From a virus (Duplodnaviria; Caudoviricetes), in the IMG/VR virus record IMGVR_UViG_3300036985_005342, positions 658 through 64,657 of that record: a DNA stretch of 64,000 nucleotides. The stretch is one strand, 5' to 3'. Positions 1 to 64,000 of the stretch are shown here, piece by piece. The number at the start of each line of letters is the position of its first letter. Position 1 is the stretch's first letter. The notes below the pieces were generated by a model that did not search any database, had not been told where the DNA came from, and saw only the letters and a list, made by a program, of their open reading frames with translations. Made by a program: the position numbers and the translations under genes.

Positions 1-1
1 T

Positions 2-214
2 ACTTAGGTTGAGAGCAAGGCCGGAACTTGATGCCCCCGACAAGATCCCCTCGGCTTCCTTGAGCCATTGGGGCATCCTTTTCCTGATCGTCTCGATATG
101 AAGCCCGGAAGCCTCGGCAAGTGCCTTTGCGTTCAGTATGCGCCGACCATCCCCCGCCCCGTAGAGAAAGAGCTGCCGTGCTGTGTCCACCTCGAATTTT
201 GTGCCTGCTGCCAT
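2..214 (-). CDS. HTH DNA-binding protein, possibly terminase small subunit (runs off the window edge)
   Basis: Not in ORF track; my translation from ATG at 214: MAAGTKFEVDTARQLFLYGAGDGRRILNAKALAEASGLHIETIRKRMPQWLKEAE..., an HTH-like pattern; no stop before position 1. Confidence 0.5.
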   Translation of the reverse strand, partial: MAAGTKFEVDTARQLFLYGAGDGRRILNAKALAEASGLHIETIRKRMPQWLKEAEGILSGASSSGLALNLS

Positions 215-301
215 GCCGCTTTCTAACGATTCTCAGGATTTTGTCCATAAAAATCGTCCAGACCTCCATCCCCTTTCTCATTTTTTAACGATTCACCGCT
301 T

Positions 302-611
302 CATTATTTTACGTCAAGTGGTTTTAGGATACAAATTTCGCTAACTTAAACCCGCAAACCCTTGCGCCATAAACCCTCGTAAATTTTACCTAACCCTTTA
401 TAGCATTATAACCTATTAAGGGGGAGGTGCCCCCGCAGACGGAGACACGCTCTAAAAATCCAATAATTATTGACTTTCATCTTACCCCCCCCCTTAAATG
501 ATTATAATACAATATATATATAGATATATTTTTAGAGAGCAATAAAATCAAGGGTTCCGGGACGAAAGTTAGCGAAATCTCAATCCTAATTTGAATTGAC
601 GAAAAATAATG
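302..611. repeat. Large imperfect inverted repeat in AT-rich intergenic region (candidate origin/packaging/control site)
   Basis: 302-364 matches the reverse complement of 549-611 ungapped (~47/63 by hand, incl. ATTTCGCTAACTT); inner pair 405-424/489-508 shares the same centre (456/457). Confidence 0.8.
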
Positions 612-682
612 CTCCCCATTTCCATAAAAAACGATAAAAACAGGCTTGACTCCGGCCTCAGACCCCACAAGCTGCTGCCGCT

Positions 683-997
683 ATGAATACAGAACCAACA
701 ATGCCAGCCGAAGCCCGTGAGAAGTATCTCCGGCTTCACCTACACCCCGAATTGCAAGCCGTCGCCCTCGCCAAGCATTACCTTGAAATGGCGAAACTTG
801 CTCAACCCTTTCAAGACCTTGTGGACGAATGGCAGGCCGTTCGAGGCCGACCGAGAAAGCACAAGGGAAAATCCGTGGCACAGAGCCACGCCGAAGAGCA
901 AATCGAAAAAGTCGTGGATCACATCAAGCTAAAGCACTTGGAAGATTTCGGCATCCCTCTCATCTGGAACAGAACCATCACCAACACCCCACAATGA
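683..997 (+). CDS. Hypothetical protein
   Basis: 104-aa ORF; stop overlaps next start (ATGA 994-997). Confidence 0.7.
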   Translation: MNTEPTMPAEAREKYLRLHLHPELQAVALAKHYLEMAKLAQPFQDLVDEWQAVRGRPRKHKGKSVAQSHAEEQIEKVVDHIKLKHLEDFGIPLIWNRTITNTPQ

Positions 998-2103
998 AAA
1001 CACCAACACGCAAACCCCGCCAACGTATCAACGAAAAGCTCGGAGACTACAACGCCCGCCTCCGGGAATGGATAAAGGAAAACAACGCCTCCACCTACGC
1101 CATCCACCACGCAAGGCGCGGCGGAGAGCTATCCGAAGATGAACAGGATCGCAACATCGAAGCCATCCGCGCCCGGATTGCCGACGAGCCGGATCTCCCG
1201 GTCAACCTCGCCCCATCCTACAAGCCCCACAAGCACGCCGAGGACGAGCGCATGGAGGACTATGAGGCAGGGGACACCCCACAAGCCGCCCCCTTGGAGC
1301 TGGGGCACCTCCAGCACCAGCTCGCCGCCCTCACCGTGCGCGTGGTTGAGCTGGAAAAGCTCGTCGCCGCCTCGGTGGCCTACCGCTCGCTCAAACCCTC
1401 CGCAAAGGCCAAGGTGGACAAGATCGACCCCTCCGTCGGTGCCGCCTTCAAGGACAAGCGCACCCTCCTCGCCCTCACGGTCTTCGAGCATGTGGCCGAA
1501 CTGCCCCGGAAGAAGAAAGTCGCCGCCAACTTCCCCAAGCTACTTTTGGGCGAATACGTCGATTCCAGCGTGGACGAAACGGTCAACACCGTCCGCGTGA
1601 TCCCATACACTGCCCTCCTGCACCGGCTCGCCGCCAAAAAGGATTTCCGCCCGTCGCTGGATGAGACCTCCTCGCAGGACAATGCGCGCCGCGCCATCGA
1701 GAAGTCCGGCTTGATCGTCACCACGATGCACGAGGCCGGTATCCGGCAAGGCTCCGCTCTGCTCGTGGTCATGGATCGCACGGAAGCCGAGGCTTGTGGG
1801 CTGGTGCGAAAGAGCCGCGATGTGGAGATCCAGCCCGAGGACGAGCCGGAGATCCAGCCCGCCCCCACACCCAAGCAAAGCAACCCTAGATTCACCGAGT
1901 GGAACGAGCCTGAGCCAACTACTGAGGATGTAGTAGATGAACCAACTACTACGGATGTAGTAGGCGACGAAGAGATCGACACCGAGCCGTGGGAAGAAGA
2001 AGAAGATGACGGCTTCAACGACGACCCCATCGCCCTTTTTCACGAGTCCGGGGAGCAGCAGAAAGCCGCGAAATCCTCGAAGGCTATTGACCTTTTCGCG
2101 TAA
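994..2103 (+). CDS. Hypothetical protein with coiled coil and acidic C-terminus
   Basis: ORF 829..2103, likely start MKTPTRKP at 994 (ATGA coupling); carries two 18-bp palindromes at 1919-1963. Confidence 0.75.
   Translation: MKTPTRKPRQRINEKLGDYNARLREWIKENNASTYAIHHARRGGELSEDEQDRNIEAIRARIADEPDLPVNLAPSYKPHKHAEDERMEDYEAGDTPQAAPLELGHLQHQLAALTVRVVELEKLVAASVAYRSLKPSAKAKVDKIDPSVGAAFKDKRTLLALTVFEHVAELPRKKKVAANFPKLLLGEYVDSSVDETVNTVRVIPYTALLHRLAAKKDFRPSLDETSSQDNARRAIEKSGLIVTTMHEAGIRQGSALLVVMDRTEAEACGLVRKSRDVEIQPEDEPEIQPAPTPKQSNPRFTEWNEPEPTTEDVVDEPTTTDVVGDEEIDTEPWEEEEDDGFNDDPIALFHESGEQQKAAKSSKAIDLFA
1919..1963. promoter_or_regulatory. Tandem pair of YTACY-N8-AGTAR palindromes (27-bp period) inside a CDS
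   Basis: CTACTGAGGATGTAGTAG (1919-1936) and CTACTACGGATGTAGTAG (1946-1963); same motif at 9916, 10354, 10381, 62528. Confidence 0.6.
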
Positions 2104-2126
2104 TCGAAAAATAAATTAAAATAAAG

Positions 2127-2156
2127 TTGACGAGTTCGTAGGCGTGCCCTACAAGT
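2127..2156 (+). promoter_or_regulatory. Putative early promoter
   Basis: AT-rich tract upstream, TTGACG-N17-TACAAGT in intergenic DNA before the early gene run. Confidence 0.55.
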
Positions 2157-2253
2157 AGCCCATCAACCGAGCGCACCGCGATGTCAATGCCGCGCTCTAC
2201 GACGACAGCCCTTCAGGATGGGCACCCTCTCTCAATCGTAACTCAACGGAAAA

Positions 2254-2889
2254 ATGAAAACAACAATCGCAATCAACTTAGGCCACACCTTCGTGGCAAT
2301 CGAAGCCGAACTCGTCGGGATCAAAGGATTAACCCTTGCCCTCCACAAAACCGTCGGCAAGTCCGGCTGGTCTATCTCAGATCCTCGAACTGGGTTTGCC
2401 GTTCACAGCGGGGCACCGAGTAAGGAAAGCGCACTCCACGAGGCCGCAGTCAAGATTGGCAAAGCTGGCGTGCAGGCTGTGAAAAACTCGATCCTCGCCC
2501 AGCCCAAGGCACCGGCAACCAACACCCTGAAACATCACTGCCCCGTGGTGAAGCCGAAGGCCGTGAAAGCCAACATCCCGGCCATTGTGGAAGCTATCCA
2601 CAACACCGTGCCCCTCACCGAGCGCGAGCAGGCGGCAGTCGTCACCGCCCTGAACAGCCGCACCGGCCAGCTCAAGGCAAAATCCCCCTCCGCTTTCGGC
2701 ACCCCGGACGAGCAGCTTGCCTGCGCGGCTTGGCAAGGTCTCCAGCCCAACGGCTACAAAATCGGCACCCTCTCGTGCATCTGCCTGCGTGGCGAAGCTC
2801 GTGAGCTATTCGAGAAACTCTCGAAAGTCCGCTGGCCTGCCGCCCTCGACAAAGACAAGCTCGCGCTTTTGGCTTTGGGGGCGTGGTAA
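2254..2889 (+). CDS. Hypothetical early protein
   Basis: 211-aa ORF, A-rich leader. Confidence 0.75.
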   Translation: MKTTIAINLGHTFVAIEAELVGIKGLTLALHKTVGKSGWSISDPRTGFAVHSGAPSKESALHEAAVKIGKAGVQAVKNSILAQPKAPATNTLKHHCPVVKPKAVKANIPAIVEAIHNTVPLTEREQAAVVTALNSRTGQLKAKSPSAFGTPDEQLACAAWQGLQPNGYKIGTLSCICLRGEARELFEKLSKVRWPAALDKDKLALLALGAW

Positions 2890-2925
2890 AATTCTCAGTA
2901 TCAACATCAAACCAACACCACCACC

Positions 2926-3663
2926 ATGAAAGCAATCCAAACAAAATACCTCGGAGTAACCGACACTAAACCATCGCGCATCAAGGCTTCAGCCGAGGGC
3001 GTGCGTCCCGCAACCTACACGGCCGACTACCTCGACCAGCTCGCCGACCTCGACCACCTCAACCGGCACGAGCGGGCGGCGCACTGCTTCGCCCTTTCCC
3101 GCAACTGGCCGACCAACCTCGCCAGCGGCGGACTGCCGGACGGGACTTATGCACACTGCTTCTTGCCGGAGGAAAAACCGCTCGACAAGCTCCAGCAGCA
3201 TGTCACCGGCAAGATCGAGCAGGGTGAGGCCGAGCCGGTTGTGGAGATCCCAGCCTTGCCGGAGACTGACAACCAGAAGCAGCAAGCTTATCTCGACTTT
3301 GTGAATAACTATCTGACGACGGAAGTTTTCGCCGAGCGGTATCAAATCACCACGGACGAGGCCTCGAAGCTGATCGCGGCGGGGCGCAATATCCACGAGG
3401 CACGAGCAGCGAAAAGCTTCACCGTGATCGCGGTATCCTCGAACACGAATAGCTTCGGCCTCAAGTCGATCATCCTCCTCGCCGAGGATGGCGAAGCGTG
3501 GGAGATCCTCAAGTCCGCATACAGCGATCCGCTTCCAAAGCGGGGCGACACGATCAAGCGTGCCGGGGGCGTGTTCGCCATCGGTTGCGAGTGCCCGCGC
3601 CGTCTTGCGGATAGTAGCCCAGCCGTGGCGAAGAAAATCATCGCCGAAGCAAAAAGAAAATAA
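2926..3663 (+). CDS. Hypothetical early protein
   Basis: 245-aa ORF starting MKAIQTKYLGVTDTKPSRIKA; CACCACC-ATG leader. Confidence 0.75.
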   Translation: MKAIQTKYLGVTDTKPSRIKASAEGVRPATYTADYLDQLADLDHLNRHERAAHCFALSRNWPTNLASGGLPDGTYAHCFLPEEKPLDKLQQHVTGKIEQGEAEPVVEIPALPETDNQKQQAYLDFVNNYLTTEVFAERYQITTDEASKLIAAGRNIHEARAAKSFTVIAVSSNTNSFGLKSIILLAEDGEAWEILKSAYSDPLPKRGDTIKRAGGVFAIGCECPRRLADSSPAVAKKIIAEAKRK

Positions 3664-3729
3664 ATTAACAATCTGCTTGAAACTGCCCTGCCGGGTGGGC
3701 TATTTACCCGGCGCAACACTACCACGACC

Positions 3730-3918
3730 ATGAAAAATTACATCCTACTGCAATGTGAAAACAATACCGCAATTTATTTTGTCGGCAAGCCCCTTGCTGA
3801 ATGGTCATTCGACCATTCCCAAGCCAAGCGTTTCGACGATTTGCTAAAATGCAAGCGCAAGCGCAACGCTCTTGTCAAAGCTCGCCGCCTACGCTCGCTC
3901 TGCATCATCCCTGCATGA
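3730..3918 (+). CDS. Hypothetical protein
   Basis: 62-aa ORF with CACGACC-ATG leader shared with neighbours. Confidence 0.6.
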   Translation: MKNYILLQCENNTAIYFVGKPLAEWSFDHSQAKRFDDLLKCKRKRNALVKARRLRSLCIIPA

Positions 3919-4127
3919 ACCGCAACCCCTCCGCCCTATCCCTGAGCCTTGTCGAGCGCATGTCCACCGACCCCGCCAGCACCCCAGCCCTGCGAGCCTT
4001 CCACGCGAAGCAACTCGTGGAGCTGCTGGCGGCGGTCAAGGTGGATCGCCCGAACCGCCCATCACCCTTCTCCCGCTTCATTGAACACCTAGAAAAACAC
4101 GACCATGAACACCACGCAAGACATTGA
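3915..4127 (+). CDS. Hypothetical protein
   Basis: Start MNRNPSAL at 3915 coupled to upstream stop. Confidence 0.55.
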   Translation: MNRNPSALSLSLVERMSTDPASTPALRAFHAKQLVELLAAVKVDRPNRPSPFSRFIEHLEKHDHEHHARH

Positions 4128-4365
4128 GAGACACGACAACCGCGAAGCCTACCTTCTCCCCGACTTTTGCGGGCAAGGCGACCGCATCATTGTTCACCCT
4201 CGCGGCCTTCCCCCCGGCTGGCGCGAGTCGAACATCAGCCCCGAAAAGCAGGCCGCTGCAAAGCTCGCCTGCCGCTACTCCCCGGAAAGGCGGGACGCAT
4301 CGCACGCCGTCTATCATCTCGACGCGGAGACGCTCGAAGTAATTCAAAAATTCACCATCAAATAA
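4105..4365 (+). CDS. Hypothetical protein
   Basis: 86-aa ORF, AAACACGACC-ATG leader. Confidence 0.65.
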   Translation: MNTTQDIERHDNREAYLLPDFCGQGDRIIVHPRGLPPGWRESNISPEKQAAAKLACRYSPERRDASHAVYHLDAETLEVIQKFTIK

Positions 4366-4373
4366 ACACGACC

Positions 4374-4616
4374 ATGAAAACATTTAAATACTGGTGGAAA
4401 TTCACCGGCCTCCGTGACTACCACGCGACGGGCACCATCCAAGCCCGCAACCTGCCGGAAGCCCTCGAAAAGCTCACCCACAAGCAGGCCTTCAGGCTCT
4501 CCGGCCAAACCCTAAAACGCCACGGCAACCGCCGCATCCATTTCCACGGAAGATGCGCGTGCAGCGGCACCGGAATCTCCGCCCCGCTCGTCGAGGGCAT
4601 TGTCGCCAACGCATAA
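4374..4616 (+). CDS. Hypothetical protein
   Basis: Start MKTFKYWW at 4374, AAACACGACC-ATG leader. Confidence 0.6.
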   Translation: MKTFKYWWKFTGLRDYHATGTIQARNLPEALEKLTHKQAFRLSGQTLKRHGNRRIHFHGRCACSGTGISAPLVEGIVANA

Positions 4617-4628
4617 CCCCACAAAACC

Positions 4629-4781
4629 ATGCAACCATACTGGATACCCCGCCAAGGCAAATCATTAAACCGTAAGCTTCACACCAAGCTCCGCCGCAAC
4701 ATCCTCCACGCTTCGCCGTGGGTGCTGTCCGCCGTCATCTCGCTTGGGGTCTTGCTGTGGCTCATCTCAATCTTCAACTGA
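4629..4781 (+). CDS. Small predicted membrane protein
   Basis: My translation MQPYWIPRQ...WVLSAVISLGVLLWLISIFN (50 aa); basic N-terminus, hydrophobic C-terminus. Confidence 0.5.
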   Translation: MQPYWIPRQGKSLNRKLHTKLRRNILHASPWVLSAVISLGVLLWLISIFN

Positions 4782-4785
4782 AGCC

Positions 4786-5034
4786 GTGAAACTCCACACC
4801 ACAACCACCATCACCCGCGAGGACACGCTCGAAGACGGCACCGTCATCGGCGAGCATGAAATCGAGATCGAGGCCACATACTACGCTGGCTCAAACGCAA
4901 CCTACGACCGCCCCGGCGACCCCGAGGACGTTCAAATTCTGTCCTCCACCATCAACGGCGAGGACGTGGATCTGACCGAGGACGAAGAAGAAAGAGCCAT
5001 CGAAGAAATTCTCAGAAACCCCCCGCACAACTAG
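4786..5034 (+). CDS. Hypothetical acidic protein
   Basis: GTG start at 4786 in the frame of ORF 4744..5034. Confidence 0.6.
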   Translation: MKLHTTTTITREDTLEDGTVIGEHEIEIEATYYAGSNATYDRPGDPEDVQILSSTINGEDVDLTEDEEERAIEEILRNPPHN

Positions 5035-5043
5035 AACACCATT

Positions 5044-5199
5044 ATGACCATTAACCGCACCAACAACACTGACCACATCACCATTGGCCGCAACGCCACC
5101 ATCACCTACGGCGTTGTCGTAGCTATCCACGACCGCAATGTCCGCAGATACAAGCGCAAAGCCTTTATCCAAAAACTTCAATTCTGGAAACGACCATGA
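5044..5199 (+). CDS. Small hypothetical protein
   Basis: 51-aa ORF MTINRTNN... fills the gap and couples to the next ATG. Confidence 0.45.
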   Translation: MTINRTNNTDHITIGRNATITYGVVVAIHDRNVRRYKRKAFIQKLQFWKRP

Positions 5200-5426
5200 A
5201 CCGATCCCTCGAAAAATTCCAAGACCGTTTCCCCGTCGGCTCGACCGTCATGTATTCCAACTGCGGGCGGCGTGGCGACGGCAACCTTGCCAAGGTCTCG
5301 GCCTACCTCCACCGCACCGGAGAACCCGAGCGTGTGGCGGCGATCCACCTGACATTCACCACGGGAGGCACCCACTTTGTCACCCCCAACCAACTCCAAA
5401 AATACTACCATAAAATCAGCGCATGA
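5196..5426 (+). CDS. Hypothetical protein
   Basis: 76-aa ORF, ATGA-coupled on both sides. Confidence 0.6.
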   Translation: MNRSLEKFQDRFPVGSTVMYSNCGRRGDGNLAKVSAYLHRTGEPERVAAIHLTFTTGGTHFVTPNQLQKYYHKISA

Positions 5427-5938
5427 AAAACAACAACGCAATCATCTCCGACATCATCCAAGCCCTCGAAGGCGACCAGCTCGTGCTGCGAGCCATCGAC
5501 GGGAAGCTCTGCAAGTTTGCCACTGCCCGCACCAAGAGGCAGGACGCGAAGAAGGTTTTCGCGGAGACCGGCCGTGTTACCCTTACCTTCGTTCACCGCC
5601 GTGACCTTAGAAGCGGTGCGCTTACCCTCCTCAGCAAGGATGGCGGGATTGTGGTTTATCGCAACAGCCTGACCGGCGAGGGTTGCCAGACGGTTGCCGG
5701 TATCCTCACCCGCCAATCCCCCAAGGACAAGATCGAAGCGGAGTCCGAGATCATCAAGGGTTGCCGCTTGCTGGGGGCAAAATACCTCGGTGAGGGCAAA
5801 ATCAAGACGGCCTGCGGCTCCAGCTTCCACATCACCCTCGACAAGCCGGTGACGGCGCAGCAAGTCCGCGATGCGGTCATTTGCACGCTGGCGTGGAAAA
5901 CAAAAATCTTATTCAAAATCGGCTTGACATCACTCTGA
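5423..5938 (+). CDS. Hypothetical protein
   Basis: 171-aa ORF, coupled start. Confidence 0.7.
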   Translation: MKNNNAIISDIIQALEGDQLVLRAIDGKLCKFATARTKRQDAKKVFAETGRVTLTFVHRRDLRSGALTLLSKDGGIVVYRNSLTGEGCQTVAGILTRQSPKDKIEAESEIIKGCRLLGAKYLGEGKIKTACGSSFHITLDKPVTAQQVRDAVICTLAWKTKILFKIGLTSL

Positions 5939-5990
5939 ACGGAACCAGAATAAAACCCAACCCCAACACCAACCCCAAACCAACAATAGT

Positions 5991-6215
5991 ATGCAAGGTA
6001 TCACTGAAATTCGTAAACAAAACCAAGTCAAGCGTGAAAACGCATCCATCAGCAGCGAAGCTCGCTTCGCACCGCTCTCCAACGGAGGCGTGCTTGTCAA
6101 CAACAGCGGCAGGGTGAAGACCCTCGTGGGGGATGCGGCTTCCGCTTTCCTCGACCGTGTTCGCGGCAAGAACGCCAACCAGCAGCGCGAGGTCATCCAA
6201 GCCTGCTTCGCCTGA
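5991..6215 (+). CDS. Hypothetical protein
   Basis: 74-aa ORF downstream of TTGACA at 5924. Confidence 0.6.
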   Translation: MQGITEIRKQNQVKRENASISSEARFAPLSNGGVLVNNSGRVKTLVGDAASAFLDRVRGKNANQQREVIQACFA

Positions 6216-6370
6216 ACGTAAACAGCTACCCCGTTCGTCCCTCTTAACAATGGCCTCATTACGAACTGACGTATGAACACGCAGGACGCTGCGGACTAGG
6301 GGATCTTTTAAACTACCACATGACGCTGTCGCCTCTAGCAGAAAAGGGGCAACTTCTCAACACTACCAAT

Positions 6371-6649
6371 ATGAAAAACAAAAACATTTACTTCGCTGAT
6401 TACAGCACTTTCGAGAGCCGATATTTCACCACCAACGGACTAGGCGAGCAAGTCACCGTGTCCGTCGGTCGCCGTGGACAAGCTCGCAACGAGAACAGTC
6501 ACACCGCTTTCGATGATTGCTGCGGTGGCCTTCGCCTCCTCACCGAGGAAGAAGTCCTTGACATTGTCGCCACGCTCAACGCCGAACAAGGCTACAAGCA
6601 GGGCGATGTGGAGGCCGATGGAACCCCTATCCTTACCTACGCACAATGA
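6371..6649 (+). CDS. Hypothetical protein
   Basis: Start MKNKNIYF at 6371, C/A-rich leader. Confidence 0.6.
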   Translation: MKNKNIYFADYSTFESRYFTTNGLGEQVTVSVGRRGQARNENSHTAFDDCCGGLRLLTEEEVLDIVATLNAEQGYKQGDVEADGTPILTYAQ

Positions 6650-6999
6650 TTCACATCCCCGACACCAAAAAAGGTCACGGCCTCGTCCTTGTCCGAGGCA
6701 AATACTTCGCCCTTCATTACGAGGACGGCAAGCAGAAACGCACCCCCACGGGGACGGACGACTGGGATACCGCCCTGCGTGCCCGCAACCTCATTTACCG
6801 CCGCCTCAAAAAGGACGGCGCGACGGTTAAGCGCAAGCTCACCCCCGCCGAGAAACTGGCCGCTGGCCGTGCCGATCTCTACATCCATCACCGCCAGCCG
6901 TTCTTGGTTGTGGTAAAGGGCAAGAAAGTCGGCGAGTTTGCAACGCGGAAACTTGCGCGGGAAGCGCGTGATGCTCATCTGGAGAACACAAAGCCATGA
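6646..6999 (+). CDS. Basic putative DNA-binding protein (AP2/integrase-arm-like beta motifs)
   Basis: GKQKRTPTGTDDWDTALRARN and VGEFATRKLAREARD resemble three-stranded DNA-binding modules; no recombinase catalytic domain. Confidence 0.45.
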   Translation: MIHIPDTKKGHGLVLVRGKYFALHYEDGKQKRTPTGTDDWDTALRARNLIYRRLKKDGATVKRKLTPAEKLAAGRADLYIHHRQPFLVVVKGKKVGEFATRKLAREARDAHLENTKP

Positions 7000-7406
7000 A
7001 CACACCTGAGACAGACCATCTTGAGAGCAATTTAGGCAACGCAGCACACCCTGTATTGTCGTCCTTTTGCCGTAAACTCGAACGCGAGCGCGACGAGTGG
7101 AAAGCACTAGCCACGCAATACTCAGGCGAGCGGGAGCATAACGCTATGCAAGCCCTAGCCTACAAAGCCGAACGCGACGAATGGGAATCAAAATACATCC
7201 AGCAAAACAAAGACCTCGGCTGCGAAATGATGGACCCAAACGGGACTATCTGGGATCACGCCAAGACATTGCAACGCGAGCGCGACGAAGCGCGGGGGCA
7301 GCGGGATATGTTGGCGGGAGCTTTGCAGAAAGTTAGCACCTCTTGGAACTTTGTTGAAGTCGCCCGCGAAGCCCTCCAATCCCTAACCCCGAACGAAAAA
7401 CCATGA
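6996..7406 (+). CDS. ERDEAR-repeat coiled-coil protein 1
   Basis: ERERDEW/ERDEARGQRDML...AREALQSLTPNEKP blocks shared with next two genes. Confidence 0.75.
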   Translation: MNTPETDHLESNLGNAAHPVLSSFCRKLERERDEWKALATQYSGEREHNAMQALAYKAERDEWESKYIQQNKDLGCEMMDPNGTIWDHAKTLQRERDEARGQRDMLAGALQKVSTSWNFVEVAREALQSLTPNEKP

Positions 7407-7861
7407 TAACACCAAAAACTAAAGGAGCCGATGCAATCATTGACGCATGGCTGATTGAAGGAGTCCACCCCCCGACACACCAAAAACTAAAGAAGCAACT
7501 GCGACGGGAATGGCCGATGCTCGCAAAGGCCATCGAACGACTGGTGAATGCGGAAGATTCTCCAGAGAACGCTTCAGCTAATGAGAACCGCGAATGGGCT
7601 TTGAAGGCAGAAAAAGAGCGCGACGAGGCGCGGGGGCAGCGGGATATGCTACTTGAGGAACGCGAACAATGGAGGCTATCATCAGTCTGCCGTGAGTTGG
7701 TTGAGCAGCGGGACATGCTGGCGGCGGCTTTGCGTATCGTAGCAGATGGAACAAGCTGCCGCGAGTGTGGAGGCGAGGATCAAGCTCTTATTGCTCGTGA
7801 AGCACTCCAATCCCTATTTTGTGATACCCTCCAATCCCTAACCCCGAACGCAAAACCATGA
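7403..7861 (+). CDS. ERDEAR-repeat coiled-coil protein 2
   Basis: Same blocks plus a CRECGG insert. Confidence 0.75.
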   Translation: MITPKTKGADAIIDAWLIEGVHPPTHQKLKKQLRREWPMLAKAIERLVNAEDSPENASANENREWALKAEKERDEARGQRDMLLEEREQWRLSSVCRELVEQRDMLAAALRIVADGTSCRECGGEDQALIAREALQSLFCDTLQSLTPNAKP

Positions 7862-8172
7862 ACACACCAAGAATGCAGGAAGCATGGGATAAATCCTCAA
7901 GAACGGCTGATGGATTTTATTCATCCCAAACTCCTGCGAGCGAATACGCTACTAGTTGCTATGACGAAGGATGTAAGCTAGAACGCGAGCTTGCCGATGC
8001 AATCCGCGAGCGCGACGAGGCGCGGGAGCAGCGGGACATGTTGGCGGCGGCTTTAATAAATTGTATGCCATTCATCTCAGGAGAAGGATGCGGAGAATAC
8101 AGTGACGCTAAACTAGCCCTCCAATCCCTAACCACGAACGCCGAGCCCATCCACGGCGAGAAACATGCCTGA
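7858..8172 (+). CDS. ERDEAR-repeat coiled-coil protein 3
   Basis: Same blocks; C-terminus reads into the attC-like site at 8133. Confidence 0.75.
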   Translation: MNTPRMQEAWDKSSRTADGFYSSQTPASEYATSCYDEGCKLERELADAIRERDEAREQRDMLAAALINCMPFISGEGCGEYSDAKLALQSLTTNAEPIHGEKHA

Positions 8173-8218
8173 ATACACAATCGAGCTTATCGCCGTTGGA
8201 TGCGGCGATTTGTTCATC
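8133..8218 (-). mobile_element. Integron attC-like recombination site 1 (86 bp)
   Basis: + strand folds GAAC/GTTC, 5/5-nt unpaired spacer, GCC/GGC, bulged C8203, CATCCA/TGGATG, bulged T8196, CGGCGA/TCGCCG. Confidence 0.75.
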
Positions 8219-8247
8219 CTCTTCCGAACTACCGACCAACCCCAATC

Positions 8248-8457
8248 ATGCCAAAATACAGCCTATCAGCACAAATCACCGTCTCCGCATTCTGTGAGGT
8301 CGAAGCCGACTCACCAGAGGAAGCTATCGAAAAATCCCAATCCATGGGCGCGGTGATCCACTCCTACAACACTGGAACGTCCCCGAAAGAATCATGGTGC
8401 GTCGAAGAGATCGACGGCGAACCCGTGGAAATCTCCGCCGAGGAAATTCTTCGATGA
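8248..8457 (+). CDS. Hypothetical acidic protein lying between two attC-like sites (cassette cargo)
   Basis: 69-aa ORF MPKYSLSAQITVSAFCEVEADSPEEAIE...; stop lies within GATGAAC of site 2. Confidence 0.7.
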   Translation: MPKYSLSAQITVSAFCEVEADSPEEAIEKSQSMGAVIHSYNTGTSPKESWCVEEIDGEPVEISAEEILR

Positions 8458-8509
8458 ACACCCAAGATCAGGCGCGGCGATAGCCGTCTCCTGTATCGAC
8501 CTGTTCGAC
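8453..8509 (-). mobile_element. Integron attC-like recombination site 2 (57 bp)
   Basis: + strand folds GAAC/GTTC, unpaired spacer, GAT/ATC, bulged T8494, CAGG/CCTG stem, bulged T8487, CGGC-GATA-GCCG. Confidence 0.7.
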
Positions 8510-8510
8510 A

Positions 8511-8540
8511 GCCCTCTCCCCTTTCGGGGAGGGGGTTTTT
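8511..8540 (+). terminator. Intrinsic terminator ending the early operon
   Basis: GCCCTCTCCC-CTTTC-GGGAGGGGGT followed by T run, at convergence with the prim-pol gene. Confidence 0.75.
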
Positions 8541-10804
8541 CATTTCAACCTCTTGAGATCCACTGAGAGCAAGACCCCGCGCAATGTCAGAAAACTATCG
8601 ACAGCAACATCGGGACTGACCTTGGAAAACACGCCAGACTTGCACAATGATTCGACAGCTTTCTCGAAAGCGGTCACGGCACCAAGCCGGTCACTGGCAA
8701 AGCTAGAATTGTTGATTACAAACTTCTTGAGGACGTGGAGAGGTATGAGATTCGCCTCCGGCGCAGTCTTCCGGTTGAAGCCCATCTTGAGCCGGTCGGC
8801 ATGTGGCAGTTTTGAGATCGTCTTGCACGCCTTCAGGATTTCAAGTTCCTGCTTTACTTGACCGGAACCGACCTCGCCTGTATCGAAGCGGGCTAGGATC
8901 GCAGCGTCAGTCTGCTCGACAAATCGGATCGCCCATAGGGCGTGTTCCTTGCGGATGAGGGGGGTGTGGAAATCCGCCGACACGGCGAGCAGGGTAGCGA
9001 TACGGACAACCTTGAGACCGGCGCGGTTGATGACCTCCTTCTTGGCCAAGCCCTCGGAACAAGCCATGATCTCGGCGCGTTTCGTGTTTCGGTAGTCCCG
9101 GAGGATCTCGCTGGCTTCCTTCGAGGACGCGACCGAATCGTAGTGACCAGTAGCATCCGCCGTGTCCATCATCAGCGCAAGCTGCTCCAGACGCTCCACA
9201 AGCTCTTGTGGCGGCTTTGCGCCGTGCCGGGGGTTCTCTTCCAACGACCAGCTCGAAAGCGGCACGTCGAGGAGAATGAAGCGTTGCAGGAATCCCGTGG
9301 CCAGTTCCCTTGTGGTCATCGACCCGTAGAGCGATTCCGGCGTGGCCTCCCCGGCTAAACTAAGGCAGGGACGCTCGATGCAAACCTTCTCGTCGCTTGA
9401 GTTGGCCTTGCGCCGACCTTCGGAGCTGCCGCCCTGTCCGGCAGAGTTGAAGGAGTTCAGCAACCCGCGTGAAAGGGTTTTCGTGTATTCCTGAGCGTTG
9501 GGGTTAGCAAGGTTCTTGAACGTGTCCCCGAACTCGGGGATGTATGAAATGTAGCGGAAGGTATCTTGAAACACCGTTTCCAGACCCGGCCCGGAAACGA
9601 TCTCGCCGCCAAAGATGCGCCGGATCGACGGGTTCTTCTTCGAGACCGCCGTGATGAGTCGCTTCATACCGTTCTGGTATTCATCCTTGCCGCAGGAAGT
9701 TCCACCCACGAGGACGAGCCACAGGTTGAGACCGGACTTCGTGGGGGTAAGAAAGCCGCGCCCCGCGATCCCACTCATCAACATGAGGGAGGCGAGAAGA
9801 GACGCTTCTTGGAGGGGCAGGTAGGATGTGGAGAATGAATACCGCGCCATGTCTTTGACCAAGCCGTCCGGTAAACTCTCGATCAGATTGTCGTTGCCCT
9901 TGGCGGGGATTACATCTACTACGTCCGTAGTAGTTTCCTCCGAGAAGTCAAGTTGAATCCGCTTATTCCGAGCCTCTTCGCGAGCTTGACTTGAACGGAT
10001 TTTCCTGATTGTCCTGTTCACATACCCGTCGAAGCCGTGACCCGCTTTCTTTGCGGCACGCTCTTCATTCCACATGCCGGAGTGACCGAAAAACCATCTC
10101 ACTTGATCGTTGGATTCGGTCAGATCGCAAAGCATCGCGATGAAAGCGTGGTCGGCTGTGGAGTGGTCGTTGTGAAACTCCTCGAACTGCTCCCAGCGTC
10201 CGCAGCATAGTTCGGAAAATTTCAGGAAACGGTCACAGCCCATGTCGAAGACGGTCTGGTCGGGGATCTGGGACTTGTATTCCACAAGCTCGACCTCGGC
10301 GTGGCCGTGACCGCCACCGAGCCAAGTGTGGATCGACTGGAGATCCGCATCATTTACTACGTTTATGGTAGATCGGCCATCTACTACGTCTCCAGTAAAT
10401 AGGCAGAAGCGGTTTTCTTTGAAGAGACCTGCCGCAGGGAAAGCGGGGTGCTTGCCGGAGCCGTTGAAGTTCCCCTTGCAAATGACGTGGACACCATGAC
10501 CGCCGACACTGCGCTGGGCGTATGAGGCGATACGCTCCAGAACCCGTTGCTGGTCTTCGTCATCGGGATCGTCCAAGTCGATGAAGACGTAGGGGTCGGT
10601 CGAAGCAAAGCAGAAGCCAAGATGCTGCCGCTTGCCGGATTCCACATCCTTCAACGCTGCGCGATAGGATCGCCAGTCGCGGGGGCGGTTGGATGCGGCC
10701 ATCGAGTCTGTTCCGGGTGTGTAGGGGACTTTTCTTGCCTCCTCAACATCGAAACAGACCCACTGCTGGAGCTTCTTCAGCTCCTCGGGGATGTGGTCAA
10801 ACAT
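8540..10804 (-). CDS. Primase-polymerase (NrS-1-like prim-pol N-terminus) with C-terminal DUF3987-like NTPase
   Basis: IPEELKKLQQWV, KVPY, VFIDLD, SVGGHGVHV, FCLFTG, DHSTADHAF motifs; P-loop-like GGTSCGKD. Confidence 0.85.
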   Translation of the reverse strand: MFDHIPEELKKLQQWVCFDVEEARKVPYTPGTDSMAASNRPRDWRSYRAALKDVESGKRQHLGFCFASTDPYVFIDLDDPDDEDQQRVLERIASYAQRSVGGHGVHVICKGNFNGSGKHPAFPAAGLFKENRFCLFTGDVVDGRSTINVVNDADLQSIHTWLGGGHGHAEVELVEYKSQIPDQTVFDMGCDRFLKFSELCCGRWEQFEEFHNDHSTADHAFIAMLCDLTESNDQVRWFFGHSGMWNEERAAKKAGHGFDGYVNRTIRKIRSSQAREEARNKRIQLDFSEETTTDVVDVIPAKGNDNLIESLPDGLVKDMARYSFSTSYLPLQEASLLASLMLMSGIAGRGFLTPTKSGLNLWLVLVGGTSCGKDEYQNGMKRLITAVSKKNPSIRRIFGGEIVSGPGLETVFQDTFRYISYIPEFGDTFKNLANPNAQEYTKTLSRGLLNSFNSAGQGGSSEGRRKANSSDEKVCIERPCLSLAGEATPESLYGSMTTRELATGFLQRFILLDVPLSSWSLEENPRHGAKPPQELVERLEQLALMMDTADATGHYDSVASSKEASEILRDYRNTKRAEIMACSEGLAKKEVINRAGLKVVRIATLLAVSADFHTPLIRKEHALWAIRFVEQTDAAILARFDTGEVGSGQVKQELEILKACKTISKLPHADRLKMGFNRKTAPEANLIPLHVLKKFVINNSSFASDRLGAVTAFEKAVESLCKSGVFSKVSPDVAVDSFLTLRGVLLSVDLKRLK
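9916..9933. promoter_or_regulatory. YTACY-N8-AGTAR palindrome inside prim-pol gene
   Basis: CTACTACGTCCGTAGTAG; reverse complement differs by 1 nt from the site at 1946. Confidence 0.6.
10354..10398. promoter_or_regulatory. Second tandem pair of the palindrome (27-bp period) inside prim-pol gene
   Basis: TTACTACGTTTATGGTAG (10354-10371) and CTACTACGTCTCCAGTAA (10381-10398). Confidence 0.6.
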
Positions 10805-11009
10805 TGTCGAGTGAGATAAAAGTTTTTCCTGTTAGCGCGATAGCGACTTTCTCCGCATCCTCGATGGACAACGGACGACCTTCCAGCTTCAAACTACGAA
10901 GGTTATAGTAGTTCACGTCGGCCTCTCGGGCGAGCGCGGAAAGGTTTACAGTGGGGTTTGAAATTTGTTCTCGCAGAGTCGCGAGAAGTAGGGTAGCGTT
11001 GGCAGACAT
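10797..11009 (-). CDS. Small HTH (Cro/XRE-like) regulator
   Basis: 70 aa from MSANATLL; NLSALAREADVNYYNLRSLK...LSIEDAEKVAIAL. Confidence 0.7.
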   Translation of the reverse strand: MSANATLLLATLREQISNPTVNLSALAREADVNYYNLRSLKLEGRPLSIEDAEKVAIALTGKTFISLDNV

Positions 11010-11135
11010 GACCGCCGATGTAAGCTGGAGAAAGGATTTTGGCAAGGGGAAAATTATTTTCATTTTTTTGCAATTTCTCTGTTGACAGTCCAAATGTCCC
11101 ATGATTAACTCCGCTCGTTCCAAGAACACTACCAC

Positions 11136-11522
11136 ATGAAAACAACACCGAAGAAGAAAGTAATCAAGCGTGATGACCTCGTCATCGCCCGTGACCGTTT
11201 GTTTGAACTCAAAGAGCTTCAGAACAGCGCACGGGAAGAAGAGCTGAAGATCCGCGAGTATCTCGCAGACAACCTCCACACCGCCGAAGAAGGTTCTAAG
11301 ACCTTCGACATCGACGGCGTGAAAGTCACCATTACCCGCACGCTCTCCCGCACCATCGGCCAGACCGAGGCGGAGGAGTTCTGCAAGCAGCACGGCGATC
11401 TTTCGCTGGAGTGCCTGCGGTGGAAGCCGGAAGTCAAGGTCTCGGGCTACAAGGCTCATCGTGAGATCCTTGACGAGTTCATCGTAACGAAGGCCGGTCC
11501 TCCTTCCGTCGCTTTCAAATAA
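11136..11522 (+). CDS. Conserved-type phage protein heading the recombination/replication operon
   Basis: 128 aa; coiled coil, EGSKTFDIDG and LRWKPEV motifs of a type seen beside Sak4/SSB modules; TTGACA at 11082. Confidence 0.7.
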   Translation: MKTTPKKKVIKRDDLVIARDRLFELKELQNSAREEELKIREYLADNLHTAEEGSKTFDIDGVKVTITRTLSRTIGQTEAEEFCKQHGDLSLECLRWKPEVKVSGYKAHREILDEFIVTKAGPPSVAFK

Positions 11523-11532
11523 TCTCAACAAC

Positions 11533-11917
11533 GGGGCTGTAATGGTTTCGACACAACACGATAGAATACATAAGCAAGTAGAGGTTGATCGGATGGCCTC
11601 TTTAAAAATCCGATCAAAACAAATAAAAGCAGACTCCAACGAGTTCGCTCCTTCCCTTGAGGAAGCCAACGCAATCCTCTCCTTCCACGGTTTCGTGGAG
11701 CGTGAGCTTGCCGCAGCCTGAAAGGTGAGGACACAACGCTCTCCGATACGCCCGCGCTACGGAGAGAAACAAACCGGGCAACCAACGCAACTCAGCGGCG
11801 TAAAGACTGAGTGGTGGAAGGTCGCCTAACCAGCGTCCCCAATGTCCGAAAGGACTAAGCTTGTAGAAAATGTATTTAACAGTGTTGTGAACGCGGGTTC
11901 GATCCCCGCCAGCTCCA
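11533..11917 (+). ncRNA. ssrA: tmRNA (one-piece) with 30-aa tag ADSNEFAPSLEEANAILSFHGFVERELAAA
   Basis: 5' GGGGCTGTAATGGTTTCGAC; acceptor GGGGCTG/CAGCTCC-A with G3.U; T arm GCGGG-TTCGATC-CCCGC; helix CACAACAC/GTGTTGTG; PK1 GAGG/CCTC + GATCGGAT/ATCCGATC; resume GCA at 11629, TGA 11719-11721. Confidence 0.95.
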
Positions 11918-11923
11918 AAAGTC

Positions 11924-11953
11924 TTGACAAGTCCATACGGCTCCGCTAAAACT
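11924..11953 (+). promoter_or_regulatory. Promoter of HNH gene (near-leaderless)
   Basis: TTGACA-N17-TAAAACT, 7 nt before ATG 11961. Confidence 0.6.
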
Positions 11954-11960
11954 AGCGGAC

Positions 11961-12416
11961 ATGAAAATTTGTGAACAGTGCGAAAAAACATACGCCCCAT
12001 CATCTAACCACAGAAAATGCCCCTCATGCAGAAAACAGAACAGCAAGATCAAATGTCCGCAGTGCGGCTTTCTTATGCAGCGCAACTCAACGTCGTGTTC
12101 CGCCTGTGTGGATCGCTCGGGAACGCTGAACGGAAACTGGAAAGGTGGGAACATCTATCACAAAAAAGGGTATGCTATGCGGGCGGTAAAAAACCACCCT
12201 TCGGGAAAACGATATGTTTTCGAGCATACTCTGGTAATGGAAGCGCATCTCGGACGCTCTCTTTTCGCCGGAGAAAATGTGCATCACATCAACGGCAAGA
12301 AAGACGACAACCGAATAGAAAATTTAGAGCTGTGGCGCAGGCCGCAACCTTCGGGGATCAGAGTAGCGGATGCTGTTAAATGGGCTAAAGAAATTTTAAG
12401 ACTTTACAGCAAATAA
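11961..12416 (+). CDS. HNH homing endonuclease with N-terminal Cys zinc-binding repeats
   Basis: YVFEHTLVMEAHLGR...VHHINGKKDDNRIENLEL; four CxxC; AT-richer than flanks. Confidence 0.9.
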   Translation: MKICEQCEKTYAPSSNHRKCPSCRKQNSKIKCPQCGFLMQRNSTSCSACVDRSGTLNGNWKGGNIYHKKGYAMRAVKNHPSGKRYVFEHTLVMEAHLGRSLFAGENVHHINGKKDDNRIENLELWRRPQPSGIRVADAVKWAKEILRLYSK

Positions 12417-12417
12417 C

Positions 12418-12438
12418 CGATCCTCCCCAGCTCCACCA
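12418..12438 (+). repeat. Displaced copy of tmRNA 3' end carrying CCA
   Basis: CGATCCTCCCCAGCTCCA-CCA vs CGATCCCCGCCAGCTCCA at 11900-11917 (16/18). Confidence 0.8.
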
Positions 12439-12460
12439 ACTTTCCAACAGTAAACATAAA

Positions 12461-12545
12461 GGGATCTCAGGATGAGAAGCGCAAAATAAGTTGATGTCGC
12501 GCAAACATCGACGTTAGGGTTAGTTCGATTCTAACCCGTCCCACC
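12461..12545 (+). ncRNA. Non-canonical tRNA-like RNA
   Basis: GGGAT/GTCCC-ACC ends, GGGTTAG-TTCGATT-CTAACCC T arm, 8-bp stem with 7-nt loop CGCGCAA, TCTCA/TGAGA hairpin. Confidence 0.55.
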
Positions 12546-12576
12546 TCTCTCAGCAACAATTAAGAAAACAACAACC

Positions 12577-13392
12577 ATGTCCACACTATCACTTAAATCC
12601 ATCACGCACGGCATTGTCGAGCGTCCACCACGTATGCTCATCCTCGGGGTCGAGAAGATCGGGAAGTCCAGCTTCGCTGCTGGCGCACCTAACGCGATCT
12701 TTATCCCCATCAAGAAGGAAGAGGGCATCGACTCCCTGAATGTCGCCAAGTTCCCCGCCGTTGATTCCTTTGACGGCCTGATCGAGGCAATCAAGCTCCT
12801 CGGCGAGGGCGGGCACGAGTTCAAGACAGTCGTGATCGACTCTGCCACCGCGCTTGAATACATCATCTGGGAGGCTGTCTGCGAGGAGAACCAAGTCGCC
12901 AGCATCGAGCTTGCTGGAGGCGGCTACGGCAAGGGCTACGGCTTCGCTCTCGACAAGTGGAAAACCCTCCTCGACTACCTCGACTACCTCAGAGACGAGT
13001 GCGCCATGTCCGTGATCTTCATCGGCCACGTCAAGGTGAAAACCTTCAACGACCCTGAACGTCCGTCCTACGACCAATACCAGTTCGACATTAACGAAAA
13101 GGTTGCACATCTCATCATGCGCTGGGCTGACTTCATCGGCTTCGCCAACAAGAACATCGGTGTGGTTGAAGAAAAGTCAGGCTTCAACAAGAAGATCATC
13201 AAGGGCGACGATGTTGACCCCGACACCAACTATCTTTTCACCAAGAAGACACCAGCTCACCCCGGCGGCGGGCGCGGTATCTACGGCCAGCTCCCATCGG
13301 AGATTCCCCTTTACTGGGATAGTCTCCAAGAAGAACTTAATGACCTTCGACAACCGAAGGTCAGCAAGAAAACAAAACAACAAACCAAATAG
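12577..13392 (+). CDS. Sak4-like (AAA_24) ATPase / ssDNA-annealing protein
   Basis: Walker A GVEKIGKS, Walker B VVIDS, GGYGKGY, IFIGH, WADFIGF. Confidence 0.85.
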   Translation: MSTLSLKSITHGIVERPPRMLILGVEKIGKSSFAAGAPNAIFIPIKKEEGIDSLNVAKFPAVDSFDGLIEAIKLLGEGGHEFKTVVIDSATALEYIIWEAVCEENQVASIELAGGGYGKGYGFALDKWKTLLDYLDYLRDECAMSVIFIGHVKVKTFNDPERPSYDQYQFDINEKVAHLIMRWADFIGFANKNIGVVEEKSGFNKKIIKGDDVDPDTNYLFTKKTPAHPGGGRGIYGQLPSEIPLYWDSLQEELNDLRQPKVSKKTKQQTK

Positions 13393-13404
13393 AACAACAC
13401 CAAT

Positions 13405-13935
13405 ATGTCATTTAACATTGATCGTAAAAAAACGGGCGGACTCTCCGCAGGCGGATTGAAACTCAAAGTCGGCAAGCACGCCTACGAGATCACCGCAGCG
13501 GAGTATCTGCCGAATAAGAGCGACCCCACAGGGAAGGAAAAGCAAGTCGTCGTCAGCCTCACCGATAGTGACGGCACGGCCAAGCTCTACCTCGCCGTGA
13601 ACGCTGCCAACGACAATCAGCAGGAGATCGCGCAAAAGACTCTCGTGAGTCTTTGCGATGCGGCTGGCTACACCGGCCCGATCAAGCCGGAAGCCCTCCG
13701 CAAGCTTGTCGGCAGCGTCGTCATCGTCGAAGCCCGCGAGACGCAGGGCAAGGGCGCGAACGCCTCCAAAACCTACGTCAACGTCGCCAGCATCGAAGCT
13801 GGGGAAAGCGACGACAAGGAGGAGGAAGAGACCGAGGAAGAGGAAACTGAGGAAGAATCCGAAGAGGAGGAATCCGAAGAGGAGGAGCCTGCTCCAGCTC
13901 CGAAGTCCGGTGCCAAGAAGAAACCTTGGGAGTGA
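13405..13935 (+). CDS. ssDNA-binding protein (DUF669-like) with acidic tail
   Basis: Follows Sak4; AQKTLVSLCDAAG, poly-Glu tail ending KKKPWE. Confidence 0.7.
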   Translation: MSFNIDRKKTGGLSAGGLKLKVGKHAYEITAAEYLPNKSDPTGKEKQVVVSLTDSDGTAKLYLAVNAANDNQQEIAQKTLVSLCDAAGYTGPIKPEALRKLVGSVVIVEARETQGKGANASKTYVNVASIEAGESDDKEEEETEEEETEEESEEEESEEEEPAPAPKSGAKKKPWE

Positions 13936-14052
13936 TCCCGCAGCGGGCGCGGATGCCGATACAAGCCGCCACTCCCCAGCGCGGGGACGAGACTTAATGA
14001 CAACTCGCTCGTAAAAATTGTTCCTTTGTCCGATTGACTGCCGTAAGCAGTC

Positions 14053-14142
14053 ACCACATTCCAGCACCCCTTTAGGTGTAACCCAGCCTCTCTCTGAGGG
14101 GACTCTCTGTGAAATCCAGTGAAGGGGGTGTTGGAGTGTGGT
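14053..14142 (+). ncRNA. Structured RNA: 21-bp closing stem around D-like and T-like arms
   Basis: 14053-14073 pairs continuously with 14122-14142 (3 G.U); inside AGGT-GTAACCCA-GCCT and CTCTG-TGAAATC-CAGTG. Confidence 0.55.
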
Positions 14143-14177
14143 AGGGCGTTCCCTGAAAAGAACAGTGACCACAAACA

Positions 14178-14255
14178 GAAGCGGCGGCGGGGGACACTCC
14201 CGAGATCGCAGGAGGTTAGTCACCTCTAGTGTCGGCAGACTACCGACCCGCTTCA
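14178..14255 (+). ncRNA. Cloverleaf tRNA-like RNA with non-standard loops
   Basis: GAAGCGG/CCGCTTC-A, CGGGGG/CTCCCG, GGAGGT/ACCTCT, GTCGG-CAGACTA-CCGAC stacked on the closing stem. Confidence 0.55.
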
Positions 14256-14273
14256 CCCACTTTCCAAACCACA

Positions 14274-14681
14274 ATGTTCAAAGATCTCCGCAAACCCGCA
14301 AAGCTCGCATGGCAGAAGTCCGAAGACTATCTGCAACAGGAGTGCGCCAAGTTCGCCAAGAAGGCTCTCTACAACGCCAAGCTCCCGCAGGTATTTCACG
14401 CCATCCCCAACGGGGGCAGGCGCACCCAGCGGGAAGCTGCGAAGCTGAAGCTGACCGGCGTGTTGCCGGGGGTTGCTGACACGTTCCTGCCGCTGAAATC
14501 CGACGAGTTCTCCGGCCTCTACATCGAGCTGAAGAAAGCCGGTGGCAGCATCAAACCAGAACAAAAAACCTTCCTCAACGCTGTCGCCGCAGAAGGCTAC
14601 CTCGCCGTTGTGGTCAATGACCTCGAAACTTTTCAAGCGGTGTTTACCGCTTACCTCAACGATAGAAAACAACAAATATGA
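14274..14681 (+). CDS. VRR-NUC domain nuclease (resolvase-like)
   Basis: HAIPNGG, GVLPGVAD, LYIELKK, PEQKTF motifs; start MFKDLRK. Confidence 0.9.
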   Translation: MFKDLRKPAKLAWQKSEDYLQQECAKFAKKALYNAKLPQVFHAIPNGGRRTQREAAKLKLTGVLPGVADTFLPLKSDEFSGLYIELKKAGGSIKPEQKTFLNAVAAEGYLAVVVNDLETFQAVFTAYLNDRKQQI

Positions 14682-14866
14682 AAATGACCAAATACCACAG
14701 TGAACATGTAGGGGCATACCAATGCAAAGGAGCAACCGGAAGCTGCGAAAATCCCAAAAACCGCTATTCCCCCGAGCAGGAAGCATGGCTCCGTGAGCGC
14801 AAGCTCTACACCGGGCGCATGATTGTTGACATCGCGCATCTTCCACCTGAACTGAAATTTCTGTAA
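14678..14866 (+). CDS. Small hypothetical protein
   Basis: 62 aa, coupled to both neighbours. Confidence 0.55.
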   Translation: MKMTKYHSEHVGAYQCKGATGSCENPKNRYSPEQEAWLRERKLYTGRMIVDIAHLPPELKFL

Positions 14867-15720
14867 TGCTCGACATCACGAAAATCCTCGAAGCCCTCGA
14901 CCGCTTCATCATGTCCAACCCGACTGAAGACTACCACGTCTTCATTGAGAAGGACGACCGCCAGCGGCCTTACCTTGGCCTGAGCGGCCTCGGTGAGAAG
15001 TGTCTGCGAAAAGTGTGGTATCAGTGGCGGCACGCGGCAAAGCCCGTGTTTCCGCCCCGGATGCTGCGCTTGTTCCGCAGGGGCGACCGGGAGGAGTTCG
15101 TGATGTGCTGGATGCTCCGTGGCATCGGCTTTGAGATTTTCGAGGTCGATGAGCAGGGCAAGCAATTCTCGGTGCGGGACTTCGAGAACCACCTCAAAGG
15201 TAATCTCGATGGGGTGGCGAAGATCCCCGCCGAGTTCTGGCTGTCAGGCCAGAAGCCAACCCCGCTGCTCACGGAATACAAGACCGTCAACGACAAGGGC
15301 TTTCAAAAGTTCGTCAAAGAGGGCGTAGAGAAAACAAACCCGAAATACTACGGCCAGATGCAGGGCTATTGCGGCTACATGGGGCTGAAAGGTGCGCTTT
15401 TCATTGCGGTCAACAAGAACGATGATGATCTCTACATCGAGTTTGTTCCTGCCAAGAAGAACAAGTTCTCCGCGCTCGTGGACAAGGCTCAGGCAGTCAT
15501 CGAGTCGCAGGAGCCGCCGGAGCGGATGAGTGAGATCGCTTCGCATTGGGAGTGTAAATTTTGCGACTTCCACGGGATTTGCCACAAGAAAGAACCCGCC
15601 CAGAAGCTTTGCCGGACGTGCAAGTTTGCTTCGCCTGCTGCCGGTGGGAGCTGGGCTTGTGCGAAGGGCAAGGAGTATGGTGAGGTTTGCAAGGACTACA
15701 AAGACATCACCAAGCAATGA
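14866..15720 (+). CDS. Cas4/RecB-like PD-(D/E)XK exonuclease with Cys cluster
   Basis: CLRKVWY, GNLDG, TEYKT, YYGQMQGY, CKFCDFHGIC, CRTC. Confidence 0.88.
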   Translation: MLDITKILEALDRFIMSNPTEDYHVFIEKDDRQRPYLGLSGLGEKCLRKVWYQWRHAAKPVFPPRMLRLFRRGDREEFVMCWMLRGIGFEIFEVDEQGKQFSVRDFENHLKGNLDGVAKIPAEFWLSGQKPTPLLTEYKTVNDKGFQKFVKEGVEKTNPKYYGQMQGYCGYMGLKGALFIAVNKNDDDLYIEFVPAKKNKFSALVDKAQAVIESQEPPERMSEIASHWECKFCDFHGICHKKEPAQKLCRTCKFASPAAGGSWACAKGKEYGEVCKDYKDITKQ

Positions 15721-17357
15721 CCTTCAACGACCGCCAATACCAAGACGACATTTACAATGCCGTCTTTGAATACCTCTTCGAGAAAGAAGGCAATCAGGTT
15801 GTCGCCAGCCCCGGCGGCACCGGCAAGTCGCACGTGATGAACCGAATCATCAAAACGCTTGTGACGAAGTGGCCGGGAACCCGCGTGATCTCCCTCGTGC
15901 ATGACGCGAAGGTGATCGGCCAGAATCACGCCTCCATGCTGAAGTATTGGCCGAAGGCTCCGGCAGGGGTCTATTCCGCTGGCCTCAAGCGCAAGGAAGC
16001 CCACTTCCCTATCACCTTCGCAGGGATTCAATCTGTGGCCAAGAAGGCCGAGCAGATCGGCAAGCTCCACATCATCATCGTCGATGAGTGCGATCTCGTA
16101 TCCCCCAAGGAGGAGACCCTTTACCAACGATTCATCACTGACTGTCAGAAGCTCAACCCCGCCCTCCGGGTCATTGGTTTCACCGCAACACCCTACCGCC
16201 TCGGTATGGGGTGCCTCACGAACAGCGACCTGTGGGACGAGATCAGCATTGACCTTACCCGCACCGAAAAATTCAACTGGTTCGTCGAACATGGATACCT
16301 GACCCCGCTGGTCACGAAGCGGGCTTGCGCCGAGATCGACATCACGAACATCTCGATGCGTGGCGGCGAGTTCGATGAGAAGGAAATGCAGGAAGCTGCC
16401 GACACCGACGAGCTGAACGCGGCTGTGGTTTCGGAGTGCATCAAATACGGCCATGACCGCAACCACTGGCTCGTATTTGCCTCCGGTGTAAAGCACGGCC
16501 ACAAGATCGCCAAGATGTTCAACGCCCGAGGCGTGCCCGCCGTGATGCTCTCCGGCGCGGACTCGATGGAATACCGTGAGGAGATGGAGGAACGCTTCCG
16601 TGCCGGTGAGTTCCGTGTGCTGGTCAACGTCGGTCTCTACGGACGCGGCTGGGACTTCCCTGCACTGGATCTAGTTGCTTGGGCACGAGCCACCCAGTCG
16701 GTCGCTTTGTGGGTGCAGGGTAACGTGAGGCTTACCCGCATCCATCCTGATAAGCGCAACGGCCTCGTGCTGGATTTTGCAGGTAACACCCGCCGCCTCG
16801 GGCCGGTCAATGATCCAGTTGTCCCCGCACCTCGGCGCAAGGGTCAGGACGTGAAGGGGGAGGCACCTGTCAAGGAGTGCCCCCAGTGTTACAGTTATCT
16901 CCACACGCGCACGATGGTTTGCCCAGATTGCGGCTATGTCTTTCCCCCGCCGAAGAGCATTGAGAAGAAAGCTGCTAACGAGGAAATTATGAAGCAGGCG
17001 GCTCCGGTCGAGCCTGTCATCGAAGAGTTTGTCCCTCTCGGCGTTAGGTTCAAGCCTATGGTTTCCAAGAAGGGTCTTTCCTATCTATCGGTCGGCTACT
17101 CCATAGGCACCTACACCTTCAACGAGGCCATCTTTTTCCATAGCGGCTCCATGCGCCATCTCAAGCTCTGGTGGGAACATCGTAGCGGAAAATTCCCGCT
17201 GCCCACATCCGCGCAAGAAGCCGCCGACCGTTCCGGCGAACTCCGCACGCCTTCCTTAATCCGTGTGGACGTGACCCCGCAGAATAAATATCCCAAAGTT
17301 TTGGGTTGCGAGTTCGGGGAAACCCCGGATGATGCCGACGACATTGAACCTTTCTAA
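15717..17357 (+). CDS. Superfamily 2 helicase (RadD/YejH-like) with zinc finger
   Basis: RQYQ, PGGTGKS, DECD, FTATPYR, GWDFP, LDFAGN, CPQC...CPDCG. Confidence 0.9.
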   Translation: MTFNDRQYQDDIYNAVFEYLFEKEGNQVVASPGGTGKSHVMNRIIKTLVTKWPGTRVISLVHDAKVIGQNHASMLKYWPKAPAGVYSAGLKRKEAHFPITFAGIQSVAKKAEQIGKLHIIIVDECDLVSPKEETLYQRFITDCQKLNPALRVIGFTATPYRLGMGCLTNSDLWDEISIDLTRTEKFNWFVEHGYLTPLVTKRACAEIDITNISMRGGEFDEKEMQEAADTDELNAAVVSECIKYGHDRNHWLVFASGVKHGHKIAKMFNARGVPAVMLSGADSMEYREEMEERFRAGEFRVLVNVGLYGRGWDFPALDLVAWARATQSVALWVQGNVRLTRIHPDKRNGLVLDFAGNTRRLGPVNDPVVPAPRRKGQDVKGEAPVKECPQCYSYLHTRTMVCPDCGYVFPPPKSIEKKAANEEIMKQAAPVEPVIEEFVPLGVRFKPMVSKKGLSYLSVGYSIGTYTFNEAIFFHSGSMRHLKLWWEHRSGKFPLPTSAQEAADRSGELRTPSLIRVDVTPQNKYPKVLGCEFGETPDDADDIEPF

Positions 17358-17359
17358 TT

Positions 17360-17557
17360 ATGAAACACAAAACACTACCACTGGACAAAGCCAAAGGCTA
17401 CACCGTCATCACCCACGATTACAACCCCAACAGCCCAAAGGACATGGGTCTGCTTGACAAGGCGATAGCCGACATGCAGGGCACCGACTTTGTTCTCGTT
17501 GACATTCACGGCAAGATTGCCATTGCGCGGGCGAAGGGGGAGGTGAAGGGACTATGA
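17360..17557 (+). CDS. Small hypothetical protein
   Basis: 65 aa in operon. Confidence 0.6.
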   Translation: MKHKTLPLDKAKGYTVITHDYNPNSPKDMGLLDKAIADMQGTDFVLVDIHGKIAIARAKGEVKGL

Positions 17558-17778
17558 AGATGCGGATAACTTTCATCGAAGATGAGTCGGAACAGTTCTT
17601 CAACCTGACAGAAAAGGAAATTAAAGCTTTTCACACGCTGGCCAACTGTCCCGTTTTCAAGATGCTCACGGGGTCGGACGCGCCGGTTTTCAGCGTCCCT
17701 ATCTGTCACAGATGCCACATCCGCGATTCCAACACTGACACCGGCCTATGCTTTACCTGTGAATATACCGAACCATAA
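17554..17778 (+). CDS. Small zinc-finger protein
   Basis: CHRC...CFTC at C-terminus; coupled. Confidence 0.6.
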   Translation: MKMRITFIEDESEQFFNLTEKEIKAFHTLANCPVFKMLTGSDAPVFSVPICHRCHIRDSNTDTGLCFTCEYTEP

Positions 17779-18710
17779 TGAAACACGCCCTCTCCCTCTG
17801 CTCCCTCGCGCTCAACCCACTCGCTCCGTCTCCCACGGCCAGCATGGTCAAGATCGAGGGAGGTCACATGACCTCATTCGGCGGCACCGCCTGTGTCCGC
17901 GTCCCTGTGGGCGTGGAAGTTGGCGCGTGCTTTAGCCCTTCACTGTTTGCCACGTTCTTCAGGAAAGAACGCGAGGCGGTTTCCTACACTCTCAGCAAGG
18001 GCAAGCTGGTGCTGAAAGAGGGCAAGGAGAAACTCTCCATCCCTTTCCTCCCGACGGACGAGATGCCTACGCTCGATGTGCTGTCACCTCCCATAGCATG
18101 TGAGCTGAACCTCGAACACCTGAAGCTTTGCGCCGATGTGGTCGATCCGACTCACCACAAACCTGAGTGTCAAGGTGTCAACTTCCGCTTCGGGGTCATG
18201 GAGGCTTCCGACGGGCGCGTGCTAGTGTCAGCCACCTCCGGCCTCGACGACGATATGTGGTTCAATCTACCGCTTGTGTCGGCCAAGATCCTGCTCAAGT
18301 TAAAGTCAAAAGTCGTGTCCGTTGCGCTGGAGAAAGCCGCCGTGAAGTTCAACTGTGCGGACGGCACTTCGGTCTGCTCCGTGTTGATTTATGAACAGCT
18401 CACTGACACCTCGCCGTTCTACAAGCACGAATGGATCAAGGCTGGAATCAAACAGTCGTTTGCAGCGGATGTTGCGAAGATTGAATGTGAGAGTTTTGCA
18501 TTTACCGAAGGCGGGGTCAAATATGTTCAAGAGAAGTCGGAAGGCTTTATCGAAGATGTTTGCGACAAGAGCTGCAAGATGAGGATCTCAAAAACCTGTT
18601 TGGGTGTTTTACTCAAGGTCGGTAACGACATTAGGGTATCAGCGACAGGATCTTTAGCGATGTCTGTCAGTGAAGATCTTCGTGCGGTCAGTGTCCTTTA
18701 CAGCTCTTAA
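17778..18710 (+). CDS. Sliding-clamp (DNA pol III beta-like) protein
   Basis: 310 aa; LSIPFLPTDEMP and CQGVNF...MEASDGRVL resemble beta-clamp motifs; directly upstream of PolA. Confidence 0.6.
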   Translation: MKHALSLCSLALNPLAPSPTASMVKIEGGHMTSFGGTACVRVPVGVEVGACFSPSLFATFFRKEREAVSYTLSKGKLVLKEGKEKLSIPFLPTDEMPTLDVLSPPIACELNLEHLKLCADVVDPTHHKPECQGVNFRFGVMEASDGRVLVSATSGLDDDMWFNLPLVSAKILLKLKSKVVSVALEKAAVKFNCADGTSVCSVLIYEQLTDTSPFYKHEWIKAGIKQSFAADVAKIECESFAFTEGGVKYVQEKSEGFIEDVCDKSCKMRISKTCLGVLLKVGNDIRVSATGSLAMSVSEDLRAVSVLYSS

Positions 18711-18711
18711 A

Positions 18712-20691
18712 ATGCTACTCTGGCCTGAAGACTCACCGAAGAAGGGCAAGCGGTTCTCTCCGAACCCGACTCCTCGTGTCCCGAACACGGGGTGGAAGCC
18801 CTGCACCAATTTCCCTTCGCTCTCCGGCGCGAAGGCGATTGCCGTGGACGTGGAGACCTACGACCCCGAGATCGAAGATCACGGCCCCGGCTGGGGTCGC
18901 GGTAAGGGTCACATCATCGGGATCTCACTGGCTACCAATGACGGCTTCAACCAGTATTTCCCAATCCGGCACGAGACCGGCTTCAACCACGATCCGCAGC
19001 AGACACTCCGCTATGTCCGGCAGCAGCTCTCGCTGACGCATCAACCCAAGGTCGGTCACAACCTCCTCTACGACCTCGGCTGGCTGGCTCACGAGGATGT
19101 GCCGGTCGTCGGGCAGGTTTACGACACATGGACGGCTGAAAAGCTGTTAGACCACACAGCGTCGGCCACCCTTGAAGACACCGCCCAGCGGCACGTCGGC
19201 GGGGGCAAGTCCTCGGATGCTCTCTACGATTGGGCGTGGCAGGCGTGGGGGCGTGGCACACCGAAGACTCTGAGCGACAAGCGCAAGTGTGCCATGAAGA
19301 ACCTGCGGAACATCCCCGCCGAGCTTGTGGGCTTCTACGCCGAGTCGGACACCGCTCTGCCGCTGGAGATACTGCCCAAGCAGTTCTCGAAGCTCGACGA
19401 GCTGGGGCTGCTCGATGTTTTCCACATGGAGTGTGACCTGATTCAAGTTCTCGTCCAGATGCGGCTCCTTGGGGTGAGTGTGGATCTCGACGCGGCGGAA
19501 CGTGCCCGCGACCAATTCCTCAACGCCGCCGCCGAGATCCAGAAGAAGGTCGATGAGATCGCAGGGAAGCCGATCAACACCGGCTCTGCACAGGAGATCG
19601 CCAAGGTTTTCGACCGTCTGAAGATCGCCTATCCGCGCACCGAGAAAACAGGGGCACCGTCGTTCAAGGGAGAGTTCCTGAAGACCGTCACCCACCCCAT
19701 CGGTGCGCTGATTGTGGAGCTGGAGGAGGTTAAGAAATACACGTCCACGTTCATCGAAAACGCCATCCTCGGGTCGAACGTCAACGGCAAGATCCACTGC
19801 GAGTTCAACCCGATGCGGGCAATCACTGGGCGCATGTCGTCCAGCTCTCCCAACCTTCAGCAAGTTCCCTCACGGAACGATCTGGCGAAGGTTGTGCGGT
19901 CGATCTTTGTGCCGGATACAGGGGATGTGGCCATCGGTAAATGGGATTACTCTTCAGTGGAGTCAAGAATCTTGGCGCATTATGCCGTAGGGCCGGGGTC
20001 AGTGGCTCTGCGTAAAGAATACAACGACAATCCTCTCGTAGATTACCACAAGTGGACTATCGCGAAAGTGAAAGAGATGACGGGAATTTTGCTGGAACGT
20101 AAGCCTGCGAAGATTATTTCCTTTGGTCTTGGCTATGGCGCATCCCCTAAGAAATTGGCCTCCATGTTAGGGCTGACATTGGAAGAAGCGATGCCTTTGT
20201 TTGAAGCTTATCATGGAGGTCTCCCGTTCGTTCAGTCAACGATGAGTCATTTGAGTAAGTTTGCGGAAGAGAATGGATACACCCGCACTGTCTTAGGGCG
20301 GCGTGCTATATTTAATCATTGGGAGCCACGATACACACCCAAAGGCGCACCTAGACCCATGCCTCTTGTATTTGACCAAGCAATTCGTTTCTACGGACCG
20401 AATATAAAAAGAAGTAATCTCCATAAAGCAGTCAACTACACCATTCAAGGGGCGGCTGCGGATTTAATGAAGATGGCGATGGTTAAGTGTCACAAGGAAG
20501 GTGTTTTTGATGCAACAGGTTTTCCTCGTCTTGTAGTGCATGACGAACTTCTATACAGCATGAAAGAAGGCTACAAGCGTGAAGATTTCCTAGCCATGCA
20601 GGAAGTCATGGAAACCGCCGTTAAATTCAAAGTTCCGATCCGAACCGAAGGAGAGATCGGCCCGAACTGGGCGCAGACGGAAAAGTTTTGA
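18712..20691 (+). CDS. polA: Family A DNA polymerase with 3'-5' exonuclease
   Basis: Exo DVET/HNLLYD/YAESD; TGRMSSSSPNLQQ; motif A DYSSVESR; motif B RKPAKIISFGLGYG (Phe at the 762-equivalent); motif C VHDEL. Confidence 0.96.
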   Translation: MLLWPEDSPKKGKRFSPNPTPRVPNTGWKPCTNFPSLSGAKAIAVDVETYDPEIEDHGPGWGRGKGHIIGISLATNDGFNQYFPIRHETGFNHDPQQTLRYVRQQLSLTHQPKVGHNLLYDLGWLAHEDVPVVGQVYDTWTAEKLLDHTASATLEDTAQRHVGGGKSSDALYDWAWQAWGRGTPKTLSDKRKCAMKNLRNIPAELVGFYAESDTALPLEILPKQFSKLDELGLLDVFHMECDLIQVLVQMRLLGVSVDLDAAERARDQFLNAAAEIQKKVDEIAGKPINTGSAQEIAKVFDRLKIAYPRTEKTGAPSFKGEFLKTVTHPIGALIVELEEVKKYTSTFIENAILGSNVNGKIHCEFNPMRAITGRMSSSSPNLQQVPSRNDLAKVVRSIFVPDTGDVAIGKWDYSSVESRILAHYAVGPGSVALRKEYNDNPLVDYHKWTIAKVKEMTGILLERKPAKIISFGLGYGASPKKLASMLGLTLEEAMPLFEAYHGGLPFVQSTMSHLSKFAEENGYTRTVLGRRAIFNHWEPRYTPKGAPRPMPLVFDQAIRFYGPNIKRSNLHKAVNYTIQGAAADLMKMAMVKCHKEGVFDATGFPRLVVHDELLYSMKEGYKREDFLAMQEVMETAVKFKVPIRTEGEIGPNWAQTEKF

Positions 20692-20721
20692 TTGACATAG
20701 GGAAGTCAGCGTGGTATAGCT
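20692..20721 (+). promoter_or_regulatory. Promoter of HNH-AP2 gene (near-leaderless)
   Basis: TTGACA-N17-TATAGCT, 5 nt before ATG 20727. Confidence 0.6.
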
Positions 20722-20726
20722 TTTCC

Positions 20727-21236
20727 ATGAAAGCTACACCTCTTCCACCTCTCGCCTACTTGAAAGAAATTTTCACATACGAGCCTGAATCAGGACTTCT
20801 TATTTGGAACAAGCGGCTATCTATTAGGGTGTGGCCGGGTAAACCCGCAGGAAGACTAAACAATAGGGGTTATCTCCGTGTGGGTATTTGCGGAGTGCAG
20901 TATCTAGTTCATCGCATCATCTACTACATGGTCAATAAGATAGACCCCGGAGATTTTCAGATAGACCACGTAGATAATAATAGGCTTAACAACAAAGCCT
21001 GTAACCTGAGATTAGCTACAAATTCGCACAACGGTCAAAACACCTTGAAATGTTCTTCAAATAAGAGCGGGTATAAAGGTGTCTGTTTTCACAAAAACAC
21101 TTCAACGTGGAGAGGTTACGTTATGCTGAACCGAAAGCAATACAGTTGCGGCTATCACCCAACCCCCGAAGCTGCCGCCGAAGCTGTCCGCAAGCGACGG
21201 GAAGAGCTTCACGACAAATTTACCAACCACGGATAA
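20727..21236 (+). CDS. HNH homing endonuclease with C-terminal AP2 domain
   Basis: YLVHRIIY, IDHVDNNRLNNKACNLR, SGYKGVCFHK...CGYHPTPEAAA. Confidence 0.92.
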   Translation: MKATPLPPLAYLKEIFTYEPESGLLIWNKRLSIRVWPGKPAGRLNNRGYLRVGICGVQYLVHRIIYYMVNKIDPGDFQIDHVDNNRLNNKACNLRLATNSHNGQNTLKCSSNKSGYKGVCFHKNTSTWRGYVMLNRKQYSCGYHPTPEAAAEAVRKRREELHDKFTNHG

Positions 21237-21238
21237 TT

Positions 21239-21436
21239 ATGTTTGGCTACTCCGACGAATTTCTAGGCACAGTTACGCCGCCTCTTTCCCGCGACAAGGC
21301 GGTTGTGGTCGCCGCGATCCTGAAGCATTCGATCAGCTACCCGCACCATGAGGAGATCAAGGTGTCGGTCGATTCGGGGAACCGGATGCTGTGGCTGAAC
21401 GGGATTCTCTATACGTTCAAGGAGCTGGGGTTTTAG
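21239..21436 (+). CDS. Small hypothetical protein
   Basis: Start MFGYSDEF at 21239; ends at convergence with late region. Confidence 0.55.
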   Translation: MFGYSDEFLGTVTPPLSRDKAVVVAAILKHSISYPHHEEIKVSVDSGNRMLWLNGILYTFKELGF

Positions 21437-24400
21437 AACCTGATCCAGTTGTATTCAGGCTCTTTCTTCTCGGTCTTTTCCCAAGGTGTCCGCACACCCA
21501 CACCGAAGAACAGGGCTGTGGCCAGCACTGAGCCGTCACGGACTCCATGCGTCTCGAAGATGTTCACCAGATCCTCGACGATGATCGGTTCCAAAAGTTG
21601 ACGGGTGAAGCTGGTTGGGGTCATTGCGATGTCGCCAAAATGCTTCTGGGTGATTGTGTCGAGGATCATCGCCATGTTGATGTTCTCGCGGTTCCTCACG
21701 AAGTCGTAGAGAGAATCGCGGAAGTCCTGCTTGCCGAAACCGATGGAGCCTTCCCCACGGAGCGGGATGACCTCTCCCTTGGAGTTCAGCTTGTAGCCCA
21801 TGATGCCCTGCGCCAGCAGGTTGATGTAGGGGCGCATACCGCCGCCGAGGTCGATCATGGTGCCCTTGTAACTGATCCCGCCGAACTTGCCGGATGTGGG
21901 GTTCCACACGATGTCTTCCTCCTCATCGTCCGGCGTGATGGCACGCACGATGCCCACGATGACCGTGCCGAGGATAGCGCGGCCTACAATGGCCTTTCCA
22001 TAAACATCGGCAGCGACGGTTGCCCGGATCTTCATCGTGCCGTCAAAACTCGCTCTGCGCGTCCAGATCGGCTCAAGGGCATTCATCTTGGCGCGGCTGA
22101 CCGCCCACCGAGCCGAGATCGTCACCGTGTTGGCAAGGGCGAGGCCAGCATCGAGGCTGGGATTTTTGAGCGAACCACGGCCAGTCGCGTTCATCACGGC
22201 GTTGCCGATGATTGCAAGCTCATCCTTCGAGGGGTTGCCTTCGTCGCGGATTCCCTTCTCGATGAGCGTGTCGGCCATCTGGGCGCGGGTGAGGTTCGTG
22301 ACGATGCGGTTGAAGCGTTCCACACCGAGGCCAAGCTCAGTGACCCAGCGGAGGGGGATGAACTTCGGCAGCTTCTTGTTGATGGTCTCCATCAGCTCGG
22401 GGTCGATTGCATCGGCCTCCTGCATTCTGTCGAGATCGGCGAAGGGACTCATAAACCGGAGATCCATTCGCTTATCGTAAACGGAGTTGGGACGGTCGAT
22501 GACATCGTTGTAGTAAGCGATCTCCTTGTCGCGGCTGAACATGCCGGAGAAAGCCTTCGCAAAGGTTGTGGTGACTTTGATCGGATTGGCCCAAGCGCGG
22601 AGCGTGTAGAAGTAGGCTTGGCGCATACCAATACCAAGCTCGAAGCCAAGCGTGGTGATCTTGCGGAGCTTGAATGCCCCGCCGACGTAGTGCCAGAAAC
22701 GCTGGCTCGCGCTCATGTTAGCGATGGCATATTTCCGACCTTCCTCCAACCATTCGGCCTTTGCTTTCGCCTCGTCGATCTTGGTCTGGGTGAGTCGGGA
22801 ATCCTCTTTGGTGTCCCGCTTCACGGCCTTCGCGAAGTCGCCAGCGGCCAAACGCCTCTCGTAATTTTCCTTGCGTTTCTTCGACGCGGCGATCATGCGC
22901 TGGATGCGCTTCTCTTCAGGGCTGGTAGGCTTGAGCGCATCTTTCTTGAGCTGGTCGAGGGTTGCACGCAGGCTAACCACAGTGGCCTTGAGGTTGCGAA
23001 CTGCCGGGTCGGTGGACTCGGGCTTTTTGGCACGCTTCGAGAAGTCGCGCTTGGCGATCCGTGCGTTGAGGTCGGCGATGGTCTTGTTGAGCTGCACGAT
23101 GGCACGCCTGCGGGCGATCACTTCTGGCGGGGTCAGGATGCGACGATCCTTCTGGATCTCGCGCACGGTGTCGCGGAGACGGTCACGGGTAGCCATCATC
23201 TCTTTCAACACGCTGTTGAGGGTCGGAGCCACGCCCTTAGCTGTGGGTGGGTAGGTGCCATTTTTGATGAAATACTCGAAGCGTTCGATGGACTTATTAA
23301 CCGAATCGTAAAGTCGATTTGTTGCGATCTCAGCGGCGGTCTTCTTGGGGTTGCGGGCTTCCTGCGCGATGCGCTTGGCCTCACGGAGGGATTCCAGACG
23401 CTCGCGCTTCGCCTTTAGCTCAGGGCTGTCCAGCTTGACCTTCGTAGGCTTGTCGAGGATCTCACCGCGCATCTCCGCTTCCAGCAGGTTGATCTGGCGG
23501 TCGAGCATCTTGGAAGCGCGTTTGATCTGCGCTTCGAGGGAGATTTTCTTGCTGTCGATGCCGAAGATCGCCCTGTATTCTACCAGCATTTCATCACGAC
23601 GTTTTTTAAGATCGTCGAGGATTGGATCTGTCACCGGATCACGCTTAGGGCGGTCGATGCGGATACGTTCATCAATCGCATATTTCATGTCCCTGAGTTG
23701 ATTCTCAAGTTGCCGCTTGATAGCGTCACGCGCACCTGCAAGGCGGGTCTTCTTATCTTGCTCCTCGGTGTAGTTCATCCCTGCGTCAATCATCGCCTGC
23801 TTGATCTGCTTCATCAATGAGCGGACGGGCGATGTGGTTGGGTCACGAGGAAGTCCCGTCTTCTTGGGGAAGAAACCTTTGGCGATGTCAAGGAGTTGTG
23901 CCCCGAGACGTTCAACAACTTTGAGTTCGCGGATGTCAACTTTGAGTTGCTCCTGAGAGACATTCTTGACCCGCCCATAATTTGTGAACGCAACCACAAC
24001 CTCTTCGCGGGTGAGGTTTGGGTAATCGTTCTGGAGGAGCTTGGTGACAGCGTCCAGCACTGCTTCACCTTTGAGACCTTGGCGCATGAAGCCGAGGGCC
24101 ATATTATAGACCATCTTTTCACTGATACCCTTACTTGGGTCGATGAGCGAGGAAAGCTCCTGCGGGGTCTTCTGGCGTGCCGTCGAGGCCAACTTCGCCA
24201 GCTTGTCCTTGGCCAATCCGAAGACTGTTTCGGCCTGATCGCGAAACTCCTCACCGAACTCACTCACGAGCTTCTCGGTGAACGCTTCAATGGTCTTGGC
24301 ATTACCGGCGAGGTATTCCGTGCCCACGTCCGAGAGCGCGTCGAGGATCTCGACTTGGGTAGATTCGGAGTCTTGGAAGAGAGTATCAGCTTCCCAAACT

Positions 24401-27400
24401 ACCTTACTGCCATTGTAATTATCAGTCGTGATGGATGTATAGCCAACACTTTCGGCATGTGTGATAAGTGCTTTTCTTTGAGACGGCGTGAGTGTGTTTT
24501 TACTTTCACCAAAATCGACGTAGAGATTATTACCATCAACCACAACTCTTGCGAAGCCTGATTGTAAAGCAACTTGGAGAGCTTTGTTGATGTCTTGACT
24601 ATTGCCTTTTTCTTTCAAAGCAATCTGCGCTTTGTATGCGTGGGTTTCATCAGAAGCCAACTCCAAGAAATTACCGCTTCGATCAAGTAAAGCAGCGACT
24701 TTCTTTTTTGGGGTTTCGGGAAGCTGACTCAACCGCGTCACCCCCACCCCCATCGCCCGCAGACGATCACGCGCCGACGTGGCGACAGCAGCGGCTTTCT
24801 CGACCAGCACGCCACGAGGTTTAGTGGGCTTCCTCTCCTTCGCCACATCTTTTTCTTTTTTGGAGATAATGGCGGCAGCTTCCTCACGATTATACTTGTC
24901 CTCAAGCTCCTTCATCAGACGCTCACGCTCCTTGATGAGTTCGAGGATCTTCTTGGATTGCTTCTCAGTGTCGCGCATTTCTGCCGGGGTGAGCGGGTCT
25001 TTCGCCTGCCCCGGTTTCTTCCCGGTGTTTTTCCAGATCGCACGGCGGCGGAGCATCGCATCCACGCTGTAAACTTCGTTGGCCACAAGCTTCATCGCCT
25101 GCAAGGCCAGACCGGCGCGGGAGCCTTGGAGCTGGGTGATGTTGACGAGGTCTTGGAAGTCGGCGAACAGGGCTTCCTGAAGCGTCTCGAATGCCTTCCG
25201 CTTCTGCGTCTCACCGGGATCAAGCTTCGTGATCTTGTTGTCGAGATCCTTGAGTGCCTTCTGAATCTCGAATCCGTGAATGGCGAGCAGCGCGACCTCG
25301 ACCTTGTTGGTGCCCCTGTTGTCGCCCATCAGATCCAGCACAAGCTCTTGGCCGACAAGCGCGGACTCATCTCCCTTATCACGCTTCGCCAATCGAGCAT
25401 ACGCCTCATCAAGAGACTCCTCATCGGTCATGCGGACAACCATCCCTTGCCGCTCGGGGATACCGTAACGCCTACGGGCAGCGTCAAGGTCTTCACGCTT
25501 CACGCCGAAGGGGAGCGGTGCCGGGATTTTCCGTGCTGGGATCTTGCGTTTGGGCGCGGGCTGTGGTTTGGCTTTCGTTTCGGCTTTGGGCTTCGGTGCC
25601 TGACGCTTGATGTCAACGGGGAGAACAATAGGCTTCTTACCTTCGGCTTCCAGCTTTGCTCCTCGTGAAAGGAGGTCGTTGAAAATCTTCTCAATGTTCG
25701 GCGGGATGTCGATGTCAACGCTGCTGCCTTTGATGCCCTTGTAGATGTTGAGCATGATCTCGGCGATACGTGCAAACGCACGGTCAACCGATTCCACACC
25801 CGTCTTCACACCGTTGATAACAAAACGCTCAAAGCCTCGGGCGATATATTCACGCTTCTTGCGCCAGTCATCGCCGACGTTCTCTTTGGCCCACGCTTCA
25901 AGCGCATCGGCTTTTTCACCTTCACCGATCTCACGGAGGAAATCTTCGATGGCGTGACCGGCCTCGTGAATCCCTGTTGTGGTGTCCGCTTTGCCCTCGA
26001 TCAGCCCGAGGACTGTGTTGCTGACGTTCTGCGCTGCCGCTACGGCCTTGGGGGTGTAGGTGCCTTTGGGTCCTTCAGTGTCTTGGAAGAGGATGGACCG
26101 GGATTCTGGATTAAACCGCTGCGAGAGCGGGATCACGTTGCCTTGCTCGTCGTAGGTGACGGGGTCGGCGGATTTGATGTTTTCCGGGGAGAAGACAGCA
26201 AAGGATGTAATCACCCCATTACCACTTTCACTTTCGTAGTATCCGTCGTAGCCAAGGTCTTTCAGGCTTTGCTGGACTCTCGCGTCCTCAAATACCCCAT
26301 AATCTGCTTGGTTGATTTCCTGTTTGGAAATGCCGGTTTCCTTAGCAAGTAATTCAACTTGCTTGGTGTCCTTGGGATCAAAGTATCTCCCTTTAGTGAG
26401 CAGGTTGAGGACGATGGGTTCTGTGGATTCGTAAGGCATCTGATCGCCTTCACGATCCACTATGTCTCGAACATTTGCCGCTGCTGCATTTGCGAAATCC
26501 TCTGCAATTTCTTTGTCTGCGGTGAGGTGCGCTGCAACACCACGGTAGCCTTTGGGGACAGTGAATTTATACGCTGTTCCGTGATACCCTCGAATGATGA
26601 ACCCCGCAGCCCTCGCCGCCTCATCCACCATCCGCTGCGCCATCTCCATATCCCCCGCCTCGACGGCGGCGAGATAGGCTTGGTCATCTACACCAACTTC
26701 TGTATCTTGGAAAAGAGTCCCTTGCTCTCCGCCAGCGGCACGTCCCTCTTGAGTCCGCGCACCAGTTCCTTTGCCGCTTCGTCCGTTTCCGCGTCCTCCC
26801 CCGGAACGTAGCCCATCAGATTGATTCCCGCTATCTTCGACAGAGTAAGTGGATGTCCTGTTCCAAGAAGTGCCACTATCCCCGAGACCAAGTTCGGGTT
26901 GTTGATACCATGAGGGGAAAGAATATCCTCCACCTGCTTCGTAAGCTCTTTGCCTGATTGTTTCATACGATTCCTTTGTTCTTCCGCGTGAGAAATTATT
27001 CCACATTTCACGGAGCTGGTCAACTTTTCCCGTATTCCGTTTGAAAGCCGCCGGGAAGATGTCGCGGATGGCTTCCCATGTGACGCTCTGCATCTCGGAA
27101 GGCTTGACCCCGCGCTTCTTGGCGGCAAGGCGATAGGCTTCGGTGATGAAGGCGTAGGTTCCACGATAGCCGTCCGTAGTGATCCCGCCGAAGTTATCGG
27201 TAACTTCTTTGGCCGCACCGGACAGCGGCATCATATAGACCACAGCGACGGCGTGGGTGTCGCTCGTCACGGTCACGTCCGAGTCAGGGTTGATGATGTT
27301 GTTGTAGAAACTGCGGATCTTGTGGGCGTGACCGAGTTCCTTGGATATGTTGTCGAGCGACGGATTCTCAAGCATGGAAACCGCCGAGGCCGTCATGTGG

Positions 27401-30400
27401 ACCGTGCCCCAAGCGATTTTGGTGGGTGAACCGTCCTTGTTGATGTGGTCTTTCCCGAAACGCCCGTCGGGGGTAATCATCGCATAGGATCTGGGATTGT
27501 AGGTCTCATCGTAAAGGCGGATGAAAAAAGCTTTATCGAGGATACCGAGATCCTCGAACTTGCGCCCCGTCAGTTCCTTGAGACGCTGCCCATGCTCGAA
27601 GAGTTCTTCGCGGACACCGTCAATGATGAGATACTTCTTGCCCTTGGCCTGCTCCTTCTGTGCCGCGTCCATCTTGGCGGCGGCGGCTTGCATCTCGGGG
27701 CCAAACACATCGGTCTTGCGGTTTTTGCCTGTCCAGATGTCTAGCACGCGCTCGGCGAGAGATACATTCTGGAACCAGTCTTTCTGGGGCGACAAAGCGG
27801 CGATCACACCGGCGACAGACTCGGTGGAAACGGCATACTGTTCAGACCACATGTTAGCGATCCTGTTGGCCCCCTTATACCACTTCTTCGACTCGGTGCG
27901 GATGTTCTCAGGCACACTGTCATACACGAAGAGAATGTTATCCGTCATCTGCTTGAGGATTTTCTTACCGATCTCCTCAATGCTCAGGTTATCCAAGCTG
28001 CCCGCACGGAAGACGTGATGGCTCATAAGGCGTTTAACAATCTTCGTAAACGCCGCCTCGTTGGCCTTGAGCTTGCGGTAGGAAAGATCGCTCGCCGGAG
28101 CCTTGTCCGTGCCTTGTTTCGCAGGGATCTCCGACTGGGGTTGTGGCGTGTGGGTCTCAGGAAGCTGTTCGAGCGTATCCATCCCCACCACACGAGCGGC
28201 CACACGATCCACAGGCTTGCGCTTGATGTCATCCTGCATCGGCGAGGCGTTGGTGCTGGAAGGGAGTGCTGCACGACGACCATTTACGTTGCGGCGAAGA
28301 TCGGACAGCATGGTCAGGCGGCGGTTGTCGGCACCCCCCGTCAGACGGCGAAGTGTGGTATCATCGAGTTTCTCGGTGACAGCCATCATGTCGCTCGGAC
28401 TGACACGCGCCAGCACGTCCACAATCTCACGAGCGGAAAGCTTGCTCTTCTGGATGTTGCGGACAACCATGTTTCGCTGCTCCTTCGAGAGAGAGCTTGG
28501 GACAGTCCCAGCGGTGCGCTCAACACCTTGGAACAGCTCACCCTGCACAAGGCTGGGCTGGGTCGTTGGAGCCTCCTGCCCCGGCAAACTGGCCGGACGG
28601 GTGCCAGCGGCAGCAAACACCAACAGTGCGGCGTTCACATCGTTCGGGTTCTCGATGACCGCTCTGGCGATGTCCTCGATAGGGGCGTTGCGGAGGTCTT
28701 TTTTGTCCTCAGTCTTGTCCACCGTAACTGCTTCAGCCTTAGGTTGTTGCGCTGGTTTTGGGGAGGGCTTTGTCCCTACTTCTTGACCTTCACCTTCCCG
28801 CTGTGCAGCTCCTTTTTGAGCTTGGCCTTCTGCTGCGGGTTGAGCGGGCTGTTTTTGCTCAGGAGCAGGCCGACCTGTTTTTTCGATTTTTCTTTCATTG
28901 GTTGTTGGGGTTGTGAGTTGTGGTGTGGCGGGTTTTTGCGCGGAAGGTTGCGCGGGATTTTCATCAACCAACGCCTTGTCCTGCGCCTCCATAGCGTCGT
29001 AGTCAACTTCCGGGGTGTAGATCATCGTCTCGCCATCTTCCTGCAACTCAAAACCCTGTTTTGAATACCAGTTGATGAGCGTAGGCTTCGACATCTCATC
29101 CGAAGGTTCAACCGTGAGTGAGATCGGTAACTGCTTCTCATCGGCCACACGCTTCAAATCGGTGATAGCCGCTGTGGCACGACCCTTTCTTTGCTGCGAC
29201 TTGTCAGTGGTGATCCCGAGAAGTTGGATACCGGATTTGTTCTCTTCCACGCGAAGGTCAACGCCGTTGGTTTTTGCAGCAGTGGCTACCGCCGCAACCC
29301 CTCCCGCCTCTGGAGAGGGCGCGGTCGGCACAGCCGCAGTCGCGGTGGGTGTGGTGGGTGCAGGGACCACAACCGGCTCACTAGCAGCACCCGGCTGCTG
29401 AGATTCTTTGGCGAAGACAATGGCTTTGACCTTCTTGACAAAGCTGGGGGCCATACCTTTCCAGTTCTTGTCGAAGTCCTCTTCGGTCCAATCGAGAACC
29501 TCTTCGGCGGCACCAAGTTCTTCGAGTTGCTTTGCTTTCGCAGCGCGGGCCGGATCTACTGCCGGTGTGGTTACTGGAGGCGTAGTATTTTCCACTTTGG
29601 CTTTCTCACCCACAACCTTCACCGGCTTCAGATCAAACCCATAGCGATCAGCCACAGCCTTGTGATCCATGTTGTCCCCAACGTTCGCTTCGAGGAAGTC
29701 GAGTTCCTCCTGCTCCTCCTTGGTGAGTTCTTGCGGGCGATCTGAAAAATTGACAGCCTCCCCCGGCATTGGCTCACGACCTTCTTTTTTGCGAAGAAGA
29801 TCGGACCGTCTCTTGGAGGCCGCTATTTCAAGTCCCCTGTTAGAAATGAGTTTCAGCTCCACACCCCACTCCCCGGCAAGTTCTTCCGGCGCGGCCTCGG
29901 CCAAGGTCTTCTTCTCCTCGGGGTCCTCGGTCAGCTCGATCTGCGCGGCTCTTTCGCGTTCAATTTCTGCCAAGCTAACTGGGCCTGATGTCGGGAAAGC
30001 CCTTCCCGCTGTTTCAGCTTCAGGAAGGTTTTCTTGGGTGGCACGGGCGGTGTATTCTTCATCGGATAGGTCATGGAGTTCTTCGGTAGTCTTGTCGCGT
30101 GTGGAAAGGTTTTTAACGTCGCCAACGAGAGTGATTGTCCCTTTTGTTCCAGCAATACTGCCGGAGGCAAAAGCAGTGGCGATGATTGTATCGCCGATGG
30201 CTTTGCGGACCTGCTCGTCCGTCATGTCGGGATTGAGCTGCTGCTGGACGTGGACAGCGTCAAGGGCTGTGATGAGGCTCTCCTCGAAAGCTTCCGAGAT
30301 CGGGGCGAGCGCAAAGTTGTCAGCAGCTCGCAGCACAGCGGCAGAAGCGGATTTGGCGAAGGCTTCCCGTGTGGCTTTTGACGCAAGGGCCTTGCCCATA

Positions 30401-31866
30401 TCTTCCACACCTTTCAGCCCAATCATGCTCATCCCTGTGGTGACTCCGAACTCGCTCAAGAAAGACTTAGCGGCAAGTTCCCCAGCACGCGCACGAATGG
30501 CAGGGTCGTCGGACTGGGATGCACGCTCCCAAGTGTCCAACGCCTGTTCACCGCCGTAGATTGCTGCCGTAGGCGCGACAGTGAGACCGGCCTTGACTCC
30601 GCCTAGAACAGCGGCTCCAACCTTGCCAGCGCGGGCTATGCGCTCGGCCTTGATGAGGTTCCCCGCACCACCGGTTACGGCGGTGAGAGCTACCGACTCC
30701 ACAACGGAAGCCGCACCTTGACCGATACTCGCAGCATCTGTTCCGAAGATCCGAACCTTGTCCTGCTGGATCTTGTCGGAGAGGGCGTTGATACCGTCAA
30801 TGCGCTTGGCCTCGTCTTCCGCGACTTTCTTGAACTCGCCCGCGACGGCTCCGATAAAGGGGTCTTCTGTGGTTTTTTGTTTGGCCCACATTACATCCCC
30901 AACTCTACCAAGAGCGTAAGGCGCAACCCCCGAAAGAGCCTGAGCCGTCTTCGACTTGTTCGTGGCATCAACAATCTTGCGGTAGTTCTCGTTGATGTCG
31001 TCGCCGAGACCAAGCTCCTTTGCAAGCTCGGGGAAGTTCTGCTTGGCGGTTTGCACTACGTTCTCTTTGAAGAGGGCCACACGCTGCGGAGCCTCGTCCT
31101 TCGCCTTGGCTTTCGCCTGATCGGGAAGATTGGACTTGTCCACAATGGCTTCGATCTCATCAGTGTTCTTGACAAGCGCACTGTCCTTGAAGTGAAGAGT
31201 TCCGAAGGCATCACGGGAGACATCGCCCTCATACTTGTTGAGGCGATGGCGCATGACATCATCGACTTCCTCGGGAGCGAGGTTGAAGTCCTTGGAGACA
31301 GTGTCGCGGAGCTTTTCGTAGCGGACCTTGTCCTCGGCAGCTTTCTTGGAGAAGGCTCCGAACGTGACCCCATCAGCCGCAACCGTGGCTGCGCCCTTGA
31401 GACCGCCTTCTCCACCGAAGTAGCCGCTGTCCGAAGCGTAGCGGTCGAGTGCCTTCCACGTCGGCTCCATCTCTTTCGCAACCTCCGGCTTGAACAGGGA
31501 GAAGGTCTTGTCGAGCTGCTGGCGTTTGGCTTCGAGTTCAGCCTTGCGTTGGCCGATCATTTGCTCGCGCTGCTGTGGTGATTCCCACCCGCCGTCAGCG
31601 TCGAGGTTGTTGACCACAAGCTGAGTCTCGGCCTGATCGCGCTGGAACTCCAAGGCACGCTTGGAAAGGGGGTCGGCTGAAGCAAGTGCCGCTGTGGATT
31701 CCAACGCCCTGCGCGAAGCCTGCGCCTGCGACTCACCCCACTTATCGCCGGGGTTCTCGCGTTGATAGGCGTTCCAATACTTGTCGTTCAGCGCAAGCTT
31801 TTCTTCGGCGGAGGCGTTTGCGAAAAATGGGTCCTTGATCGCGTCAGAGTATTTCGGAAGAGGCAT
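21433..31866 (-). CDS. Giant polyvalent internal virion (ejected) protein with GNAT-like, helical enzyme-like, ADP-ribosyltransferase-like and HExxH peptidase-like modules
   Basis: ~3,477 aa from MPLPKYS; QQRKGRAT...WYSKQGF; AALSPQ..KIRSFYNNI..DTHA; GYHGT...GYDG...VFSPENIKSADPVTYD; HEAGH; last gene of the tail/ejection cluster. Confidence 0.8.
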   Translation of the reverse strand: MPLPKYSDAIKDPFFANASAEEKLALNDKYWNAYQRENPGDKWGESQAQASRRALESTAALASADPLSKRALEFQRDQAETQLVVNNLDADGGWESPQQREQMIGQRKAELEAKRQQLDKTFSLFKPEVAKEMEPTWKALDRYASDSGYFGGEGGLKGAATVAADGVTFGAFSKKAAEDKVRYEKLRDTVSKDFNLAPEEVDDVMRHRLNKYEGDVSRDAFGTLHFKDSALVKNTDEIEAIVDKSNLPDQAKAKAKDEAPQRVALFKENVVQTAKQNFPELAKELGLGDDINENYRKIVDATNKSKTAQALSGVAPYALGRVGDVMWAKQKTTEDPFIGAVAGEFKKVAEDEAKRIDGINALSDKIQQDKVRIFGTDAASIGQGAASVVESVALTAVTGGAGNLIKAERIARAGKVGAAVLGGVKAGLTVAPTAAIYGGEQALDTWERASQSDDPAIRARAGELAAKSFLSEFGVTTGMSMIGLKGVEDMGKALASKATREAFAKSASAAVLRAADNFALAPISEAFEESLITALDAVHVQQQLNPDMTDEQVRKAIGDTIIATAFASGSIAGTKGTITLVGDVKNLSTRDKTTEELHDLSDEEYTARATQENLPEAETAGRAFPTSGPVSLAEIERERAAQIELTEDPEEKKTLAEAAPEELAGEWGVELKLISNRGLEIAASKRRSDLLRKKEGREPMPGEAVNFSDRPQELTKEEQEELDFLEANVGDNMDHKAVADRYGFDLKPVKVVGEKAKVENTTPPVTTPAVDPARAAKAKQLEELGAAEEVLDWTEEDFDKNWKGMAPSFVKKVKAIVFAKESQQPGAASEPVVVPAPTTPTATAAVPTAPSPEAGGVAAVATAAKTNGVDLRVEENKSGIQLLGITTDKSQQRKGRATAAITDLKRVADEKQLPISLTVEPSDEMSKPTLINWYSKQGFELQEDGETMIYTPEVDYDAMEAQDKALVDENPAQPSAQKPATPQLTTPTTNERKIEKTGRPAPEQKQPAQPAAEGQAQKGAAQREGEGQEVGTKPSPKPAQQPKAEAVTVDKTEDKKDLRNAPIEDIARAVIENPNDVNAALLVFAAAGTRPASLPGQEAPTTQPSLVQGELFQGVERTAGTVPSSLSKEQRNMVVRNIQKSKLSAREIVDVLARVSPSDMMAVTEKLDDTTLRRLTGGADNRRLTMLSDLRRNVNGRRAALPSSTNASPMQDDIKRKPVDRVAARVVGMDTLEQLPETHTPQPQSEIPAKQGTDKAPASDLSYRKLKANEAAFTKIVKRLMSHHVFRAGSLDNLSIEEIGKKILKQMTDNILFVYDSVPENIRTESKKWYKGANRIANMWSEQYAVSTESVAGVIAALSPQKDWFQNVSLAERVLDIWTGKNRKTDVFGPEMQAAAAKMDAAQKEQAKGKKYLIIDGVREELFEHGQRLKELTGRKFEDLGILDKAFFIRLYDETYNPRSYAMITPDGRFGKDHINKDGSPTKIAWGTVHMTASAVSMLENPSLDNISKELGHAHKIRSFYNNIINPDSDVTVTSDTHAVAVVYMMPLSGAAKEVTDNFGGITTDGYRGTYAFITEAYRLAAKKRGVKPSEMQSVTWEAIRDIFPAAFKRNTGKVDQLREMWNNFSRGRTKESYETIRQRAYEAGGGYSFPSWYQQPELGLGDSGTSWNRTSTYSVEDSGNQSDGLRSGGGRGNGRSGKGTGARTQEGRAAGGEQGTLFQDTEVGVDDQAYLAAVEAGDMEMAQRMVDEAARAAGFIIRGYHGTAYKFTVPKGYRGVAAHLTADKEIAEDFANAAAANVRDIVDREGDQMPYESTEPIVLNLLTKGRYFDPKDTKQVELLAKETGISKQEINQADYGVFEDARVQQSLKDLGYDGYYESESGNGVITSFAVFSPENIKSADPVTYDEQGNVIPLSQRFNPESRSILFQDTEGPKGTYTPKAVAAAQNVSNTVLGLIEGKADTTTGIHEAGHAIEDFLREIGEGEKADALEAWAKENVGDDWRKKREYIARGFERFVINGVKTGVESVDRAFARIAEIMLNIYKGIKGSSVDIDIPPNIEKIFNDLLSRGAKLEAEGKKPIVLPVDIKRQAPKPKAETKAKPQPAPKRKIPARKIPAPLPFGVKREDLDAARRRYGIPERQGMVVRMTDEESLDEAYARLAKRDKGDESALVGQELVLDLMGDNRGTNKVEVALLAIHGFEIQKALKDLDNKITKLDPGETQKRKAFETLQEALFADFQDLVNITQLQGSRAGLALQAMKLVANEVYSVDAMLRRRAIWKNTGKKPGQAKDPLTPAEMRDTEKQSKKILELIKERERLMKELEDKYNREEAAAIISKKEKDVAKERKPTKPRGVLVEKAAAVATSARDRLRAMGVGVTRLSQLPETPKKKVAALLDRSGNFLELASDETHAYKAQIALKEKGNSQDINKALQVALQSGFARVVVDGNNLYVDFGESKNTLTPSQRKALITHAESVGYTSITTDNYNGSKVVWEADTLFQDSESTQVEILDALSDVGTEYLAGNAKTIEAFTEKLVSEFGEEFRDQAETVFGLAKDKLAKLASTARQKTPQELSSLIDPSKGISEKMVYNMALGFMRQGLKGEAVLDAVTKLLQNDYPNLTREEVVVAFTNYGRVKNVSQEQLKVDIRELKVVERLGAQLLDIAKGFFPKKTGLPRDPTTSPVRSLMKQIKQAMIDAGMNYTEEQDKKTRLAGARDAIKRQLENQLRDMKYAIDERIRIDRPKRDPVTDPILDDLKKRRDEMLVEYRAIFGIDSKKISLEAQIKRASKMLDRQINLLEAEMRGEILDKPTKVKLDSPELKAKRERLESLREAKRIAQEARNPKKTAAEIATNRLYDSVNKSIERFEYFIKNGTYPPTAKGVAPTLNSVLKEMMATRDRLRDTVREIQKDRRILTPPEVIARRRAIVQLNKTIADLNARIAKRDFSKRAKKPESTDPAVRNLKATVVSLRATLDQLKKDALKPTSPEEKRIQRMIAASKKRKENYERRLAAGDFAKAVKRDTKEDSRLTQTKIDEAKAKAEWLEEGRKYAIANMSASQRFWHYVGGAFKLRKITTLGFELGIGMRQAYFYTLRAWANPIKVTTTFAKAFSGMFSRDKEIAYYNDVIDRPNSVYDKRMDLRFMSPFADLDRMQEADAIDPELMETINKKLPKFIPLRWVTELGLGVERFNRIVTNLTRAQMADTLIEKGIRDEGNPSKDELAIIGNAVMNATGRGSLKNPSLDAGLALANTVTISARWAVSRAKMNALEPIWTRRASFDGTMKIRATVAADVYGKAIVGRAILGTVIVGIVRAITPDDEEEDIVWNPTSGKFGGISYKGTMIDLGGGMRPYINLLAQGIMGYKLNSKGEVIPLRGEGSIGFGKQDFRDSLYDFVRNRENINMAMILDTITQKHFGDIAMTPTSFTRQLLEPIIVEDLVNIFETHGVRDGSVLATALFFGVGVRTPWEKTEKKEPEYNWIRF

Positions 31867-31874
31867 GAGTGTTT

Positions 31875-33062
31875 TTACCGCAATTCGGGAACATTCCAAG
31901 GACTATTTGAAGGGGGTGTGGTCGTCGATCCAGTCATCCCGAACTTCTTCTGCGCGTAATTCCATACGCGTTTACGTGCAGCTTTTCCAGCCGGACTGAG
32001 GCCGGGAACCTTGTTGACATACTCATTTTCTTCCATGTTGGAAGCAGATGTCAGCTCGTTTGACACCTTATCTTTTTCGTAAAGTTTGGCTTCTTCAACT
32101 TGCTGAGATGTTGGATTCTTTCCAACGGGAGGAGGGAAGAAGGTCTTGTTGTCAAACAGTCCCAATGTTTCTTTTTCCTCTGCTGTGGTCGAAGGTGCCT
32201 TTGGCGCATCAGGTTTCGCAGTAAGGCGCATCTCCTCATCCTTCAGCTCTTGGCTTCTGACTTCAGCGTTGACCCGCGCCTCGCCTTGGAGAGCAGGGTC
32301 TTTCAAGTCCATTTCCACTCTTGCACGCTCCTCGCGAGTTTTACGAAGATTGTCGGGTGCCGGAGTTTCCGCAGGACTGAGCATATCAGCGGAGGACGGA
32401 ACCTGCCGGGGCAATCTTGGGTTTTGATCTTCCACATCAGCTATGATGTTTTTAGACCGAGTATCGGCGGCATTATCTTTGACACCGAACAGGTTACGGG
32501 CACCTATCATATTACCCTCATCGCGCTTGAGTTTTTCGTTCGCCACGATCTCAGGATTGTTAATTGGCGTTCCTGTTCCTGTTCCTGTTCCTGTTCCTGT
32601 TCCTGTCCCATCACCATACCGCTCACCGAACCGCAGTAAATCCTCCGCACGCTTACGCTTTTCCTCTTCAGCCGCAGCTTGCTCAGACTCAAATTGAGAC
32701 TCAAGCAGTCCCATTTTCCGGCTCTGGATGTCCCGAGAAAAAGCATCATTGGCAGAAATTCTTGATTGTGTCTGCTGATCCAAACCATACCGGCGATCCG
32801 ACTCGAAGGCGGAGCGGTTGAAACGCATGGCATCTTCCATGTCCTGCTGCGTGTTCTCGGCCCTGCGCTGCATCAGGTTTGTCTCCTGCTGACGCATGGC
32901 GAAAAGGTCCCGTTCCTGTGCGAGCTGCTTGTCGGCCATCGAACGCCCGAGCGAAATCGCTTGGTTCATAATGCTGCTAATTGCCTCGGGACCGGCACGC
33001 AGAAGACCCTCAATGGAGTTCGAGCCATTGTTCTGAAACATCTGGATTGGTGATAGAGCCAT
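31875..33062 (-). CDS. Putative internal virion/ejection protein
   Basis: 395 aa, Q/R/E-rich helical N-terminus, (GT)n linker; position. Confidence 0.6.
   Translation of the reverse strand: MALSPIQMFQNNGSNSIEGLLRAGPEAISSIMNQAISLGRSMADKQLAQERDLFAMRQQETNLMQRRAENTQQDMEDAMRFNRSAFESDRRYGLDQQTQSRISANDAFSRDIQSRKMGLLESQFESEQAAAEEEKRKRAEDLLRFGERYGDGTGTGTGTGTGTGTPINNPEIVANEKLKRDEGNMIGARNLFGVKDNAADTRSKNIIADVEDQNPRLPRQVPSSADMLSPAETPAPDNLRKTREERARVEMDLKDPALQGEARVNAEVRSQELKDEEMRLTAKPDAPKAPSTTAEEKETLGLFDNKTFFPPPVGKNPTSQQVEEAKLYEKDKVSNELTSASNMEENEYVNKVPGLSPAGKAARKRVWNYAQKKFGMTGSTTTPPSNSPWNVPELR
32569..32609 (-). repeat. (GGAACA)n hexamer repeat encoding Gly-Thr
   Basis: (GTTCCT)n on + strand, about six units. 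Confidence 0.85.
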
Positions 33063-33064
33063 GA

Positions 33065-33850
33065 TTAGCGTTTGTAGAAGTTGGAAATATCACCTTGACT
33101 TGAGACTAAGTCAAGACTTCGTGGATTGGTTTTCTTGCTCATTTTTCGGATACCTACGACAGTTCCTCCGAAAGAGTTGCTGCCTTTGGTTTCATAGAGA
33201 TCGACGGTTTCGGGAAGGGGCTTTCCTTTATACGTTGTTGGCACAGTGTCGTCGTAAGTGCGAACCATGACCTCGCCGTCAGCCGTCAGAACCTCGAACT
33301 CGTCGCCTGTTTTCAGACCGTATCGTCTGGCGAGACTTTTGGTGAGTGCAGCAGAACGTCCATCAACAAGCTTGTTATTGGCGTGGCCGATCTTCAGAAC
33401 ATTGGAATTGTAATCAGGAGAACTGTCGGAAGTGTAGCCGTAGTTGGCGAGCTTGAGCTTGACCTTGTTGAAGTCACCAGCGTTGGCCTGAACCACATCC
33501 TCTTTGGAAAGATTGATGTTAGGCTGTGGCAAATCAGCGGGAGGTTTAGGGTTGTAGCTGGCGACGGGGTCCTCGTCGTTTTCCATGAGCGAAGCCTGCC
33601 GCTTGGCCCGGAACTGTTGAATGAAATCCTCATCTTCCTGTGCCGCGAACATCTCATTCTGCATCTGGCGGGAGGTATTCTCATCGCGCCGACGCTTGGC
33701 ATCATCAAGACCGGCGGGATCTTCATCTAACAGATCGAGGAAAGAGTTGACCTGTGGAACCACAGACTCGTTGAAAATCTCCGCGCCGCGTTTTCCAGAA
33801 AAATCCATGATCTTTCCGGGGTCTGTTGAGAATAGCCCTTGAGTGGTCAT
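33065..33850 (-). CDS. Virion protein with 3D/DPBB-like putative peptidoglycan transglycosylase domain
   Basis: SAALTKSLARRYGLKTGDEFEV...YDDT...VDLY pattern; in ejection cluster. Confidence 0.5.
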   Translation of the reverse strand: MTTQGLFSTDPGKIMDFSGKRGAEIFNESVVPQVNSFLDLLDEDPAGLDDAKRRRDENTSRQMQNEMFAAQEDEDFIQQFRAKRQASLMENDEDPVASYNPKPPADLPQPNINLSKEDVVQANAGDFNKVKLKLANYGYTSDSSPDYNSNVLKIGHANNKLVDGRSAALTKSLARRYGLKTGDEFEVLTADGEVMVRTYDDTVPTTYKGKPLPETVDLYETKGSNSFGGTVVGIRKMSKKTNPRSLDLVSSQGDISNFYKR

Positions 33851-34938
33851 ACACGTTGCGCCCTAAGAGGGTTCTCCCATGAGCCGGGTTGGCCCGCCGG
33901 TGCGCCCGTCCGTCCGCCAGAATACCCTTCTTGTGATTGGTTAGGTGCCCCGAAGAAGTGACTGCTGTTAGCATTACTGATCGCCTGACCGATACTTCCA
34001 ACAAGTCCGGTGATATTGCTCATCGTAGGTGAAGGAACAATAGCTGCGAAGTTGGGAACGTGGGTGTTGACGAGCAACGCCTCGGAAGCCTTCTGCTGAA
34101 GACGCACGATGTCGCGCTGCATCTTGAGCTGCAACTCGGCCATGAGAAACGGTTCCTTCTGGGCTAGAGCATTGTTCTTGTTCTGAAGAGACTGCTGGAT
34201 GAGCTGTGCTTGCTGGAGAGCGAGCTGAATCCGCATGGTTGGATTGACCATCATGTCCATGAGGTTGACTTGACGATTTTGGGGGCTGACGGCAGAGTTG
34301 ACCCACGCTGTCGCTTCGCGGAACTCGCGACGGCCCTCGGACTGCGCCCTGAGCTTGGAGATCCCGAGATCGCGGGCCGTGGTTTTGCGGGTGTTGCCAA
34401 TACGTCCTGTCAGCGAAGCGCGTTCCGCATTGTCTGTCAGAACCTCAACCACGTCCCCTACCGGCAGGATTCCCCGTGTGAGGTCTTGAACCGATTGGGA
34501 TTGGATGTCGAGGGTGACGAGGAACCGTGGATCGAACTGGAGAACGTGGACGAGATCGTTGCGCTCGTGGAGCCGGTTGATGTTTTGAGCGAACACGTCC
34601 GCCCGCTCGGATTTGTCGATGTTGCACTCTATGGTCGCGCCTTGAACACAGCAGGCATCCACAGGGACAAACTCTGCGGCGATAGGCACGTCCGGGAAAG
34701 CATTCTCGAAATCGTCACCGTCGAGGAGGTCCTGCGTGTTGACAAGGTAGAAGTCAATGGCAGCGTTAAGGATCTCCCGCTGCTCTTTGCTGATCGCGTC
34801 GTAATGCTCCTTTTGGAGACGCAGCACTTCCTTGTTTGCCTCGGCTTGAAGCTTCGGCATTCTCTTGGCCTCGGACCAAGAATAGATATTTGACGCGGCG
34901 TAAATAACAGCCGCCACTGCTGCACCTGTATCACCCAT
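33847..34938 (-). CDS. Putative internal virion (pilot/ejection) protein
   Basis: 363 aa, Ala-rich N-terminus, Gln-rich helices; follows GNAT-like tail gene. Confidence 0.6.
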   Translation of the reverse strand: MGDTGAAVAAVIYAASNIYSWSEAKRMPKLQAEANKEVLRLQKEHYDAISKEQREILNAAIDFYLVNTQDLLDGDDFENAFPDVPIAAEFVPVDACCVQGATIECNIDKSERADVFAQNINRLHERNDLVHVLQFDPRFLVTLDIQSQSVQDLTRGILPVGDVVEVLTDNAERASLTGRIGNTRKTTARDLGISKLRAQSEGRREFREATAWVNSAVSPQNRQVNLMDMMVNPTMRIQLALQQAQLIQQSLQNKNNALAQKEPFLMAELQLKMQRDIVRLQQKASEALLVNTHVPNFAAIVPSPTMSNITGLVGSIGQAISNANSSHFFGAPNQSQEGYSGGRTGAPAGQPGSWENPLRAQRV

Positions 34939-35404
34939 TTGGTTTATCCTCCTCTAAGTGTTTGATGAAAATCTTTTCTTGCGGCTCGAAGCCCGCGTCG
35001 ATCCACATCTTTGATGTGTCCTTGGCTCCCCGGTAAATCCATGAAGTTCCTATGACCGAATCCGCCCCGTTCAGTCTGGCGTAATTCTCCGCCGTGCGGA
35101 GAAGAACCTCAACCACATCAGCATCGCCTCTCTTCTCGGGGACGATGTAGATGAGGTTGATAAAAGCCATCATGTTGAACGTGGCCATGCCGGGGAAGTG
35201 TGTCATAATGAGGACGACCTTTGGGTCTTCGACACTGTCAGCATAAGCCCCGAGATACTTGCCGTCATATCCGCGCTCGGCGTTAAACAGGCAAAGCTCG
35301 GGGGTGGATCGCATCTGAAGGTTCGATTCCTTGATGCGGTCGGCGAACACTTTCTTCAGGCTGGAAAGCTGGTTCTTTTTCAGGGGCTTGAGAATAATGC
35401 TCAT
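34931..35404 (-). CDS. GNAT-fold tail assembly protein
   Basis: LIYIVPEKRG...LLRTAENYARLNGA...AGF; typical position after podovirus tail genes. Confidence 0.65.
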   Translation of the reverse strand: MSIILKPLKKNQLSSLKKVFADRIKESNLQMRSTPELCLFNAERGYDGKYLGAYADSVEDPKVVLIMTHFPGMATFNMMAFINLIYIVPEKRGDADVVEVLLRTAENYARLNGADSVIGTSWIYRGAKDTSKMWIDAGFEPQEKIFIKHLEEDKPNG

Positions 35405-36393
35405 ACTGCGTATCCGGGGAGTGATTTACGGGGCACCGCTGCGGCACCACGGTAAGGGTTTTCGTCCTGCATGGCACGGCCACGAAAACGACTCATCTCA
35501 CTGAGAATGAGTCGTTCCATCTCCTGCCGGTCGAGCTGGGCGCGATTGATTTCTTTGACTTCGGTTGTGGCCTCCCCGAATTTGAAGTAACGGGATGCGG
35601 CTTCGATGATGAGGCGGTTGCCAAGTTCAACAATGTCGTGGTCGAAAAACACGTCCCGGTAGCGGCGGTTCCCATGAAGCAAGACCACACCCGTCGGGCA
35701 GATCGAGCGGAGCTTCATCCGGCGATAGCTTGGGACGGTCTCCCACGGCACGTATTCGGAAAGTTCGTAGCCATCGTCCTGCATGAGCCTGACGCTGCCC
35801 TTGCGGTTGCCGGGAAGGGACACGCTGTGGATCTTGGAAACCTTGACTGGCGAAACCACAAAACTGTCACCGATGAGGTCGAAGCAGATTTTCTTGAGCC
35901 TGCCGGAAGCGTCGGTCGCTTCCATGTTCACAACCTTGCCCGTATCATCCGTGCTGGTAGCGAACAACTTGACCTTCGTGGTTTTCTGGAGGTCACGCTC
36001 GGTCGGAAAGGTTTCCGCCATCATCAGGGCTTCGACACGCCCTTGACCATCGACACCAAGGCCATTGTGGGCCTCGCGCCAACGGGAACGGAGCTTGAGG
36101 GACTGCCCGTAGCTGAAGACAGCCTCGGGACCGGCGACATCCTCGGGGAGGGTGAAACCTTGGTATTCCTCCACACAATCGCCGAGATTACACTCCTTGA
36201 ACTTGGCTACGCAGATCGTGTGAAAAACGTCATCGAAAAGCTTGAATTTGTCGTATTCGGTATAGACCAAAAGACGATACTTGTTGATGTATTTGACAAC
36301 CTCGGCTCTATCAGAAGACCAGTCGAGGCCCATCGCCTCGGCCACGATTGGACCGGCTTCTGCAACGGTGATAGGATTTATGCCGAGGGCCAT
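35401..36393 (-). CDS. Putative head-tail adaptor (tail tubular A-like)
   Basis: 330 aa; VVKYINKY, GFTLPED, helical C-terminus; position. Confidence 0.5.
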   Translation of the reverse strand: MALGINPITVAEAGPIVAEAMGLDWSSDRAEVVKYINKYRLLVYTEYDKFKLFDDVFHTICVAKFKECNLGDCVEEYQGFTLPEDVAGPEAVFSYGQSLKLRSRWREAHNGLGVDGQGRVEALMMAETFPTERDLQKTTKVKLFATSTDDTGKVVNMEATDASGRLKKICFDLIGDSFVVSPVKVSKIHSVSLPGNRKGSVRLMQDDGYELSEYVPWETVPSYRRMKLRSICPTGVVLLHGNRRYRDVFFDHDIVELGNRLIIEAASRYFKFGEATTEVKEINRAQLDRQEMERLILSEMSRFRGRAMQDENPYRGAAAVPRKSLPGYAV

Positions 36394-37799
36394 CTTTCTT
36401 CAAAAGGTTGGTTGTTGAGCCTGAAGTAGTCGTCCTTTGGAGTATCCACCACATAGCTTTGCTTCCTGCCATCCTTGATGACGGTCGGGGAAAAGTCAAG
36501 TTGCAATAAGCGAAGCTCCATTTCGCCAATTCCTGTCAAGCGAATTTGAATCCAAGTGAACTCGGCGCACTTCTTGGGCGGCTTGCCGAAAGACTCGGTG
36601 AAGAGGATTTTCTGGCCTTCGGTAAGCGGCTTGGGAGGGGCCTCGACAAGGTGCCAGCGTTGCCATTCGAGGCACGCATCCGTGCGGCATTCCACAAGAA
36701 GCTTGGAGAAAGTCTGACCGCCGAGAACCTCCATCGCAAGGCCGAGGCAACTGTTTTTGGACATCAGGCCGGAGGGCGCGATTTGGCCGGTGATAAGCTC
36801 CCACTCGATAGGGATCTCGACGGCATCGCGCAAATCAACGGTGCTTAGGGAGTTTATCTTTGAAACATAAACTTCACCCCCTTTGTCCGAAGCGATGAAT
36901 CGAAAGCCATCCTCGCTGGGGTCTTCCGTGTGGTCAATGAAGCAGTGGATTCCAGCGATTCCCGGATCGGGCAACCACAACCCCTCCCAGATTGCGATGG
37001 GCGTGCGGTCATCGGTGAAAGTAAAAGCTTGGTTCCACGAGACAAATCCTTTTCCGAAAGAACCGGAAGAATGGTCGTAACTCATTGATAATCCAGTAGT
37101 TGCAAACATTCGGTCGCCACGGAACCAGAAGCCACATGCCGCACCTTGGAGGTTCGTGTCGGCAGCGAGCAACGGCTCCACGTCGGAGGAGAGCTTGTTG
37201 ACGTTTTCGCTGCGGAAGGTTTCCACACCGGCCATGATGCTCAGGAAATGAAGGCCTTTGGTCGAACGGAAAAGGTGGTCGCGCTGAAGCACGGCGACGG
37301 CGTAGCGTCCAGTCGCGGAGACGGAGTTAAGCATGTGGTTGACAAGACGCTTGGTGTCCCAGCCCTTCTGGATGACTGTGCCCTTGCCGTCGTGGCGGGT
37401 CTCGCGGGGAACCTCGAAGGTGTTGAAGCTCACGACCCCGTGTTCGTAGTAAGCCACAAGCACACCCTCGCCGTTTGCGCTGTTCATCGCCGGGAGGACA
37501 GCCATTGCCTTGAGATCGCCGAGGCGGGAGTTCGTGGACAGCGGCTCCCCCATCGAGAGGAGGTTCTGCTCCTCCATGAGCAGAATGTCGCTGGACATCA
37601 GGTGCCCACGCTTGTGGATGAGATCCGAGACGTAGATCGTGTGGCCGATCTCCTGATGGATGCGCCCGTGCGCGTAGATCCCCAGACCGGCGTTGTTCTC
37701 AAGCCAGTTGCGAAACTTGTCCTCATCGAACGAATCGTGCGAGGCCTCCTTCGTGTGAAGGGCCTGCGCTCCGAAATATGGTGTGAGGTTTTCGCTCAT
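36378..37799 (-). CDS. Tail nozzle/stabilisation protein, C-terminal part (P22 gp10/T7 gp12-like)
   Basis: Beta-rich; GIYAHGRIHQ, DHLFRSTKGL, KLSSDVEPLL, WEGLW, FTWIQIRLTGIG. Confidence 0.55.
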   Translation of the reverse strand: MSENLTPYFGAQALHTKEASHDSFDEDKFRNWLENNAGLGIYAHGRIHQEIGHTIYVSDLIHKRGHLMSSDILLMEEQNLLSMGEPLSTNSRLGDLKAMAVLPAMNSANGEGVLVAYYEHGVVSFNTFEVPRETRHDGKGTVIQKGWDTKRLVNHMLNSVSATGRYAVAVLQRDHLFRSTKGLHFLSIMAGVETFRSENVNKLSSDVEPLLAADTNLQGAACGFWFRGDRMFATTGLSMSYDHSSGSFGKGFVSWNQAFTFTDDRTPIAIWEGLWLPDPGIAGIHCFIDHTEDPSEDGFRFIASDKGGEVYVSKINSLSTVDLRDAVEIPIEWELITGQIAPSGLMSKNSCLGLAMEVLGGQTFSKLLVECRTDACLEWQRWHLVEAPPKPLTEGQKILFTESFGKPPKKCAEFTWIQIRLTGIGEMELRLLQLDFSPTVIKDGRKQSYVVDTPKDDYFRLNNQPFEERWPSA

Positions 37800-38380
37800 T
37801 TGAATGGCGGGTATGAAATAGCTTTACCCAGTTTTTCGGGCCATGTCCACTCGTTATCGCTGCGCTCCCTGTCGCCGTGCTGGTAAAACCTATAACCCTC
37901 CAGAATTTTAACCTCAAAATGATTCCGATGACGACGATATTGAATCCTGTGGTCAACTGACATCTGCACCATGTTGACGGGGTTCACACAACGAATATGC
38001 TCCTCCAAAAGAACGGCGGCAGACGCTGGGGTTACAACATAGGCGTGAGTATTACATCTTTCAGTGAAGAACAAAACTTCGTTACCGAAAAACTCGTCAA
38101 CGTGATCGTTCAGTTTTTGCCAATCAATCTCAGCATCGCATAAAACATCATCTTCAAAAATCAATACGTTTTCTTGAAGCGCGATACACTTCATCCACGC
38201 GAGAGCGTGGGAGGCGCGACAGCAAAGATCGCCCCGGCACTCGACATAATCGGAGACGAAATGATTCTCGTCTTTGTCAATAGCGTCGAGATATTCAAAC
38301 GGACATCCTTTGCCCACCCCCTCGATGAACGAGCGGTGCCGGTCAATTCTACGCGCAATGTGTATGCAGAGGATTTTCAT
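37796..38380 (-). CDS. Glycosyltransferase family 25-like
   Basis: IHIARRIDR, CRASH, LIFEDDV, THAYVVT, SVD; start MKILC coupled to upstream stop; low GC. Confidence 0.85.
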   Translation of the reverse strand: MKILCIHIARRIDRHRSFIEGVGKGCPFEYLDAIDKDENHFVSDYVECRGDLCCRASHALAWMKCIALQENVLIFEDDVLCDAEIDWQKLNDHVDEFFGNEVLFFTERCNTHAYVVTPASAAVLLEEHIRCVNPVNMVQMSVDHRIQYRRHRNHFEVKILEGYRFYQHGDRERSDNEWTWPEKLGKAISYPPFK

Positions 38381-39081
38381 TTCCACCACCCTTCGTCATT
38401 CCACCATTCTTCAGGCTTTTCCTGACCGTTAATTTGGGAAGGCCCCGCCGCCTGACCGCAAAGCCACGGATGGGCCGCAAGGATGATCTGCTGGCCGCGT
38501 TCGTGGAGGTAGCCGAGCTGGTGGTCAATGTGGGGGAAGAACTCCTTGACCTTGTCCTTCGGTGCGATGTGCTTCGCAAGATAGTCCGGCGCATGAAGGA
38601 TATGCTGATAGAACTTCAGCATGAACTTCCTGTTGATCGCCATCGCGTGCGTTCGGTTGACGTTCCGGCACCTGACCACACCCTCGGCGTAAGGCCACGG
38701 TGGGGAGGTCTCCTTGTAGAGGTGTTGCCCGCCAAGATAAAGCTGATCCCACTGAACGCCCTTTAGAGTCTCCATTGTCTTAGCCAGCCGGTCGCAGAAG
38801 TCGTCCGAGAAAACCACATCGTCCTCGAAGACAAGGTAATTCTGCAACCCGTCCATAAGGGCCTGCTGCGCGATCCCAGCGTGCGACATGAGACAGCCCC
38901 ACGCACCGTTACCGGCACGCCACCAAGCCGGGTGACAACAGGCATTGCCGTGGACACCACGGTATCTCTCGAAGCCGGTGATGCCTTTCTCGGCAGCGCG
39001 TTCTTGGAACTGTTCCCAACGCTCGGGATTTTTGTCGAGGTTGATGACGAAAGTTCTGCTGAAGTAGTTAGTAAAGTTCAT
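38377..39081 (-). CDS. Glycosyltransferase family 25-like
   Basis: VINLDKNPERW, GAWGCLMSH, LVFEDDV, WDQLYLGG, THAMAIN, HID. Confidence 0.9.
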   Translation of the reverse strand: MNFTNYFSRTFVINLDKNPERWEQFQERAAEKGITGFERYRGVHGNACCHPAWWRAGNGAWGCLMSHAGIAQQALMDGLQNYLVFEDDVVFSDDFCDRLAKTMETLKGVQWDQLYLGGQHLYKETSPPWPYAEGVVRCRNVNRTHAMAINRKFMLKFYQHILHAPDYLAKHIAPKDKVKEFFPHIDHQLGYLHERGQQIILAAHPWLCGQAAGPSQINGQEKPEEWWNDEGWWK

Positions 39082-39083
39082 GG

Positions 39084-41309
39084 TTAAGGCGCAGAATAAA
39101 TTCTAAATGTCATCGTTCCCTCGTTATCATCATAAAGTAGGTCGTAGAAATAGAAACAATAATCACCTGCCTTGTCTGCATCGACTGTGAAGGTTTTGGG
39201 ACTCATCGCTTCAGCACTCTCTGTTGCCGCCGCCTCTGTTTCTGCTGCACCAGTAACAAATACCCCTCTCCGAGGACCATCCGGCAACAATCTTATGTAA
39301 AGAGCAACTATGTATTTCGGAAGTATGCTGTCATCGGGTCGAAATTGAGCCACACCAGAAATATATTCACAAATATAGTCCCCCGCTGGGAGCGTGAAAG
39401 TTGAGGCACACGCGGATGTTGTGGCATTTAACGTAATCGTTTCATCGAAGCTGGAGCCAGAGCTGGAGCCAGAGCCAGAGCCAGAGCCAGAGCCGGAGCC
39501 GGAGCTGGAGCCGGAGCTGGAGCCGCATCCTGTGCAAGGTCCGAAGGTGTATTCAATGCCCCCGTAAGTAATTGGGCCGGTGTTTGGACAGTCAACACTA
39601 TCATACCACATGGCTTCTCCCTCCGCCCCAACTGGACCCACACTCAAATACCAGTCTCCTTCGTCACGGATCAAAACAACACCCTGATCCAGAACAAGGT
39701 CGTAGTAAGAATAAGCATCATTTTGTGGCGAATAATTCATTTCAGCACACACTTCCTCCCCGGTGCCGGGGCGTATGTAATTGATCTGAACACAACAAGG
39801 AGATCCAGAGCTGGAGCTAGAGCTGGAGCTGGAGCTGGAGCTGGAGCCGGAGCTGGAGCCGCATCCTGTGCAAGGTCCGAAGGTGTATTCAATGCCCCCG
39901 TAAGTAATTGGGCCGGTGTTTGGACAGTCAACACTATCATACCACATGGCTTCTCCCCCATCCACAGATAAATACCAATCTCCTTCGTCGAGGGTGAGTG
40001 TAATATCTTCAAATGTGTAAACCCCGTCGGCAAACGTCATCTCAGCACAAACTTCCTCCCCGGTGTCGGGGCGTGTGAAATTGATCTGAACACAACAAGT
40101 AGAGCCAGAGCTGGAGCTGGAGCTACCGCCACCGCCGCCGCTAGTTGAGCCGGAGCCGGAGCTGGAGCCAGAGCCGGAGCTGGAGCCGGAGCTGGAGCCA
40201 GAGCCGGAGCCAGAGCCGGAGCTGGAGCTGGAGCCAGAGCCGGAGCCAGAGCCAGAGCCGGAGCCAGAGCCGGAGCTGGAGCTGGAGCCGGAGCCAGAGC
40301 CGGAGCTGGAGCTGGAGCCAGAGCCGGAGCTGGAGCTGGAGCCGGAGCCAGAGCCGGAGCTGGAGCTGGAGCCAGAGCCTGAGCCTGAGCCGGAGCCGGA
40401 GCAGGAGCTGGAGCTGGAGCCAGAGCCGGAGCTGGAGCTGGAGCTGGAGCTGTAATCAGGATCTTTGCAAAGCAATACAAGAATGTCTCTTTCCCCGCCA
40501 ACAAGAAGTTGGGGGTCAACACAGGTATCGAACTCATATTCCACACCTTCTCCGGTGATGACAAATGGGACATCCTCGGCGGGAAGATAGCCGAGTTTCC
40601 TGACATCGTAATTGTAGGAGCGCGAAACTGGATTTAACGAAAAGCGGCCCTCGTCATCGCCCATTCCCGAATATGCTCTGTGGTTGTTGTGGCGGATCTC
40701 CCACAGAGGCTCGGGGATCGGTTCGCGTGTGTCGCAGTCAAGAACGAGGAAACGAAGCTCGATCCCGCTTTCAGGGAAGCCAATCTCGCACTCAGGAATA
40801 TCAGCGACGGGTGCCACATATTCAATCTCCTTGATGGGTGTCTCGCTCTCAACCCAATCGACTTCGTTCATGCCGGGGCTACGTGTTAGGGTCATACCAT
40901 CCCACCAAAACGTATCGCAATTCGGGCTTTGAAACACGAGATAGTTCTCGGCTTGGAAAACGTGGACATCCTCGCAACATCCAAGTGATTCACCGAGAGG
41001 GTGACAACCAAGGATCGGAACCCCATCGACCACAACGGCAATACCGGAAAGTGCCTGCGAGAGAGGTGCGGCGGAGATCCCCCGGCGCGGGCGGAAACTG
41101 GCAGCTCCGTTGAACTGACCTACGGCACCAGTAGTAGTATAGACAAATCCGGGGCGTGTCTTGACCACGCCCTCATCGAAGACAAGATTGGTAGCCGAGT
41201 GAACCCTCCGCTTTTCCCCTACAAGAAGCGGGCTGGACTTCATGTCCACACCTTGCGTCCCGAGCTGGATGATGTTGATTTTAGGCATCTGCTGACCAAT
41301 GGTAGCCAC
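39084..41309 (-). CDS. Tail protein: nozzle-like N-terminus fused to Ser/Gly-rich linkers and duplicated Cys-rich modules
   Basis: GVDMKSSP...[17 protein letters not shown]...[10 protein letters not shown]; >100-residue S/G tract; two CCVQIN...GPCTGC modules. Confidence 0.7.
39521..39957. repeat. ~100-bp direct repeat (39521-39621 / 39857-39957)
   Basis: Identical AGCCGCATCC...GGCTTCTCCC blocks 336 bp apart. Confidence 0.85.
40102..40452 (-). repeat. Hexamer microsatellite encoding Ser/Gly
   Basis: Mixed GAGCTG/GAGCCG/GAGCCA units; shorter tracts at ~39449-39524 and ~39806-39860. Confidence 0.9.
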
Positions 41310-42036
41310 TTACGGAGTTCCACTTCAAGATCGAAGTTACCGTTGGTGTCGGCAGAAATTCGGCGACGGATGCGAAAGATCCTTCGGGGTCACACACGTC
41401 GCCCACGGTGGCAACTGGCTTGACCACAATGATACCCTCGCCTTGAAGCGTGGACAGGCAGCGGATTTCGTTCTCGTCGCCGTTGGCAGCAATATGCTTG
41501 TAACCGATGATCTCCAGTGTCGTGCGCCTTGGCAAGAGACCCTTCACACACTTGGGGATCTCCTCCACAGGAGTCTGGACGAACTGCTTTGCGGAAGCGT
41601 CCCACAACGTCAGGCTGTCCTTCTCGGGCGTGCCTTGGATCGCGTGCATGTCACCGAGGCAATCGGCGATGACTTGGAACTTGAAAGGCAGCGGCTCACC
41701 GGGAATCGGTGTGGACGAAGGCGTTTGCTTCCAGAAGTTGTGGTAGAGTTGAGTGACCTTCAGCGGAACCGATTTCACCACGCTGGCGAGACCCTCAACG
41801 ATCTTGATGAATCCCGAACCCGAGAAACGTGCGAGCTTGTCGCCCTTTCGACCGAGGATGACAATCTCATCGACAGAGCAAGTGGAATCGAGCCAAGTGC
41901 TTGCGAGCGTAGTGCCCTCGCTGTTGTCCGACTTGAGCGAATCGTCCGTGGTCGGACAAACGCGGCAAAGCGGGACTGTCTGCGGGGTGGCGCAGGTATC
42001 AGCGAGGGTCGGGAGTTGGTTGCAGTTGCAGGACAT
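41281..42036 (-). CDS. Cys-rich structural protein
   Basis: 251 aa starting MSCNCNQ; in tail cluster. Confidence 0.6.
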   Translation of the reverse strand: MSCNCNQLPTLADTCATPQTVPLCRVCPTTDDSLKSDNSEGTTLASTWLDSTCSVDEIVILGRKGDKLARFSGSGFIKIVEGLASVVKSVPLKVTQLYHNFWKQTPSSTPIPGEPLPFKFQVIADCLGDMHAIQGTPEKDSLTLWDASAKQFVQTPVEEIPKCVKGLLPRRTTLEIIGYKHIAANGDENEIRCLSTLQGEGIIVVKPVATVGDVCDPEGSFASVAEFLPTPTVTSILKWNSVSGYHWSADA

Positions 42037-42042
42037 GGTGGC

Positions 42043-42201
42043 TTATTTGTTAGATTCCGTTGCGATGATGATCCCCCGCGCCACTTCCTCGCCATCCAAT
42101 GCCCATGTGCGCGTGCCGTCCGGCGAGACGGTCAGTGAGCATCCCGAGCATCCGTAAATCACGAGGGCGAGGAGTGCGGCGGTGAGGAGAGTGGTTTTCA
42201 T
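42043..42201 (-). CDS. Small predicted lipoprotein
   Basis: My translation MKTTLLTAALLALVIYGCSGCSLTVSPDG... (52 aa): signal peptide with lipobox-like Cys. Confidence 0.6.
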   Translation of the reverse strand: MKTTLLTAALLALVIYGCSGCSLTVSPDGTRTWALDGEEVARGIIIATESNK

Positions 42202-42204
42202 GGA

Positions 42205-44211
42205 TCAGTAGTTCATGTTCTGTTGGCTGTAATCGGTGACGAACTTCGGCGCGATCTCCATGCTGAAATCCGTGATCCAGCATTCCCGCACACCGCCGGG
42301 AGTGGTTGGGGTCGTGCCGGTGATGAGGGCGAAGTAGGTCGAGGAATCCGAGCTGCCGCCCACGGTGATTGTGCCGCTCCAGTCGGCGATCATGCGGCGG
42401 GCGGGCAGTCTGGTGCTTGACCCTGCCGCTGTCGCGGGCTGATGCCATGCCCGGAAACGCTTGGTGACACTTGTGCCATTGCCGATGTATTCAATCCAGT
42501 AGATGTTATCCGTACTCGTAATCCATGTGCCTCCAGCATATGGCGCGGCTGCGGTGGTGGTGGAGTGGTAGATTTTCGGCGAGACGGTTTCCGTGATGCC
42601 CGATCCTTTTACGGCGAACTGGATGTATGGCACGGACTGACTGGAAATGACATCAACACCGTGGATGATCCTGAATCCGTTCCAACTCGTGTTGGTCATG
42701 CCGACCGCTTCGGTCGAAGAGGCTCCCCCGCAAAGGATGACGGCTTGGATGTCATCCAGTAGCTGCCCGTCGAAAAGCCGATATTTGAAAATCTGCCGCT
42801 GCCCCATTTGTGGCCCGAAGTCCATGATTTTCCCGGATCGGCCCGTGGATGCAACGGGCGCGGGCGAGGCCGTGAAGGTGTAAGTCATCTTGCCGTGATC
42901 CGGCGAAGTGACCCCGAAATTGCTCGCCCCGATCAACTGACTTGATTGTGCCCAGATCGTCGCCCGCGTGGTGGTGTCGGAAAGGGTGCGCATCGCGCTG
43001 GATTCTGCCGTCTGGAGGTTGAACCGTCCTCCCGGCACGTGAAGGTTGAGAAGTAGCTTGTCGATGATCCACGCCGCGATGAATCGGCGGGCGGGAATGG
43101 TGAGGTGAGGCGCGATGGCGGATTCATTCCACCCATCCGCCGTGCTGCCGACGGTGTCCATGTAGGCGACGGTGCGGAGGAGTTTCTGGCCGTCCACGAA
43201 CGCCCATTTGTAGGTCGCGCATTTCGTCCGGATCGCCGCGTTGGTGGTTACGTCAAGCCCGCCGTCTCCCGATGGCGAGGATGTGTTGCCGACCCACACG
43301 TGCGAGCAATTCGGATGTTGCTCATACCATCGGGTCATCATCGCGTCGAGGTCGCTGAGGTCGGTATCCTCTTCCTTGACGGCGTGGAAAATGAGACGTG
43401 CATCCATCGCCGCGCAGAGGGTGGCGAGGTTCGCGGCGGGCGAGGTGAGGGCTTGCGCGTAGCTTGATCCGCCTCGCCCGACCGTGACCGGAATCACGCC
43501 GGAATCTAGATACATGTAGGTGCCGAGGTAGTGGGAAACGCCGGTTGCATTCGATACCACGAGCGTCGGCTTGCCGTTTTTCAGGAGTCCATCCGCAGCC
43601 TCAAAATCCACGTATCCGATGGTTCCTGCCGTTCCCGCCCCCGTGTCGGCGGTTTTCGCCGTGATCGCCACGCCGTATTGGGAGACAGTGAAAGTGAGTG
43701 TTCCGCCGCCGGATCTCCGCGCATACCAACAACGGATTTTCGTCCATCCGGCGTGGATGTTTGCGGATTGAGGCGTTTCCGTAACTGTGCCTGCAATGGG
43801 CAGGGAATAATACTCGCCATTGGGGAGGTATGTGAAATCACCGGAAAGCAACGCAGCGGAACCACCGAGCGTTACCGTCGTGGATTGTTGTCCAGAACCG
43901 AACGCGATGCCTCCAGTAAAAGTGGACGTGCCGACGCATCCCTGACCAAAGCGACGGATCATTTCCAACGCGACATAAGGGGGAAATGCTGATCCAGCGG
44001 TCGCCATGCTGTCCCCGCCCGTGCCGAACACTACGTATTTCCCATCGCCGGGGTATTCGGTGACGCTGAAATCAATCAACTGATCGTAGAAATGATGGAT
44101 CGCCTCGGGGGAGGTGTCGATGGGGTAGGCGTTTACAGCCTCCCCTATTTCAATAGTAATATCCGCCGGATTAAGATCCTCCTGTCGATACAATGGTCGT
44201 GTGAGTGGCAT
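42205..44211 (-). CDS. SGNH/GDSL esterase-like tail appendage (candidate receptor-binding protein)
   Basis: GGDSM, VGRGGSS, FVDGQ...APHLT blocks; 668 aa, beta-rich C-terminus. Confidence 0.6.
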   Translation of the reverse strand: MPLTRPLYRQEDLNPADITIEIGEAVNAYPIDTSPEAIHHFYDQLIDFSVTEYPGDGKYVVFGTGGDSMATAGSAFPPYVALEMIRRFGQGCVGTSTFTGGIAFGSGQQSTTVTLGGSAALLSGDFTYLPNGEYYSLPIAGTVTETPQSANIHAGWTKIRCWYARRSGGGTLTFTVSQYGVAITAKTADTGAGTAGTIGYVDFEAADGLLKNGKPTLVVSNATGVSHYLGTYMYLDSGVIPVTVGRGGSSYAQALTSPAANLATLCAAMDARLIFHAVKEEDTDLSDLDAMMTRWYEQHPNCSHVWVGNTSSPSGDGGLDVTTNAAIRTKCATYKWAFVDGQKLLRTVAYMDTVGSTADGWNESAIAPHLTIPARRFIAAWIIDKLLLNLHVPGGRFNLQTAESSAMRTLSDTTTRATIWAQSSQLIGASNFGVTSPDHGKMTYTFTASPAPVASTGRSGKIMDFGPQMGQRQIFKYRLFDGQLLDDIQAVILCGGASSTEAVGMTNTSWNGFRIIHGVDVISSQSVPYIQFAVKGSGITETVSPKIYHSTTTAAAPYAGGTWITSTDNIYWIEYIGNGTSVTKRFRAWHQPATAAGSSTRLPARRMIADWSGTITVGGSSDSSTYFALITGTTPTTPGGVRECWITDFSMEIAPKFVTDYSQQNMNY

Positions 44212-44212
44212 A

Positions 44213-44434
44213 TTAAAGAATCCTTACGTTAGCTGCTCCGGTTAGGCGTGCGCGGTTATGTCCAACACCGACAAAGTTGCCGGGAGCGATGATGTCAATT
44301 TCAGGACCGTAGGCTTTAAGTCTTGGATTCCAGAAAGCGATGGTGATGTCAGCATCCGTGTGGATTTGAACTTCTTGTCCTTCGGGGAGGTTGTAAACCT
44401 CATCGGTCGTGGTGATTTCGTTGTCGTAGAGCAT
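44213..44434 (-). CDS. Small structural protein
   Basis: Start MLYDNEIT at 44434. Confidence 0.55.
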   Translation of the reverse strand: MLYDNEITTTDEVYNLPEGQEVQIHTDADITIAFWNPRLKAYGPEIDIIAPGNFVGVGHNRARLTGAANVRIL

Positions 44435-44439
44435 GGTGA

Positions 44440-45174
44440 TTATGCAGTGTAGTTTTGTCCAAGGACTTGTCCAATCCAACTTGTTCCATCAGCCTTGAAT
44501 TGGAGCATGTCAAATTTGCTGGCGGTTACTGTGATGGTGGGTGCCGAAGCTCCCGGCCATTTGACTCCAGTAAAGGCGGCGGTAAAGCTGCCTGCGCCGG
44601 TAAATAGTTTGAGCGTTAGTGTCTTTCCTGCCGTCGCAGTGGGCATGGTAAATACGCAGTTCCCTGTGAGGGTGCAAATCTGGAAAGTGCCGGAGGTCAG
44701 CACAAGCGTTTCCAGCGTGCCACTAGGTCCAATGTTGATCGAAGCTTCAGTGGGGTTGACAAGCGTTTGGTTTGTGGACGTGCCGTCGGCTATTAGAACC
44801 CTGAGGGCATCTGCGGCGATTCGAGCAGCCTCCTCCGCAGCCGCATCGGCAATGCGGTCGGCGATCTCTTGGTCAAGCGCGTTGGCTACGACTTGTATCT
44901 GCGAAACCACAGCGGTTCCGCTGAGGATTGCTCCCGTGGTAAGAAGGCTGACCACAAGAAGATCGGCCTCATCATACTCAATGTTGTAGGAAGTGGCAGT
45001 CTCGCAGTTGACCTTGGTGATGGGGTGCTGGATCGTCCCGAAAATGAACTCGGGCCAACCGGGGTTCACGTCCTGATCGAGGAACAGTTTGACCTGATCG
45101 CCAACCTGAGCTTCCGGTCCCGTGTCGTATTGATACAGGGCGGGTTCGACAATAAGATCTTCGAGGAGTTCCAT
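44440..45174 (-). CDS. Fibre-like structural protein
   Basis: Coiled coil EEAARIAAD then VKWPGASAPTIT...DGTSWIG C-terminal module. Confidence 0.6.
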   Translation of the reverse strand: MELLEDLIVEPALYQYDTGPEAQVGDQVKLFLDQDVNPGWPEFIFGTIQHPITKVNCETATSYNIEYDEADLLVVSLLTTGAILSGTAVVSQIQVVANALDQEIADRIADAAAEEAARIAADALRVLIADGTSTNQTLVNPTEASINIGPSGTLETLVLTSGTFQICTLTGNCVFTMPTATAGKTLTLKLFTGAGSFTAAFTGVKWPGASAPTITVTASKFDMLQFKADGTSWIGQVLGQNYTA

Positions 45175-45185
45175 GAGCGTAAGAG

Positions 45186-45232
45186 GAAAAAGGGAGGAGG
45201 GGCGAGCCGGGGTTTTCCCAACCCGCCCCTCG
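45186..45232 (-). terminator. Putative terminator after capsid gene
   Basis: GAGGGGCG...CGCCCCTC stem followed on the - strand by a pyrimidine/T tract. Confidence 0.45.
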
Positions 45233-45253
45233 GTTATAGGTTAGACCAAAAGG

Positions 45254-47068
45254 TCAGGAGTTGTCAACAAGTGTGACAGTGGTGACGTTCGCGCCAGTTC
45301 CGAGGGTTGCGCCGACCGGAGTGGTAAGCGTGACCGTGAAGGTCTGATCGGTTGCAGCAACGGCAGTCGCGAGGATGTCGATCTCGATGAACTTCGGATC
45401 GTTGTCGCCCGCTTCCCATTCCAACGTGCCGGTTCCGTCGAGGAAGTCGGTGTCGTTGGTGGTGACGTGGGCGGTCGTCCAAGTGACCGAAGCTGCGCCA
45501 GCGTTTCCACCGGTGCGGTTGACCGCGATGCGGAGGGTGTAGGCATCGCCCTCGAACACCGTAGTAGCGGTTCCAGCAGGGGAGAGACCCAACACGGAAG
45601 CGTCGGCGGACTCAGGAGCCACGCACTCGCCATCGTGTTCAGCGACCTTACCGCACTGGGCGCACTCGGCTTGCGAGCAGGCATCGGCAGCGGTGGTGTC
45701 GAACTCTTCTGGTCCGGCGAAGTTGTCGATACCGGGGCCGTAGTTGCGCTCGGTGACTTCGAGAACGTAGCCGGGGCGTTGGCTGTGGCGATAGGCAATG
45801 AAGCCCGAGAACTCGGGGTATTTTGCCTTGAAGCGGAACTCGTGGCGAGCGGCAAGCTTGAACTTGTCGTTATGCTCGTTGCACGAGAGGAAGCTTCCGT
45901 CCACAACCTTGACCGCGTAGTTCACGCCGGAGTTGTCTCCGCCGACAGGCTTGATGGGTTTCATCAAACCGTAACGCTTGAAGGAGCGCGGGTCAACGTG
46001 AGGGATCAGCGTGACCATGTCATGCTTGATGCCGTCAACCACAATGGAATCCTTGCGGTATTGGTGGTTGGTTCCGGTGATGAGACCGCCATCCTCACCG
46101 AGGGTGTTGACCCAGTCGTAAACACGAACGAAGGCATAGACGGGGTTTCCGCCAGCGGTGCCGGTCTGCTTGAAGTAACCACGGATCGGGGTCTCGTTGA
46201 AGTAGCACTTGATACCGCCGTAGGTATCATACATGCGTCCCTTCATCGGGCCTTCGGTGTCCTTGAGTTGATCGTTGAGATACTGCGTTCCGGTGATGTC
46301 GCGCTCGATTTTGTCTTTGATGACTGCGTCCTGCCAGTCAAGGCGGGGCATTTCAACTTCGAGCATGTAATCCTCGGAAGCCGCGAAACCGCGACCGCGA
46401 AGTTCGGCCATGATGTGATCGCGATAGTCCTGAAGGAAGTGAATCGTGATGCGATATTGTGGAGGGGCTTGCCATCCACCAGCGGACACGTTGAACTGAT
46501 CTCCTGCGAGAACCGAAGCGTTGGCTTCACCGTGACGGATCACGAGGTTCAGGAGGTTGTCCGAGAAGTTGGACATACCCCAGCGGGTGAATTGGTTCTT
46601 CATGCCGTTGAAGTAGCCACGAATGTGGGCTTCTCCAAGACGGTCGAGTTCACGAGCGCACTTGACGGGAGTATCGAGCGAAAGCTCGAAGTCCTCGAAC
46701 TCACGGATACGGAAGCCCTGCGAAAAGTCGATGGTGTGCTGGCCGTGGCAAGCATTGTCATCAATATCGTTGGTCAGGTTTCCGAAGATACCGTTTGTGC
46801 CGTGGAGGGTGCGACCTTTGAAGTCACCACCCTCAACGAGGGCACGCTCGGAATGATCGACGGAGTTGTAGGCCACGGAAGCCTGTTTGGCCTCGCCGTA
46901 AATAACGGACGAGCTGTTAGCATTGCGACGAACGACCCCACCATCGGGGATCATACGAAGTGCGAGATTCGGGGAGTCTTTAATCTCCTCACGGACGATG
47001 TCGGTGATTACCTCGGTCTGCTCGTAAAGGGCAGCGATAATCTTGTCTGGATTACATGCGGTTGACAT
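45254..47068 (-). CDS. Major capsid protein with C-terminal Calx-beta domain
   Basis: Follows scaffold, own promoter, strongly biased codons; C-terminus VNRTGG..ASVTWTT..DF..GTLEWEAGD..KFIEIDI..TFTVTL..GATLG..VTLVDN. Confidence 0.8.
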   Translation of the reverse strand: MSTACNPDKIIAALYEQTEVITDIVREEIKDSPNLALRMIPDGGVVRRNANSSSVIYGEAKQASVAYNSVDHSERALVEGGDFKGRTLHGTNGIFGNLTNDIDDNACHGQHTIDFSQGFRIREFEDFELSLDTPVKCARELDRLGEAHIRGYFNGMKNQFTRWGMSNFSDNLLNLVIRHGEANASVLAGDQFNVSAGGWQAPPQYRITIHFLQDYRDHIMAELRGRGFAASEDYMLEVEMPRLDWQDAVIKDKIERDITGTQYLNDQLKDTEGPMKGRMYDTYGGIKCYFNETPIRGYFKQTGTAGGNPVYAFVRVYDWVNTLGEDGGLITGTNHQYRKDSIVVDGIKHDMVTLIPHVDPRSFKRYGLMKPIKPVGGDNSGVNYAVKVVDGSFLSCNEHNDKFKLAARHEFRFKAKYPEFSGFIAYRHSQRPGYVLEVTERNYGPGIDNFAGPEEFDTTAADACSQAECAQCGKVAEHDGECVAPESADASVLGLSPAGTATTVFEGDAYTLRIAVNRTGGNAGAASVTWTTAHVTTNDTDFLDGTGTLEWEAGDNDPKFIEIDILATAVAATDQTFTVTLTTPVGATLGTGANVTTVTLVDNS

Positions 47069-47258
47069 AATTTTTGTTGGTTGAAGTTTCGATTTCTCGT
47101 TTCCGCAACTAACGAGCCACCGTCAGTCTCCTATGGACACCGTTGGAGGGACGCTAAATCCTCCGGTAAGCTGAACGTGATGCTCAAAGGCTGTGGCTTG
47201 GAAAACCACTAGGCTGAGAGCAATTCAGCACGTCTCCGAGGAACTGTCAACATAAAAA

Positions 47259-48590
47259 TCACCAGTCGTCTTCTTCGGATGGGCCGAAGATACCGGCGAG
47301 AGGATCGCGCTTGCGCGGATCTTCTTTTGCTTTCTTGCCGTCAAGTTTAACTCTTTTTCTCGATGCCTTCTGAACGGCATCAAACTCGGTCTCAGCTTCA
47401 TCATCATTATCTGAAGCCTTGGAAGCTTTCTCGACGTATTTGGAAAACTCGGCGCGGGTGACGAGAGCTTGCACAAACATCGGTGCGAGCTTTTTAAGTT
47501 TGGTTTGATGAAGTCTATCTCGCTCAACGAGATACTCTTTGATGTCGGTGCCGTTGGCTTCGAGTTTGTCGATGTCATCCTGAGTCAAGACACGCGGACC
47601 CACAAGCACGTCTAAAACATCCTTCTGAGCTTTTTCAAAACGCTTTTTGGCTTCAGGTGAACTCTTGATGAGCTTGGCTACAATGGCTTCAATAGAGTGT
47701 GGCTTGGCTTCAAGAACTTCATCAGGCACGTCACCAACTTTGTCGATGATCGGCTTGAACTCATTGGTTTTGTTTTCATATTCCTTGTAGCCAACGGAAA
47801 GCTTGCCGGTTTTGGCGCGGCTTTCGAGCTTGGTGTAGAGATTCTGAAGATCGCGTGTTTTCTCGGAGTTACGTTCGAGCAAGCCCATGATTCGGTCAAC
47901 GGTGGGCATAGCCGCGCTGCGTTCATCTTCGTCCATCTCCTCATACGGCACGTCTGAAAGTTTGAGGTTATCCACAATCGCGCCCGTTAGTTTTTCGTCG
48001 GCCTCGGCGGCTTTTTCAGAGGGCACCTCGGAAGCTTCGAGAAAGGCATCCATTAGAAAACCGAACTTCTTCACAAGGAGAGTCTTCGTTTCGCCGGGGA
48101 GGCGACGGGAAACCACACGAACGTCGGACAGGATGGTCTCCCGTGCGCTGACGTAATCGGGATGTTCAAAAGGTTTGATCTGAGTAGCCTCAACCTCCTC
48201 AAGGCGAGACTTTTTCTCCTCAAGCTCCTTGGTGACTCGGGCGAGTTCAAGGTCCTTTTCGGTGAGCTTGGCTTTCAGCTCTTTCGCCTCACGCCCACGA
48301 ATCTTTGCTTGTTCTCGGGCCTTGGATTCGATCCGGGGTGATTCCTCCTGCTCGTCTTCTTGGTCGTCGTCCTTACTCAGAACCTCATCGTAGTCGATGT
48401 CATCATCCGTGGAATCGGTGTCGTCGGATTCCTCTTCGGTGTCTTCGATTTCGTCCTCCACAGTATCCTCGATTTCATCATCCACGGTGTCCTCGACCCT
48501 ATCGCTTTCCTGCGACTCGGAGCCGAAAAGTTTGTCCATGATTTCCTCTGAACGCGGCGAAGCTACATCAATATCGTTGTTTTCTGACAT
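47259..48590 (-). CDS. Scaffolding protein
   Basis: Very acidic N-terminus, coiled coils, between portal and capsid. Confidence 0.7.
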   Translation of the reverse strand: MSENNDIDVASPRSEEIMDKLFGSESQESDRVEDTVDDEIEDTVEDEIEDTEEESDDTDSTDDDIDYDEVLSKDDDQEDEQEESPRIESKAREQAKIRGREAKELKAKLTEKDLELARVTKELEEKKSRLEEVEATQIKPFEHPDYVSARETILSDVRVVSRRLPGETKTLLVKKFGFLMDAFLEASEVPSEKAAEADEKLTGAIVDNLKLSDVPYEEMDEDERSAAMPTVDRIMGLLERNSEKTRDLQNLYTKLESRAKTGKLSVGYKEYENKTNEFKPIIDKVGDVPDEVLEAKPHSIEAIVAKLIKSSPEAKKRFEKAQKDVLDVLVGPRVLTQDDIDKLEANGTDIKEYLVERDRLHQTKLKKLAPMFVQALVTRAEFSKYVEKASKASDNDDEAETEFDAVQKASRKRVKLDGKKAKEDPRKRDPLAGIFGPSEEDDW

Positions 48591-48602
48591 ATTTTATTGT
48601 TT

Positions 48603-48863
48603 CTATTTTTGTTTTTCTTGAGATTGTTTGAGATCGTAAGCTGCTTTGAAAAGCAGAAAGATGTCGTCAATGTGTTTCATGGCAAGAATGGTTGGACCAA
48701 TCTTGTCAATGTTATTAGGCGTGATGACGGCACGTTGGATGTCGGTCAATACTTCCCTGATGTCAGGGTAGGCCGATCCGATGGATGCTACGAAACGGGG
48801 GTCCTTGAGAGCCGCATCAAGTTGCACGGTCTTGTGGACCGATAAAGGGGTGTGTTCGATCAT
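48603..48863 (-). CDS. Small protein between portal and scaffold
   Basis: 86 aa, coupled to portal stop. Confidence 0.6.
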   Translation of the reverse strand: MIEHTPLSVHKTVQLDAALKDPRFVASIGSAYPDIREVLTDIQRAVITPNNIDKIGPTILAMKHIDDIFLLFKAAYDLKQSQEKQK

Positions 48864-51151
48864 TCTTTTCTTTGTTGTTGTTTCCGCATTTCAGCCTGCT
48901 TCTCGATCCGCTTGTCGTCAAGCTTCAAACGCGCTGACTCGTTAATCTCACGAACGTATTGGCCACGTTGGGCGAGAGCCTGACGTGAAGCGGCATTCTT
49001 GTTCAGCCTGTCCATATTCTCAGCCTTGAGACCAAGTTCAACGGAACGCTGTCGGAGAGTTTCAAGCTTTAACGTGTAATCTGCCTGCTCCTTTGCACTC
49101 ATCCCCATCCCTTCGTCGGGCGTAGCCTCGTCGATTTCTTGGACGATAGTCTGTGCCGACTCGGAGATCATCTGATAATCTTGAAGGAAAAGCTTTGCCT
49201 CCCCCGCCGTGACAGGGTCGCCCATAAGTGTCTGGAGGTGTTGGCCGGTGTGTTCGACAAGGCCAGCAAAAGAAATGACATCGAGCTTGTCCCAAGGGCG
49301 AACGCTGTGAGCGGCCACATGGGCTTGCATGTCGAGAAGGTGAATCGGGATGTGGTCCTGATGGATGTCGTCTTGTGAGACTGGGAGTATCTGACCGAGC
49401 GCGGCACGACGGCGGATCGTGTCGTATTCATTCTCGGCGGTGATCTTCTGGGTGTTGATGATAGCCTTTGGAACCTTGACCAAGCTTTCAGCAAGGTCGG
49501 GGTCCTGAGTGCGAAGAAGGAGGGCCTGCTGGATCGCCAGCGGTCGAGCGATGGGTTCAAGGGCCATGCGGTTCGCCATGATCCAGTCGGCTGTCTCAAG
49601 CTGCTGCTGGCGATCACCGTTGCCGATGGTCCGCTTGACACGGATGCGGAGCCAAGTGAATTTTCCGTATTTCCTCTCGGCGAGCTTCTTGTAATCAATC
49701 CCGGAGGCTTCAAGCTTTTCGCGCACGCGCATTGTCTCACGGTGTCCGGCAGTCCCCGGCTTGGTATCACCGGCGAGAAGCCGCCACACGACGGTCTCAA
49801 GAATGGATTCCATGTGGTTGTAGGCTTCGGAGACACGGTTGGTCTGAAGCATGACCGAGTTTTTCTGGCGTTCGACTGCCTGCTGGCGAAGCTCGCCGCC
49901 GCGACCTGAGTTCGCCGTGTCCGACGTGGCCAGACCGGCAGCGTTCTGCGAAAGCAGCGAGAAGGGGGTCATCAGGCTCGCGGAATTGTTCCTGATCTGC
50001 ATTTCCTCGATACCTTGCGGGACGAAAGCGTCGGACACCGAGTTCCACTTCAGGACCTCCTCTGGGTCGGCCCCGTCGGTGAGTTTCCACTTGGGCTTGG
50101 CGCGTGCCTTGTCACCTTCGATGATGAGGTTGAGCAACTCCTCCATCTCCGCGCCCGAGGCGTAGCTCATCTCAGCCACACCACGAAGGGTGTCGGTCGT
50201 CTTGACTCCGCCAATTTCGGAATCGACCGTGACCATGTGAAGCCAATCGGAAGCGTTCTCATACGCCTTGTCAAAATAGGCTATGATGCAGTGGGCAGAA
50301 GCATCCTCGGATTTTGACTTCAGCTCAATGCCCTCAATGTTGTCAATGAAGAGAGTGGCCGACACATACTGGTCGCTGCTTCTTTCCTTGGTTTTTATTT
50401 CGTAATACCAGCACGCGGAAATCGTAATCTGCCTGTCAAACAAATCGTTTTGGCGGACAGACTGGGCAATCGCAAAATCGTTTGAACTCTTCTTACTGTT
50501 TTCGCCGATTTGCTCTTCGATTGCCTCAATGAGCCTGTCGATGTTATCGACGGCGATGTGCTTGCCCTTTTCACCGCCTACGGCTTCACGGAGATTCTTG
50601 AGATCCATGACCCCAAGTTCAACCGATTGGAAAGCGTAGGGGATCTCTTCAGCGTCCAAAGACGTATTCCGTGGGAAATACATATCTGGCGATGGGGTGG
50701 GAAGCCAGCCGTATTTCTGTGGAAAAACCACAGGACATCCCCCGGCAATGACAATCTCCCCGGCGACCTTGCGCCAAAGGTTTGCAAAACGGCCTTTGTG
50801 GTGGATGGCGTTCTCGTTGATTGCTTGGCTGATCCGTTGACTGGTGACAAAGTCCTGCTCCGGGTTGTCGGTGTCCACGATGACCTCAAGGAGCGAGTTC
50901 GTGACCGTCACCATTGAAGTGAGCTGGGTCTCGTTCTGGAGCATGTCCCGGTGCGTGAGACCGTGGTTGACGATCTCGGTCCGGTTGAGTTGCTTGGCCT
51001 CCTCTTCGGAGAGCGTGTTCATCATGTTTGTGAACTTGCGAACAATCCCCAACCGGTCACGCCTGTCCCTGATATTTTCCCAAGCATCCTCACGAGCCTG
51101 TGCAAGTTCGGTGGCGTTTTCAAAATACTCGGAGTCAAATTTCATGTCCAT
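48860..51151 (-). CDS. Portal protein
   Basis: 763 aa downstream of TerL; QDDIHQDHIPIH motif and Gln-rich coiled C-terminus of P22-like portals. Confidence 0.75.
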   Translation of the reverse strand: MDMKFDSEYFENATELAQAREDAWENIRDRRDRLGIVRKFTNMMNTLSEEEAKQLNRTEIVNHGLTHRDMLQNETQLTSMVTVTNSLLEVIVDTDNPEQDFVTSQRISQAINENAIHHKGRFANLWRKVAGEIVIAGGCPVVFPQKYGWLPTPSPDMYFPRNTSLDAEEIPYAFQSVELGVMDLKNLREAVGGEKGKHIAVDNIDRLIEAIEEQIGENSKKSSNDFAIAQSVRQNDLFDRQITISACWYYEIKTKERSSDQYVSATLFIDNIEGIELKSKSEDASAHCIIAYFDKAYENASDWLHMVTVDSEIGGVKTTDTLRGVAEMSYASGAEMEELLNLIIEGDKARAKPKWKLTDGADPEEVLKWNSVSDAFVPQGIEEMQIRNNSASLMTPFSLLSQNAAGLATSDTANSGRGGELRQQAVERQKNSVMLQTNRVSEAYNHMESILETVVWRLLAGDTKPGTAGHRETMRVREKLEASGIDYKKLAERKYGKFTWLRIRVKRTIGNGDRQQQLETADWIMANRMALEPIARPLAIQQALLLRTQDPDLAESLVKVPKAIINTQKITAENEYDTIRRRAALGQILPVSQDDIHQDHIPIHLLDMQAHVAAHSVRPWDKLDVISFAGLVEHTGQHLQTLMGDPVTAGEAKLFLQDYQMISESAQTIVQEIDEATPDEGMGMSAKEQADYTLKLETLRQRSVELGLKAENMDRLNKNAASRQALAQRGQYVREINESARLKLDDKRIEKQAEMRKQQQRKE

Positions 51152-51879
51152 AGGTTCTTAGCGGCGTATTGGTCAAAATTTCCATCAAACAGTCCGAGAT
51201 CGTTTATGGTCGCCCACAACCACTGCCTTGCGGCTTCGACGGTGTAGGTCGGTATGTCGGATAAGTTTTCAAGGTTTAGGATGATCTTTTGGAAGTCGGA
51301 AGAGGTCCCCGAAAACGGGGATTTCTCGGGACTATAAAGGTCCTTGACAACTTCCGCAAGCATAATGAATCGACCGTAACTGAACCGGCTAGGAGCAACG
51401 CAAAGGTAGAGTTCAAGCAAGGACCACAATGAGCGTTGGGTCGCTGTGTCGAAGGGTCGTGTCTTGGTGTGAGGGTCGGATGACTTCTGGTATTTGATCG
51501 GAATGGCGACGGACATAAGCGTGAAAAGGTCAATCCTGCGGTATTTCTTCGGCACCCGCTGGAGCCATTGAATGTTCAGGTTGAGCCACAGGTCGGCGCG
51601 GGTGTAGTCGATGAGGTTAAGGTCAAAGTTCCGTGCGACATTCTGGTAAACGATCTCGGCTGTCGCCCCCTCGAAATGCGTCTGGATTGAATTAACGAAG
51701 AAGTCCACACCCCATCCACCGAAAGGGCTGTGTGGTTTCTTGGCAATGGGTTGGGAGAGATCAACGATCTTGCCGAACCTGTCGCTAATAGGCTGGGCTT
51801 CAGGTTCCAACTGGTAGTTCAGCCCCGAGTGCCCCATCGAGATAGGGGCTTTGATTTTGTTGCATGTTTGGCAGCTCAT
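51142..51879 (-). CDS. Hypothetical protein
   Basis: 245 aa starting MSCQTCNK, between TerL and portal. Confidence 0.7.
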   Translation of the reverse strand: MSCQTCNKIKAPISMGHSGLNYQLEPEAQPISDRFGKIVDLSQPIAKKPHSPFGGWGVDFFVNSIQTHFEGATAEIVYQNVARNFDLNLIDYTRADLWLNLNIQWLQRVPKKYRRIDLFTLMSVAIPIKYQKSSDPHTKTRPFDTATQRSLWSLLELYLCVAPSRFSYGRFIMLAEVVKDLYSPEKSPFSGTSSDFQKIILNLENLSDIPTYTVEAARQWLWATINDLGLFDGNFDQYAAKNLWT

Positions 51880-53882
51880 ATTTTCTTGATGATACGGCTT
51901 TTACCCAGACCTTTCTTTTCAAGCAAGCTCCAAAGTGACTCGCTGCGCTTTCCGTTCGTTACAGTTTTTGCTCGGAATCCGACACGTTGAAGTAACCCTG
52001 AGATCCCCATTAGAACGTCTCGATCATCTGGCGATACTTGCTGCCAGCGAGCCTTGTATTCCTTCTTGCCTTCGGAGACGTATTTCTTGTTGACAGTCTC
52101 ATAAAGCGTCCGGCTGAGTTGAATGACAGCAGTTTCAATGTTGCTGCCACCACGAACCTGCTTAGTTAGAAATAGGTCACTCGCGAGGAAAGCAAGTTCC
52201 GTGCATCGGTTTTTACAACAATCCTCGCTGTTCTTTTTGATGTTCTGGAGAAAGACACCTTCTGGGGCTTGATTGTAATCGAAAGCGTGGATGGAGTAGC
52301 CGAGCATCCGAGTCATCGACGAGACAATATCCGGCCTCATCGAGAAGTCATACCCGAAGTGAGAAGGTTTGATTCCGTGCGCGAGATTTAGTTCAGCGCA
52401 CTGGATAGCAATCTGATCCTCGTAGGAAACCATTCCTCCGATAGTGAAGCCAGAGGTCTCGACCCTTGCCGCACGCATTCTACCGAACCAGTAGTCGTTG
52501 TAGGTGGCATCCTTGACCAACTTGAGGGTCTTGAAGAAGTCCTTGAAAAGAACGACTTCCTGTGTTTCGTCATTGCCGTTGGCATCAGTGACCTTGGCGA
52601 TCCCGTATTGCGCGTAGCCCCACTTCGACTTGTCGCGTCCTCCGAAAGCAGGGTCGCAAAAGGAAACTGCACCGTCGATGCGGATCATGGTAAAGTATGG
52701 GTCCTTGTAGCGGGAGGACGAGAGCTTGGCCTTCGAGAGGACTGAGTTCATGTCGTCGCCCCGCGCCGGGAACGAACGCACCTGAGAATAGTAGTCCGGC
52801 GACTGCTCGCCGTAATCATCGAGCATCTGCTGGAGGTTTGACTGCTTGAAGAGCTTGGGGTAGAGGGTCTTGCCCGAGAGAATGTTCGGCGACTTGTGGC
52901 CATCGAAGCGAAGCGTGATCGAAGAGGCTTCGCTGTGCCACCAAGCATGTTCTTCGATGTCGAGATCATCGAAGGAAGCGGGACCCCCGTAAGTTGGTTT
53001 CGGACTGGTGAGCCTACCGCCCATGTCATCCTCGTTTTTGAAGTTCTGGGATGTGATGGCGAAGAACGCATCCTGCTGCGAGATGTTTGCCAGTGTGGTC
53101 AGGAAGGCCATGTTCTCGATCTCGTTGACCTCATCGACCACAATAAGCATCACGCCACGGTCGGTGTCCTTACCCCGAGTTTTTGATCCCTTGTATTTTC
53201 CAACATGCTTGGTGTTCCGCAGCTCGATCCTCGCGGCTTTCGGAATGTTGGGCATGAACTCAAGGCAGCGGTTGGCGTATTTTCGACCGTAAGGAAACAG
53301 CACGGAGGCATCTCCGAATCCTTGTCCGGTCGTGTTCGGGTGGGCTTCGCAGAGTTGATCCCACAGCTCTTCAATGTCGCCCCACACGGTCGAATCGGAA
53401 GCGGAGTCGAAGGGGTTGGCGACATAGACAACCGTGTATTCTGGGTCAATATACATCAGGGCAAAGGCGATGCGGCAACCGGAAGCGGATTTGCCTGAGT
53501 TTGCGCTACCGATGAGATTGAGTATTTTTTTGTTGGCTCCTCCAATACCCCGACAAAAAAACATCACAGCATCCGCAAGGGACGGTGTGATGTCTGTTTC
53601 TGGAAACAGTAATTTTATCAGTGTGAGAAAGTGCTGGTAATACGGTTTGCCATGCTTTGAAAGACCGCCCCAGTTTGGACGCTTGGCCTCGAAAAGGATT
53701 TCACGCTCGATCTCCCACGGTTTCTTGTCCGGTTGAAGGACCCAGTATTTGCGGGGGCTGTTGCCGATCAGGGTGGAACTGATGCGGTCAGCCGTCAGGT
53801 TTTGGTCCGACCAGTCGAGCCGGTCGTGATTGAGAACGATCCCCTCGAAGGGATCTTTCCTGACTTCCTCTTCGATCATCAA
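51876..53882 (-). CDS. terL: Terminase large subunit
   Basis: Walker A GSANSGKS, Walker B LIVVDE, FDGHKSPN, nuclease FCDPAFGG, SPDDRD. Confidence 0.85.
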   Translation of the reverse strand: MMIEEEVRKDPFEGIVLNHDRLDWSDQNLTADRISSTLIGNSPRKYWVLQPDKKPWEIEREILFEAKRPNWGGLSKHGKPYYQHFLTLIKLLFPETDITPSLADAVMFFCRGIGGANKKILNLIGSANSGKSASGCRIAFALMYIDPEYTVVYVANPFDSASDSTVWGDIEELWDQLCEAHPNTTGQGFGDASVLFPYGRKYANRCLEFMPNIPKAARIELRNTKHVGKYKGSKTRGKDTDRGVMLIVVDEVNEIENMAFLTTLANISQQDAFFAITSQNFKNEDDMGGRLTSPKPTYGGPASFDDLDIEEHAWWHSEASSITLRFDGHKSPNILSGKTLYPKLFKQSNLQQMLDDYGEQSPDYYSQVRSFPARGDDMNSVLSKAKLSSSRYKDPYFTMIRIDGAVSFCDPAFGGRDKSKWGYAQYGIAKVTDANGNDETQEVVLFKDFFKTLKLVKDATYNDYWFGRMRAARVETSGFTIGGMVSYEDQIAIQCAELNLAHGIKPSHFGYDFSMRPDIVSSMTRMLGYSIHAFDYNQAPEGVFLQNIKKNSEDCCKNRCTELAFLASDLFLTKQVRGGSNIETAVIQLSRTLYETVNKKYVSEGKKEYKARWQQVSPDDRDVLMGISGLLQRVGFRAKTVTNGKRSESLWSLLEKKGLGKSRIIKKI

Positions 53883-54343
53883 GCCTTGGCCAGCTCGGCG
53901 AGCTGCTTCAGTTTGGCGACGGGGACCCCGAGATGCTCGGCGGTATCAGGCAGCTTGTTGAGCTGGTAGAGGTCGATGGTCGTGATCTCACCGCGAAGGA
54001 GGATGTTGACCAGCTCCTTTGGCTCCTTGACCACAAGGGTAGTCTTGCCGGGTTTCTCCTTGGAGATTTCCAGCTCGGTGACGAGGCCGGTGATTGCGTC
54101 CTTGAGGAAGAAGCGTTGTTCGATCACGGGGTCGGGTTCCGGCTCAGGAGCCTTGGCGGCAGCGGGCTTTTTCTTCTTCGGTCCGAAGTCATCCGGGTAG
54201 GTCGTCTTCAGTGCCGCGATGTAACCTGTCATTACGCTCTCGTCCTCGGTGGCGAGGAAAGCGAGAATGTCGTCAGCTTCAGTGGAGCCGCCATTGAGGA
54301 AGTAATCCCGGAGGTCGGCTAGTTTATTTTTGTTGATGTCCAT
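53879..54343 (-). CDS. Hypothetical protein upstream of TerL
   Basis: 154 aa, coupled to terL; HTH-like C-terminus. Confidence 0.65.
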   Translation of the reverse strand: MDINKNKLADLRDYFLNGGSTEADDILAFLATEDESVMTGYIAALKTTYPDDFGPKKKKPAAAKAPEPEPDPVIEQRFFLKDAITGLVTELEISKEKPGKTTLVVKEPKELVNILLRGEITTIDLYQLNKLPDTAEHLGVPVAKLKQLAELAKA

Positions 54344-54397
54344 GTTATTTCTATTGTTGAGAGTGTGACCCCGGCTCGCCTACAATTTAGAGGTGAA

Positions 54398-54427
54398 CAA
54401 AAAACCCCGCAAGGTTTCGCCCTTGCG
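54398..54427 (-). terminator. Putative terminator between lysis/phosphoesterase and packaging genes
   Basis: - strand CGCAAGG-GCGAAA-CCTTGCG then GGGTTTTTT. Confidence 0.5.
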
Positions 54428-54479
54428 ATTAACTCAGCGCACCGGGGTCGCGTGAGGGTTTCATGGGGGTATGAGTTTG

Positions 54480-55490
54480 TCAATGTTTCATGCGGCTGTG
54501 CATCGAACCCACAAGCGACCGACCTTCCCAGATCGGAATGTTGAGATGGAGGAACTCGCCCGAGGATGCGACAAACTGCACACCATAGCCGTGACTCCAA
54601 CCCGTCGGATTTGAGTGTCTCCACAGTGGTTGGCGCAGGCAAAGGCATCCGGGGTTGAAAGCCTTGACGAGGCCGACACCGGGAAGCACGAGCGAAGAGG
54701 TGTCCTCTTGGTGGGTGTGGGCATAGACGACATTGCCGCCGGTCCGCCCCACGGCGGACGAAGCCGCGTTCTTGCCGCTGCCAAGTTCATGCACGAAGAA
54801 AACCTTTCCGAGCTTGAGCCAACCCGGCGGAAGTGTGGGACAAGTCTTTTCGCCGCGTCGATAAAATTTAATCCCCCGTTCTTCAAGACGCATCAGCTTG
54901 TCGGGCGCGAGCATGGAGCGAAGGAACTCGGCATCGCGGTTGTGGCGCATGGTCTGGTCCACAACCCAACGCTCGACGCGGTCTTCGTGGTTGCCTTCGA
55001 GGTAATGGATCTCGGCGCGGGGGGCGGCTTCCATCACGCGGTCGAGGAACCAGTTTCCGCAGGCGATGTCATCCTGCCAAGAATACTCGGTCTGGGCCAC
55101 ATACCCGAGAGTGTGGTGAGCCGCGAGGAAACCCCCGCACTCAACAATGTCACCGAGGAGGACAATCTCATCAGGGTCCCACTTTTTCAAGTCTGTTAGA
55201 AACGCTTCAACGGCATCACGATCCATACCGCTACCGTGAACATCGCAGCAGATCACGCGAACGAGATCCTTGGATTTCCCCTTTCGTGGCTTGCTTGGAA
55301 TCGGCTCTGGGTATTTTGCCTTGTGGAGATTGTCGAACTCGACGAGAAGCTCGTCGCGGTCCTTGGTGACGGCGTTGAGTTCGCGCTTGATTTTCGCGAG
55401 AGCCGTTCTGGCGCGTGTTACTTCTGAGACTGCTTCGTCGCTTGAGACGCGCATCTTGCTAAGATCATGTCCGTTGGTGGGTTCATTCAT
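54480..55490 (-). CDS. Calcineurin-like metallophosphoesterase
   Basis: DVH, LLGDIVE, EGNHE, FVH, AHTH, GCLC motifs. Confidence 0.9.
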   Translation of the reverse strand: MNEPTNGHDLSKMRVSSDEAVSEVTRARTALAKIKRELNAVTKDRDELLVEFDNLHKAKYPEPIPSKPRKGKSKDLVRVICCDVHGSGMDRDAVEAFLTDLKKWDPDEIVLLGDIVECGGFLAAHHTLGYVAQTEYSWQDDIACGNWFLDRVMEAAPRAEIHYLEGNHEDRVERWVVDQTMRHNRDAEFLRSMLAPDKLMRLEERGIKFYRRGEKTCPTLPPGWLKLGKVFFVHELGSGKNAASSAVGRTGGNVVYAHTHQEDTSSLVLPGVGLVKAFNPGCLCLRQPLWRHSNPTGWSHGYGVQFVASSGEFLHLNIPIWEGRSLVGSMHSRMKH

Positions 55491-55915
55491 AATGCGTATT
55501 TTTCTGCTGTTTCGGGATTCATAATTAAAGCGACCCAGTCATCCTCACTGACTTCAACGTATTTGAGGCAACCCATTTCGCGAGCGTGTTTACGGATGGT
55601 CTCTTCGCTCATCCCCCACTCCTGCGATAATTTCTTGGGGTCAAAACCGCGACCATTCGCAAGACGCTTGATGTATTTAGTGGCACTCTCAGCAGGACGG
55701 CGAGGAAGCACACGCTTACCTTGAAGGTTGTATGATCCGCCAGTGGGCTGAACAGTCGCCGGTGTAGGCGTTGGGACCTCGCCGGTGACAAGCGCGTCCC
55801 TGACTACCTGAACGTCAGCGGCGTTTACCTTGTTCATATTCCGGCTAATGGCCCAGTTGCTTTTCTCAGGGTAGCGTTGCAGTGCCTCTGCTATCTTTTG
55901 TTGCTTTGTTGTCAT
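55487..55915 (-). CDS. Hypothetical HTH-like protein
   Basis: PEKSNWAISRNM and LSQEWGMSEETIRKHA segments; coupled to phosphoesterase. Confidence 0.6.
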   Translation of the reverse strand: MTTKQQKIAEALQRYPEKSNWAISRNMNKVNAADVQVVRDALVTGEVPTPTPATVQPTGGSYNLQGKRVLPRRPAESATKYIKRLANGRGFDPKKLSQEWGMSEETIRKHAREMGCLKYVEVSEDDWVALIMNPETAEKYAL

Positions 55916-56427
55916 GCTTTAATGAGTTTCTCTTGCCTGAAACGGATACGGCTACGGATCTTGGAAACATGACGGAGTTTTCGGTAAACCCCGCCGCCCT
56001 CACGGCTTCCACTGGCATCGGTATTACCTTCGATAGTGGCGATGTTTCCCGAGCTATCGGGAGACGACATGGCAAAGCCAATGTGTGAGAAGGTGAAGAC
56101 CACAATGTCGCCGGGGAGAATGTCGTCGGCGTGGGGCTTGCGCGTCCATGTAGTCGCGTCCTGAGCCAGAGACCAATTTTCCATGTCGTAGGCACCGGCG
56201 GTCTTCGGGCGTTTGAAGGATTTGGTTTCCTTGGCACCGCAGGACTTCAAAGCTTCGCGAACGACCCAGCACACGAAAGCTGCACACCAAGGCCAACCTT
56301 TTTTTGGGGTGAGCCAAGTTGCGGCTTTATACTCGTTCACACGGGGGCCACAGTTGCTCCCGTTGACTTCCTCAATTCCCACCTCGCCATTGGCTATGCG
56401 GATGATTTCTCTTACGAGATCCGTCAT
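55912..56427 (-). CDS. CHAP-domain endolysin
   Basis: PWCAAFVCWV, PGDIVVF, SHIGF, TIEGNT. Confidence 0.9.
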   Translation of the reverse strand: MTDLVREIIRIANGEVGIEEVNGSNCGPRVNEYKAATWLTPKKGWPWCAAFVCWVVREALKSCGAKETKSFKRPKTAGAYDMENWSLAQDATTWTRKPHADDILPGDIVVFTFSHIGFAMSSPDSSGNIATIEGNTDASGSREGGGVYRKLRHVSKIRSRIRFRQEKLIKA

Positions 56428-56430
56428 AAA

Positions 56431-56859
56431 TTATTTGGTTGCGTCAATCTCACGAGCGAGCGGGCCGCTAACTTGACCGACTCCGATTAGCTTGCCCTGA
56501 TCGTCATAGACTGGGATGCGGACGGACGCACGAGGCGGTTTGCCCGGCTCAAAAACAAGACCGCCCTTGGCTCCGGTTTCGGGGTCGAGGTAGCTGATCT
56601 GGCCAACGAGCGGATACTCGGAATCCGCGCACGACGGCAGGAATAGAATCGCGGCGGCAAGGGGGATGACAAGTATGCCAATGCGCTTGGCAAGTTCAGG
56701 CGCGTATTTGACAACCGCCCATGTGGCTGTTCCAATAGCGAGTAAGGCAATAGCGTTAGCTGCGTCTTCGGCCCCCTCGACAGGTAGCTTGGCTCGCTCG
56801 ATGAGCAAGAGGACAGCAGTGACAATCAAATGGCGGATGTAGCTGGATATAGCAGTCAT
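56431..56859 (-). CDS. Membrane lysis protein (holin/spanin-like)
   Basis: Hydrophobic segments then internal lipobox-like LFLPSC; adjacent to endolysin. Confidence 0.5.
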   Translation of the reverse strand: MTAISSYIRHLIVTAVLLLIERAKLPVEGAEDAANAIALLAIGTATWAVVKYAPELAKRIGILVIPLAAAILFLPSCADSEYPLVGQISYLDPETGAKGGLVFEPGKPPRASVRIPVYDDQGKLIGVGQVSGPLAREIDATK

Positions 56860-56927
56860 AGTTTTTGTTGGTTGGTAAGCAGTGCCTGACGCAGAAAAGC
56901 ACCCTTTGACGAACGTGTCAAGATAAT

Positions 56928-58073
56928 TTATGCAAGCGATACAGAAATGTTCAACGCATGAACTTTCAAGTCATCGGTCGAGGATGTGTTAGCGACAAAG
57001 ATCTCGACGTAGTCGTTGGTGGCTAGGGATACGAGAGCTGTCACGTTTACTTGATGGACTTCAGCAACGGTTTTGACTTCGCTCAGTGTCCGACTTTCGG
57101 AAATAACTGCCCCGTTTTTTGCAACAGCAAAAAGCGCAAGATCACTCGCACCGCCGGAGTGGGATACCGTGGCGTGAACACTGAAAATCCTTGGGGTGAT
57201 AATTCCGGTGTATTGGAGCCTGCCCAACGAGCCTGTGCCCCCTGTAAACTCATTGCTGGTGCCGGACACCGCTGTTGCAGGATTAACCACAACGAAGTTG
57301 TTCGTGCCGTCCGAGATGGTGCTAATCACGATGGTCTGCCCCGCGATGCTGAAATAGCTGGCGTAGCCTTTTGGCGTGGAGGAGCTTGTTCCTAAACCGA
57401 GGTTGGTGATGGTCGTCTCATGCTCGTTGAGGAGCGCAAGATACGCCGGGGTAAACATGATGTTCCCTGCGAGTGTCCACGTCTCACCGTCATCAAAAAG
57501 GATGTCGGCAAGGTCGGCTGCGTCCGGGGTGTAAGGGACTGTCTCAACAACCCATGCCGGGGTGCCGTTTGGGTTCCACCAGTAGCGAGCGAAGGCCGGT
57601 CCGGCGACTGTGACGTAATCACCGACCGCAGGAACAGGGCTAAAAGAGAAAGCGTTGACCGCTGCGATGTTCGCAAAGTTGCCACGGAAAAACCCAGCGG
57701 CGGGGAGATTGTCCAACTTGGTTTTCAGCGTGTTGGTAAAATCATTTGCGGAGAGAACTTTGGCACCGTCAACATCGACCTTGTTAGCGAGGTCGGCGAC
57801 AAAGGCCAGCGAGGAGGCAGGGATTGAGCTGCGCTTGACCAGTTTGCCGGTGGTGCCGTTAAAGAGAACGAGTTCATCGTTGACCGGAGCGGTTCCGCCG
57901 AAGACCACAGCATCCGTGCCGTCAGGTGCCTCGACCCATTCGGTCGCGTAATCGGTGCCAGAAGATTTGACGAGGATCTGGCCCGCACTTCCCCCGGTAG
58001 GGATACCTTTTCCTGCGGGCCCCTTGTGGCGAATGATGACCCTGTTCGGGCCGGATGTGTATGACTCAGGCAT
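56928..58073 (-). CDS. Tail fibre-like protein
   Basis: GIPTGGSAGQILVKSSGTDYATEW, KVDVDGAKVLSANDFT..KTKL, C1q-like C-terminus. Confidence 0.7.
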   Translation of the reverse strand: MPESYTSGPNRVIIRHKGPAGKGIPTGGSAGQILVKSSGTDYATEWVEAPDGTDAVVFGGTAPVNDELVLFNGTTGKLVKRSSIPASSLAFVADLANKVDVDGAKVLSANDFTNTLKTKLDNLPAAGFFRGNFANIAAVNAFSFSPVPAVGDYVTVAGPAFARYWWNPNGTPAWVVETVPYTPDAADLADILFDDGETWTLAGNIMFTPAYLALLNEHETTITNLGLGTSSSTPKGYASYFSIAGQTIVISTISDGTNNFVVVNPATAVSGTSNEFTGGTGSLGRLQYTGIITPRIFSVHATVSHSGGASDLALFAVAKNGAVISESRTLSEVKTVAEVHQVNVTALVSLATNDYVEIFVANTSSTDDLKVHALNISVSLA

Positions 58074-58077
58074 GGCG

Positions 58078-58401
58078 TTAATTTTTGTCGTCGATTTTGT
58101 TTAAGACCGTGATGAGCTTATTGTTCTGTTCCTTCCAATCGTCTCGAATTTCTTTTTCGAGATCGTCCTTGGCTTTGATGAACGCCGCACGTTCGGCGGT
58201 AAACTCCCTGCGTTGTTCCTGCAATGATTTCCAAAGGGTAATGCACCCGTAGGAAAGTCCGCCGATCAGCCCCGCCGTCCCGCCGACCTGAAGCCAAGGT
58301 GCGTGAGCGGGCACGGTTTCAGCAAGCCACATGATTCCCGACGAAGCCGCCGCAAGCATGTATCCGAGGACAGGTTGGAGTGGGTCGATGTGAGGTGTCA
58401 T
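58078..58401 (-). CDS. Holin-like membrane protein
   Basis: Two hydrophobic segments and a charged coiled C-terminus. Confidence 0.45.
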   Translation of the reverse strand: MTPHIDPLQPVLGYMLAAASSGIMWLAETVPAHAPWLQVGGTAGLIGGLSYGCITLWKSLQEQRREFTAERAAFIKAKDDLEKEIRDDWKEQNNKLITVLNKIDDKN

Positions 58402-58745
58402 GGCAAAGTGGGGCGGTTGTTCACAGCGATTGGCTCGGTATCAAGAAGCGGTTCGTCGCTCTCGTCGAGGCTCCCGATTACGTCGATCTGATAGATACTG
58501 TTTTTCAGTGCCAAGGTCTGCTCGCGGGTCAGCGAAAGGGTGAGAACAGAGTCTTCGGTTGAAACGCTAACGTCAACAACGAGGGCATTTTCAAAAATGC
58601 CTGTGACCTTATTCTTGACCGCGTCCTTTTCTCGAATCTGAGATTTGATTGTGTCGAAGATCGAGAGATCAGTCATGGGGCCGTCCTCATTATCGAGAAC
58701 GGTAAAGTCTTGTTGCCAAGAACGGCCCCTGACGATTTCGAGCAT
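58398..58745 (-). CDS. Structural protein (BppU N-terminal-like)
   Basis: LEIVRGRSW, LTLSLTREQTLAL, YQIDV pattern. Confidence 0.5.
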   Translation of the reverse strand: MLEIVRGRSWQQDFTVLDNEDGPMTDLSIFDTIKSQIREKDAVKNKVTGIFENALVVDVSVSTEDSVLTLSLTREQTLALKNSIYQIDVIGSLDESDEPLLDTEPIAVNNRPTLP

Positions 58746-58748
58746 GGC

Positions 58749-59132
58749 TTACGCTTGTGCGGTCCAAGTTCCGTTGTGGTTCTCAACATCCCAAGTTCCG
58801 GGAGTGAGACAGACCAAGGAGATCGTTTCACCGATTGCGTCGGCAACGATGTATTTCCCTGCTGTTTGTTGCACGCCGTTGGCAAGGGCAGCGGTCTCGG
58901 TCCCGTTGGGATCAAGGCGAAGCTCTTGCGCGGCTTGCACGATAGCGGTTACTCGCATTCCCCGCTCTGCGGCAGGGAGGGCGAAGGTTACAGCTCCCGT
59001 AGCGGCCTTGTTACTCACGACGACTTCATTCCAAGCCTGATCGCGGGTTACTGTGGTGTTTGCGGTAGCTACGACGGCGGCGGGGCGAAGTCTCGCCTCG
59101 ATACGTTGGATTATTCTGAATAATGCACTCAT
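58749..59132 (-). CDS. Putative capsid decoration/minor structural protein
   Basis: Start MSALF; SNKAATGAVTFALPAA..G..V motif. Confidence 0.55.
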   Translation of the reverse strand: MSALFRIIQRIEARLRPAAVVATANTTVTRDQAWNEVVVSNKAATGAVTFALPAAERGMRVTAIVQAAQELRLDPNGTETAALANGVQQTAGKYIVADAIGETISLVCLTPGTWDVENHNGTWTAQA

Positions 59133-59255
59133 AGCGACGGCAAGCTGAATGACGTTAGTAGAAAAGTCAACAACAAAAGAAAACCCCCGCCAAGGGGTTT
59201 CCTCGGCAGGGGCCACACATCGCACGAACACTACCAAATGATCTGCGCGGGAGAA

Positions 59256-59609
59256 TTACGACTTATCGACGGACGTGTCAAGCTTTTTCATCCAGCACTT
59301 GTCGGGACGTTTTTTGGCTTCTTCGGGTGAGTCCTTGTGGAGATCATCTTCTGTGGCAGGGATGAGCAGCATGAAGGAGCAACCACACACGCCGCACTTC
59401 TGGCCGTTGAGATCCGCAGGAACGCGATGCTTGTTGGCCAGCACTCCGAGATAGCGAGAAATCTTGGACGGTGCGCCTGTCACGCGCCGTTTCATAGGGC
59501 ACTTAGCGCAGATGGTAGCGCGGCGGAAGACTTCGTCAGGGGAAACCACATTCCCGTTGACGGCTTCGGTGAACGCCTTGATGGCGGCGATGGCTCCGGT
59601 GATGTTCAT
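59256..59609 (-). CDS. Cys-rich hypothetical protein
   Basis: RRATICAKCP, KCGVCGC, PDKCW. Confidence 0.65.
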   Translation of the reverse strand: MNITGAIAAIKAFTEAVNGNVVSPDEVFRRATICAKCPMKRRVTGAPSKISRYLGVLANKHRVPADLNGQKCGVCGCSFMLLIPATEDDLHKDSPEEAKKRPDKCWMKKLDTSVDKS

Positions 59610-59645
59610 GTCGGTATTTTGGTTAGGTAATTGCGCCGGTGATAT

Positions 59646-60065
59646 TCATCCCCAAACCTTCAGTATGTGGTTGCAGGTTTCAAGCGCGGATTTCAACGGC
59701 TCGACGGAACGTGGCGAAGCATGGGCGCAGTAGAGGTGGTTCAAAGCCAAACCCAAGAAGCCCGAGAAGCGTGACTCCCAACTCAGCACGGCCTTGATGG
59801 ATGTAGGTCCGTCGTTACGCGGGAGATAGGACGGGTCCTCGCGCATGAACTTCCAGCGGAAGCCTTCGCGCCGTTTGATCTCGTCCTCGATATACCAGAT
59901 CGCCTTCTTGATGTCCTGCATCGTGTTCTCTTTTTTGTCGCAGCGGTAGAGATACTTGAAAGCGTTGCCCACGTTGAAGGACATTTCGCGGGTGATGGTG
60001 ATTGCCTCAATGCCGGAGGGGTGAGAGCAATAGTGGGTGGGGTGGTTGACGGGGTCGTGGTTCAT
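59646..60065 (-). CDS. DUF3310 protein (T7 gp1.7-like nucleotide kinase family)
   Basis: DPVNHPTHY, GIEAI, GNAFKYLYR, DIKKAIWY. Confidence 0.85.
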   Translation of the reverse strand: MNHDPVNHPTHYCSHPSGIEAITITREMSFNVGNAFKYLYRCDKKENTMQDIKKAIWYIEDEIKRREGFRWKFMREDPSYLPRNDGPTSIKAVLSWESRFSGFLGLALNHLYCAHASPRSVEPLKSALETCNHILKVWG

Positions 60066-60066
60066 G

Positions 60067-60213
60067 TTATTTCGGTTCCTTACAGATGTGATATTGACTG
60101 CACTTCTCGCACTGGTAGCAGAACCACGGATTGACGCGGCCCGGCTCGACGCAGGCGAAGATGGCTTTGCAGGCTTCCGCAAGGGTGCCTCCTTTCTTGG
60201 TGCATCTGCTCAT
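60067..60213 (-). CDS. Small Cys-rich protein
   Basis: 48 aa from MSRCTKKG; CYQCEKC..C. Confidence 0.5.
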   Translation of the reverse strand: MSRCTKKGGTLAEACKAIFACVEPGRVNPWFCYQCEKCSQYHICKEPK

Positions 60214-60479
60214 CTCCACTCCTCCAGAAATTCGTTCATCATCGCCTCGGTCTCGAAGCCGATCCATGTGTGGCCGCGCACGGTGGCGGAACCTATCATC
60301 CAGTTGCCGTCGTTGCGCCCGATGGGGCACCGGCCACGGCCATAGCGGTCGCACAGCCATTCGTAGATCTCCTCGTAGCGGATGCTGCCGAGGTGGTCGG
60401 TCCAGTGGTTCACCATCCAAGGCGTGTGTATCCACACGAACTTCAGGCTCTTGTCGAGATTTTGGTAGAGTTCAGTCAT
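60210..60479 (-). CDS. Hypothetical protein
   Basis: Start MTELYQNL; coupled. Confidence 0.6.
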   Translation of the reverse strand: MTELYQNLDKSLKFVWIHTPWMVNHWTDHLGSIRYEEIYEWLCDRYGRGRCPIGRNDGNWMIGSATVRGHTWIGFETEAMMNEFLEEWR

Positions 60480-60657
60480 CTTCGTCTTCAAGTTGTTCCA
60501 TGTCCTCCTCGAAATCCAGATCGGTCTGAATCCGGTGCATCGTGCGGGCGAGGTAGCCCAGCACGAAAAAAGCATCCAGATCGAACTCGTCGGCAATCTG
60601 GTCGATGCGCTTGTCAACCTCACGGATGAAGATTTGTTCTTGCTCGTAGCGGTCCAT
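60472..60657 (-). CDS. Small acidic protein
   Basis: Start MDRYEQEQ. Confidence 0.55.
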   Translation of the reverse strand: MDRYEQEQIFIREVDKRIDQIADEFDLDAFFVLGYLARTMHRIQTDLDFEEDMEQLEDEDD

Positions 60658-60658
60658 A

Positions 60659-60862
60659 TTACTTTCCCAAAAGATCTTCCCACGAACAGCCCAGCGCACG
60701 GCGTAATTTGCGTAACGCTGTGGTGGATGGCTCGCGGCGGTAGTTCTCGTAGTGCGAGACCGTGCCGGGGCCAAAACCACAGACATGCTCCAGATGCTTC
60801 TGGGTGATCCCCATTGCAATCCGCACGCGATGGAGCTGGTCTCCGAATGTGGTGTTGTTCAT
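60659..60862 (-). CDS. XRE-family HTH regulator
   Basis: FGDQLHRVR..GITQKHL...TVSHYENYRREPS..LRKLRRALGCSWEDLLG. Confidence 0.85.
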   Translation of the reverse strand: MNNTTFGDQLHRVRIAMGITQKHLEHVCGFGPGTVSHYENYRREPSTTALRKLRRALGCSWEDLLGK

Positions 60863-61089
60863 GCTATCTGTTTTTCGATCTGGCTCACCAGCTCGGCGAT
60901 AGTGGTAGGCCACACGTTCTCGATGTCAATCTCAATCCCAAGACGTTGACCGACCTCGATCACAAAACGTGTGATGTCAAGGCTGTCCATGTTCAACTCT
61001 TGGAAGGTGACGTTCGGATCGAAGGGGTCTTCGCCTTGGATGAAAGCGTTTTCCTCCAGCACTTCTTGGATGACTTTGATGACGTTCAT
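60859..61089 (-). CDS. Acyl carrier protein-like
   Basis: 76 aa acidic; FQELNMDSLD phosphopantetheine motif; LGIEI...TIAELV. Confidence 0.8.
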   Translation of the reverse strand: MNVIKVIQEVLEENAFIQGEDPFDPNVTFQELNMDSLDITRFVIEVGQRLGIEIDIENVWPTTIAELVSQIEKQIA

Positions 61090-61274
61090 ACCAGCCCGAA
61101 TTTGAGGATGAGCTTCTTCAACTGCCGCTTGGGATTGATCCGGCGGTGTTGGCGATAACCGTGGCGATTGGGGCGATTGAACTGACGATCCACAAGCTGA
61201 TTGATTTGCTCGTCTCCGTTGTTCATGTATCGGGTGATTGCTGCGTTGAGCAGTTTGTTTCTTGTTGCGTTCAT
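61086..61274 (-). CDS. Small basic protein
   Basis: 62 aa, coupled to ACP. Confidence 0.55.
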   Translation of the reverse strand: MNATRNKLLNAAITRYMNNGDEQINQLVDRQFNRPNRHGYRQHRRINPKRQLKKLILKFGLV

Positions 61275-61281
61275 AGAGTTG

Positions 61282-61392
61282 TTATCTGTTCATTACCCAC
61301 ATCATTGTGGCCAAGCCGAAGACCGTTCCAACGAGGGCGAAGGCTTCGGACCATGTTGTTGCCGAGTTTGTTATTTCTGCTATTGCGTTCAT
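61282..61392 (-). CDS. Small membrane peptide
   Basis: 36 aa MNAIAE...AFALVGTVFGLATMMWV. Confidence 0.45.
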   Translation of the reverse strand: MNAIAEITNSATTWSEAFALVGTVFGLATMMWVMNR

Positions 61393-61396
61393 AGAT

Positions 61397-62185
61397 TTAT
61401 TGCTTTGCTGCTTTAATGATGAGATCGACGAAGATGTCAAGCCCAGTGTCGCGGATGTCCGCGTAACATCCAAAATATCTCTGGAGGATGTTCTTCGCCT
61501 CGGCGGCGTAATCGGGTTCAGGGTGGGGTCTCACCACATCCAATGCGGGGTCGCACATCGCCTTCACCAACCCCGGCACCTTGGCGCACAACACATCCTC
61601 CTGCGTGGTGCCATCGTCGCTGGTGTATGCGGCTTTCCCGATGGCTTGCCCACACTGGATGACTAGGTCGCGATAGTATTCCCGCGCTTTGTTGAAATCC
61701 GTTGCGGTCGCCTCCCAGTTGTCGCGTTCTTTTTTCAGTTGCTCGATCATGTCCGGCAACCTCGCGACCATGGGATCAGCAGCGAAGTTGGAATCAATTT
61801 TGTGGCAACATTTAATCAGAAGCGCAGCCATCCCGTCGGCACGGCTAGTCTCGTTTTTGTAGATGGATTTGTAGGTGTTCAGCTCCATCTTTAGCAGCTC
61901 GACTTCCTTCTCCAACGCTTCCGCGATCCCTTGCGCTGCATCCAGCTCGGTGCAGAGTTTCTCGATGAGGGGGATGTCGGAGGTGGAAGCCACAGCTTCC
62001 CAGTAGTGGTAGTCGGCGAGGCCGTTGGGGGTGGCGTAGGGGCGATACGCCGGATCACCCCGGAGTTCGTCCCACACCGTCAAGTATCCTGCGATTTCCC
62101 GTCCGGGGTTCCACCCCATGCCACGGTATTGCCACGTGTGGCCGGTCGGGGGTTCTGGTAGTTGTATTTCTGGTTCGTTGTTCAT
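61397..62185 (-). CDS. Hypothetical coiled-coil protein
   Basis: Start MNNEPEI just downstream of a promoter. Confidence 0.7.
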   Translation of the reverse strand: MNNEPEIQLPEPPTGHTWQYRGMGWNPGREIAGYLTVWDELRGDPAYRPYATPNGLADYHYWEAVASTSDIPLIEKLCTELDAAQGIAEALEKEVELLKMELNTYKSIYKNETSRADGMAALLIKCCHKIDSNFAADPMVARLPDMIEQLKKERDNWEATATDFNKAREYYRDLVIQCGQAIGKAAYTSDDGTTQEDVLCAKVPGLVKAMCDPALDVVRPHPEPDYAAEAKNILQRYFGCYADIRDTGLDIFVDLIIKAAKQ

Positions 62186-62194
62186 GTCGGGGGC

Positions 62195-62224
62195 AGTCGT
62201 AGGCTGGGCATACGGATGTGTCAA
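62195..62224 (-). promoter_or_regulatory. Promoter of the leftward accessory operon
   Basis: TTGACA-N17-TACGACT, 9 nt before ATG 62185. Confidence 0.6.
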
Positions 62225-62367
62225 GAAAAAAGTTTGACGGGTTGGTATAGTGGGGTAGTTGACGGATACGTCAGGTAGGGGTCGATTGAGAAAATCGAGA
62301 TTCTGTATTTGTGCGCCCACCGCTGGCGACCTCCCGCGCTGGCGATTCTGCCCGGGAAGCCCCCCCA

Positions 62368-62459
62368 CCGGTGCCCGTGCCGGTGCCGGGGAACCTTCAA
62401 CCCACCCCATACCCCCCGCCCCGGTGCCGGTGCCCGCCGGTGCCGGTGCCCGGTGCCCG
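62368..62459 (+). repeat. Cluster of (CCG)GTGCC repeats
   Basis: Eight GTGCC in ~90 bp of non-coding DNA. Confidence 0.85.
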
Positions 62460-62495
62460 CTTCAATCCAAAGATTGAAACGCTTGTTTCAATCAA

Positions 62496-62581
62496 ATGAC
62501 ATACGACAAAATTGTCGCATGTTCTATTTACTAGAAACGTAGTAAATGGACGCATGAAATACGACAAAATTGTCGCATGTT
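62496..62581. promoter_or_regulatory. Two 28-bp near-palindromic direct repeats flanking a YTACY-N8-AGTAR site
   Basis: ATGA(C/A)ATACGACAAAATTGTCGCATGTT at 62496 and 62554; TTACTAGAAACGTAGTAA at 62528-62545. Confidence 0.8.
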
Positions 62582-62672
62582 GGTATCTGAAAATAAAATG
62601 AAAAAAGCTTGTGCCGGTGCCTTTCCTTTTCTACCTTGTCCGCGTGCCCGCAAACAAGGGCACGCTTTACAC

Positions 62673-62891
62673 ATGAAAATAAGAGAGATTATTGAAAGTT
62701 GGAAACCGGAGCTTTGCCTTTCTGGCATTTTTTCGGCAGTCATAGCCATGGCTATTTTAGGTATCAATGGAGCATCAGAGAAACGCTATTCAGAAGAAAA
62801 TTTTCGCGCTTGGAATAAAATCCACGGCACGGAGTTGACTTTCCAAGAATGGAAAAGTCTAAGCCTCAACGGCCTTTTAGGAAACAAGTAA
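62673..62891 (+). CDS. Small membrane protein
   Basis: Start MKIREI; one hydrophobic segment. Confidence 0.55.
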   Translation: MKIREIIESWKPELCLSGIFSAVIAMAILGINGASEKRYSEENFRAWNKIHGTELTFQEWKSLSLNGLLGNK

Positions 62892-62905
62892 GAAAAAGTA
62901 AGAAC

Positions 62906-63379
62906 ATGAAAACACTGGAAATAAACATCGGCCTAAGCTCGAAAGAGTTTGGGGAAATTCACCCGGAAACGGCCTTGAATGAGCTACGCATTCAAGGCTT
63001 TGAAATTCTAACCTACCGCTTGCAAGAATCCACTTGCGACGACGGCGCGGAAACGTGCCTATCGGCGCGCGTCGGCCTTCCTGATGATTGGCAAGTTGGC
63101 CTCTCCTATCTTGCCGACAAGCTCGGACAAGATTGTATCGCCATTGCCGGTTTCACCGGTGCCCGCCCCTATGCAAGTTTTGACGCTTCGCTATGGGTGC
63201 CGGTGGATGAGCAGGAAAACACGGCAGACTTTGAAACGGAGGAAAGGCTTTTCCGTGCATCACGTAAAGGTGGCACTGTGGAAACTTGGGAGCTTGTGCT
63301 TTCTTCACCGGATACCGGAGAAGACTTGCAAGAGCAGGCCTTCAACGGTTTACAAGACGCGGGAATTCTTGACGCTTAA
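62906..63379 (+). CDS. Hypothetical acidic protein
   Basis: Start MKTLEINIGL; LGQDCIA motif. Confidence 0.65.
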   Translation: MKTLEINIGLSSKEFGEIHPETALNELRIQGFEILTYRLQESTCDDGAETCLSARVGLPDDWQVGLSYLADKLGQDCIAIAGFTGARPYASFDASLWVPVDEQENTADFETEERLFRASRKGGTVETWELVLSSPDTGEDLQEQAFNGLQDAGILDA

Positions 63380-63400
63380 ACCCTAACCCATCAAACCATC

Positions 63401-63817
63401 ATGAAAACATTAAGAGACTGTGCATTTCATTTCCCAAACCATAAGAGCGTGATCTGTCATTCCGCCCGCCACCGTTCAACGTTCCGCCTTTCGGCCGACG
63501 CGACAAAGACGGTGTTTCCAAAGAACGGAAACCCATACCAGCGCGCCTTCACCGGGTGCCGGTTGGCTTTCCGCTCGTTCTGGTATTGGAGCAGGCAAGA
63601 GCAGGCCGCAATCAACGCTTGGATTGAAGCCATAGAAGAGGAAAGGGGATGGGAGCAGGCCGACAAAGAAGCGTGCATAGCGTCCCGCCCCGGTTGGAAA
63701 TTTTCCGAAAGGAAACGCCCCGGCTTTGGGTATCTGTCTGCCGCCCGTGCCGACGGTGCCCTTGCCGTTCATCACTCTGCTAACTCATGGAGGGAGCTTC
63801 ATTACGTGACAAAGTAA
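63401..63817 (+). CDS. Hypothetical protein
   Basis: 138 aa, C/A-rich leader. Confidence 0.6.
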   Translation: MKTLRDCAFHFPNHKSVICHSARHRSTFRLSADATKTVFPKNGNPYQRAFTGCRLAFRSFWYWSRQEQAAINAWIEAIEEERGWEQADKEACIASRPGWKFSERKRPGFGYLSAARADGALAVHHSANSWRELHYVTK

Positions 63818-63900
63818 ACTCCCATACATAGAAAACCGCGCAAGCGGTATCTGGATGGCCACTGTGGCGTAATCTGTAAAGGTTACGCCACTTTCCGTTT

Positions 63901-63950
63901 CGCCGGTGCCGGGTGACGGTGCCGGGTGACGGGTGACGGTGCCGGTGCCG
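63901..63950 (+). repeat. Second GGTGCC/GGTGAC repeat cluster
   Basis: CCGGTGCCGGGTGACGGTGCCGGGTGACGGGTGACGGTGCCGGTGCCG. Confidence 0.8.
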
Positions 63951-64000
63951 ACCGGCCAGCCAGAAAACCGCCTCCTCTTCGCCCGCCGACTCTGCCCTTA

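Follow-up and report, generated by a model that had tools for sequence, protein, structure and literature searches.

Integrons are known as bacterial devices. Filamentous phages of the CTX-phi type borrow the XerCD recombinases of the host, which act on a folded single-stranded site, and the whole phage integrates at dif. T4-type phages carry promoter/stem-loop cassettes to which a shuffling of modules is attributed, by way of proposed small circular intermediates; these cassettes bring promoters with them and would act through homologous recombination between repeats. In sedentary chromosomal integrons such as that of Vibrio cholerae, a homogeneous repeat of ~95 bases, with AAC/GTT at its base, a spacer, bulges and a variable top, recurs in co-oriented arrays that adjoin intI and have complementary facing 7-mers (PMC5371416, Loot/Nivina et al. 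2017; PMC4889954). Total attC length is given as 57–141 bp, with only 3 nucleotides of the cleavage site conserved (PMC5371416), and a cluster of at least two close attC sites lacking an integron-integrase, with no intI nearby, is termed a CALIN (Cury et al. 2016, PMC4889954). According to recent preprints, chromosomal integrons serve as stores of cassettes for defence against phages. In phages themselves, clusters of attC sites were described for the first time in 2023, and as rarities: Qi, Rajabal, Ghaly, Tetu and Gillings (2023, PMC9892861) give 17 CALINs in 10,705 NCBI phage genomes searched with general attC models, state that five of six phage attC sites recombined with IntI1, and propose recruitment by a bacterial integrase.

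Here we analyse a stretch of phage DNA of 64,000 nucleotides (the window) from a record of 64,657 bases that is rated 81% complete. A sequence-only reading had noticed two hairpins at the end of an early operon and taken them for attC sites that bound a single-gene cassette, exchanged by a host integron integrase acting in trans; the observation is confirmed, and its interpretation largely supported, by the comparisons reported below. The features concerned are as follows.

7858–8172, + strand: third ERDEAR paralog, 104 aa (open reading frame; junction comparison)
8133–8218, + strand: element 1, attC-type site of 86 bp, its folding (bottom) strand on + (model R1; consensus fold)
8139–8458, + strand: predicted 320-bp cassette, comprising the rest of element 1 and the cargo gene (two predicted crossovers)
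8165–8356, + strand: small ORF whose start lies within the element 1 loop and overlaps the upstream stop (ATGCCTGA)
8248–8457, + strand: cargo gene, 69 aa, small viral protein of unknown function (phrog_10718, E 6e-5)
8453–8509, + strand: element 2, short attC-type site of 57 bp, its bottom strand on + (model R1; relatives)
8511–8541, no strand assigned: terminator-like G+C-rich hairpin with a T run (sequence; stem in the fold of 8420–8560)
8540–10804, - strand: convergent DNA primase/helicase gene, 754 aa (phrog_3022, E 1.3e-120; DUF3987)

Phage attC clusters are already published; what is new here is that they are matched to a host, inverted and read through by translation. Like the CALINs of Qi et al., which also occur in virulent phages, the locus has at least two attC-type sites in a phage without intI; the part of that report available to us mentions neither a Verrucomicrobia phage nor a site that matches a host attC family in sequence (PMC9892861), whereas the present sites are homologous to the attC repeat that the host itself carries, recur as arrays, lie inverted to the genes, and are translated through and locked in codon phase. 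They differ from chromosomal integron repeats in that the variable top of the phage copies is a gene junction (types A and B) or, in the 57 bases of element 2, a 4-base loop, and in that they sit in a phage operon whose genes are on the bottom strand. With the T4-type cassettes they have in common that repeated structured elements border small early genes in a plastic phage region, but they are members of a family that integrases recognise, and their breaks fall at a single defined bond. As in the CTX-phi type, a phage without its own recombinase would offer a folded single-strand site to a host tyrosine recombinase; the unit moved, in contrast, would be a gene cassette inside the phage genome.

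The primase/helicase gene marks the position of the elements as inside a phage genome. It matches 426 phage records, all at below 60% identity, and its best match in cultured phages is 28.8% identical; near relatives of the phage were found neither by DNA in cultured phages nor by primase or cargo protein in viral contigs. The terminator-like hairpin at 8511–8541 lies where the early operon ends and is common to the convergent primase gene. The phrog_10718 match of the cargo gene starts at residue 17 of an ORF spanning 8200–8457. Its product has seven homologues, of 51–93% identity, and the atlas places it among viral hypothetical proteins, DpnD/PcfM being the one lead and a weak one. A second context for the cargo gene was sought without result: no relative appeared in the metagenome scan, the viral contig scan returned one remote AT-rich phage only, without sites, and tblastn against cultured phages gave nothing better than E 0.2. 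Rfam matches within 7000–9500 were limited to two at chance level (E 3.8 and 6.2). An ORF of 3488 aa raised the possibility of a hairpin promoter for a virion RNA polymerase, but it matches only phrog_3842, of unknown function, and that reading is therefore unsupported. No PF00589 or TIGR02249 match, and no tyrosine recombinase, was found in the whole record, extending to all 64,657 bases the earlier statement that the window lacks IntI. An integrase is also absent from nine of ten related phage records, one of them rated 100% complete, so the enzyme would have to come from elsewhere.

The two elements follow one plan, as the sequence-only reading had recognised and the model alignment bears out. 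Element 1 runs from the left 7-mer CACGAAC (8133–8139) to the right 7-mer GTTCATC (8212–8218), with AAC at 8137–8139, GTT at 8212–8214 and the predicted crossover between 8138 and 8139. At its base AACG (8137–8140) pairs with TGTT (8211–8214), and unpaired spacers of 4+4 bases (8141–8144 and 8207–8210) lead to helices of 3 bp (8145–8147/8204–8206), 6 bp (8148–8153/8197–8202) and 5 bp (8154–8158/8191–8195), interrupted by the bulges C8203 and T8196; the loop, 8159–8190, contains ATG 8165 and the upstream stop TGA 8170–8172. In element 2 the left 7-mer is GATGAAC (8453–8459; predicted crossover between 8458 and 8459) and the right GTTCGAC, with AAC at 8457–8459, GTT at 8503–8505 and an R box of 8453–8460/8502–8509. 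Its spacers (5+4 bases; 8461–8465 and 8498–8501) are followed by the helix GAT 8466–8468/ATC 8495–8497, a bulged T8494, the helix CAGGCG 8469–8474/CTCCTG 8488–8493 with one mismatch, a bulged T8487, and a top of CGGC 8475–8478/GCCG 8483–8486 around the loop GATA 8479–8482.

Measured against integron attC sites, both elements have AAC/GTT triplets at the hairpin base, paired in the consensus fold and in the model alignments, and an unpaired central spacer, and their 86 and 57 bp lie within the attC length range. Their 7-mers, CACGAAC/GTTCATC and GATGAAC/GTTCGAC, fit the RYYYAAC/GTTRRRY consensus only at AAC/GTT, which is a weak criterion since only three nucleotides of the cleavage site are conserved. 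Each element has two extrahelical bases, with a spacing of seven positions, on the 3' arm of the + strand (C8203 and T8196; T8494 and T8487); on that arm canonical attC sites have T and G. The elements are co-oriented and 229 bp apart, and with no intI in the record the pair fits the definition of a CALIN. The facing 7-mers GTTCATC (8212–8218) and GATGAAC (8453–8459) are perfect complements, as had been pointed out, and the own-site R-box match is 2/4 in both elements. In integron cassettes the reading frame is on the top strand, upstream of its own attC; here the cargo gene, like all of the early operon, is on the side of the bottom strand.

Copies of both elements occur in other viral contigs. 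Six (L047–L052) hold copies of element 1 that are 95–98% identical and have unrelated flanks. Applied to 11 copies from other contigs, RNAalifold gives a consensus identical to the fold first drawn for element 1; the minimum-energy fold of the single sequence is a different one. At one pair of that consensus three sequences have G:C in place of C:G, a compensatory change, and every substitution among the type-A copies falls in unpaired columns. A second loop type keeps both arms of element 1 and has a compensatory pair. Element 2 is 86% identical in L045/L046 and nearly identical to a copy in L214, and its family comprises 20 distinct copies in viral contigs, whose hairpin inserts differ in sequence and all fold. 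The description of the two elements as sequence-unrelated proved slightly too strong, because the CGGC/GCCG core of element 2 is common to the family; that they share a fold stands. Tops differ among type A, type B, host copies and element 2, and the stems are kept. A vestigial-gene reading was rejected, in which GATGAAC with ACCCAAGA would be what is left of the start of a fourth paralog and the 3' arm of element 1 would be a pseudogene derived from an L023-type gene: both stretches are conserved parts of element families.

The 12+12-base stems of element 1 are present in at least 120 stretches of bacterial genomes, where they form an attC family of Verrucomicrobiota (Luteolibacter, Akkermansiaceae, Verrucomicrobiaceae, Prosthecobacter; assigned by the names of metagenome-assembled genomes), and Verrucomicrobiota are the likely hosts of the phage. 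A search for intI in the host had been proposed: the integron integrase TIGR02249 scores above its curated cut-off in three of four host genomes and in none of 14 controls. At three of the five intI loci examined (L190, L191, L193) arrays of 4 to 11 co-oriented copies adjoin the gene; none was seen at L192 or L194. In 149 host copies the spacers are 4–5+4 bases and the same two bulges recur (alignment columns 74 and 81). Of the cells of the inner helix 96.8% are paired, and 6 of its 16 pairs have compensatory changes; its covariation score was reached by 0 of 500 shuffles. The 7-mers of the family are mostly GTTC/GAAC. Complementarity of the distal R box is complete (4/4) in 20/38 host neighbour pairs, compared with 5.4% of random pairs and 9/126 own-site pairs. 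Short copies like element 2 were not seen in the host loci scanned.

From the 149 copies we built a covariance model, R1, which is specific to this family and yields rough E-values: over 64 kb and both strands it placed element 1 at 8130–8221 on the + strand (56.2 bits, E 3.8e-16) and, as second best in the window, element 2 at 8450–8512 on the + strand (21.9 bits, E 1.9e-4). No other match had E <1 except the reverse strand of element 1, and the next unrelated match scored 10.1 bits. The check by attC covariance model that had been suggested thus picked out just the two elements, in the same orientation, with no other part of the window matching. Some of the original criteria, taken alone, are no more than chance. 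Shuffle z-scores are -3.15 and -2.09 for elements 1 and 2; by energy per base they rank 62nd and 189th among 2612 AAC...GTT-closed segments of the window, so that a screen of such hairpins by energy alone does not discriminate; and one complementary 7-mer pair at such spacing is, by our own arithmetic, often to be expected in 64 kb. The significance of both elements comes from the host-derived model and the comparative data.

Related sites form arrays in many uncultured phage contigs, with up to eight sites per locus scanned. Perfect 7-mer complements were found in 14/29 neighbour pairs against 4.1% of 1377 non-neighbour pairs (P 1.5e-12), a count that overstates the number of independent events because the copies share ancestry; 15/29 neighbour pairs are not complementary, and no own-site pair is (0/38). 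Complementarity of facing 7-mers, put forward as the hallmark of a cassette that had existed as a circle, is therefore enriched in both host (20/38) and phage (14/29) arrays. A cassette with a type-B site, ~90% identical in L041, L042, L044 and L045 between unrelated flanks, begins its homology at AAC and ends it at AGCGAAC, the complement of its own GTTCGCT. Homology among the element 1 copies likewise begins at AAC, so that in relatives homology breaks off at the AAC where the AA/C crossover is predicted (the slash marking the bond), as the earlier prediction required. The limits of the cassette at 8139–8458 are set by analogy with this type-B cassette. No sign of another cassette was found to the right of element 2, where the nearest GTCGAAC of the + strand is at 16284, as expected by chance.

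Orientation separates the phage sites from those of the host. Phage frames lie on the same strand as the folding strand in 18/25 segments; host cassette frames lie on the strand opposite to that of the phage genes in 39/44, which bears out the statement that the cassette is inverted relative to its gene. Of 48 phage sites, 38 have their AAC in codon phase 0, against a background of 37–42% (P 3e-9 to 2e-7, again with copies of shared ancestry inflating the number of independent events), and the upstream gene there reads AAC as a codon and stops inside the site; at a further eight a stop overlaps the AA. The cargo gene ends in the latter way, its TGA (8455–8457) overlapping the AA of element 2's AAC, and the third ERDEAR paralog in the former. 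The conserved end of the paralog (a 17-mer junction motif at 8117–8133, then ACGAAC) runs in frame across the crossover, AAC 8137–8139 is read as a codon and the stop follows 33 nt later, element 1 contributing the last 11 codons (8140–8172, AEPIHGEKHA and the stop); homology at the paralog junctions stops at 8141. The tail NAEPIHGEK.A with its stop also ends three further, unrelated upstream genes (L047, L048, L049), and the type-B gene has a 3' arm within its own coding sequence. Only the first 17–20 codons (MPEYTIELIAVGCGDLF..) of the ORF at 8165–8356 are kept in other copies, where lengths vary from 20 to 132 aa with unrelated tails. This ORF overlaps the cargo gene out of frame, and type-A substitutions, read by eye, alter its amino acids; it is probably a re-initiation start rather than a protein.

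We consider it probable that the hairpins are attC-type sites bounding a single-gene cassette that was placed by integron-type exchange, with host IntI acting in trans. Both are sites of the chromosomal-integron repeat family of Verrucomicrobiota, together making up a two-site CALIN around the predicted 320-bp cassette with which the early operon ends. The phage genes have the + strand as their sense strand, and this is the attC bottom strand, on which attC sites fold and are cleaved between the A and the C of AAC; the phage genes are therefore inverted relative to host cassettes. Arrival of the cassette by strand exchange of the integron-integrase type at AA/C would account for the right 7-mer of element 1 being the exact complement of the left 7-mer of element 2. 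The sites also appear fitted to a translated operon: the upstream gene reads AAC as an Asn codon across the crossover, the site supplies its last codons and stop, and the loop carries a probable restart codon, so that exchange at AA/C would keep the upstream gene in frame. Excision of 8139–8458 would leave a paralog ending in ...TTN-TQDQARR and a stop. Family membership, structure, boundaries, hallmark, inversion and phase-locking are established by the comparisons above; that host IntI acts in trans on phage DNA, and that exchange is still going on, we infer. Integration of the whole phage as one giant cassette was also considered and rejected, the one provirus-flagged record having a single site only.

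The sites may instead be relics, host attC once moved by IntI and now co-opted to act as RNA within the early polycistronic mRNA, be it in translational coupling, in processing or in stability, with no recombination, an account to which we give a minor share of probability. It draws on the position of the sites on the transcribed sense strand, on loops that contain the upstream stop and a restart codon, on the phase-locking of upstream genes to the sites, on G·U/G·T pairs that favour the + strand, and on phages that have no integrase (this record and nine of ten related ones). It leaves unexplained, however, why facing 7-mers are complementary as often as in host arrays, the presence of one cassette in four contexts cut exactly at AA/C, and the conservation in both families of AAC/GTT and two integrase-relevant bulges while the inner stem is free; nor are the RNA and recombination roles exclusive.

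Very improbable, in our judgement, is that the elements are conserved regulatory islands serving as linkers for ordinary homologous shuffling with no site-specific enzyme, on the model put forward for the T4-type cassettes. The region around the sites is indeed a mosaic of 100–160-base modules, a second conserved junction motif, without a hairpin, is common to 38 viral contigs, and four type-A copies have ~20 bases in common past the right 7-mer yet carry different genes, which strict cassette exchange does not predict. But homologous recombination would neither shift the distal four bases to the next site (0/38 own-site against 14/29 neighbour pairs) nor break at one fixed phosphodiester, and the sites are of the same attC family as the host arrays that are linked to an integrase. 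Chance, meaning two ordinary hairpins with a fortuitous 7-mer and GATGAAC as a stop/start overlap like those at paralog starts (ATGAACAC..), could appeal to the modest z-scores and ranks and to the resemblance of ATGAACAC-CCAAGA to the third paralog start, but it is refuted, to the point of being negligible, by the near-identical copies of both elements elsewhere, the stems in bacterial genomes, the model R1 matches (E 4e-16 and 2e-4, the next unrelated at 10.1 bits) and the element-2 family, whose spacer and L box, not a gene start, are what follows GAAC.

Returning to integron-type exchange, a broader joint reading can be offered, tentatively and at somewhat less than even confidence as a whole: that a lineage of Verrucomicrobia phages may build its early operons as inverted integron arrays. 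Sites copied from the host may have become translated gene junctions with the crossover locked in an Asn codon, and in-frame shuffling by a host integrase would therefore be possible. Host IntI could then conceivably shuffle, delete and exchange phage early genes in frame. Such exchange might, no more firmly, take place between co-infecting phages, and possibly with the defence-rich cassette bank of the host. Inversion, by a similarly provisional argument, may ensure that neither cassette pool, that of the phage or that of the host, expresses the genes of the other.

These arrays place, in a set of uncultured phage contigs, host-matched attC sites that carry the same footprint of cassette movement as the host arrays, with reading frames adapted to survive exchange. 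They provide a direct sequence link from an uncultured phage to a host phylum and a natural example of attC sites inside translated sequence, and the type-B gene, which encodes its own 3' arm, is material for the open question of how cassettes and attC sites originate. The sequence comparisons suggest that phages swap early genes with the gene-cassette machinery of their hosts; if the host integrase does act on them, these phages use the adaptation engine of the host for accessory, perhaps counter-defence, genes.

The site closes a rightward operon of small genes, within a source record of 64,657 bases that IMG/VR rates as 81% complete. The record encodes a replication set (DNA polymerase, helicase, primase/helicase and a Cas4-type exonuclease) and a tail-fibre-like protein; DNA and primase comparisons found no close relative among cultured phages. 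A 3488-aa ORF at 21433-31899 (-) has phrog_3842, of unknown function, as its sole family match. The features that concern us here are as follows, the start of the cargo gene being placed at 8248 because the phrog_10718 match begins at residue 17 of a longer ORF.

Features at the end of the operon
6996-7406, 7403-7861 and 7858-8172, +, three overlapping 'ERDEAR' paralogs (ORFs)
8133-8218, +, element 1, an attC-type hairpin
8139-8458, predicted cassette between the AA|C crossovers
8248-8457, +, cargo gene of 69 aa, phrog_10718, unknown function
8453-8509, +, element 2, an attC-type hairpin
8511-8541, strong terminator-like hairpin (sequence and fold)
8540-10804, -, convergent primase gene (ORF)

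The coordinates, 7-mers and lengths that the sequence-only reading gave for the two elements are all correct, and its observation is confirmed. The window by itself hardly sets the elements beyond chance: shuffling gave z-scores of -3.15 (element 1) and -2.09 (element 2), the window has 2612 segments of 48-138 bases closed by AAC...GTT, among which the two rank 62nd and 189th in energy per base, and an Rfam search of 7000-9500 returned no match. The most stable such segment (3103-3240, both strands, 138 bases, -31.1 kcal/mol as DNA) lies within the ORF at 2926-3663 and has no match from the attC covariance model described below. It is comparison with other sequences that makes the case, and on that footing the case is strong.

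Copies in other viral contigs show elements 1 and 2 to be discrete modules that are conserved. Over 8136/7 to at least 8215, element 1 recurs at 95-98% identity in six viral contigs (L047-L052), where flanks on both sides are unrelated and homology begins at AAC in all six. A second loop form, called type B (found in L041-L044, L023, L008 and others), shares the two arms but not the loop. The RNAalifold consensus of 11 copies is exactly the fold proposed from sequence alone, in which AACG/TGTT is followed by 4+4 unpaired bases and by helices of 3, 6 and 5 bp, a bulged C separating the first helix from the second and a bulged T the second from the third; the single-sequence minimum-energy fold falls in another register and so departs from that proposal. 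Between type A (the loop form of element 1) and type B there is a compensatory C:G to G:C change in the 3-bp helix, and all substitutions among the seven type-A copies fall in unpaired columns. Element 2 (8456-8506) is 86% identical in L045/L046, and L214 holds a near-identical copy in a different context; its gapped pattern found 25 stretches in viral contigs, yielding 20 distinct copies including that of the window, with inner hairpins of differing sequence, every one of which folds. A conserved short frame, MPEYTIELIAVGCGDLF(ILF), also starts in the type-A loops (window 8165-8224, +, and L047-L052); it runs to 20-132 aa, its tails are unrelated, and in L047 it continues in frame into the next gene. 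Two further loci may bear on the origin or decay of attC sites: a site at L008 7250-7348 with a CACACG/CGTGTG helix replacing CATCCA/TGGATG, and a type-B gene at L045 2938-3243 that retains the 3'-arm sequence as plain coding sequence without the 5' arm.

Searching with the two 12-base stems of element 1, 20-50 bases apart, we found 16 stretches in viral contigs and at least 120 in bacterial contigs (one genome per species). Among the 80 bacterial matches listed, 77 bear Verrucomicrobiota names (including Luteolibacter, Akkermansiaceae, Verrucomicrobiaceae, Prosthecobacter and Terrimicrobiaceae), one is a Hyphomicrobium MAG and two come from a single further assembly; among these matches, many genomes have several copy-bearing contigs, and an 8-kb locus holds as many as four copies. 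The consensus of 149 host copies has a plan identical to that of the phage elements. Its inner helix is paired in 96.8% of cells (slid controls, at most 56%), with both-sided changes in 6 of 16 pairs (for example G:C/C:G in 20 copies, C:G/U:A in 18 and A:U/G:C in 8), and its covariation score was reached by none of 500 shuffles. Passages of a published account (PMC5371416) describe canonical attC sites as 57-141 bp long, with three conserved bases, extrahelical bases, a central spacer, a variable top and a bottom-strand preference.

A search of the hosts for intI, using the integron integrase profile NCBIfam TIGR02249 (cut-off 265 bits), scored 327-387 bits in three of four host genomes tested; the fourth gave a partial match of 215 bits, and no score among 14 control genomes exceeded the cut-off. 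At one host intI locus (L193), 11 co-oriented copies of the repeat adjoin a divergently transcribed intI, and four copies share this layout at another (L190); unlike these, a third (L191, G003:C218:8000-27999) has five copies downstream of a co-oriented intI. No copies were found at the remaining two intI loci, L192 and L194. Verrucomicrobia are named among the phyla with integrons in passages of Cury et al. 2016 (PMC4889954). The element family is thus the host's own integron attC repeat. Four 'viral' IMG/VR contigs (L053, L054, L056 and L061) hold host-type copies of 89-102 bits, on a par with chromosomal copies, and may be host integron DNA within the viral set or phages with host cassettes. 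Two contigs of Verrucomicrobiota MAGs (L074, L152) carry a phage type-A copy, the MAG here being a Prosthecobacter, and a copy resembling type B. These hint at the genus of the host, or else at prophages or phage contigs that were binned together with it.

A covariance model, R1, was built from the 149 host copies only, so is family-specific and not a general attC model, and was run on both strands of the whole window with filters off. Its top match was element 1 (8130-8221, +, 56.2 bits, E 3.8e-16; 17.1 bits on the reverse strand) and its second element 2 (8450-8512, +, 21.9 bits, E 1.9e-4), these E-values being rough because calibration was shortened. Nothing else in the window exceeded 10.1 bits (E 2) on either strand; the two elements are the only two hits, in the same orientation.

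A cassette circle integrating at AA|C would place the four distal bases of its own R box at the next site, and the right 7-mer of site k would therefore complement the left 7-mer of site k+1 and no longer its own. In host arrays 20 of 38 neighbour pairs show this hallmark; the rate is 5.4% among 20,000 random pairs, and own-site pairs and reversed controls show it in 9 of 126 and 1 of 38 cases. Related phage loci also carry arrays of R1 hits, all co-oriented with the genes.

R1 sites in related phage loci
L008, 5 sites
L029, 8 sites, within a 73-kb record rated 100% complete, all of whose hits lie on one strand over a span of ~12 kb
L045, 6 sites
L021, 6 sites
L020, L033 and L060, 3 sites each

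Across 38 sites of the window and eight phage loci, perfect 7-mer complementarity is found in 14 of 29 neighbour pairs, against 4.1% of 1377 non-neighbour pairs (binomial P 1.5e-12) and none of the 38 own sites; the facing 7-mers singled out in the sequence-only reading are one of the 14. Two hits were moved one base for AAC/GTT register, whereby an L008 pair matched; the unshifted count is 13. Four weak hits were left out: L033 67-131, L033 9286-9351 (hit on both strands, 29% G+C), L029 8074-8127 (other strand, 24% G+C) and L021 1185-1292 (partial). The 15 unmatched pairs may reflect missed divergent sites, mutation or other recombination.

By the limits of its homology, one phage unit behaves as an integron cassette does. 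The type-B unit joins a site to a gene that begins MKKDDERRWMRRLVRWGWF.., the site's 3' arm serving as its first codons, and is ~90% identical in L041, L042, L044 and L045. Homology starts at AAC except in L045, where the 5' arm is missing, and stops in every case precisely behind AGCGAAC, which is complementary to GTTCGCT, the right 7-mer of the unit itself; flanks outside these limits are unrelated. Scans of viral contigs and metagenomes found no second context of the window's own cassette.

Extrahelical bases of attC are carried on the bottom strand's 3' arm. Of 44 segments between sites of host arrays, 39 have their longest open frame on the strand opposite to that of the written repeat; the written strand is therefore the bottom one, on which the phage genes lie, and this bears out the claimed inversion. 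The sites also suit an operon that is translated. Of 48 phage sites, 38 are entered by the longest upstream open frame, which has AAC as one of its codons and ends at a stop 6-90 bases into the site; at 8 more, TGA or TAA overlaps AA. The codon phase of the 38 is shared by 37% of all AAC triplets and 42% of all GAAC in these regions (P 2.6e-9 and 2.1e-7, values that are too small because copies of one element type are not independent). Element 1 supplies the last 11 codons and stop of the third ERDEAR paralog; the tail, NAEPIHGEK.A*, also ends three unrelated proteins (in L047, L048 and L049), and an ATG in the element's loop overlaps the paralog's stop. Both AAC of the window are in the same phase, so removal of 8139-8458 would, as read from the frames, leave the paralog ending ...TTN-TQDQARR*.

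The ERDEAR paralogs (6996-8172, +) are themselves mosaics: modules of 100-165 bases have separate matches, at 75-95% identity, in different viral contigs, and the breaks fall at a junction motif and at the central conserved ..ERDEAR.QRDML.. segment. This junction motif, the 17-mer CCCTCCAATCCCTAACC, occurs three times in the window (7372-7388, 7827-7843 and 8117-8133, +; 0.16 expected) and exactly in 38 IMG/VR contigs (53 copies including the window's). It always forms a gene 3' end (..ALQSLTPNE.P*), followed by C(C/A)GAACG.. and the next ATG, the GAAC having a codon phase identical to that of attC left 7-mers; synonymous variants are scarce in the loci examined, which were chosen by the exact 17-mer. 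It is joined to attC at AA|C in the window (8117-8139) and once in L029, and may be a favoured insertion target.

Profile searches found no tyrosine recombinase in the 64,657-base record, so that the absence of IntI noted for the window holds for the whole record, and none in nine of ten related phage records. Phage attC clusters without integrase are a kind already known, since passages of Qi et al. 2023 (PMC9892861) report 17 such CALINs from 10,705 NCBI phage genomes. The full-text literature matches listed hold no description of phage sites homologous to the host's own attC repeat, arrays of host-type sites across an uncultured phage lineage, a codon-phase lock at phage attC, or phage attC inversion relative to genes, although supplements to Qi et al. 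2023 might bear on orientation. The attC and cassette interpretation is supported by the host-family model hits, the homology starts at AAC and the 7-mer enrichment. As host genomes carry IntI, and as IntI1 recombines five of six attC sites from three virulent phages in the same passages of Qi et al. 2023, the natural inference, and only that, is that a host IntI may act in trans on the phage sites.

Follow-up and report, generated by a model that had tools for sequence, protein, structure and literature searches.

What does a 338-base stretch without genes do in the middle of a phage replication block? The window (the whole stretch analyzed, 64 kb of an IMG/VR phage contig) contains such a non-coding gap at positions 13936-14273, flanked by an SSB-like gene upstream and a VRR-NUC-like nuclease gene downstream (Table 1). 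The initial annotation described this gap as packed with RNA structure, including two tRNA-shaped domains. It proposed that these domains, the tmRNA of the same block, and an element at 12461 form a co-transcribed set of tRNA mimics. As a whole, the analysis presented here confirms this observation in part and lends partial support to its interpretation.

Table 1. Features in and around the gap between the SSB-like and VRR-NUC-like genes, in window coordinates.
Feature	Position	Strand	Details
Upstream gene p176, SSB-like	13405-13935	+	ends in TGA; acidic tail, C-terminal K(K/R)PW tip
5' part of the gap	13936-13995	+	TCCCC-AGCGC-GGGGA hairpin at 13973-13987; inverted repeats I2, I3, and I7
7-bp hairpin TGACTGC-CGTAA-GCAGTCA	14035-14053	+	-9.8 kcal/mol, z -4.17, 0/200 shuffles as stable
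21-bp stem, main feature of the gap	14053-14142	+	arms 14053-14073 and 14122-14142; 48-nt multibranch loop
Cloverleaf with tRNA helix lengths	14178-14258	+	acceptor-like stem 14178-14184 and 14248-14254, then ACCC
Middle arm of the cloverleaf	14211-14227	+	5 bp, 7-nt loop UUAGUCA; then 3-nt spacer
T-like arm of the cloverleaf	14231-14247	+	5 bp, loop CAGACUA; stacked directly on the 7-bp closing stem
3' acceptor strand and trailer CCCGCTTCACCCACTTTCCAA	14247-14267	+	18/21 bases match 12427-12447
Downstream gene, VRR-NUC-like nuclease	14274-14681	+	start ATG at 14274; PHROG matches, Pfam score under the cut-off

Gene context and transcription signals

The genes flanking the gap are all on the plus strand and form a replication/recombination block in the order tmRNA, (HNH), AAA_24/Sak4-like, SSB-like, gap, VRR-NUC-like, Cas4-like exonuclease, and helicase. 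The tmRNA at the head of this block is the only tmRNA match in Rfam (11533-11920, 127.8 bits) and the only gene that ARAGORN reported in the whole window (11533-11917). The Rfam search gave no match to the tmRNA covariance model (RF00023) within the gap. For p176, both matches in PHROGs are weak (phrog_2300, 3.4e-5; phrog_6015, an SSB family, 0.0064), and no match of note was found in Pfam, NCBIfam, or PDB. The C-terminal tip is conserved, with its P and W unchanged among 20 homologs of 46-99% identity. The assignment of p176 as a putative SSB is weak. The downstream gene matches phrog_824 (1.4e-35) and phrog_5702 (Holliday junction resolvase, 1.8e-7), and its score against Pfam VRR_NUC (20.3 bits) is under the cut-off of 23.8.

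None of the three open reading frames that overlap the gap (13408-14274 on the minus strand, 14138-14479 and 13658-14014 on the plus strand) has a PHROG family match. The remaining small open reading frames, which encode just 23-41 amino acids, were rejected as genes. A sigma-70 scan of 11000-16000 detected no sigma-70-like promoter, the gap included, and the plus strand of the gap contains no intrinsic terminator (a GC-rich hairpin followed by a U-tract). The sole terminator-like site that touches the gap is on the minus strand (14185-14168), and the region has six such sites against 6.9 expected. Features of phage replication origins (iterons, an AT-rich unwinding region, and a skew turn) are likewise absent from the gap. 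Its repeats are short and two-copy only, its GC content (0.53-0.57) is that of the surroundings, and the GC skew is flat, with no sharp turn.

Folding of the gap and the two candidate tRNA-shaped domains

The gap as a whole folds more stably than shuffled sequences on the plus strand (z -3.61, 0/100 shuffles as stable) and less clearly so on the minus strand (z -1.62, 7/100). The gap is conspicuous in this respect: of 13 other uncovered stretches of at least 90 nt, listed from an approximate map of open reading frames in the window, two (47069-47258 and 62411-62576) have z below -3 on either strand. The annotated picture of a structured gap in a replication operon therefore holds, as the gap is non-coding, is located in a same-strand block, and is more structured on the presumably transcribed strand.

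The 21-bp stem was found as described, with 18 Watson-Crick pairs, three G.U pairs on the plus strand, and no other mismatches. It is the longest among the 29 ungapped plus-strand stems of at least 13 bp in the whole window, and the expected number of such stems per window is approximately 8e-4 by a hand estimate. The stem begins 117 nt past the stop codon of p176, and its pairs form with a probability of 0.98 in each of three sequence contexts. Folding of the domain gave -47.4 kcal/mol on the plus strand (z -4.39, with none of 200 shuffles as stable) and -39.7 kcal/mol on the minus strand (z -2.73). The three G.U pairs correspond to A.C mismatches on the minus strand, and this asymmetry favors a single-stranded plus-strand molecule, with the weight of three pairs, or one chance in eight. 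The stem encloses a small multibranch loop, from which hairpins of 3-6 bp project. The annotation had placed D-like and T-like arms in this interior, which carries no tRNA-like mark by anything tested. Instead of a tRNA-shaped domain, 14053-14142 is a 21-bp helix, and a search at E up to 10 linked it to no member of the tRNA clan. A target-site duplication or MITE origin for the 90-nt element was also rejected, as the repeat CAGTCACCACA / CAGTGACCACA does not flank it and no second copy exists anywhere.

Upstream of this stem, the two short hairpins listed in the annotation fared differently. The 7-bp hairpin is significant (Table 1), whereas the region of the TCCCC/GGGGA hairpin, 13936-13995, is structured no better than chance (z -0.49, 59/200 shuffles as stable). 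The same 5' part is complementary in segments to 14180-14267. The gain from this long-range pairing is -16 kcal/mol, compared with -7.3 +/- 3.5 kcal/mol for shuffled partners, and was reached by 4/200 shuffles. An outer helix between the last p176 codons (13926-13934) and 14258-14267 was considered as a device for translational coupling. It was dropped as evidence because its probability fell from 0.8 to 0.01-0.04 when more flanking sequence was included.

The cloverleaf at the 3' end of the gap has the helix lengths of a tRNA, namely a 7-bp stem stacked on an arm of 5 bp and 7 nt, a middle arm of 5 bp and 7 nt, and the tail ACCC, which fits the NCC(A) pattern. A strict tRNA geometry scan of both strands of the window returned this element as its single match (14178-14254). 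The descriptor was written after the candidate had been seen, and at least one geometry match with an NCC tail occurred in 12/300 shuffles. In the relatives' loci (364 kb), the only match of the same scan was a true tRNA. The D-like arm is an oversized, irregular 23-nt hairpin with the loop ACAC, leaving 26 nt between stems. Folded alone, the cloverleaf is modestly stable (z -2.17, 5/200 shuffles as stable). In whole-gap folds, its closing and T-like stems have a probability of 0.00-0.07, because long-range pairing with 13926-13971 is better by 8 kcal/mol.

The T-loop consensus of tRNAs is of the UUCRANY type. Read directly from the sequence, the cloverleaf has neither this signature nor the GG of the D-loop; the loop of its middle arm has a U at the position of U33. 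The Rfam search proposed as a check of the annotation was run and, within the gap, matched no model of the tRNA clan, even for a segment of just 401 bases (13900-14300) with E allowed up to 10; the gathering score of the tRNA model (RF00005) is 29 bits. In addition, ARAGORN did not report the cloverleaf. Of the tRNA-like cloverleaf that had been annotated at 14178-14255, the helix lengths and the ACC tail stand. The fold is weak and has a probability of nearly zero within the gap, and, as judged by these searches, the element is not a recognizable tRNA mimic.

The 3' end of the tmRNA is present in a second copy, and the trailer of that copy (12427-12447) resembles the 3' strand and trailer of the cloverleaf. 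Their local alignment score of 27 was equaled in 1/300 shuffles, and the exact motif CACCMACTTTCCAA occurs window-wide at these two trailers only. The 12461 element is part of an insertion of approximately 625 nt that includes the HNH cassette. This insertion is located approximately 1.5 kb upstream of the gap and includes 3' ends of tRNA-like type that share the trailer motif. The element is absent from L036, a 98% identical relative. Like the two domains of the gap, it matched nothing in the tRNA clan when segments of 401 and 221 bases were searched at E up to 10. An attP reading of the tmRNA 3'-end copy was rejected, as no tyrosine integrase was found in the record (81% complete). These comparisons do not support the co-transcribed set of tRNA mimics: the gap domains and the 12461 element lack tRNA-clan matches, the 12461 element is missing in L036, and the gap is swapped in another contig (see below). 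Nor do they demonstrate tRNA decoys. The annotation's other suggestion, processing signals for the operon, may hold and is taken up in the preferred reading below.

Content of the same slot in related phages

The gap has no homolog in any search made. Searches by blastn and nhmmer against 33 loci and by blastn against 74 loci found nothing at E <=1. Among GenBank phages, there was no match to 13000-15500 by blastn or to p176 by tblastn, and the AAA_24 protein is at most 35% identical to those of named phages. In IMG/VR, searches for exact patterns from two stretches of p176, from one arm of the stem, and from the 3' part of the cloverleaf gave zero matches each. Two single-sequence covariance models (R1 and R2) were run over 350 kb, and the window itself was their only match apart from two chance-level matches of R2 at E above 5. 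A search of IMG/VR loci with p176 alone found no relatives, and neither did a genome-contig search for related loci. The VRR-NUC-like protein led to three distant loci with other gene contexts, and an alignment search with p176 led to two identical loci at 41% identity. Closer relatives of p176 (62-86% identity) are known as proteins. A metagenome scan recovered the relatives L036 (98%) and L035 (72%), and both contigs stop before the gap. The contigs of runs X4 and X9 are short, leave 13963-14313 uncovered, and are uninformative about the gap.

Two further metagenome contigs cover this region. The 28-kb contig X5 is approximately 98% identical to the window over 13400-13939 and 88% identical over 14268-14700. 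Between these segments, 231 unrelated letters replace 13940-14267, from 4 nt past the stop codon to 6 nt before the start codon. By this comparison, the gap element appears to be dispensable or exchangeable. In contig X3 (99% identical), one of the nine differences over 1301 bases falls in the gap, suggesting that the gap has diverged no more than its coding flanks, although this argument is weak.

Among more distant relatives, the slot between the SSB-like and nuclease genes may contain nothing, a hairpin, tRNAs, or small open reading frames. In L076, the two genes are just 24 nt apart. Four loci (L007, L012, L028, and L062) have tRNA or degenerate tRNA genes in the slot. The degenerate tRNA-like element of L007, whose anticodon loop is absent, scored 44.7 bits when searched in the way the gap segment had been. 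The cloverleaf in the window has no similarity to these tRNA-likes (local alignment scores of 10-16).

Phages with AAA_24 proteins 42-55% identical to that of the window have long hairpins in the slot (18 distinct ones, 44-122 nt), mostly one per locus, with three in L050. In the nine loci where they could be placed, the hairpins start 17-38 nt after the stop codon of the SSB-like gene, except in L020 (223 nt). They contain covarying distal pairs, and some resemble the stem in the window in having 14-23 bp around 49-68 nt. They start with a conserved 10-mer, GGAYGYGRGC, which stands at their base in inverted and direct orientation (GCTCGCAT, then GGATGCGAGC, the loop, and then GCTCGCATCC), and the arrangement occurs approximately once per locus. 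The hairpin ends shortly before the next gene. It had no Rfam match at the gathering score in the 20 loci scanned. Over the first 12 pairs, there are 28 G.T and 19 A.C combinations. These counts show no clear asymmetry, so the hairpins do not establish function at the RNA level. The 10-mer has zero forward matches in the window, the stem in the window is unrelated to the relatives' hairpin in sequence, and a model of the stem found nothing in those loci.

The slot is thus conserved, and its content has been freely exchanged among a one-family hairpin, a different hairpin, a true tRNA, a degenerate tRNA, and nothing. The slot thereby offers a natural experiment on which structures can replace one another.

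Possible functions and known counterparts

Our preferred reading, which we put forward tentatively, is that the gap may be a lineage-specific, cis-acting structured spacer in a plus-strand polycistronic mRNA, with a role in processing or stability. In its favor are the lack of gene and sigma-70-type signals in the gap, the same-strand context, the plus-strand bias and exceptional length of the stem, and the long hairpins at this position in relatives. Against it weigh the failure to find a homolog in the searches made, the exchange in X5 and the 24-nt interval in L076, the small number of G.U pairs, the lack of clear asymmetry in the relatives' hairpins, and the unrelated sequence and later start of the stem. 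We infer that the gap is transcribed together with its flanking genes as one RNA. If so, the 21 contiguous pairs would provide the double-stranded helix of about 20 bp or more that an RNase III site requires. The helix could then act as an RNase III-type endonucleolytic processing site, as a barrier to 3' exonucleases, or as both. As a result, the upstream SSB-like message would be uncoupled, in its amount or lifetime, from the downstream messages for the nuclease and helicase. More speculatively, RNase P may make a second cut on the 5' side of the tRNA-shaped element just before the nuclease start, or this element may serve as a protective 5' structure. If true, this locus would be another case of RNA structure in a phage spacer tuning the relative output of neighboring replication genes.

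Alternatively, one or more free small RNAs may be cut from the operon transcript and act in trans, with the tRNA-like element at 14178-14258 as a decoy or sponge for tRNA-targeting defense nucleases or for another tRNA-binding factor. Phage tRNAs that overcome tRNA-cleaving defenses are documented (PMC11464382, PMC11555353). The exact tRNA helix geometry with its ACC tail, which is the sole match in the window, the U at the U33 position, and the resemblance of the 3' strand and trailer to the tmRNA 3'-end copy are consistent with such a role, as are the tRNA genes in the same slot of four relatives and the tmRNA at the head of the block. However, we consider this explanation unlikely given the negative tRNA-clan and ARAGORN searches, the missing loop signatures, the post hoc descriptor, and the near-zero probability of the stems within the gap. 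In addition, the cloverleaf is unlike the relatives' tRNA-likes, is replaced in X5, and has neither a promoter nor a terminator of its own. A broader version of this idea, which strikes us as very improbable, is that non-canonical RNAs of tRNA shape recur along the replication operon of this lineage, namely the tmRNA, the 12461 element, the cloverleaf, and those tRNA-likes of relatives that have no anticodon or an odd one. Host tRNA-processing enzymes would release them from the mRNA, and some would act in trans, e.g., as sponges for tRNA-targeting defense nucleases. In that scheme, the cloverleaf would have kept only its helix geometry and ACC tail, and the 21-bp domain would be a second excised RNA.

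The gap may also be functionless filler at a mosaic junction, left by cassette exchange that was possibly driven by homing endonucleases; a tRNA-like gene in decay and a duplication in inverted orientation could be among its contents. The complete swap in X5, across which identity falls from approximately 98 to 88%, the wide variation of slot content, the nearby HNH cassette with the same trailer motif, and the lack of a gap homolog in all searches made point in this direction. Yet a 21-bp helix whose three imperfections are all G.U pairs, with strand-specific stability, is unexpected in decaying sequence, and a long hairpin recurs at the slot in relatives. The low divergence of the gap in X3 is a further, weak argument against decay. 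Taken together, we regard filler as unlikely. A DNA-level element, such as a replication origin, a single-strand initiation hairpin, or a palindromic site for protein binding or recombination, appears to us quite improbable. A 21-bp inverted repeat beside SSB-like, nuclease, and helicase genes would fit such an element, and the 10-mer arrangement in relatives, with nearly balanced G.T and A.C combinations, would suit a DNA site. However, the gap has no iterons, AT-rich segment, or sharp skew turn, the G.U asymmetry favors a single-stranded plus-strand molecule, and the relatives' 10-mer is missing from the window in forward orientation.

Several known systems offer points of comparison for the spacer reading. 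Bacterial and phage Y-RNA-like YrlA RNAs (RF02553) combine a long stem with a tRNA-like module. The gap similarly has a long helix near a tRNA-shaped module on one strand, but its two domains are separate neighbors rather than one RNA closed by the long stem, and YrlA is not one of the three matches that Rfam listed for 13900-14300 with E allowed up to 10. As in tRNAs (RF00005), phage tRNA-likes, and the tRNA-like domain of tmRNA, the cloverleaf has the characteristic stems and an ACC tail, and it occupies the slot where relatives have tRNA-clan genes. Unlike a tRNA, it has no covariance-model match or loop signatures, its D-like arm is oversized, and its fold is disfavored in context. The GGAYGYGRGC hairpin of relatives shares the layout of a long stem around tens of nucleotides in the same slot, whereas the stem in the window is unrelated in sequence and starts later after the stop codon. 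This wider pattern, in which degenerate tRNA-likes and a conserved hairpin absent from Rfam (as scanned) occupy the replication modules of uncultured phages, may be more interesting than the orphan element of the window.

Further parallels for a structured spacer are intercistronic hairpins that stabilize mRNA, among them the malE-malF REP elements and the hairpins of the puf operon. SSB-type proteins are needed stoichiometrically, and the stem in the window likewise follows a gene whose product would be needed in larger amounts than those of the downstream genes. The hairpins of relatives, mostly 17-38 nt after the stop codon, are positioned as in these systems, whereas the stem in the window is 117 nt away and the SSB assignment of p176 is weak. 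For processing, bacterial RNase III acts on helices of about two turns, and both T7 and lambda place RNase III sites between cistrons; those of T7 usually have an internal loop. The helix in the window differs from these hairpins in being uninterrupted and in enclosing a 48-nt multibranch loop, and it has no sequence or family relation to them, with nothing in Rfam. Nevertheless, like the RNase III hairpins of T7 early mRNA and lambda, it is stable, approximately two turns long, intercistronic, and free of a U-tract or open reading frame.

Gene context and coding status of the gap

The IMG/VR virus record (64.6 kb) has an estimated completeness of 81%, and its AAA_24 protein shares 35% or less identity with those of named phages. 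None of the three gap-overlapping ORFs matched PHROGs; one of these, of 288 aa, is antisense to the conserved upstream gene, and the other ORFs in the gap are 23–41 aa long. The gap is treated as non-coding. The upstream protein, p176, has weak SSB likeness (PHROG, E 0.0064). Members of its family (homologues P0002-P0020) share a conserved domain at the N terminus, a variable-length acidic tail, and the tip K(K/R)PW(E/G) at the C terminus, with P and W invariant. This layout is like that of SSB proteins, and the family matched no entry in Pfam, NCBIfam, or PDB.

Features of the window (z, fold stability relative to shuffled sequence)
Feature	Position	Strand	Remarks
tmRNA	11533-11920	+	127.8 bits
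Insertion at 3' end of tmRNA gene	11918-12544		~625 nt
HNH endonuclease gene	11961-12416	+	within insertion
Second tmRNA 3'-end copy	12418-12435		T-loop onward, 16/18 bases
AAA_24 (Sak4-like) ATPase	12577-13392	+	
p176 (176-aa protein)	13405-13935	+	
Gap	13936-14273		between p176 and nuclease gene
Hairpin	14035-14053		
21-bp stem	14053-14073 / 14122-14142		
Cloverleaf	14178-14254		
VRR-NUC-like nuclease	14274-14681	+	
Hairpin then U-tract inside nuclease gene	14556-14602	-	weak ctRNA_p42d match, 24.1 bits (gathering score 50), E 0.05
Cas4-domain exonuclease	14866-15720	+	
Helicase	15687-17357	+	
Processivity-factor-like protein	17778-18710	+	
Spacer between - strand genes	47069-47258	-	structured, z -3.9
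Second-longest stem of the window	53889-53967	+	20 pairs incl. 5 G.U, around 39 nt
Most structured spacer of the window	62411-62576	+ / -	z -6.6 / -5.0; GTGCCGG repeats

Folded structures within the gap

The gap ranks with the most structured spacers in this phage. As a whole, it folds with z -3.61 on the + strand (0/100 shuffles equally stable) and -1.62 on the - strand, and two of 13 other uncovered stretches in a rough ORF map of the window have z below -3 on either strand. The structure is centered on the 21-bp stem, which is made of 18 Watson-Crick pairs and, on the + strand, three G.U pairs, without further mismatches, as the initial annotation had described. This stem is the longest of 29 ungapped + strand stems of at least 13 bp in the window, and fewer than 1e-3 such stems are expected per window by a hand estimate. 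Its pair probability is 0.98, independent of the flanks, and the domain is more stable on the + strand (-47.4 kcal/mol, z -4.39) than on the - strand (-39.7 kcal/mol, z -2.73). The adjoining hairpin was likewise recovered (z -4.17, 0/200 shuffles equally stable). The 5' part of the gap, where a TCCCC/GGGGA hairpin had been reported as part of the packed structure, folds no better than shuffles (z -0.49). The interior of the 21-bp stem, previously described as tRNA-shaped, is a small multibranch loop with no tRNA-like mark in any test applied.

In its helix lengths, the cloverleaf matches a tRNA. It comprises a 7-bp closing stem followed by ACCC, an arm of 5 bp and a 7-nt loop that is directly stacked on the closing stem, a 3-nt spacer, and a second 5-bp arm whose 7-nt loop reads UUAGUCA. 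A strict geometry descriptor finds it as the sole match in the window, compared with 0.43 matches per window in dinucleotide shuffles (12/300 match with an NCC tail) and a single match, a true tRNA, in 364 kb of relatives' loci; these figures flatter the candidate because the descriptor was written after it had been seen. The cloverleaf is not the favored fold. Alone, it has z -2.17, and when the entire gap is folded, the probabilities of its closing and T-like stems are 0.00–0.07. Long-range pairing with 13926-13971, itself modestly above chance (4/200 shuffles equal it), beats it by 8 kcal/mol. Its loops lack T-loop and D-loop signatures, and neither ARAGORN nor Rfam returns anything for it, including in a search confined to 401 bases with E allowed up to 10.

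Variation of the gap and the tRNA-like elements among relatives

No homologues of the gap sequence or structure were found. Near-identical DNA is present in public sequencing runs, four of which were compared with the window. One contig (X3) is 99% identical and retains the gap with a single change at 13940. In another (X5, 28 kb), 231 unrelated letters replace 13940-14267, flanked by 12 differences over 13400-13939 and 53 over 14268-14700, and the breakpoints are close to the stop and start codons, within a few bases. This replacement marks the gap as a cassette that can be exchanged, located at a mosaic junction.

The insertion next to the tmRNA contains a promoter-like TTGACA-17-TAAAAC, the HNH endonuclease gene, the copy of the tmRNA 3' end, and the tRNA-like element near 12461. 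It is missing from L036, a related phage locus with a 98% identical AAA_24, in which the tmRNA 3' end passes directly into the AAA_24 leader. In the window, AAA stands in place of the encoded CCA of the tmRNA. The insertion looks like a homing-endonuclease cassette directed at tRNA-like 3' ends. To the eye, the T arm of the 12461 element is canonical; an Rfam search of 221 bases gave no match for the element, however, and the spacer around it has z -0.69. The proposed set of tRNA mimics is not a conserved one, since L036 lacks the insertion with this element and the gap is exchanged in X5. The 3' strand and trailer of the cloverleaf (14247-14267) agree with the trailer of the tmRNA 3'-end copy (12427-12447) at 18 of 21 bases, a score reached by 1/300 shuffles, and the window has no exact occurrence of the motif elsewhere. 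This match hints at descent of the cloverleaf from a tRNA-like sequence shifted around by such cassettes. A tmRNA also lies directly upstream of AAA_24 in L035:1470-1822 and L036:3574-3961 (72 and 98% AAA_24 identity, respectively), and the tag peptide of the former, AAHCSNGNNVIAFSRRSARSSDLALVA, is wholly unlike that of the window.

Among 60-odd loci with 42–55% identical AAA_24, the common order is AAA_24 ... Cas4-like exonuclease - helicase, and in 25 of 35 rows the interval includes one or more stretches of at least 90 nt free of + strand ORFs of at least 90 aa. After the SSB-like gene there are long hairpins that start with GGAYGYGRGC, in 18 distinct versions of 44–122 nt (e.g., L020:4708-4794 and L012:5620-5730), mostly one per locus and three in L050. 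Carriers include L005, L008, L012-L015, L019, L020, L025, L027, L034, L049, L050, and L068. In the nine placeable loci, the hairpin starts 17–38 nt past the SSB-like stop, except in L020 (223 nt). Ahead of the hairpins stands GCTCGCAT, a duplicate of their own 3' arm. The first 12 pairs include 28 G.T and 19 A.C, distal pairs covary, and covariation is found at stem positions 10–12. Several have 14–23 bp stems around 49–68 nt, comparable to the 21 bp around 48 nt in the window, and some share an inner motif, GATAGGCWG...CWGCYGAAA. Rfam reports no such hairpin at gathering score in 20 loci scanned, and the window lacks the GGAYGYGRGC motif. L076 is a closer relative by its helicase (54% identity), and its two genes at this slot are only 24 nt apart.

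The same interval holds tRNA-clan genes in L012, L028, and L062. L007 has a tRNA-model match (3664-3736, 44.7 bits) in the gap that follows its SSB-like gene, with the seven anticodon-loop positions missing and a canonical T arm and acceptor; ARAGORN did not detect this element, nor did Rfam at gathering score in 20 loci. tRNA genes of odd anticodon loop or size also occur in the replication modules of relatives, namely L062:2783-2857 and L041:1336-1406 (ARAGORN anticodons of four and two letters, respectively), L028:2203-2285 (an 83-nt tRNA-Ala by ARAGORN), and L012:6020-6089 (a 31.7-bit Rfam match).

Possible roles of the gap

We tentatively read the gap as a cis-acting RNA spacer, because a two-turn helix lies between cistrons of a presumed single transcript, is more stable on the presumably transcribed strand, and comes without a promoter or terminator (none by scan) or ORF, and because the same slot in relatives holds a long hairpin of their own. 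A functionless relic of a mosaic junction is unlikely; the exchange seen in X5 is consistent with it, and the length and + strand bias of the stem speak against it. An element that acts as DNA, for example an origin, is quite improbable given that the gap has no iterons, AT-rich stretch, or skew turn. Phage tRNAs are described as defeating tRNA-cleaving defenses (PMC11464382; PMC11555353), and a small RNA acting in trans or a tRNA-like decoy is rather unlikely here, with tRNA helix lengths and disfavored folding both on record for the cloverleaf. That tRNA-shaped punctuation or decoys are used in this phage group is very doubtful. Candidate structured RNAs from IMG/VR include tRNA-like ones and structures upstream of gp32 genes (PMC10690425); none of these could be tied to the gap element, and its supplementary tables might list related motifs.

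Overall, the initial annotation is confirmed in part in its observations and supported in part in its interpretation. As a cis-acting spacer, the gap would likely serve in cutting or protecting the message, such that output of the SSB-like protein could differ from that of the enzymes encoded downstream; more speculatively, the tRNA-shaped element might provide a further cleavage site, for RNase P, 96 nt upstream of the nuclease start codon. YrlA, in which a long stem is combined with a tRNA-like module, is a further point of comparison. The gap is an orphan yet genuine case of a familiar type of structured spacer, and precedents for cutting or protecting a message are provided by the RNase III sites of T7 and lambda and by stabilizing intercistronic hairpins (REP/puf).
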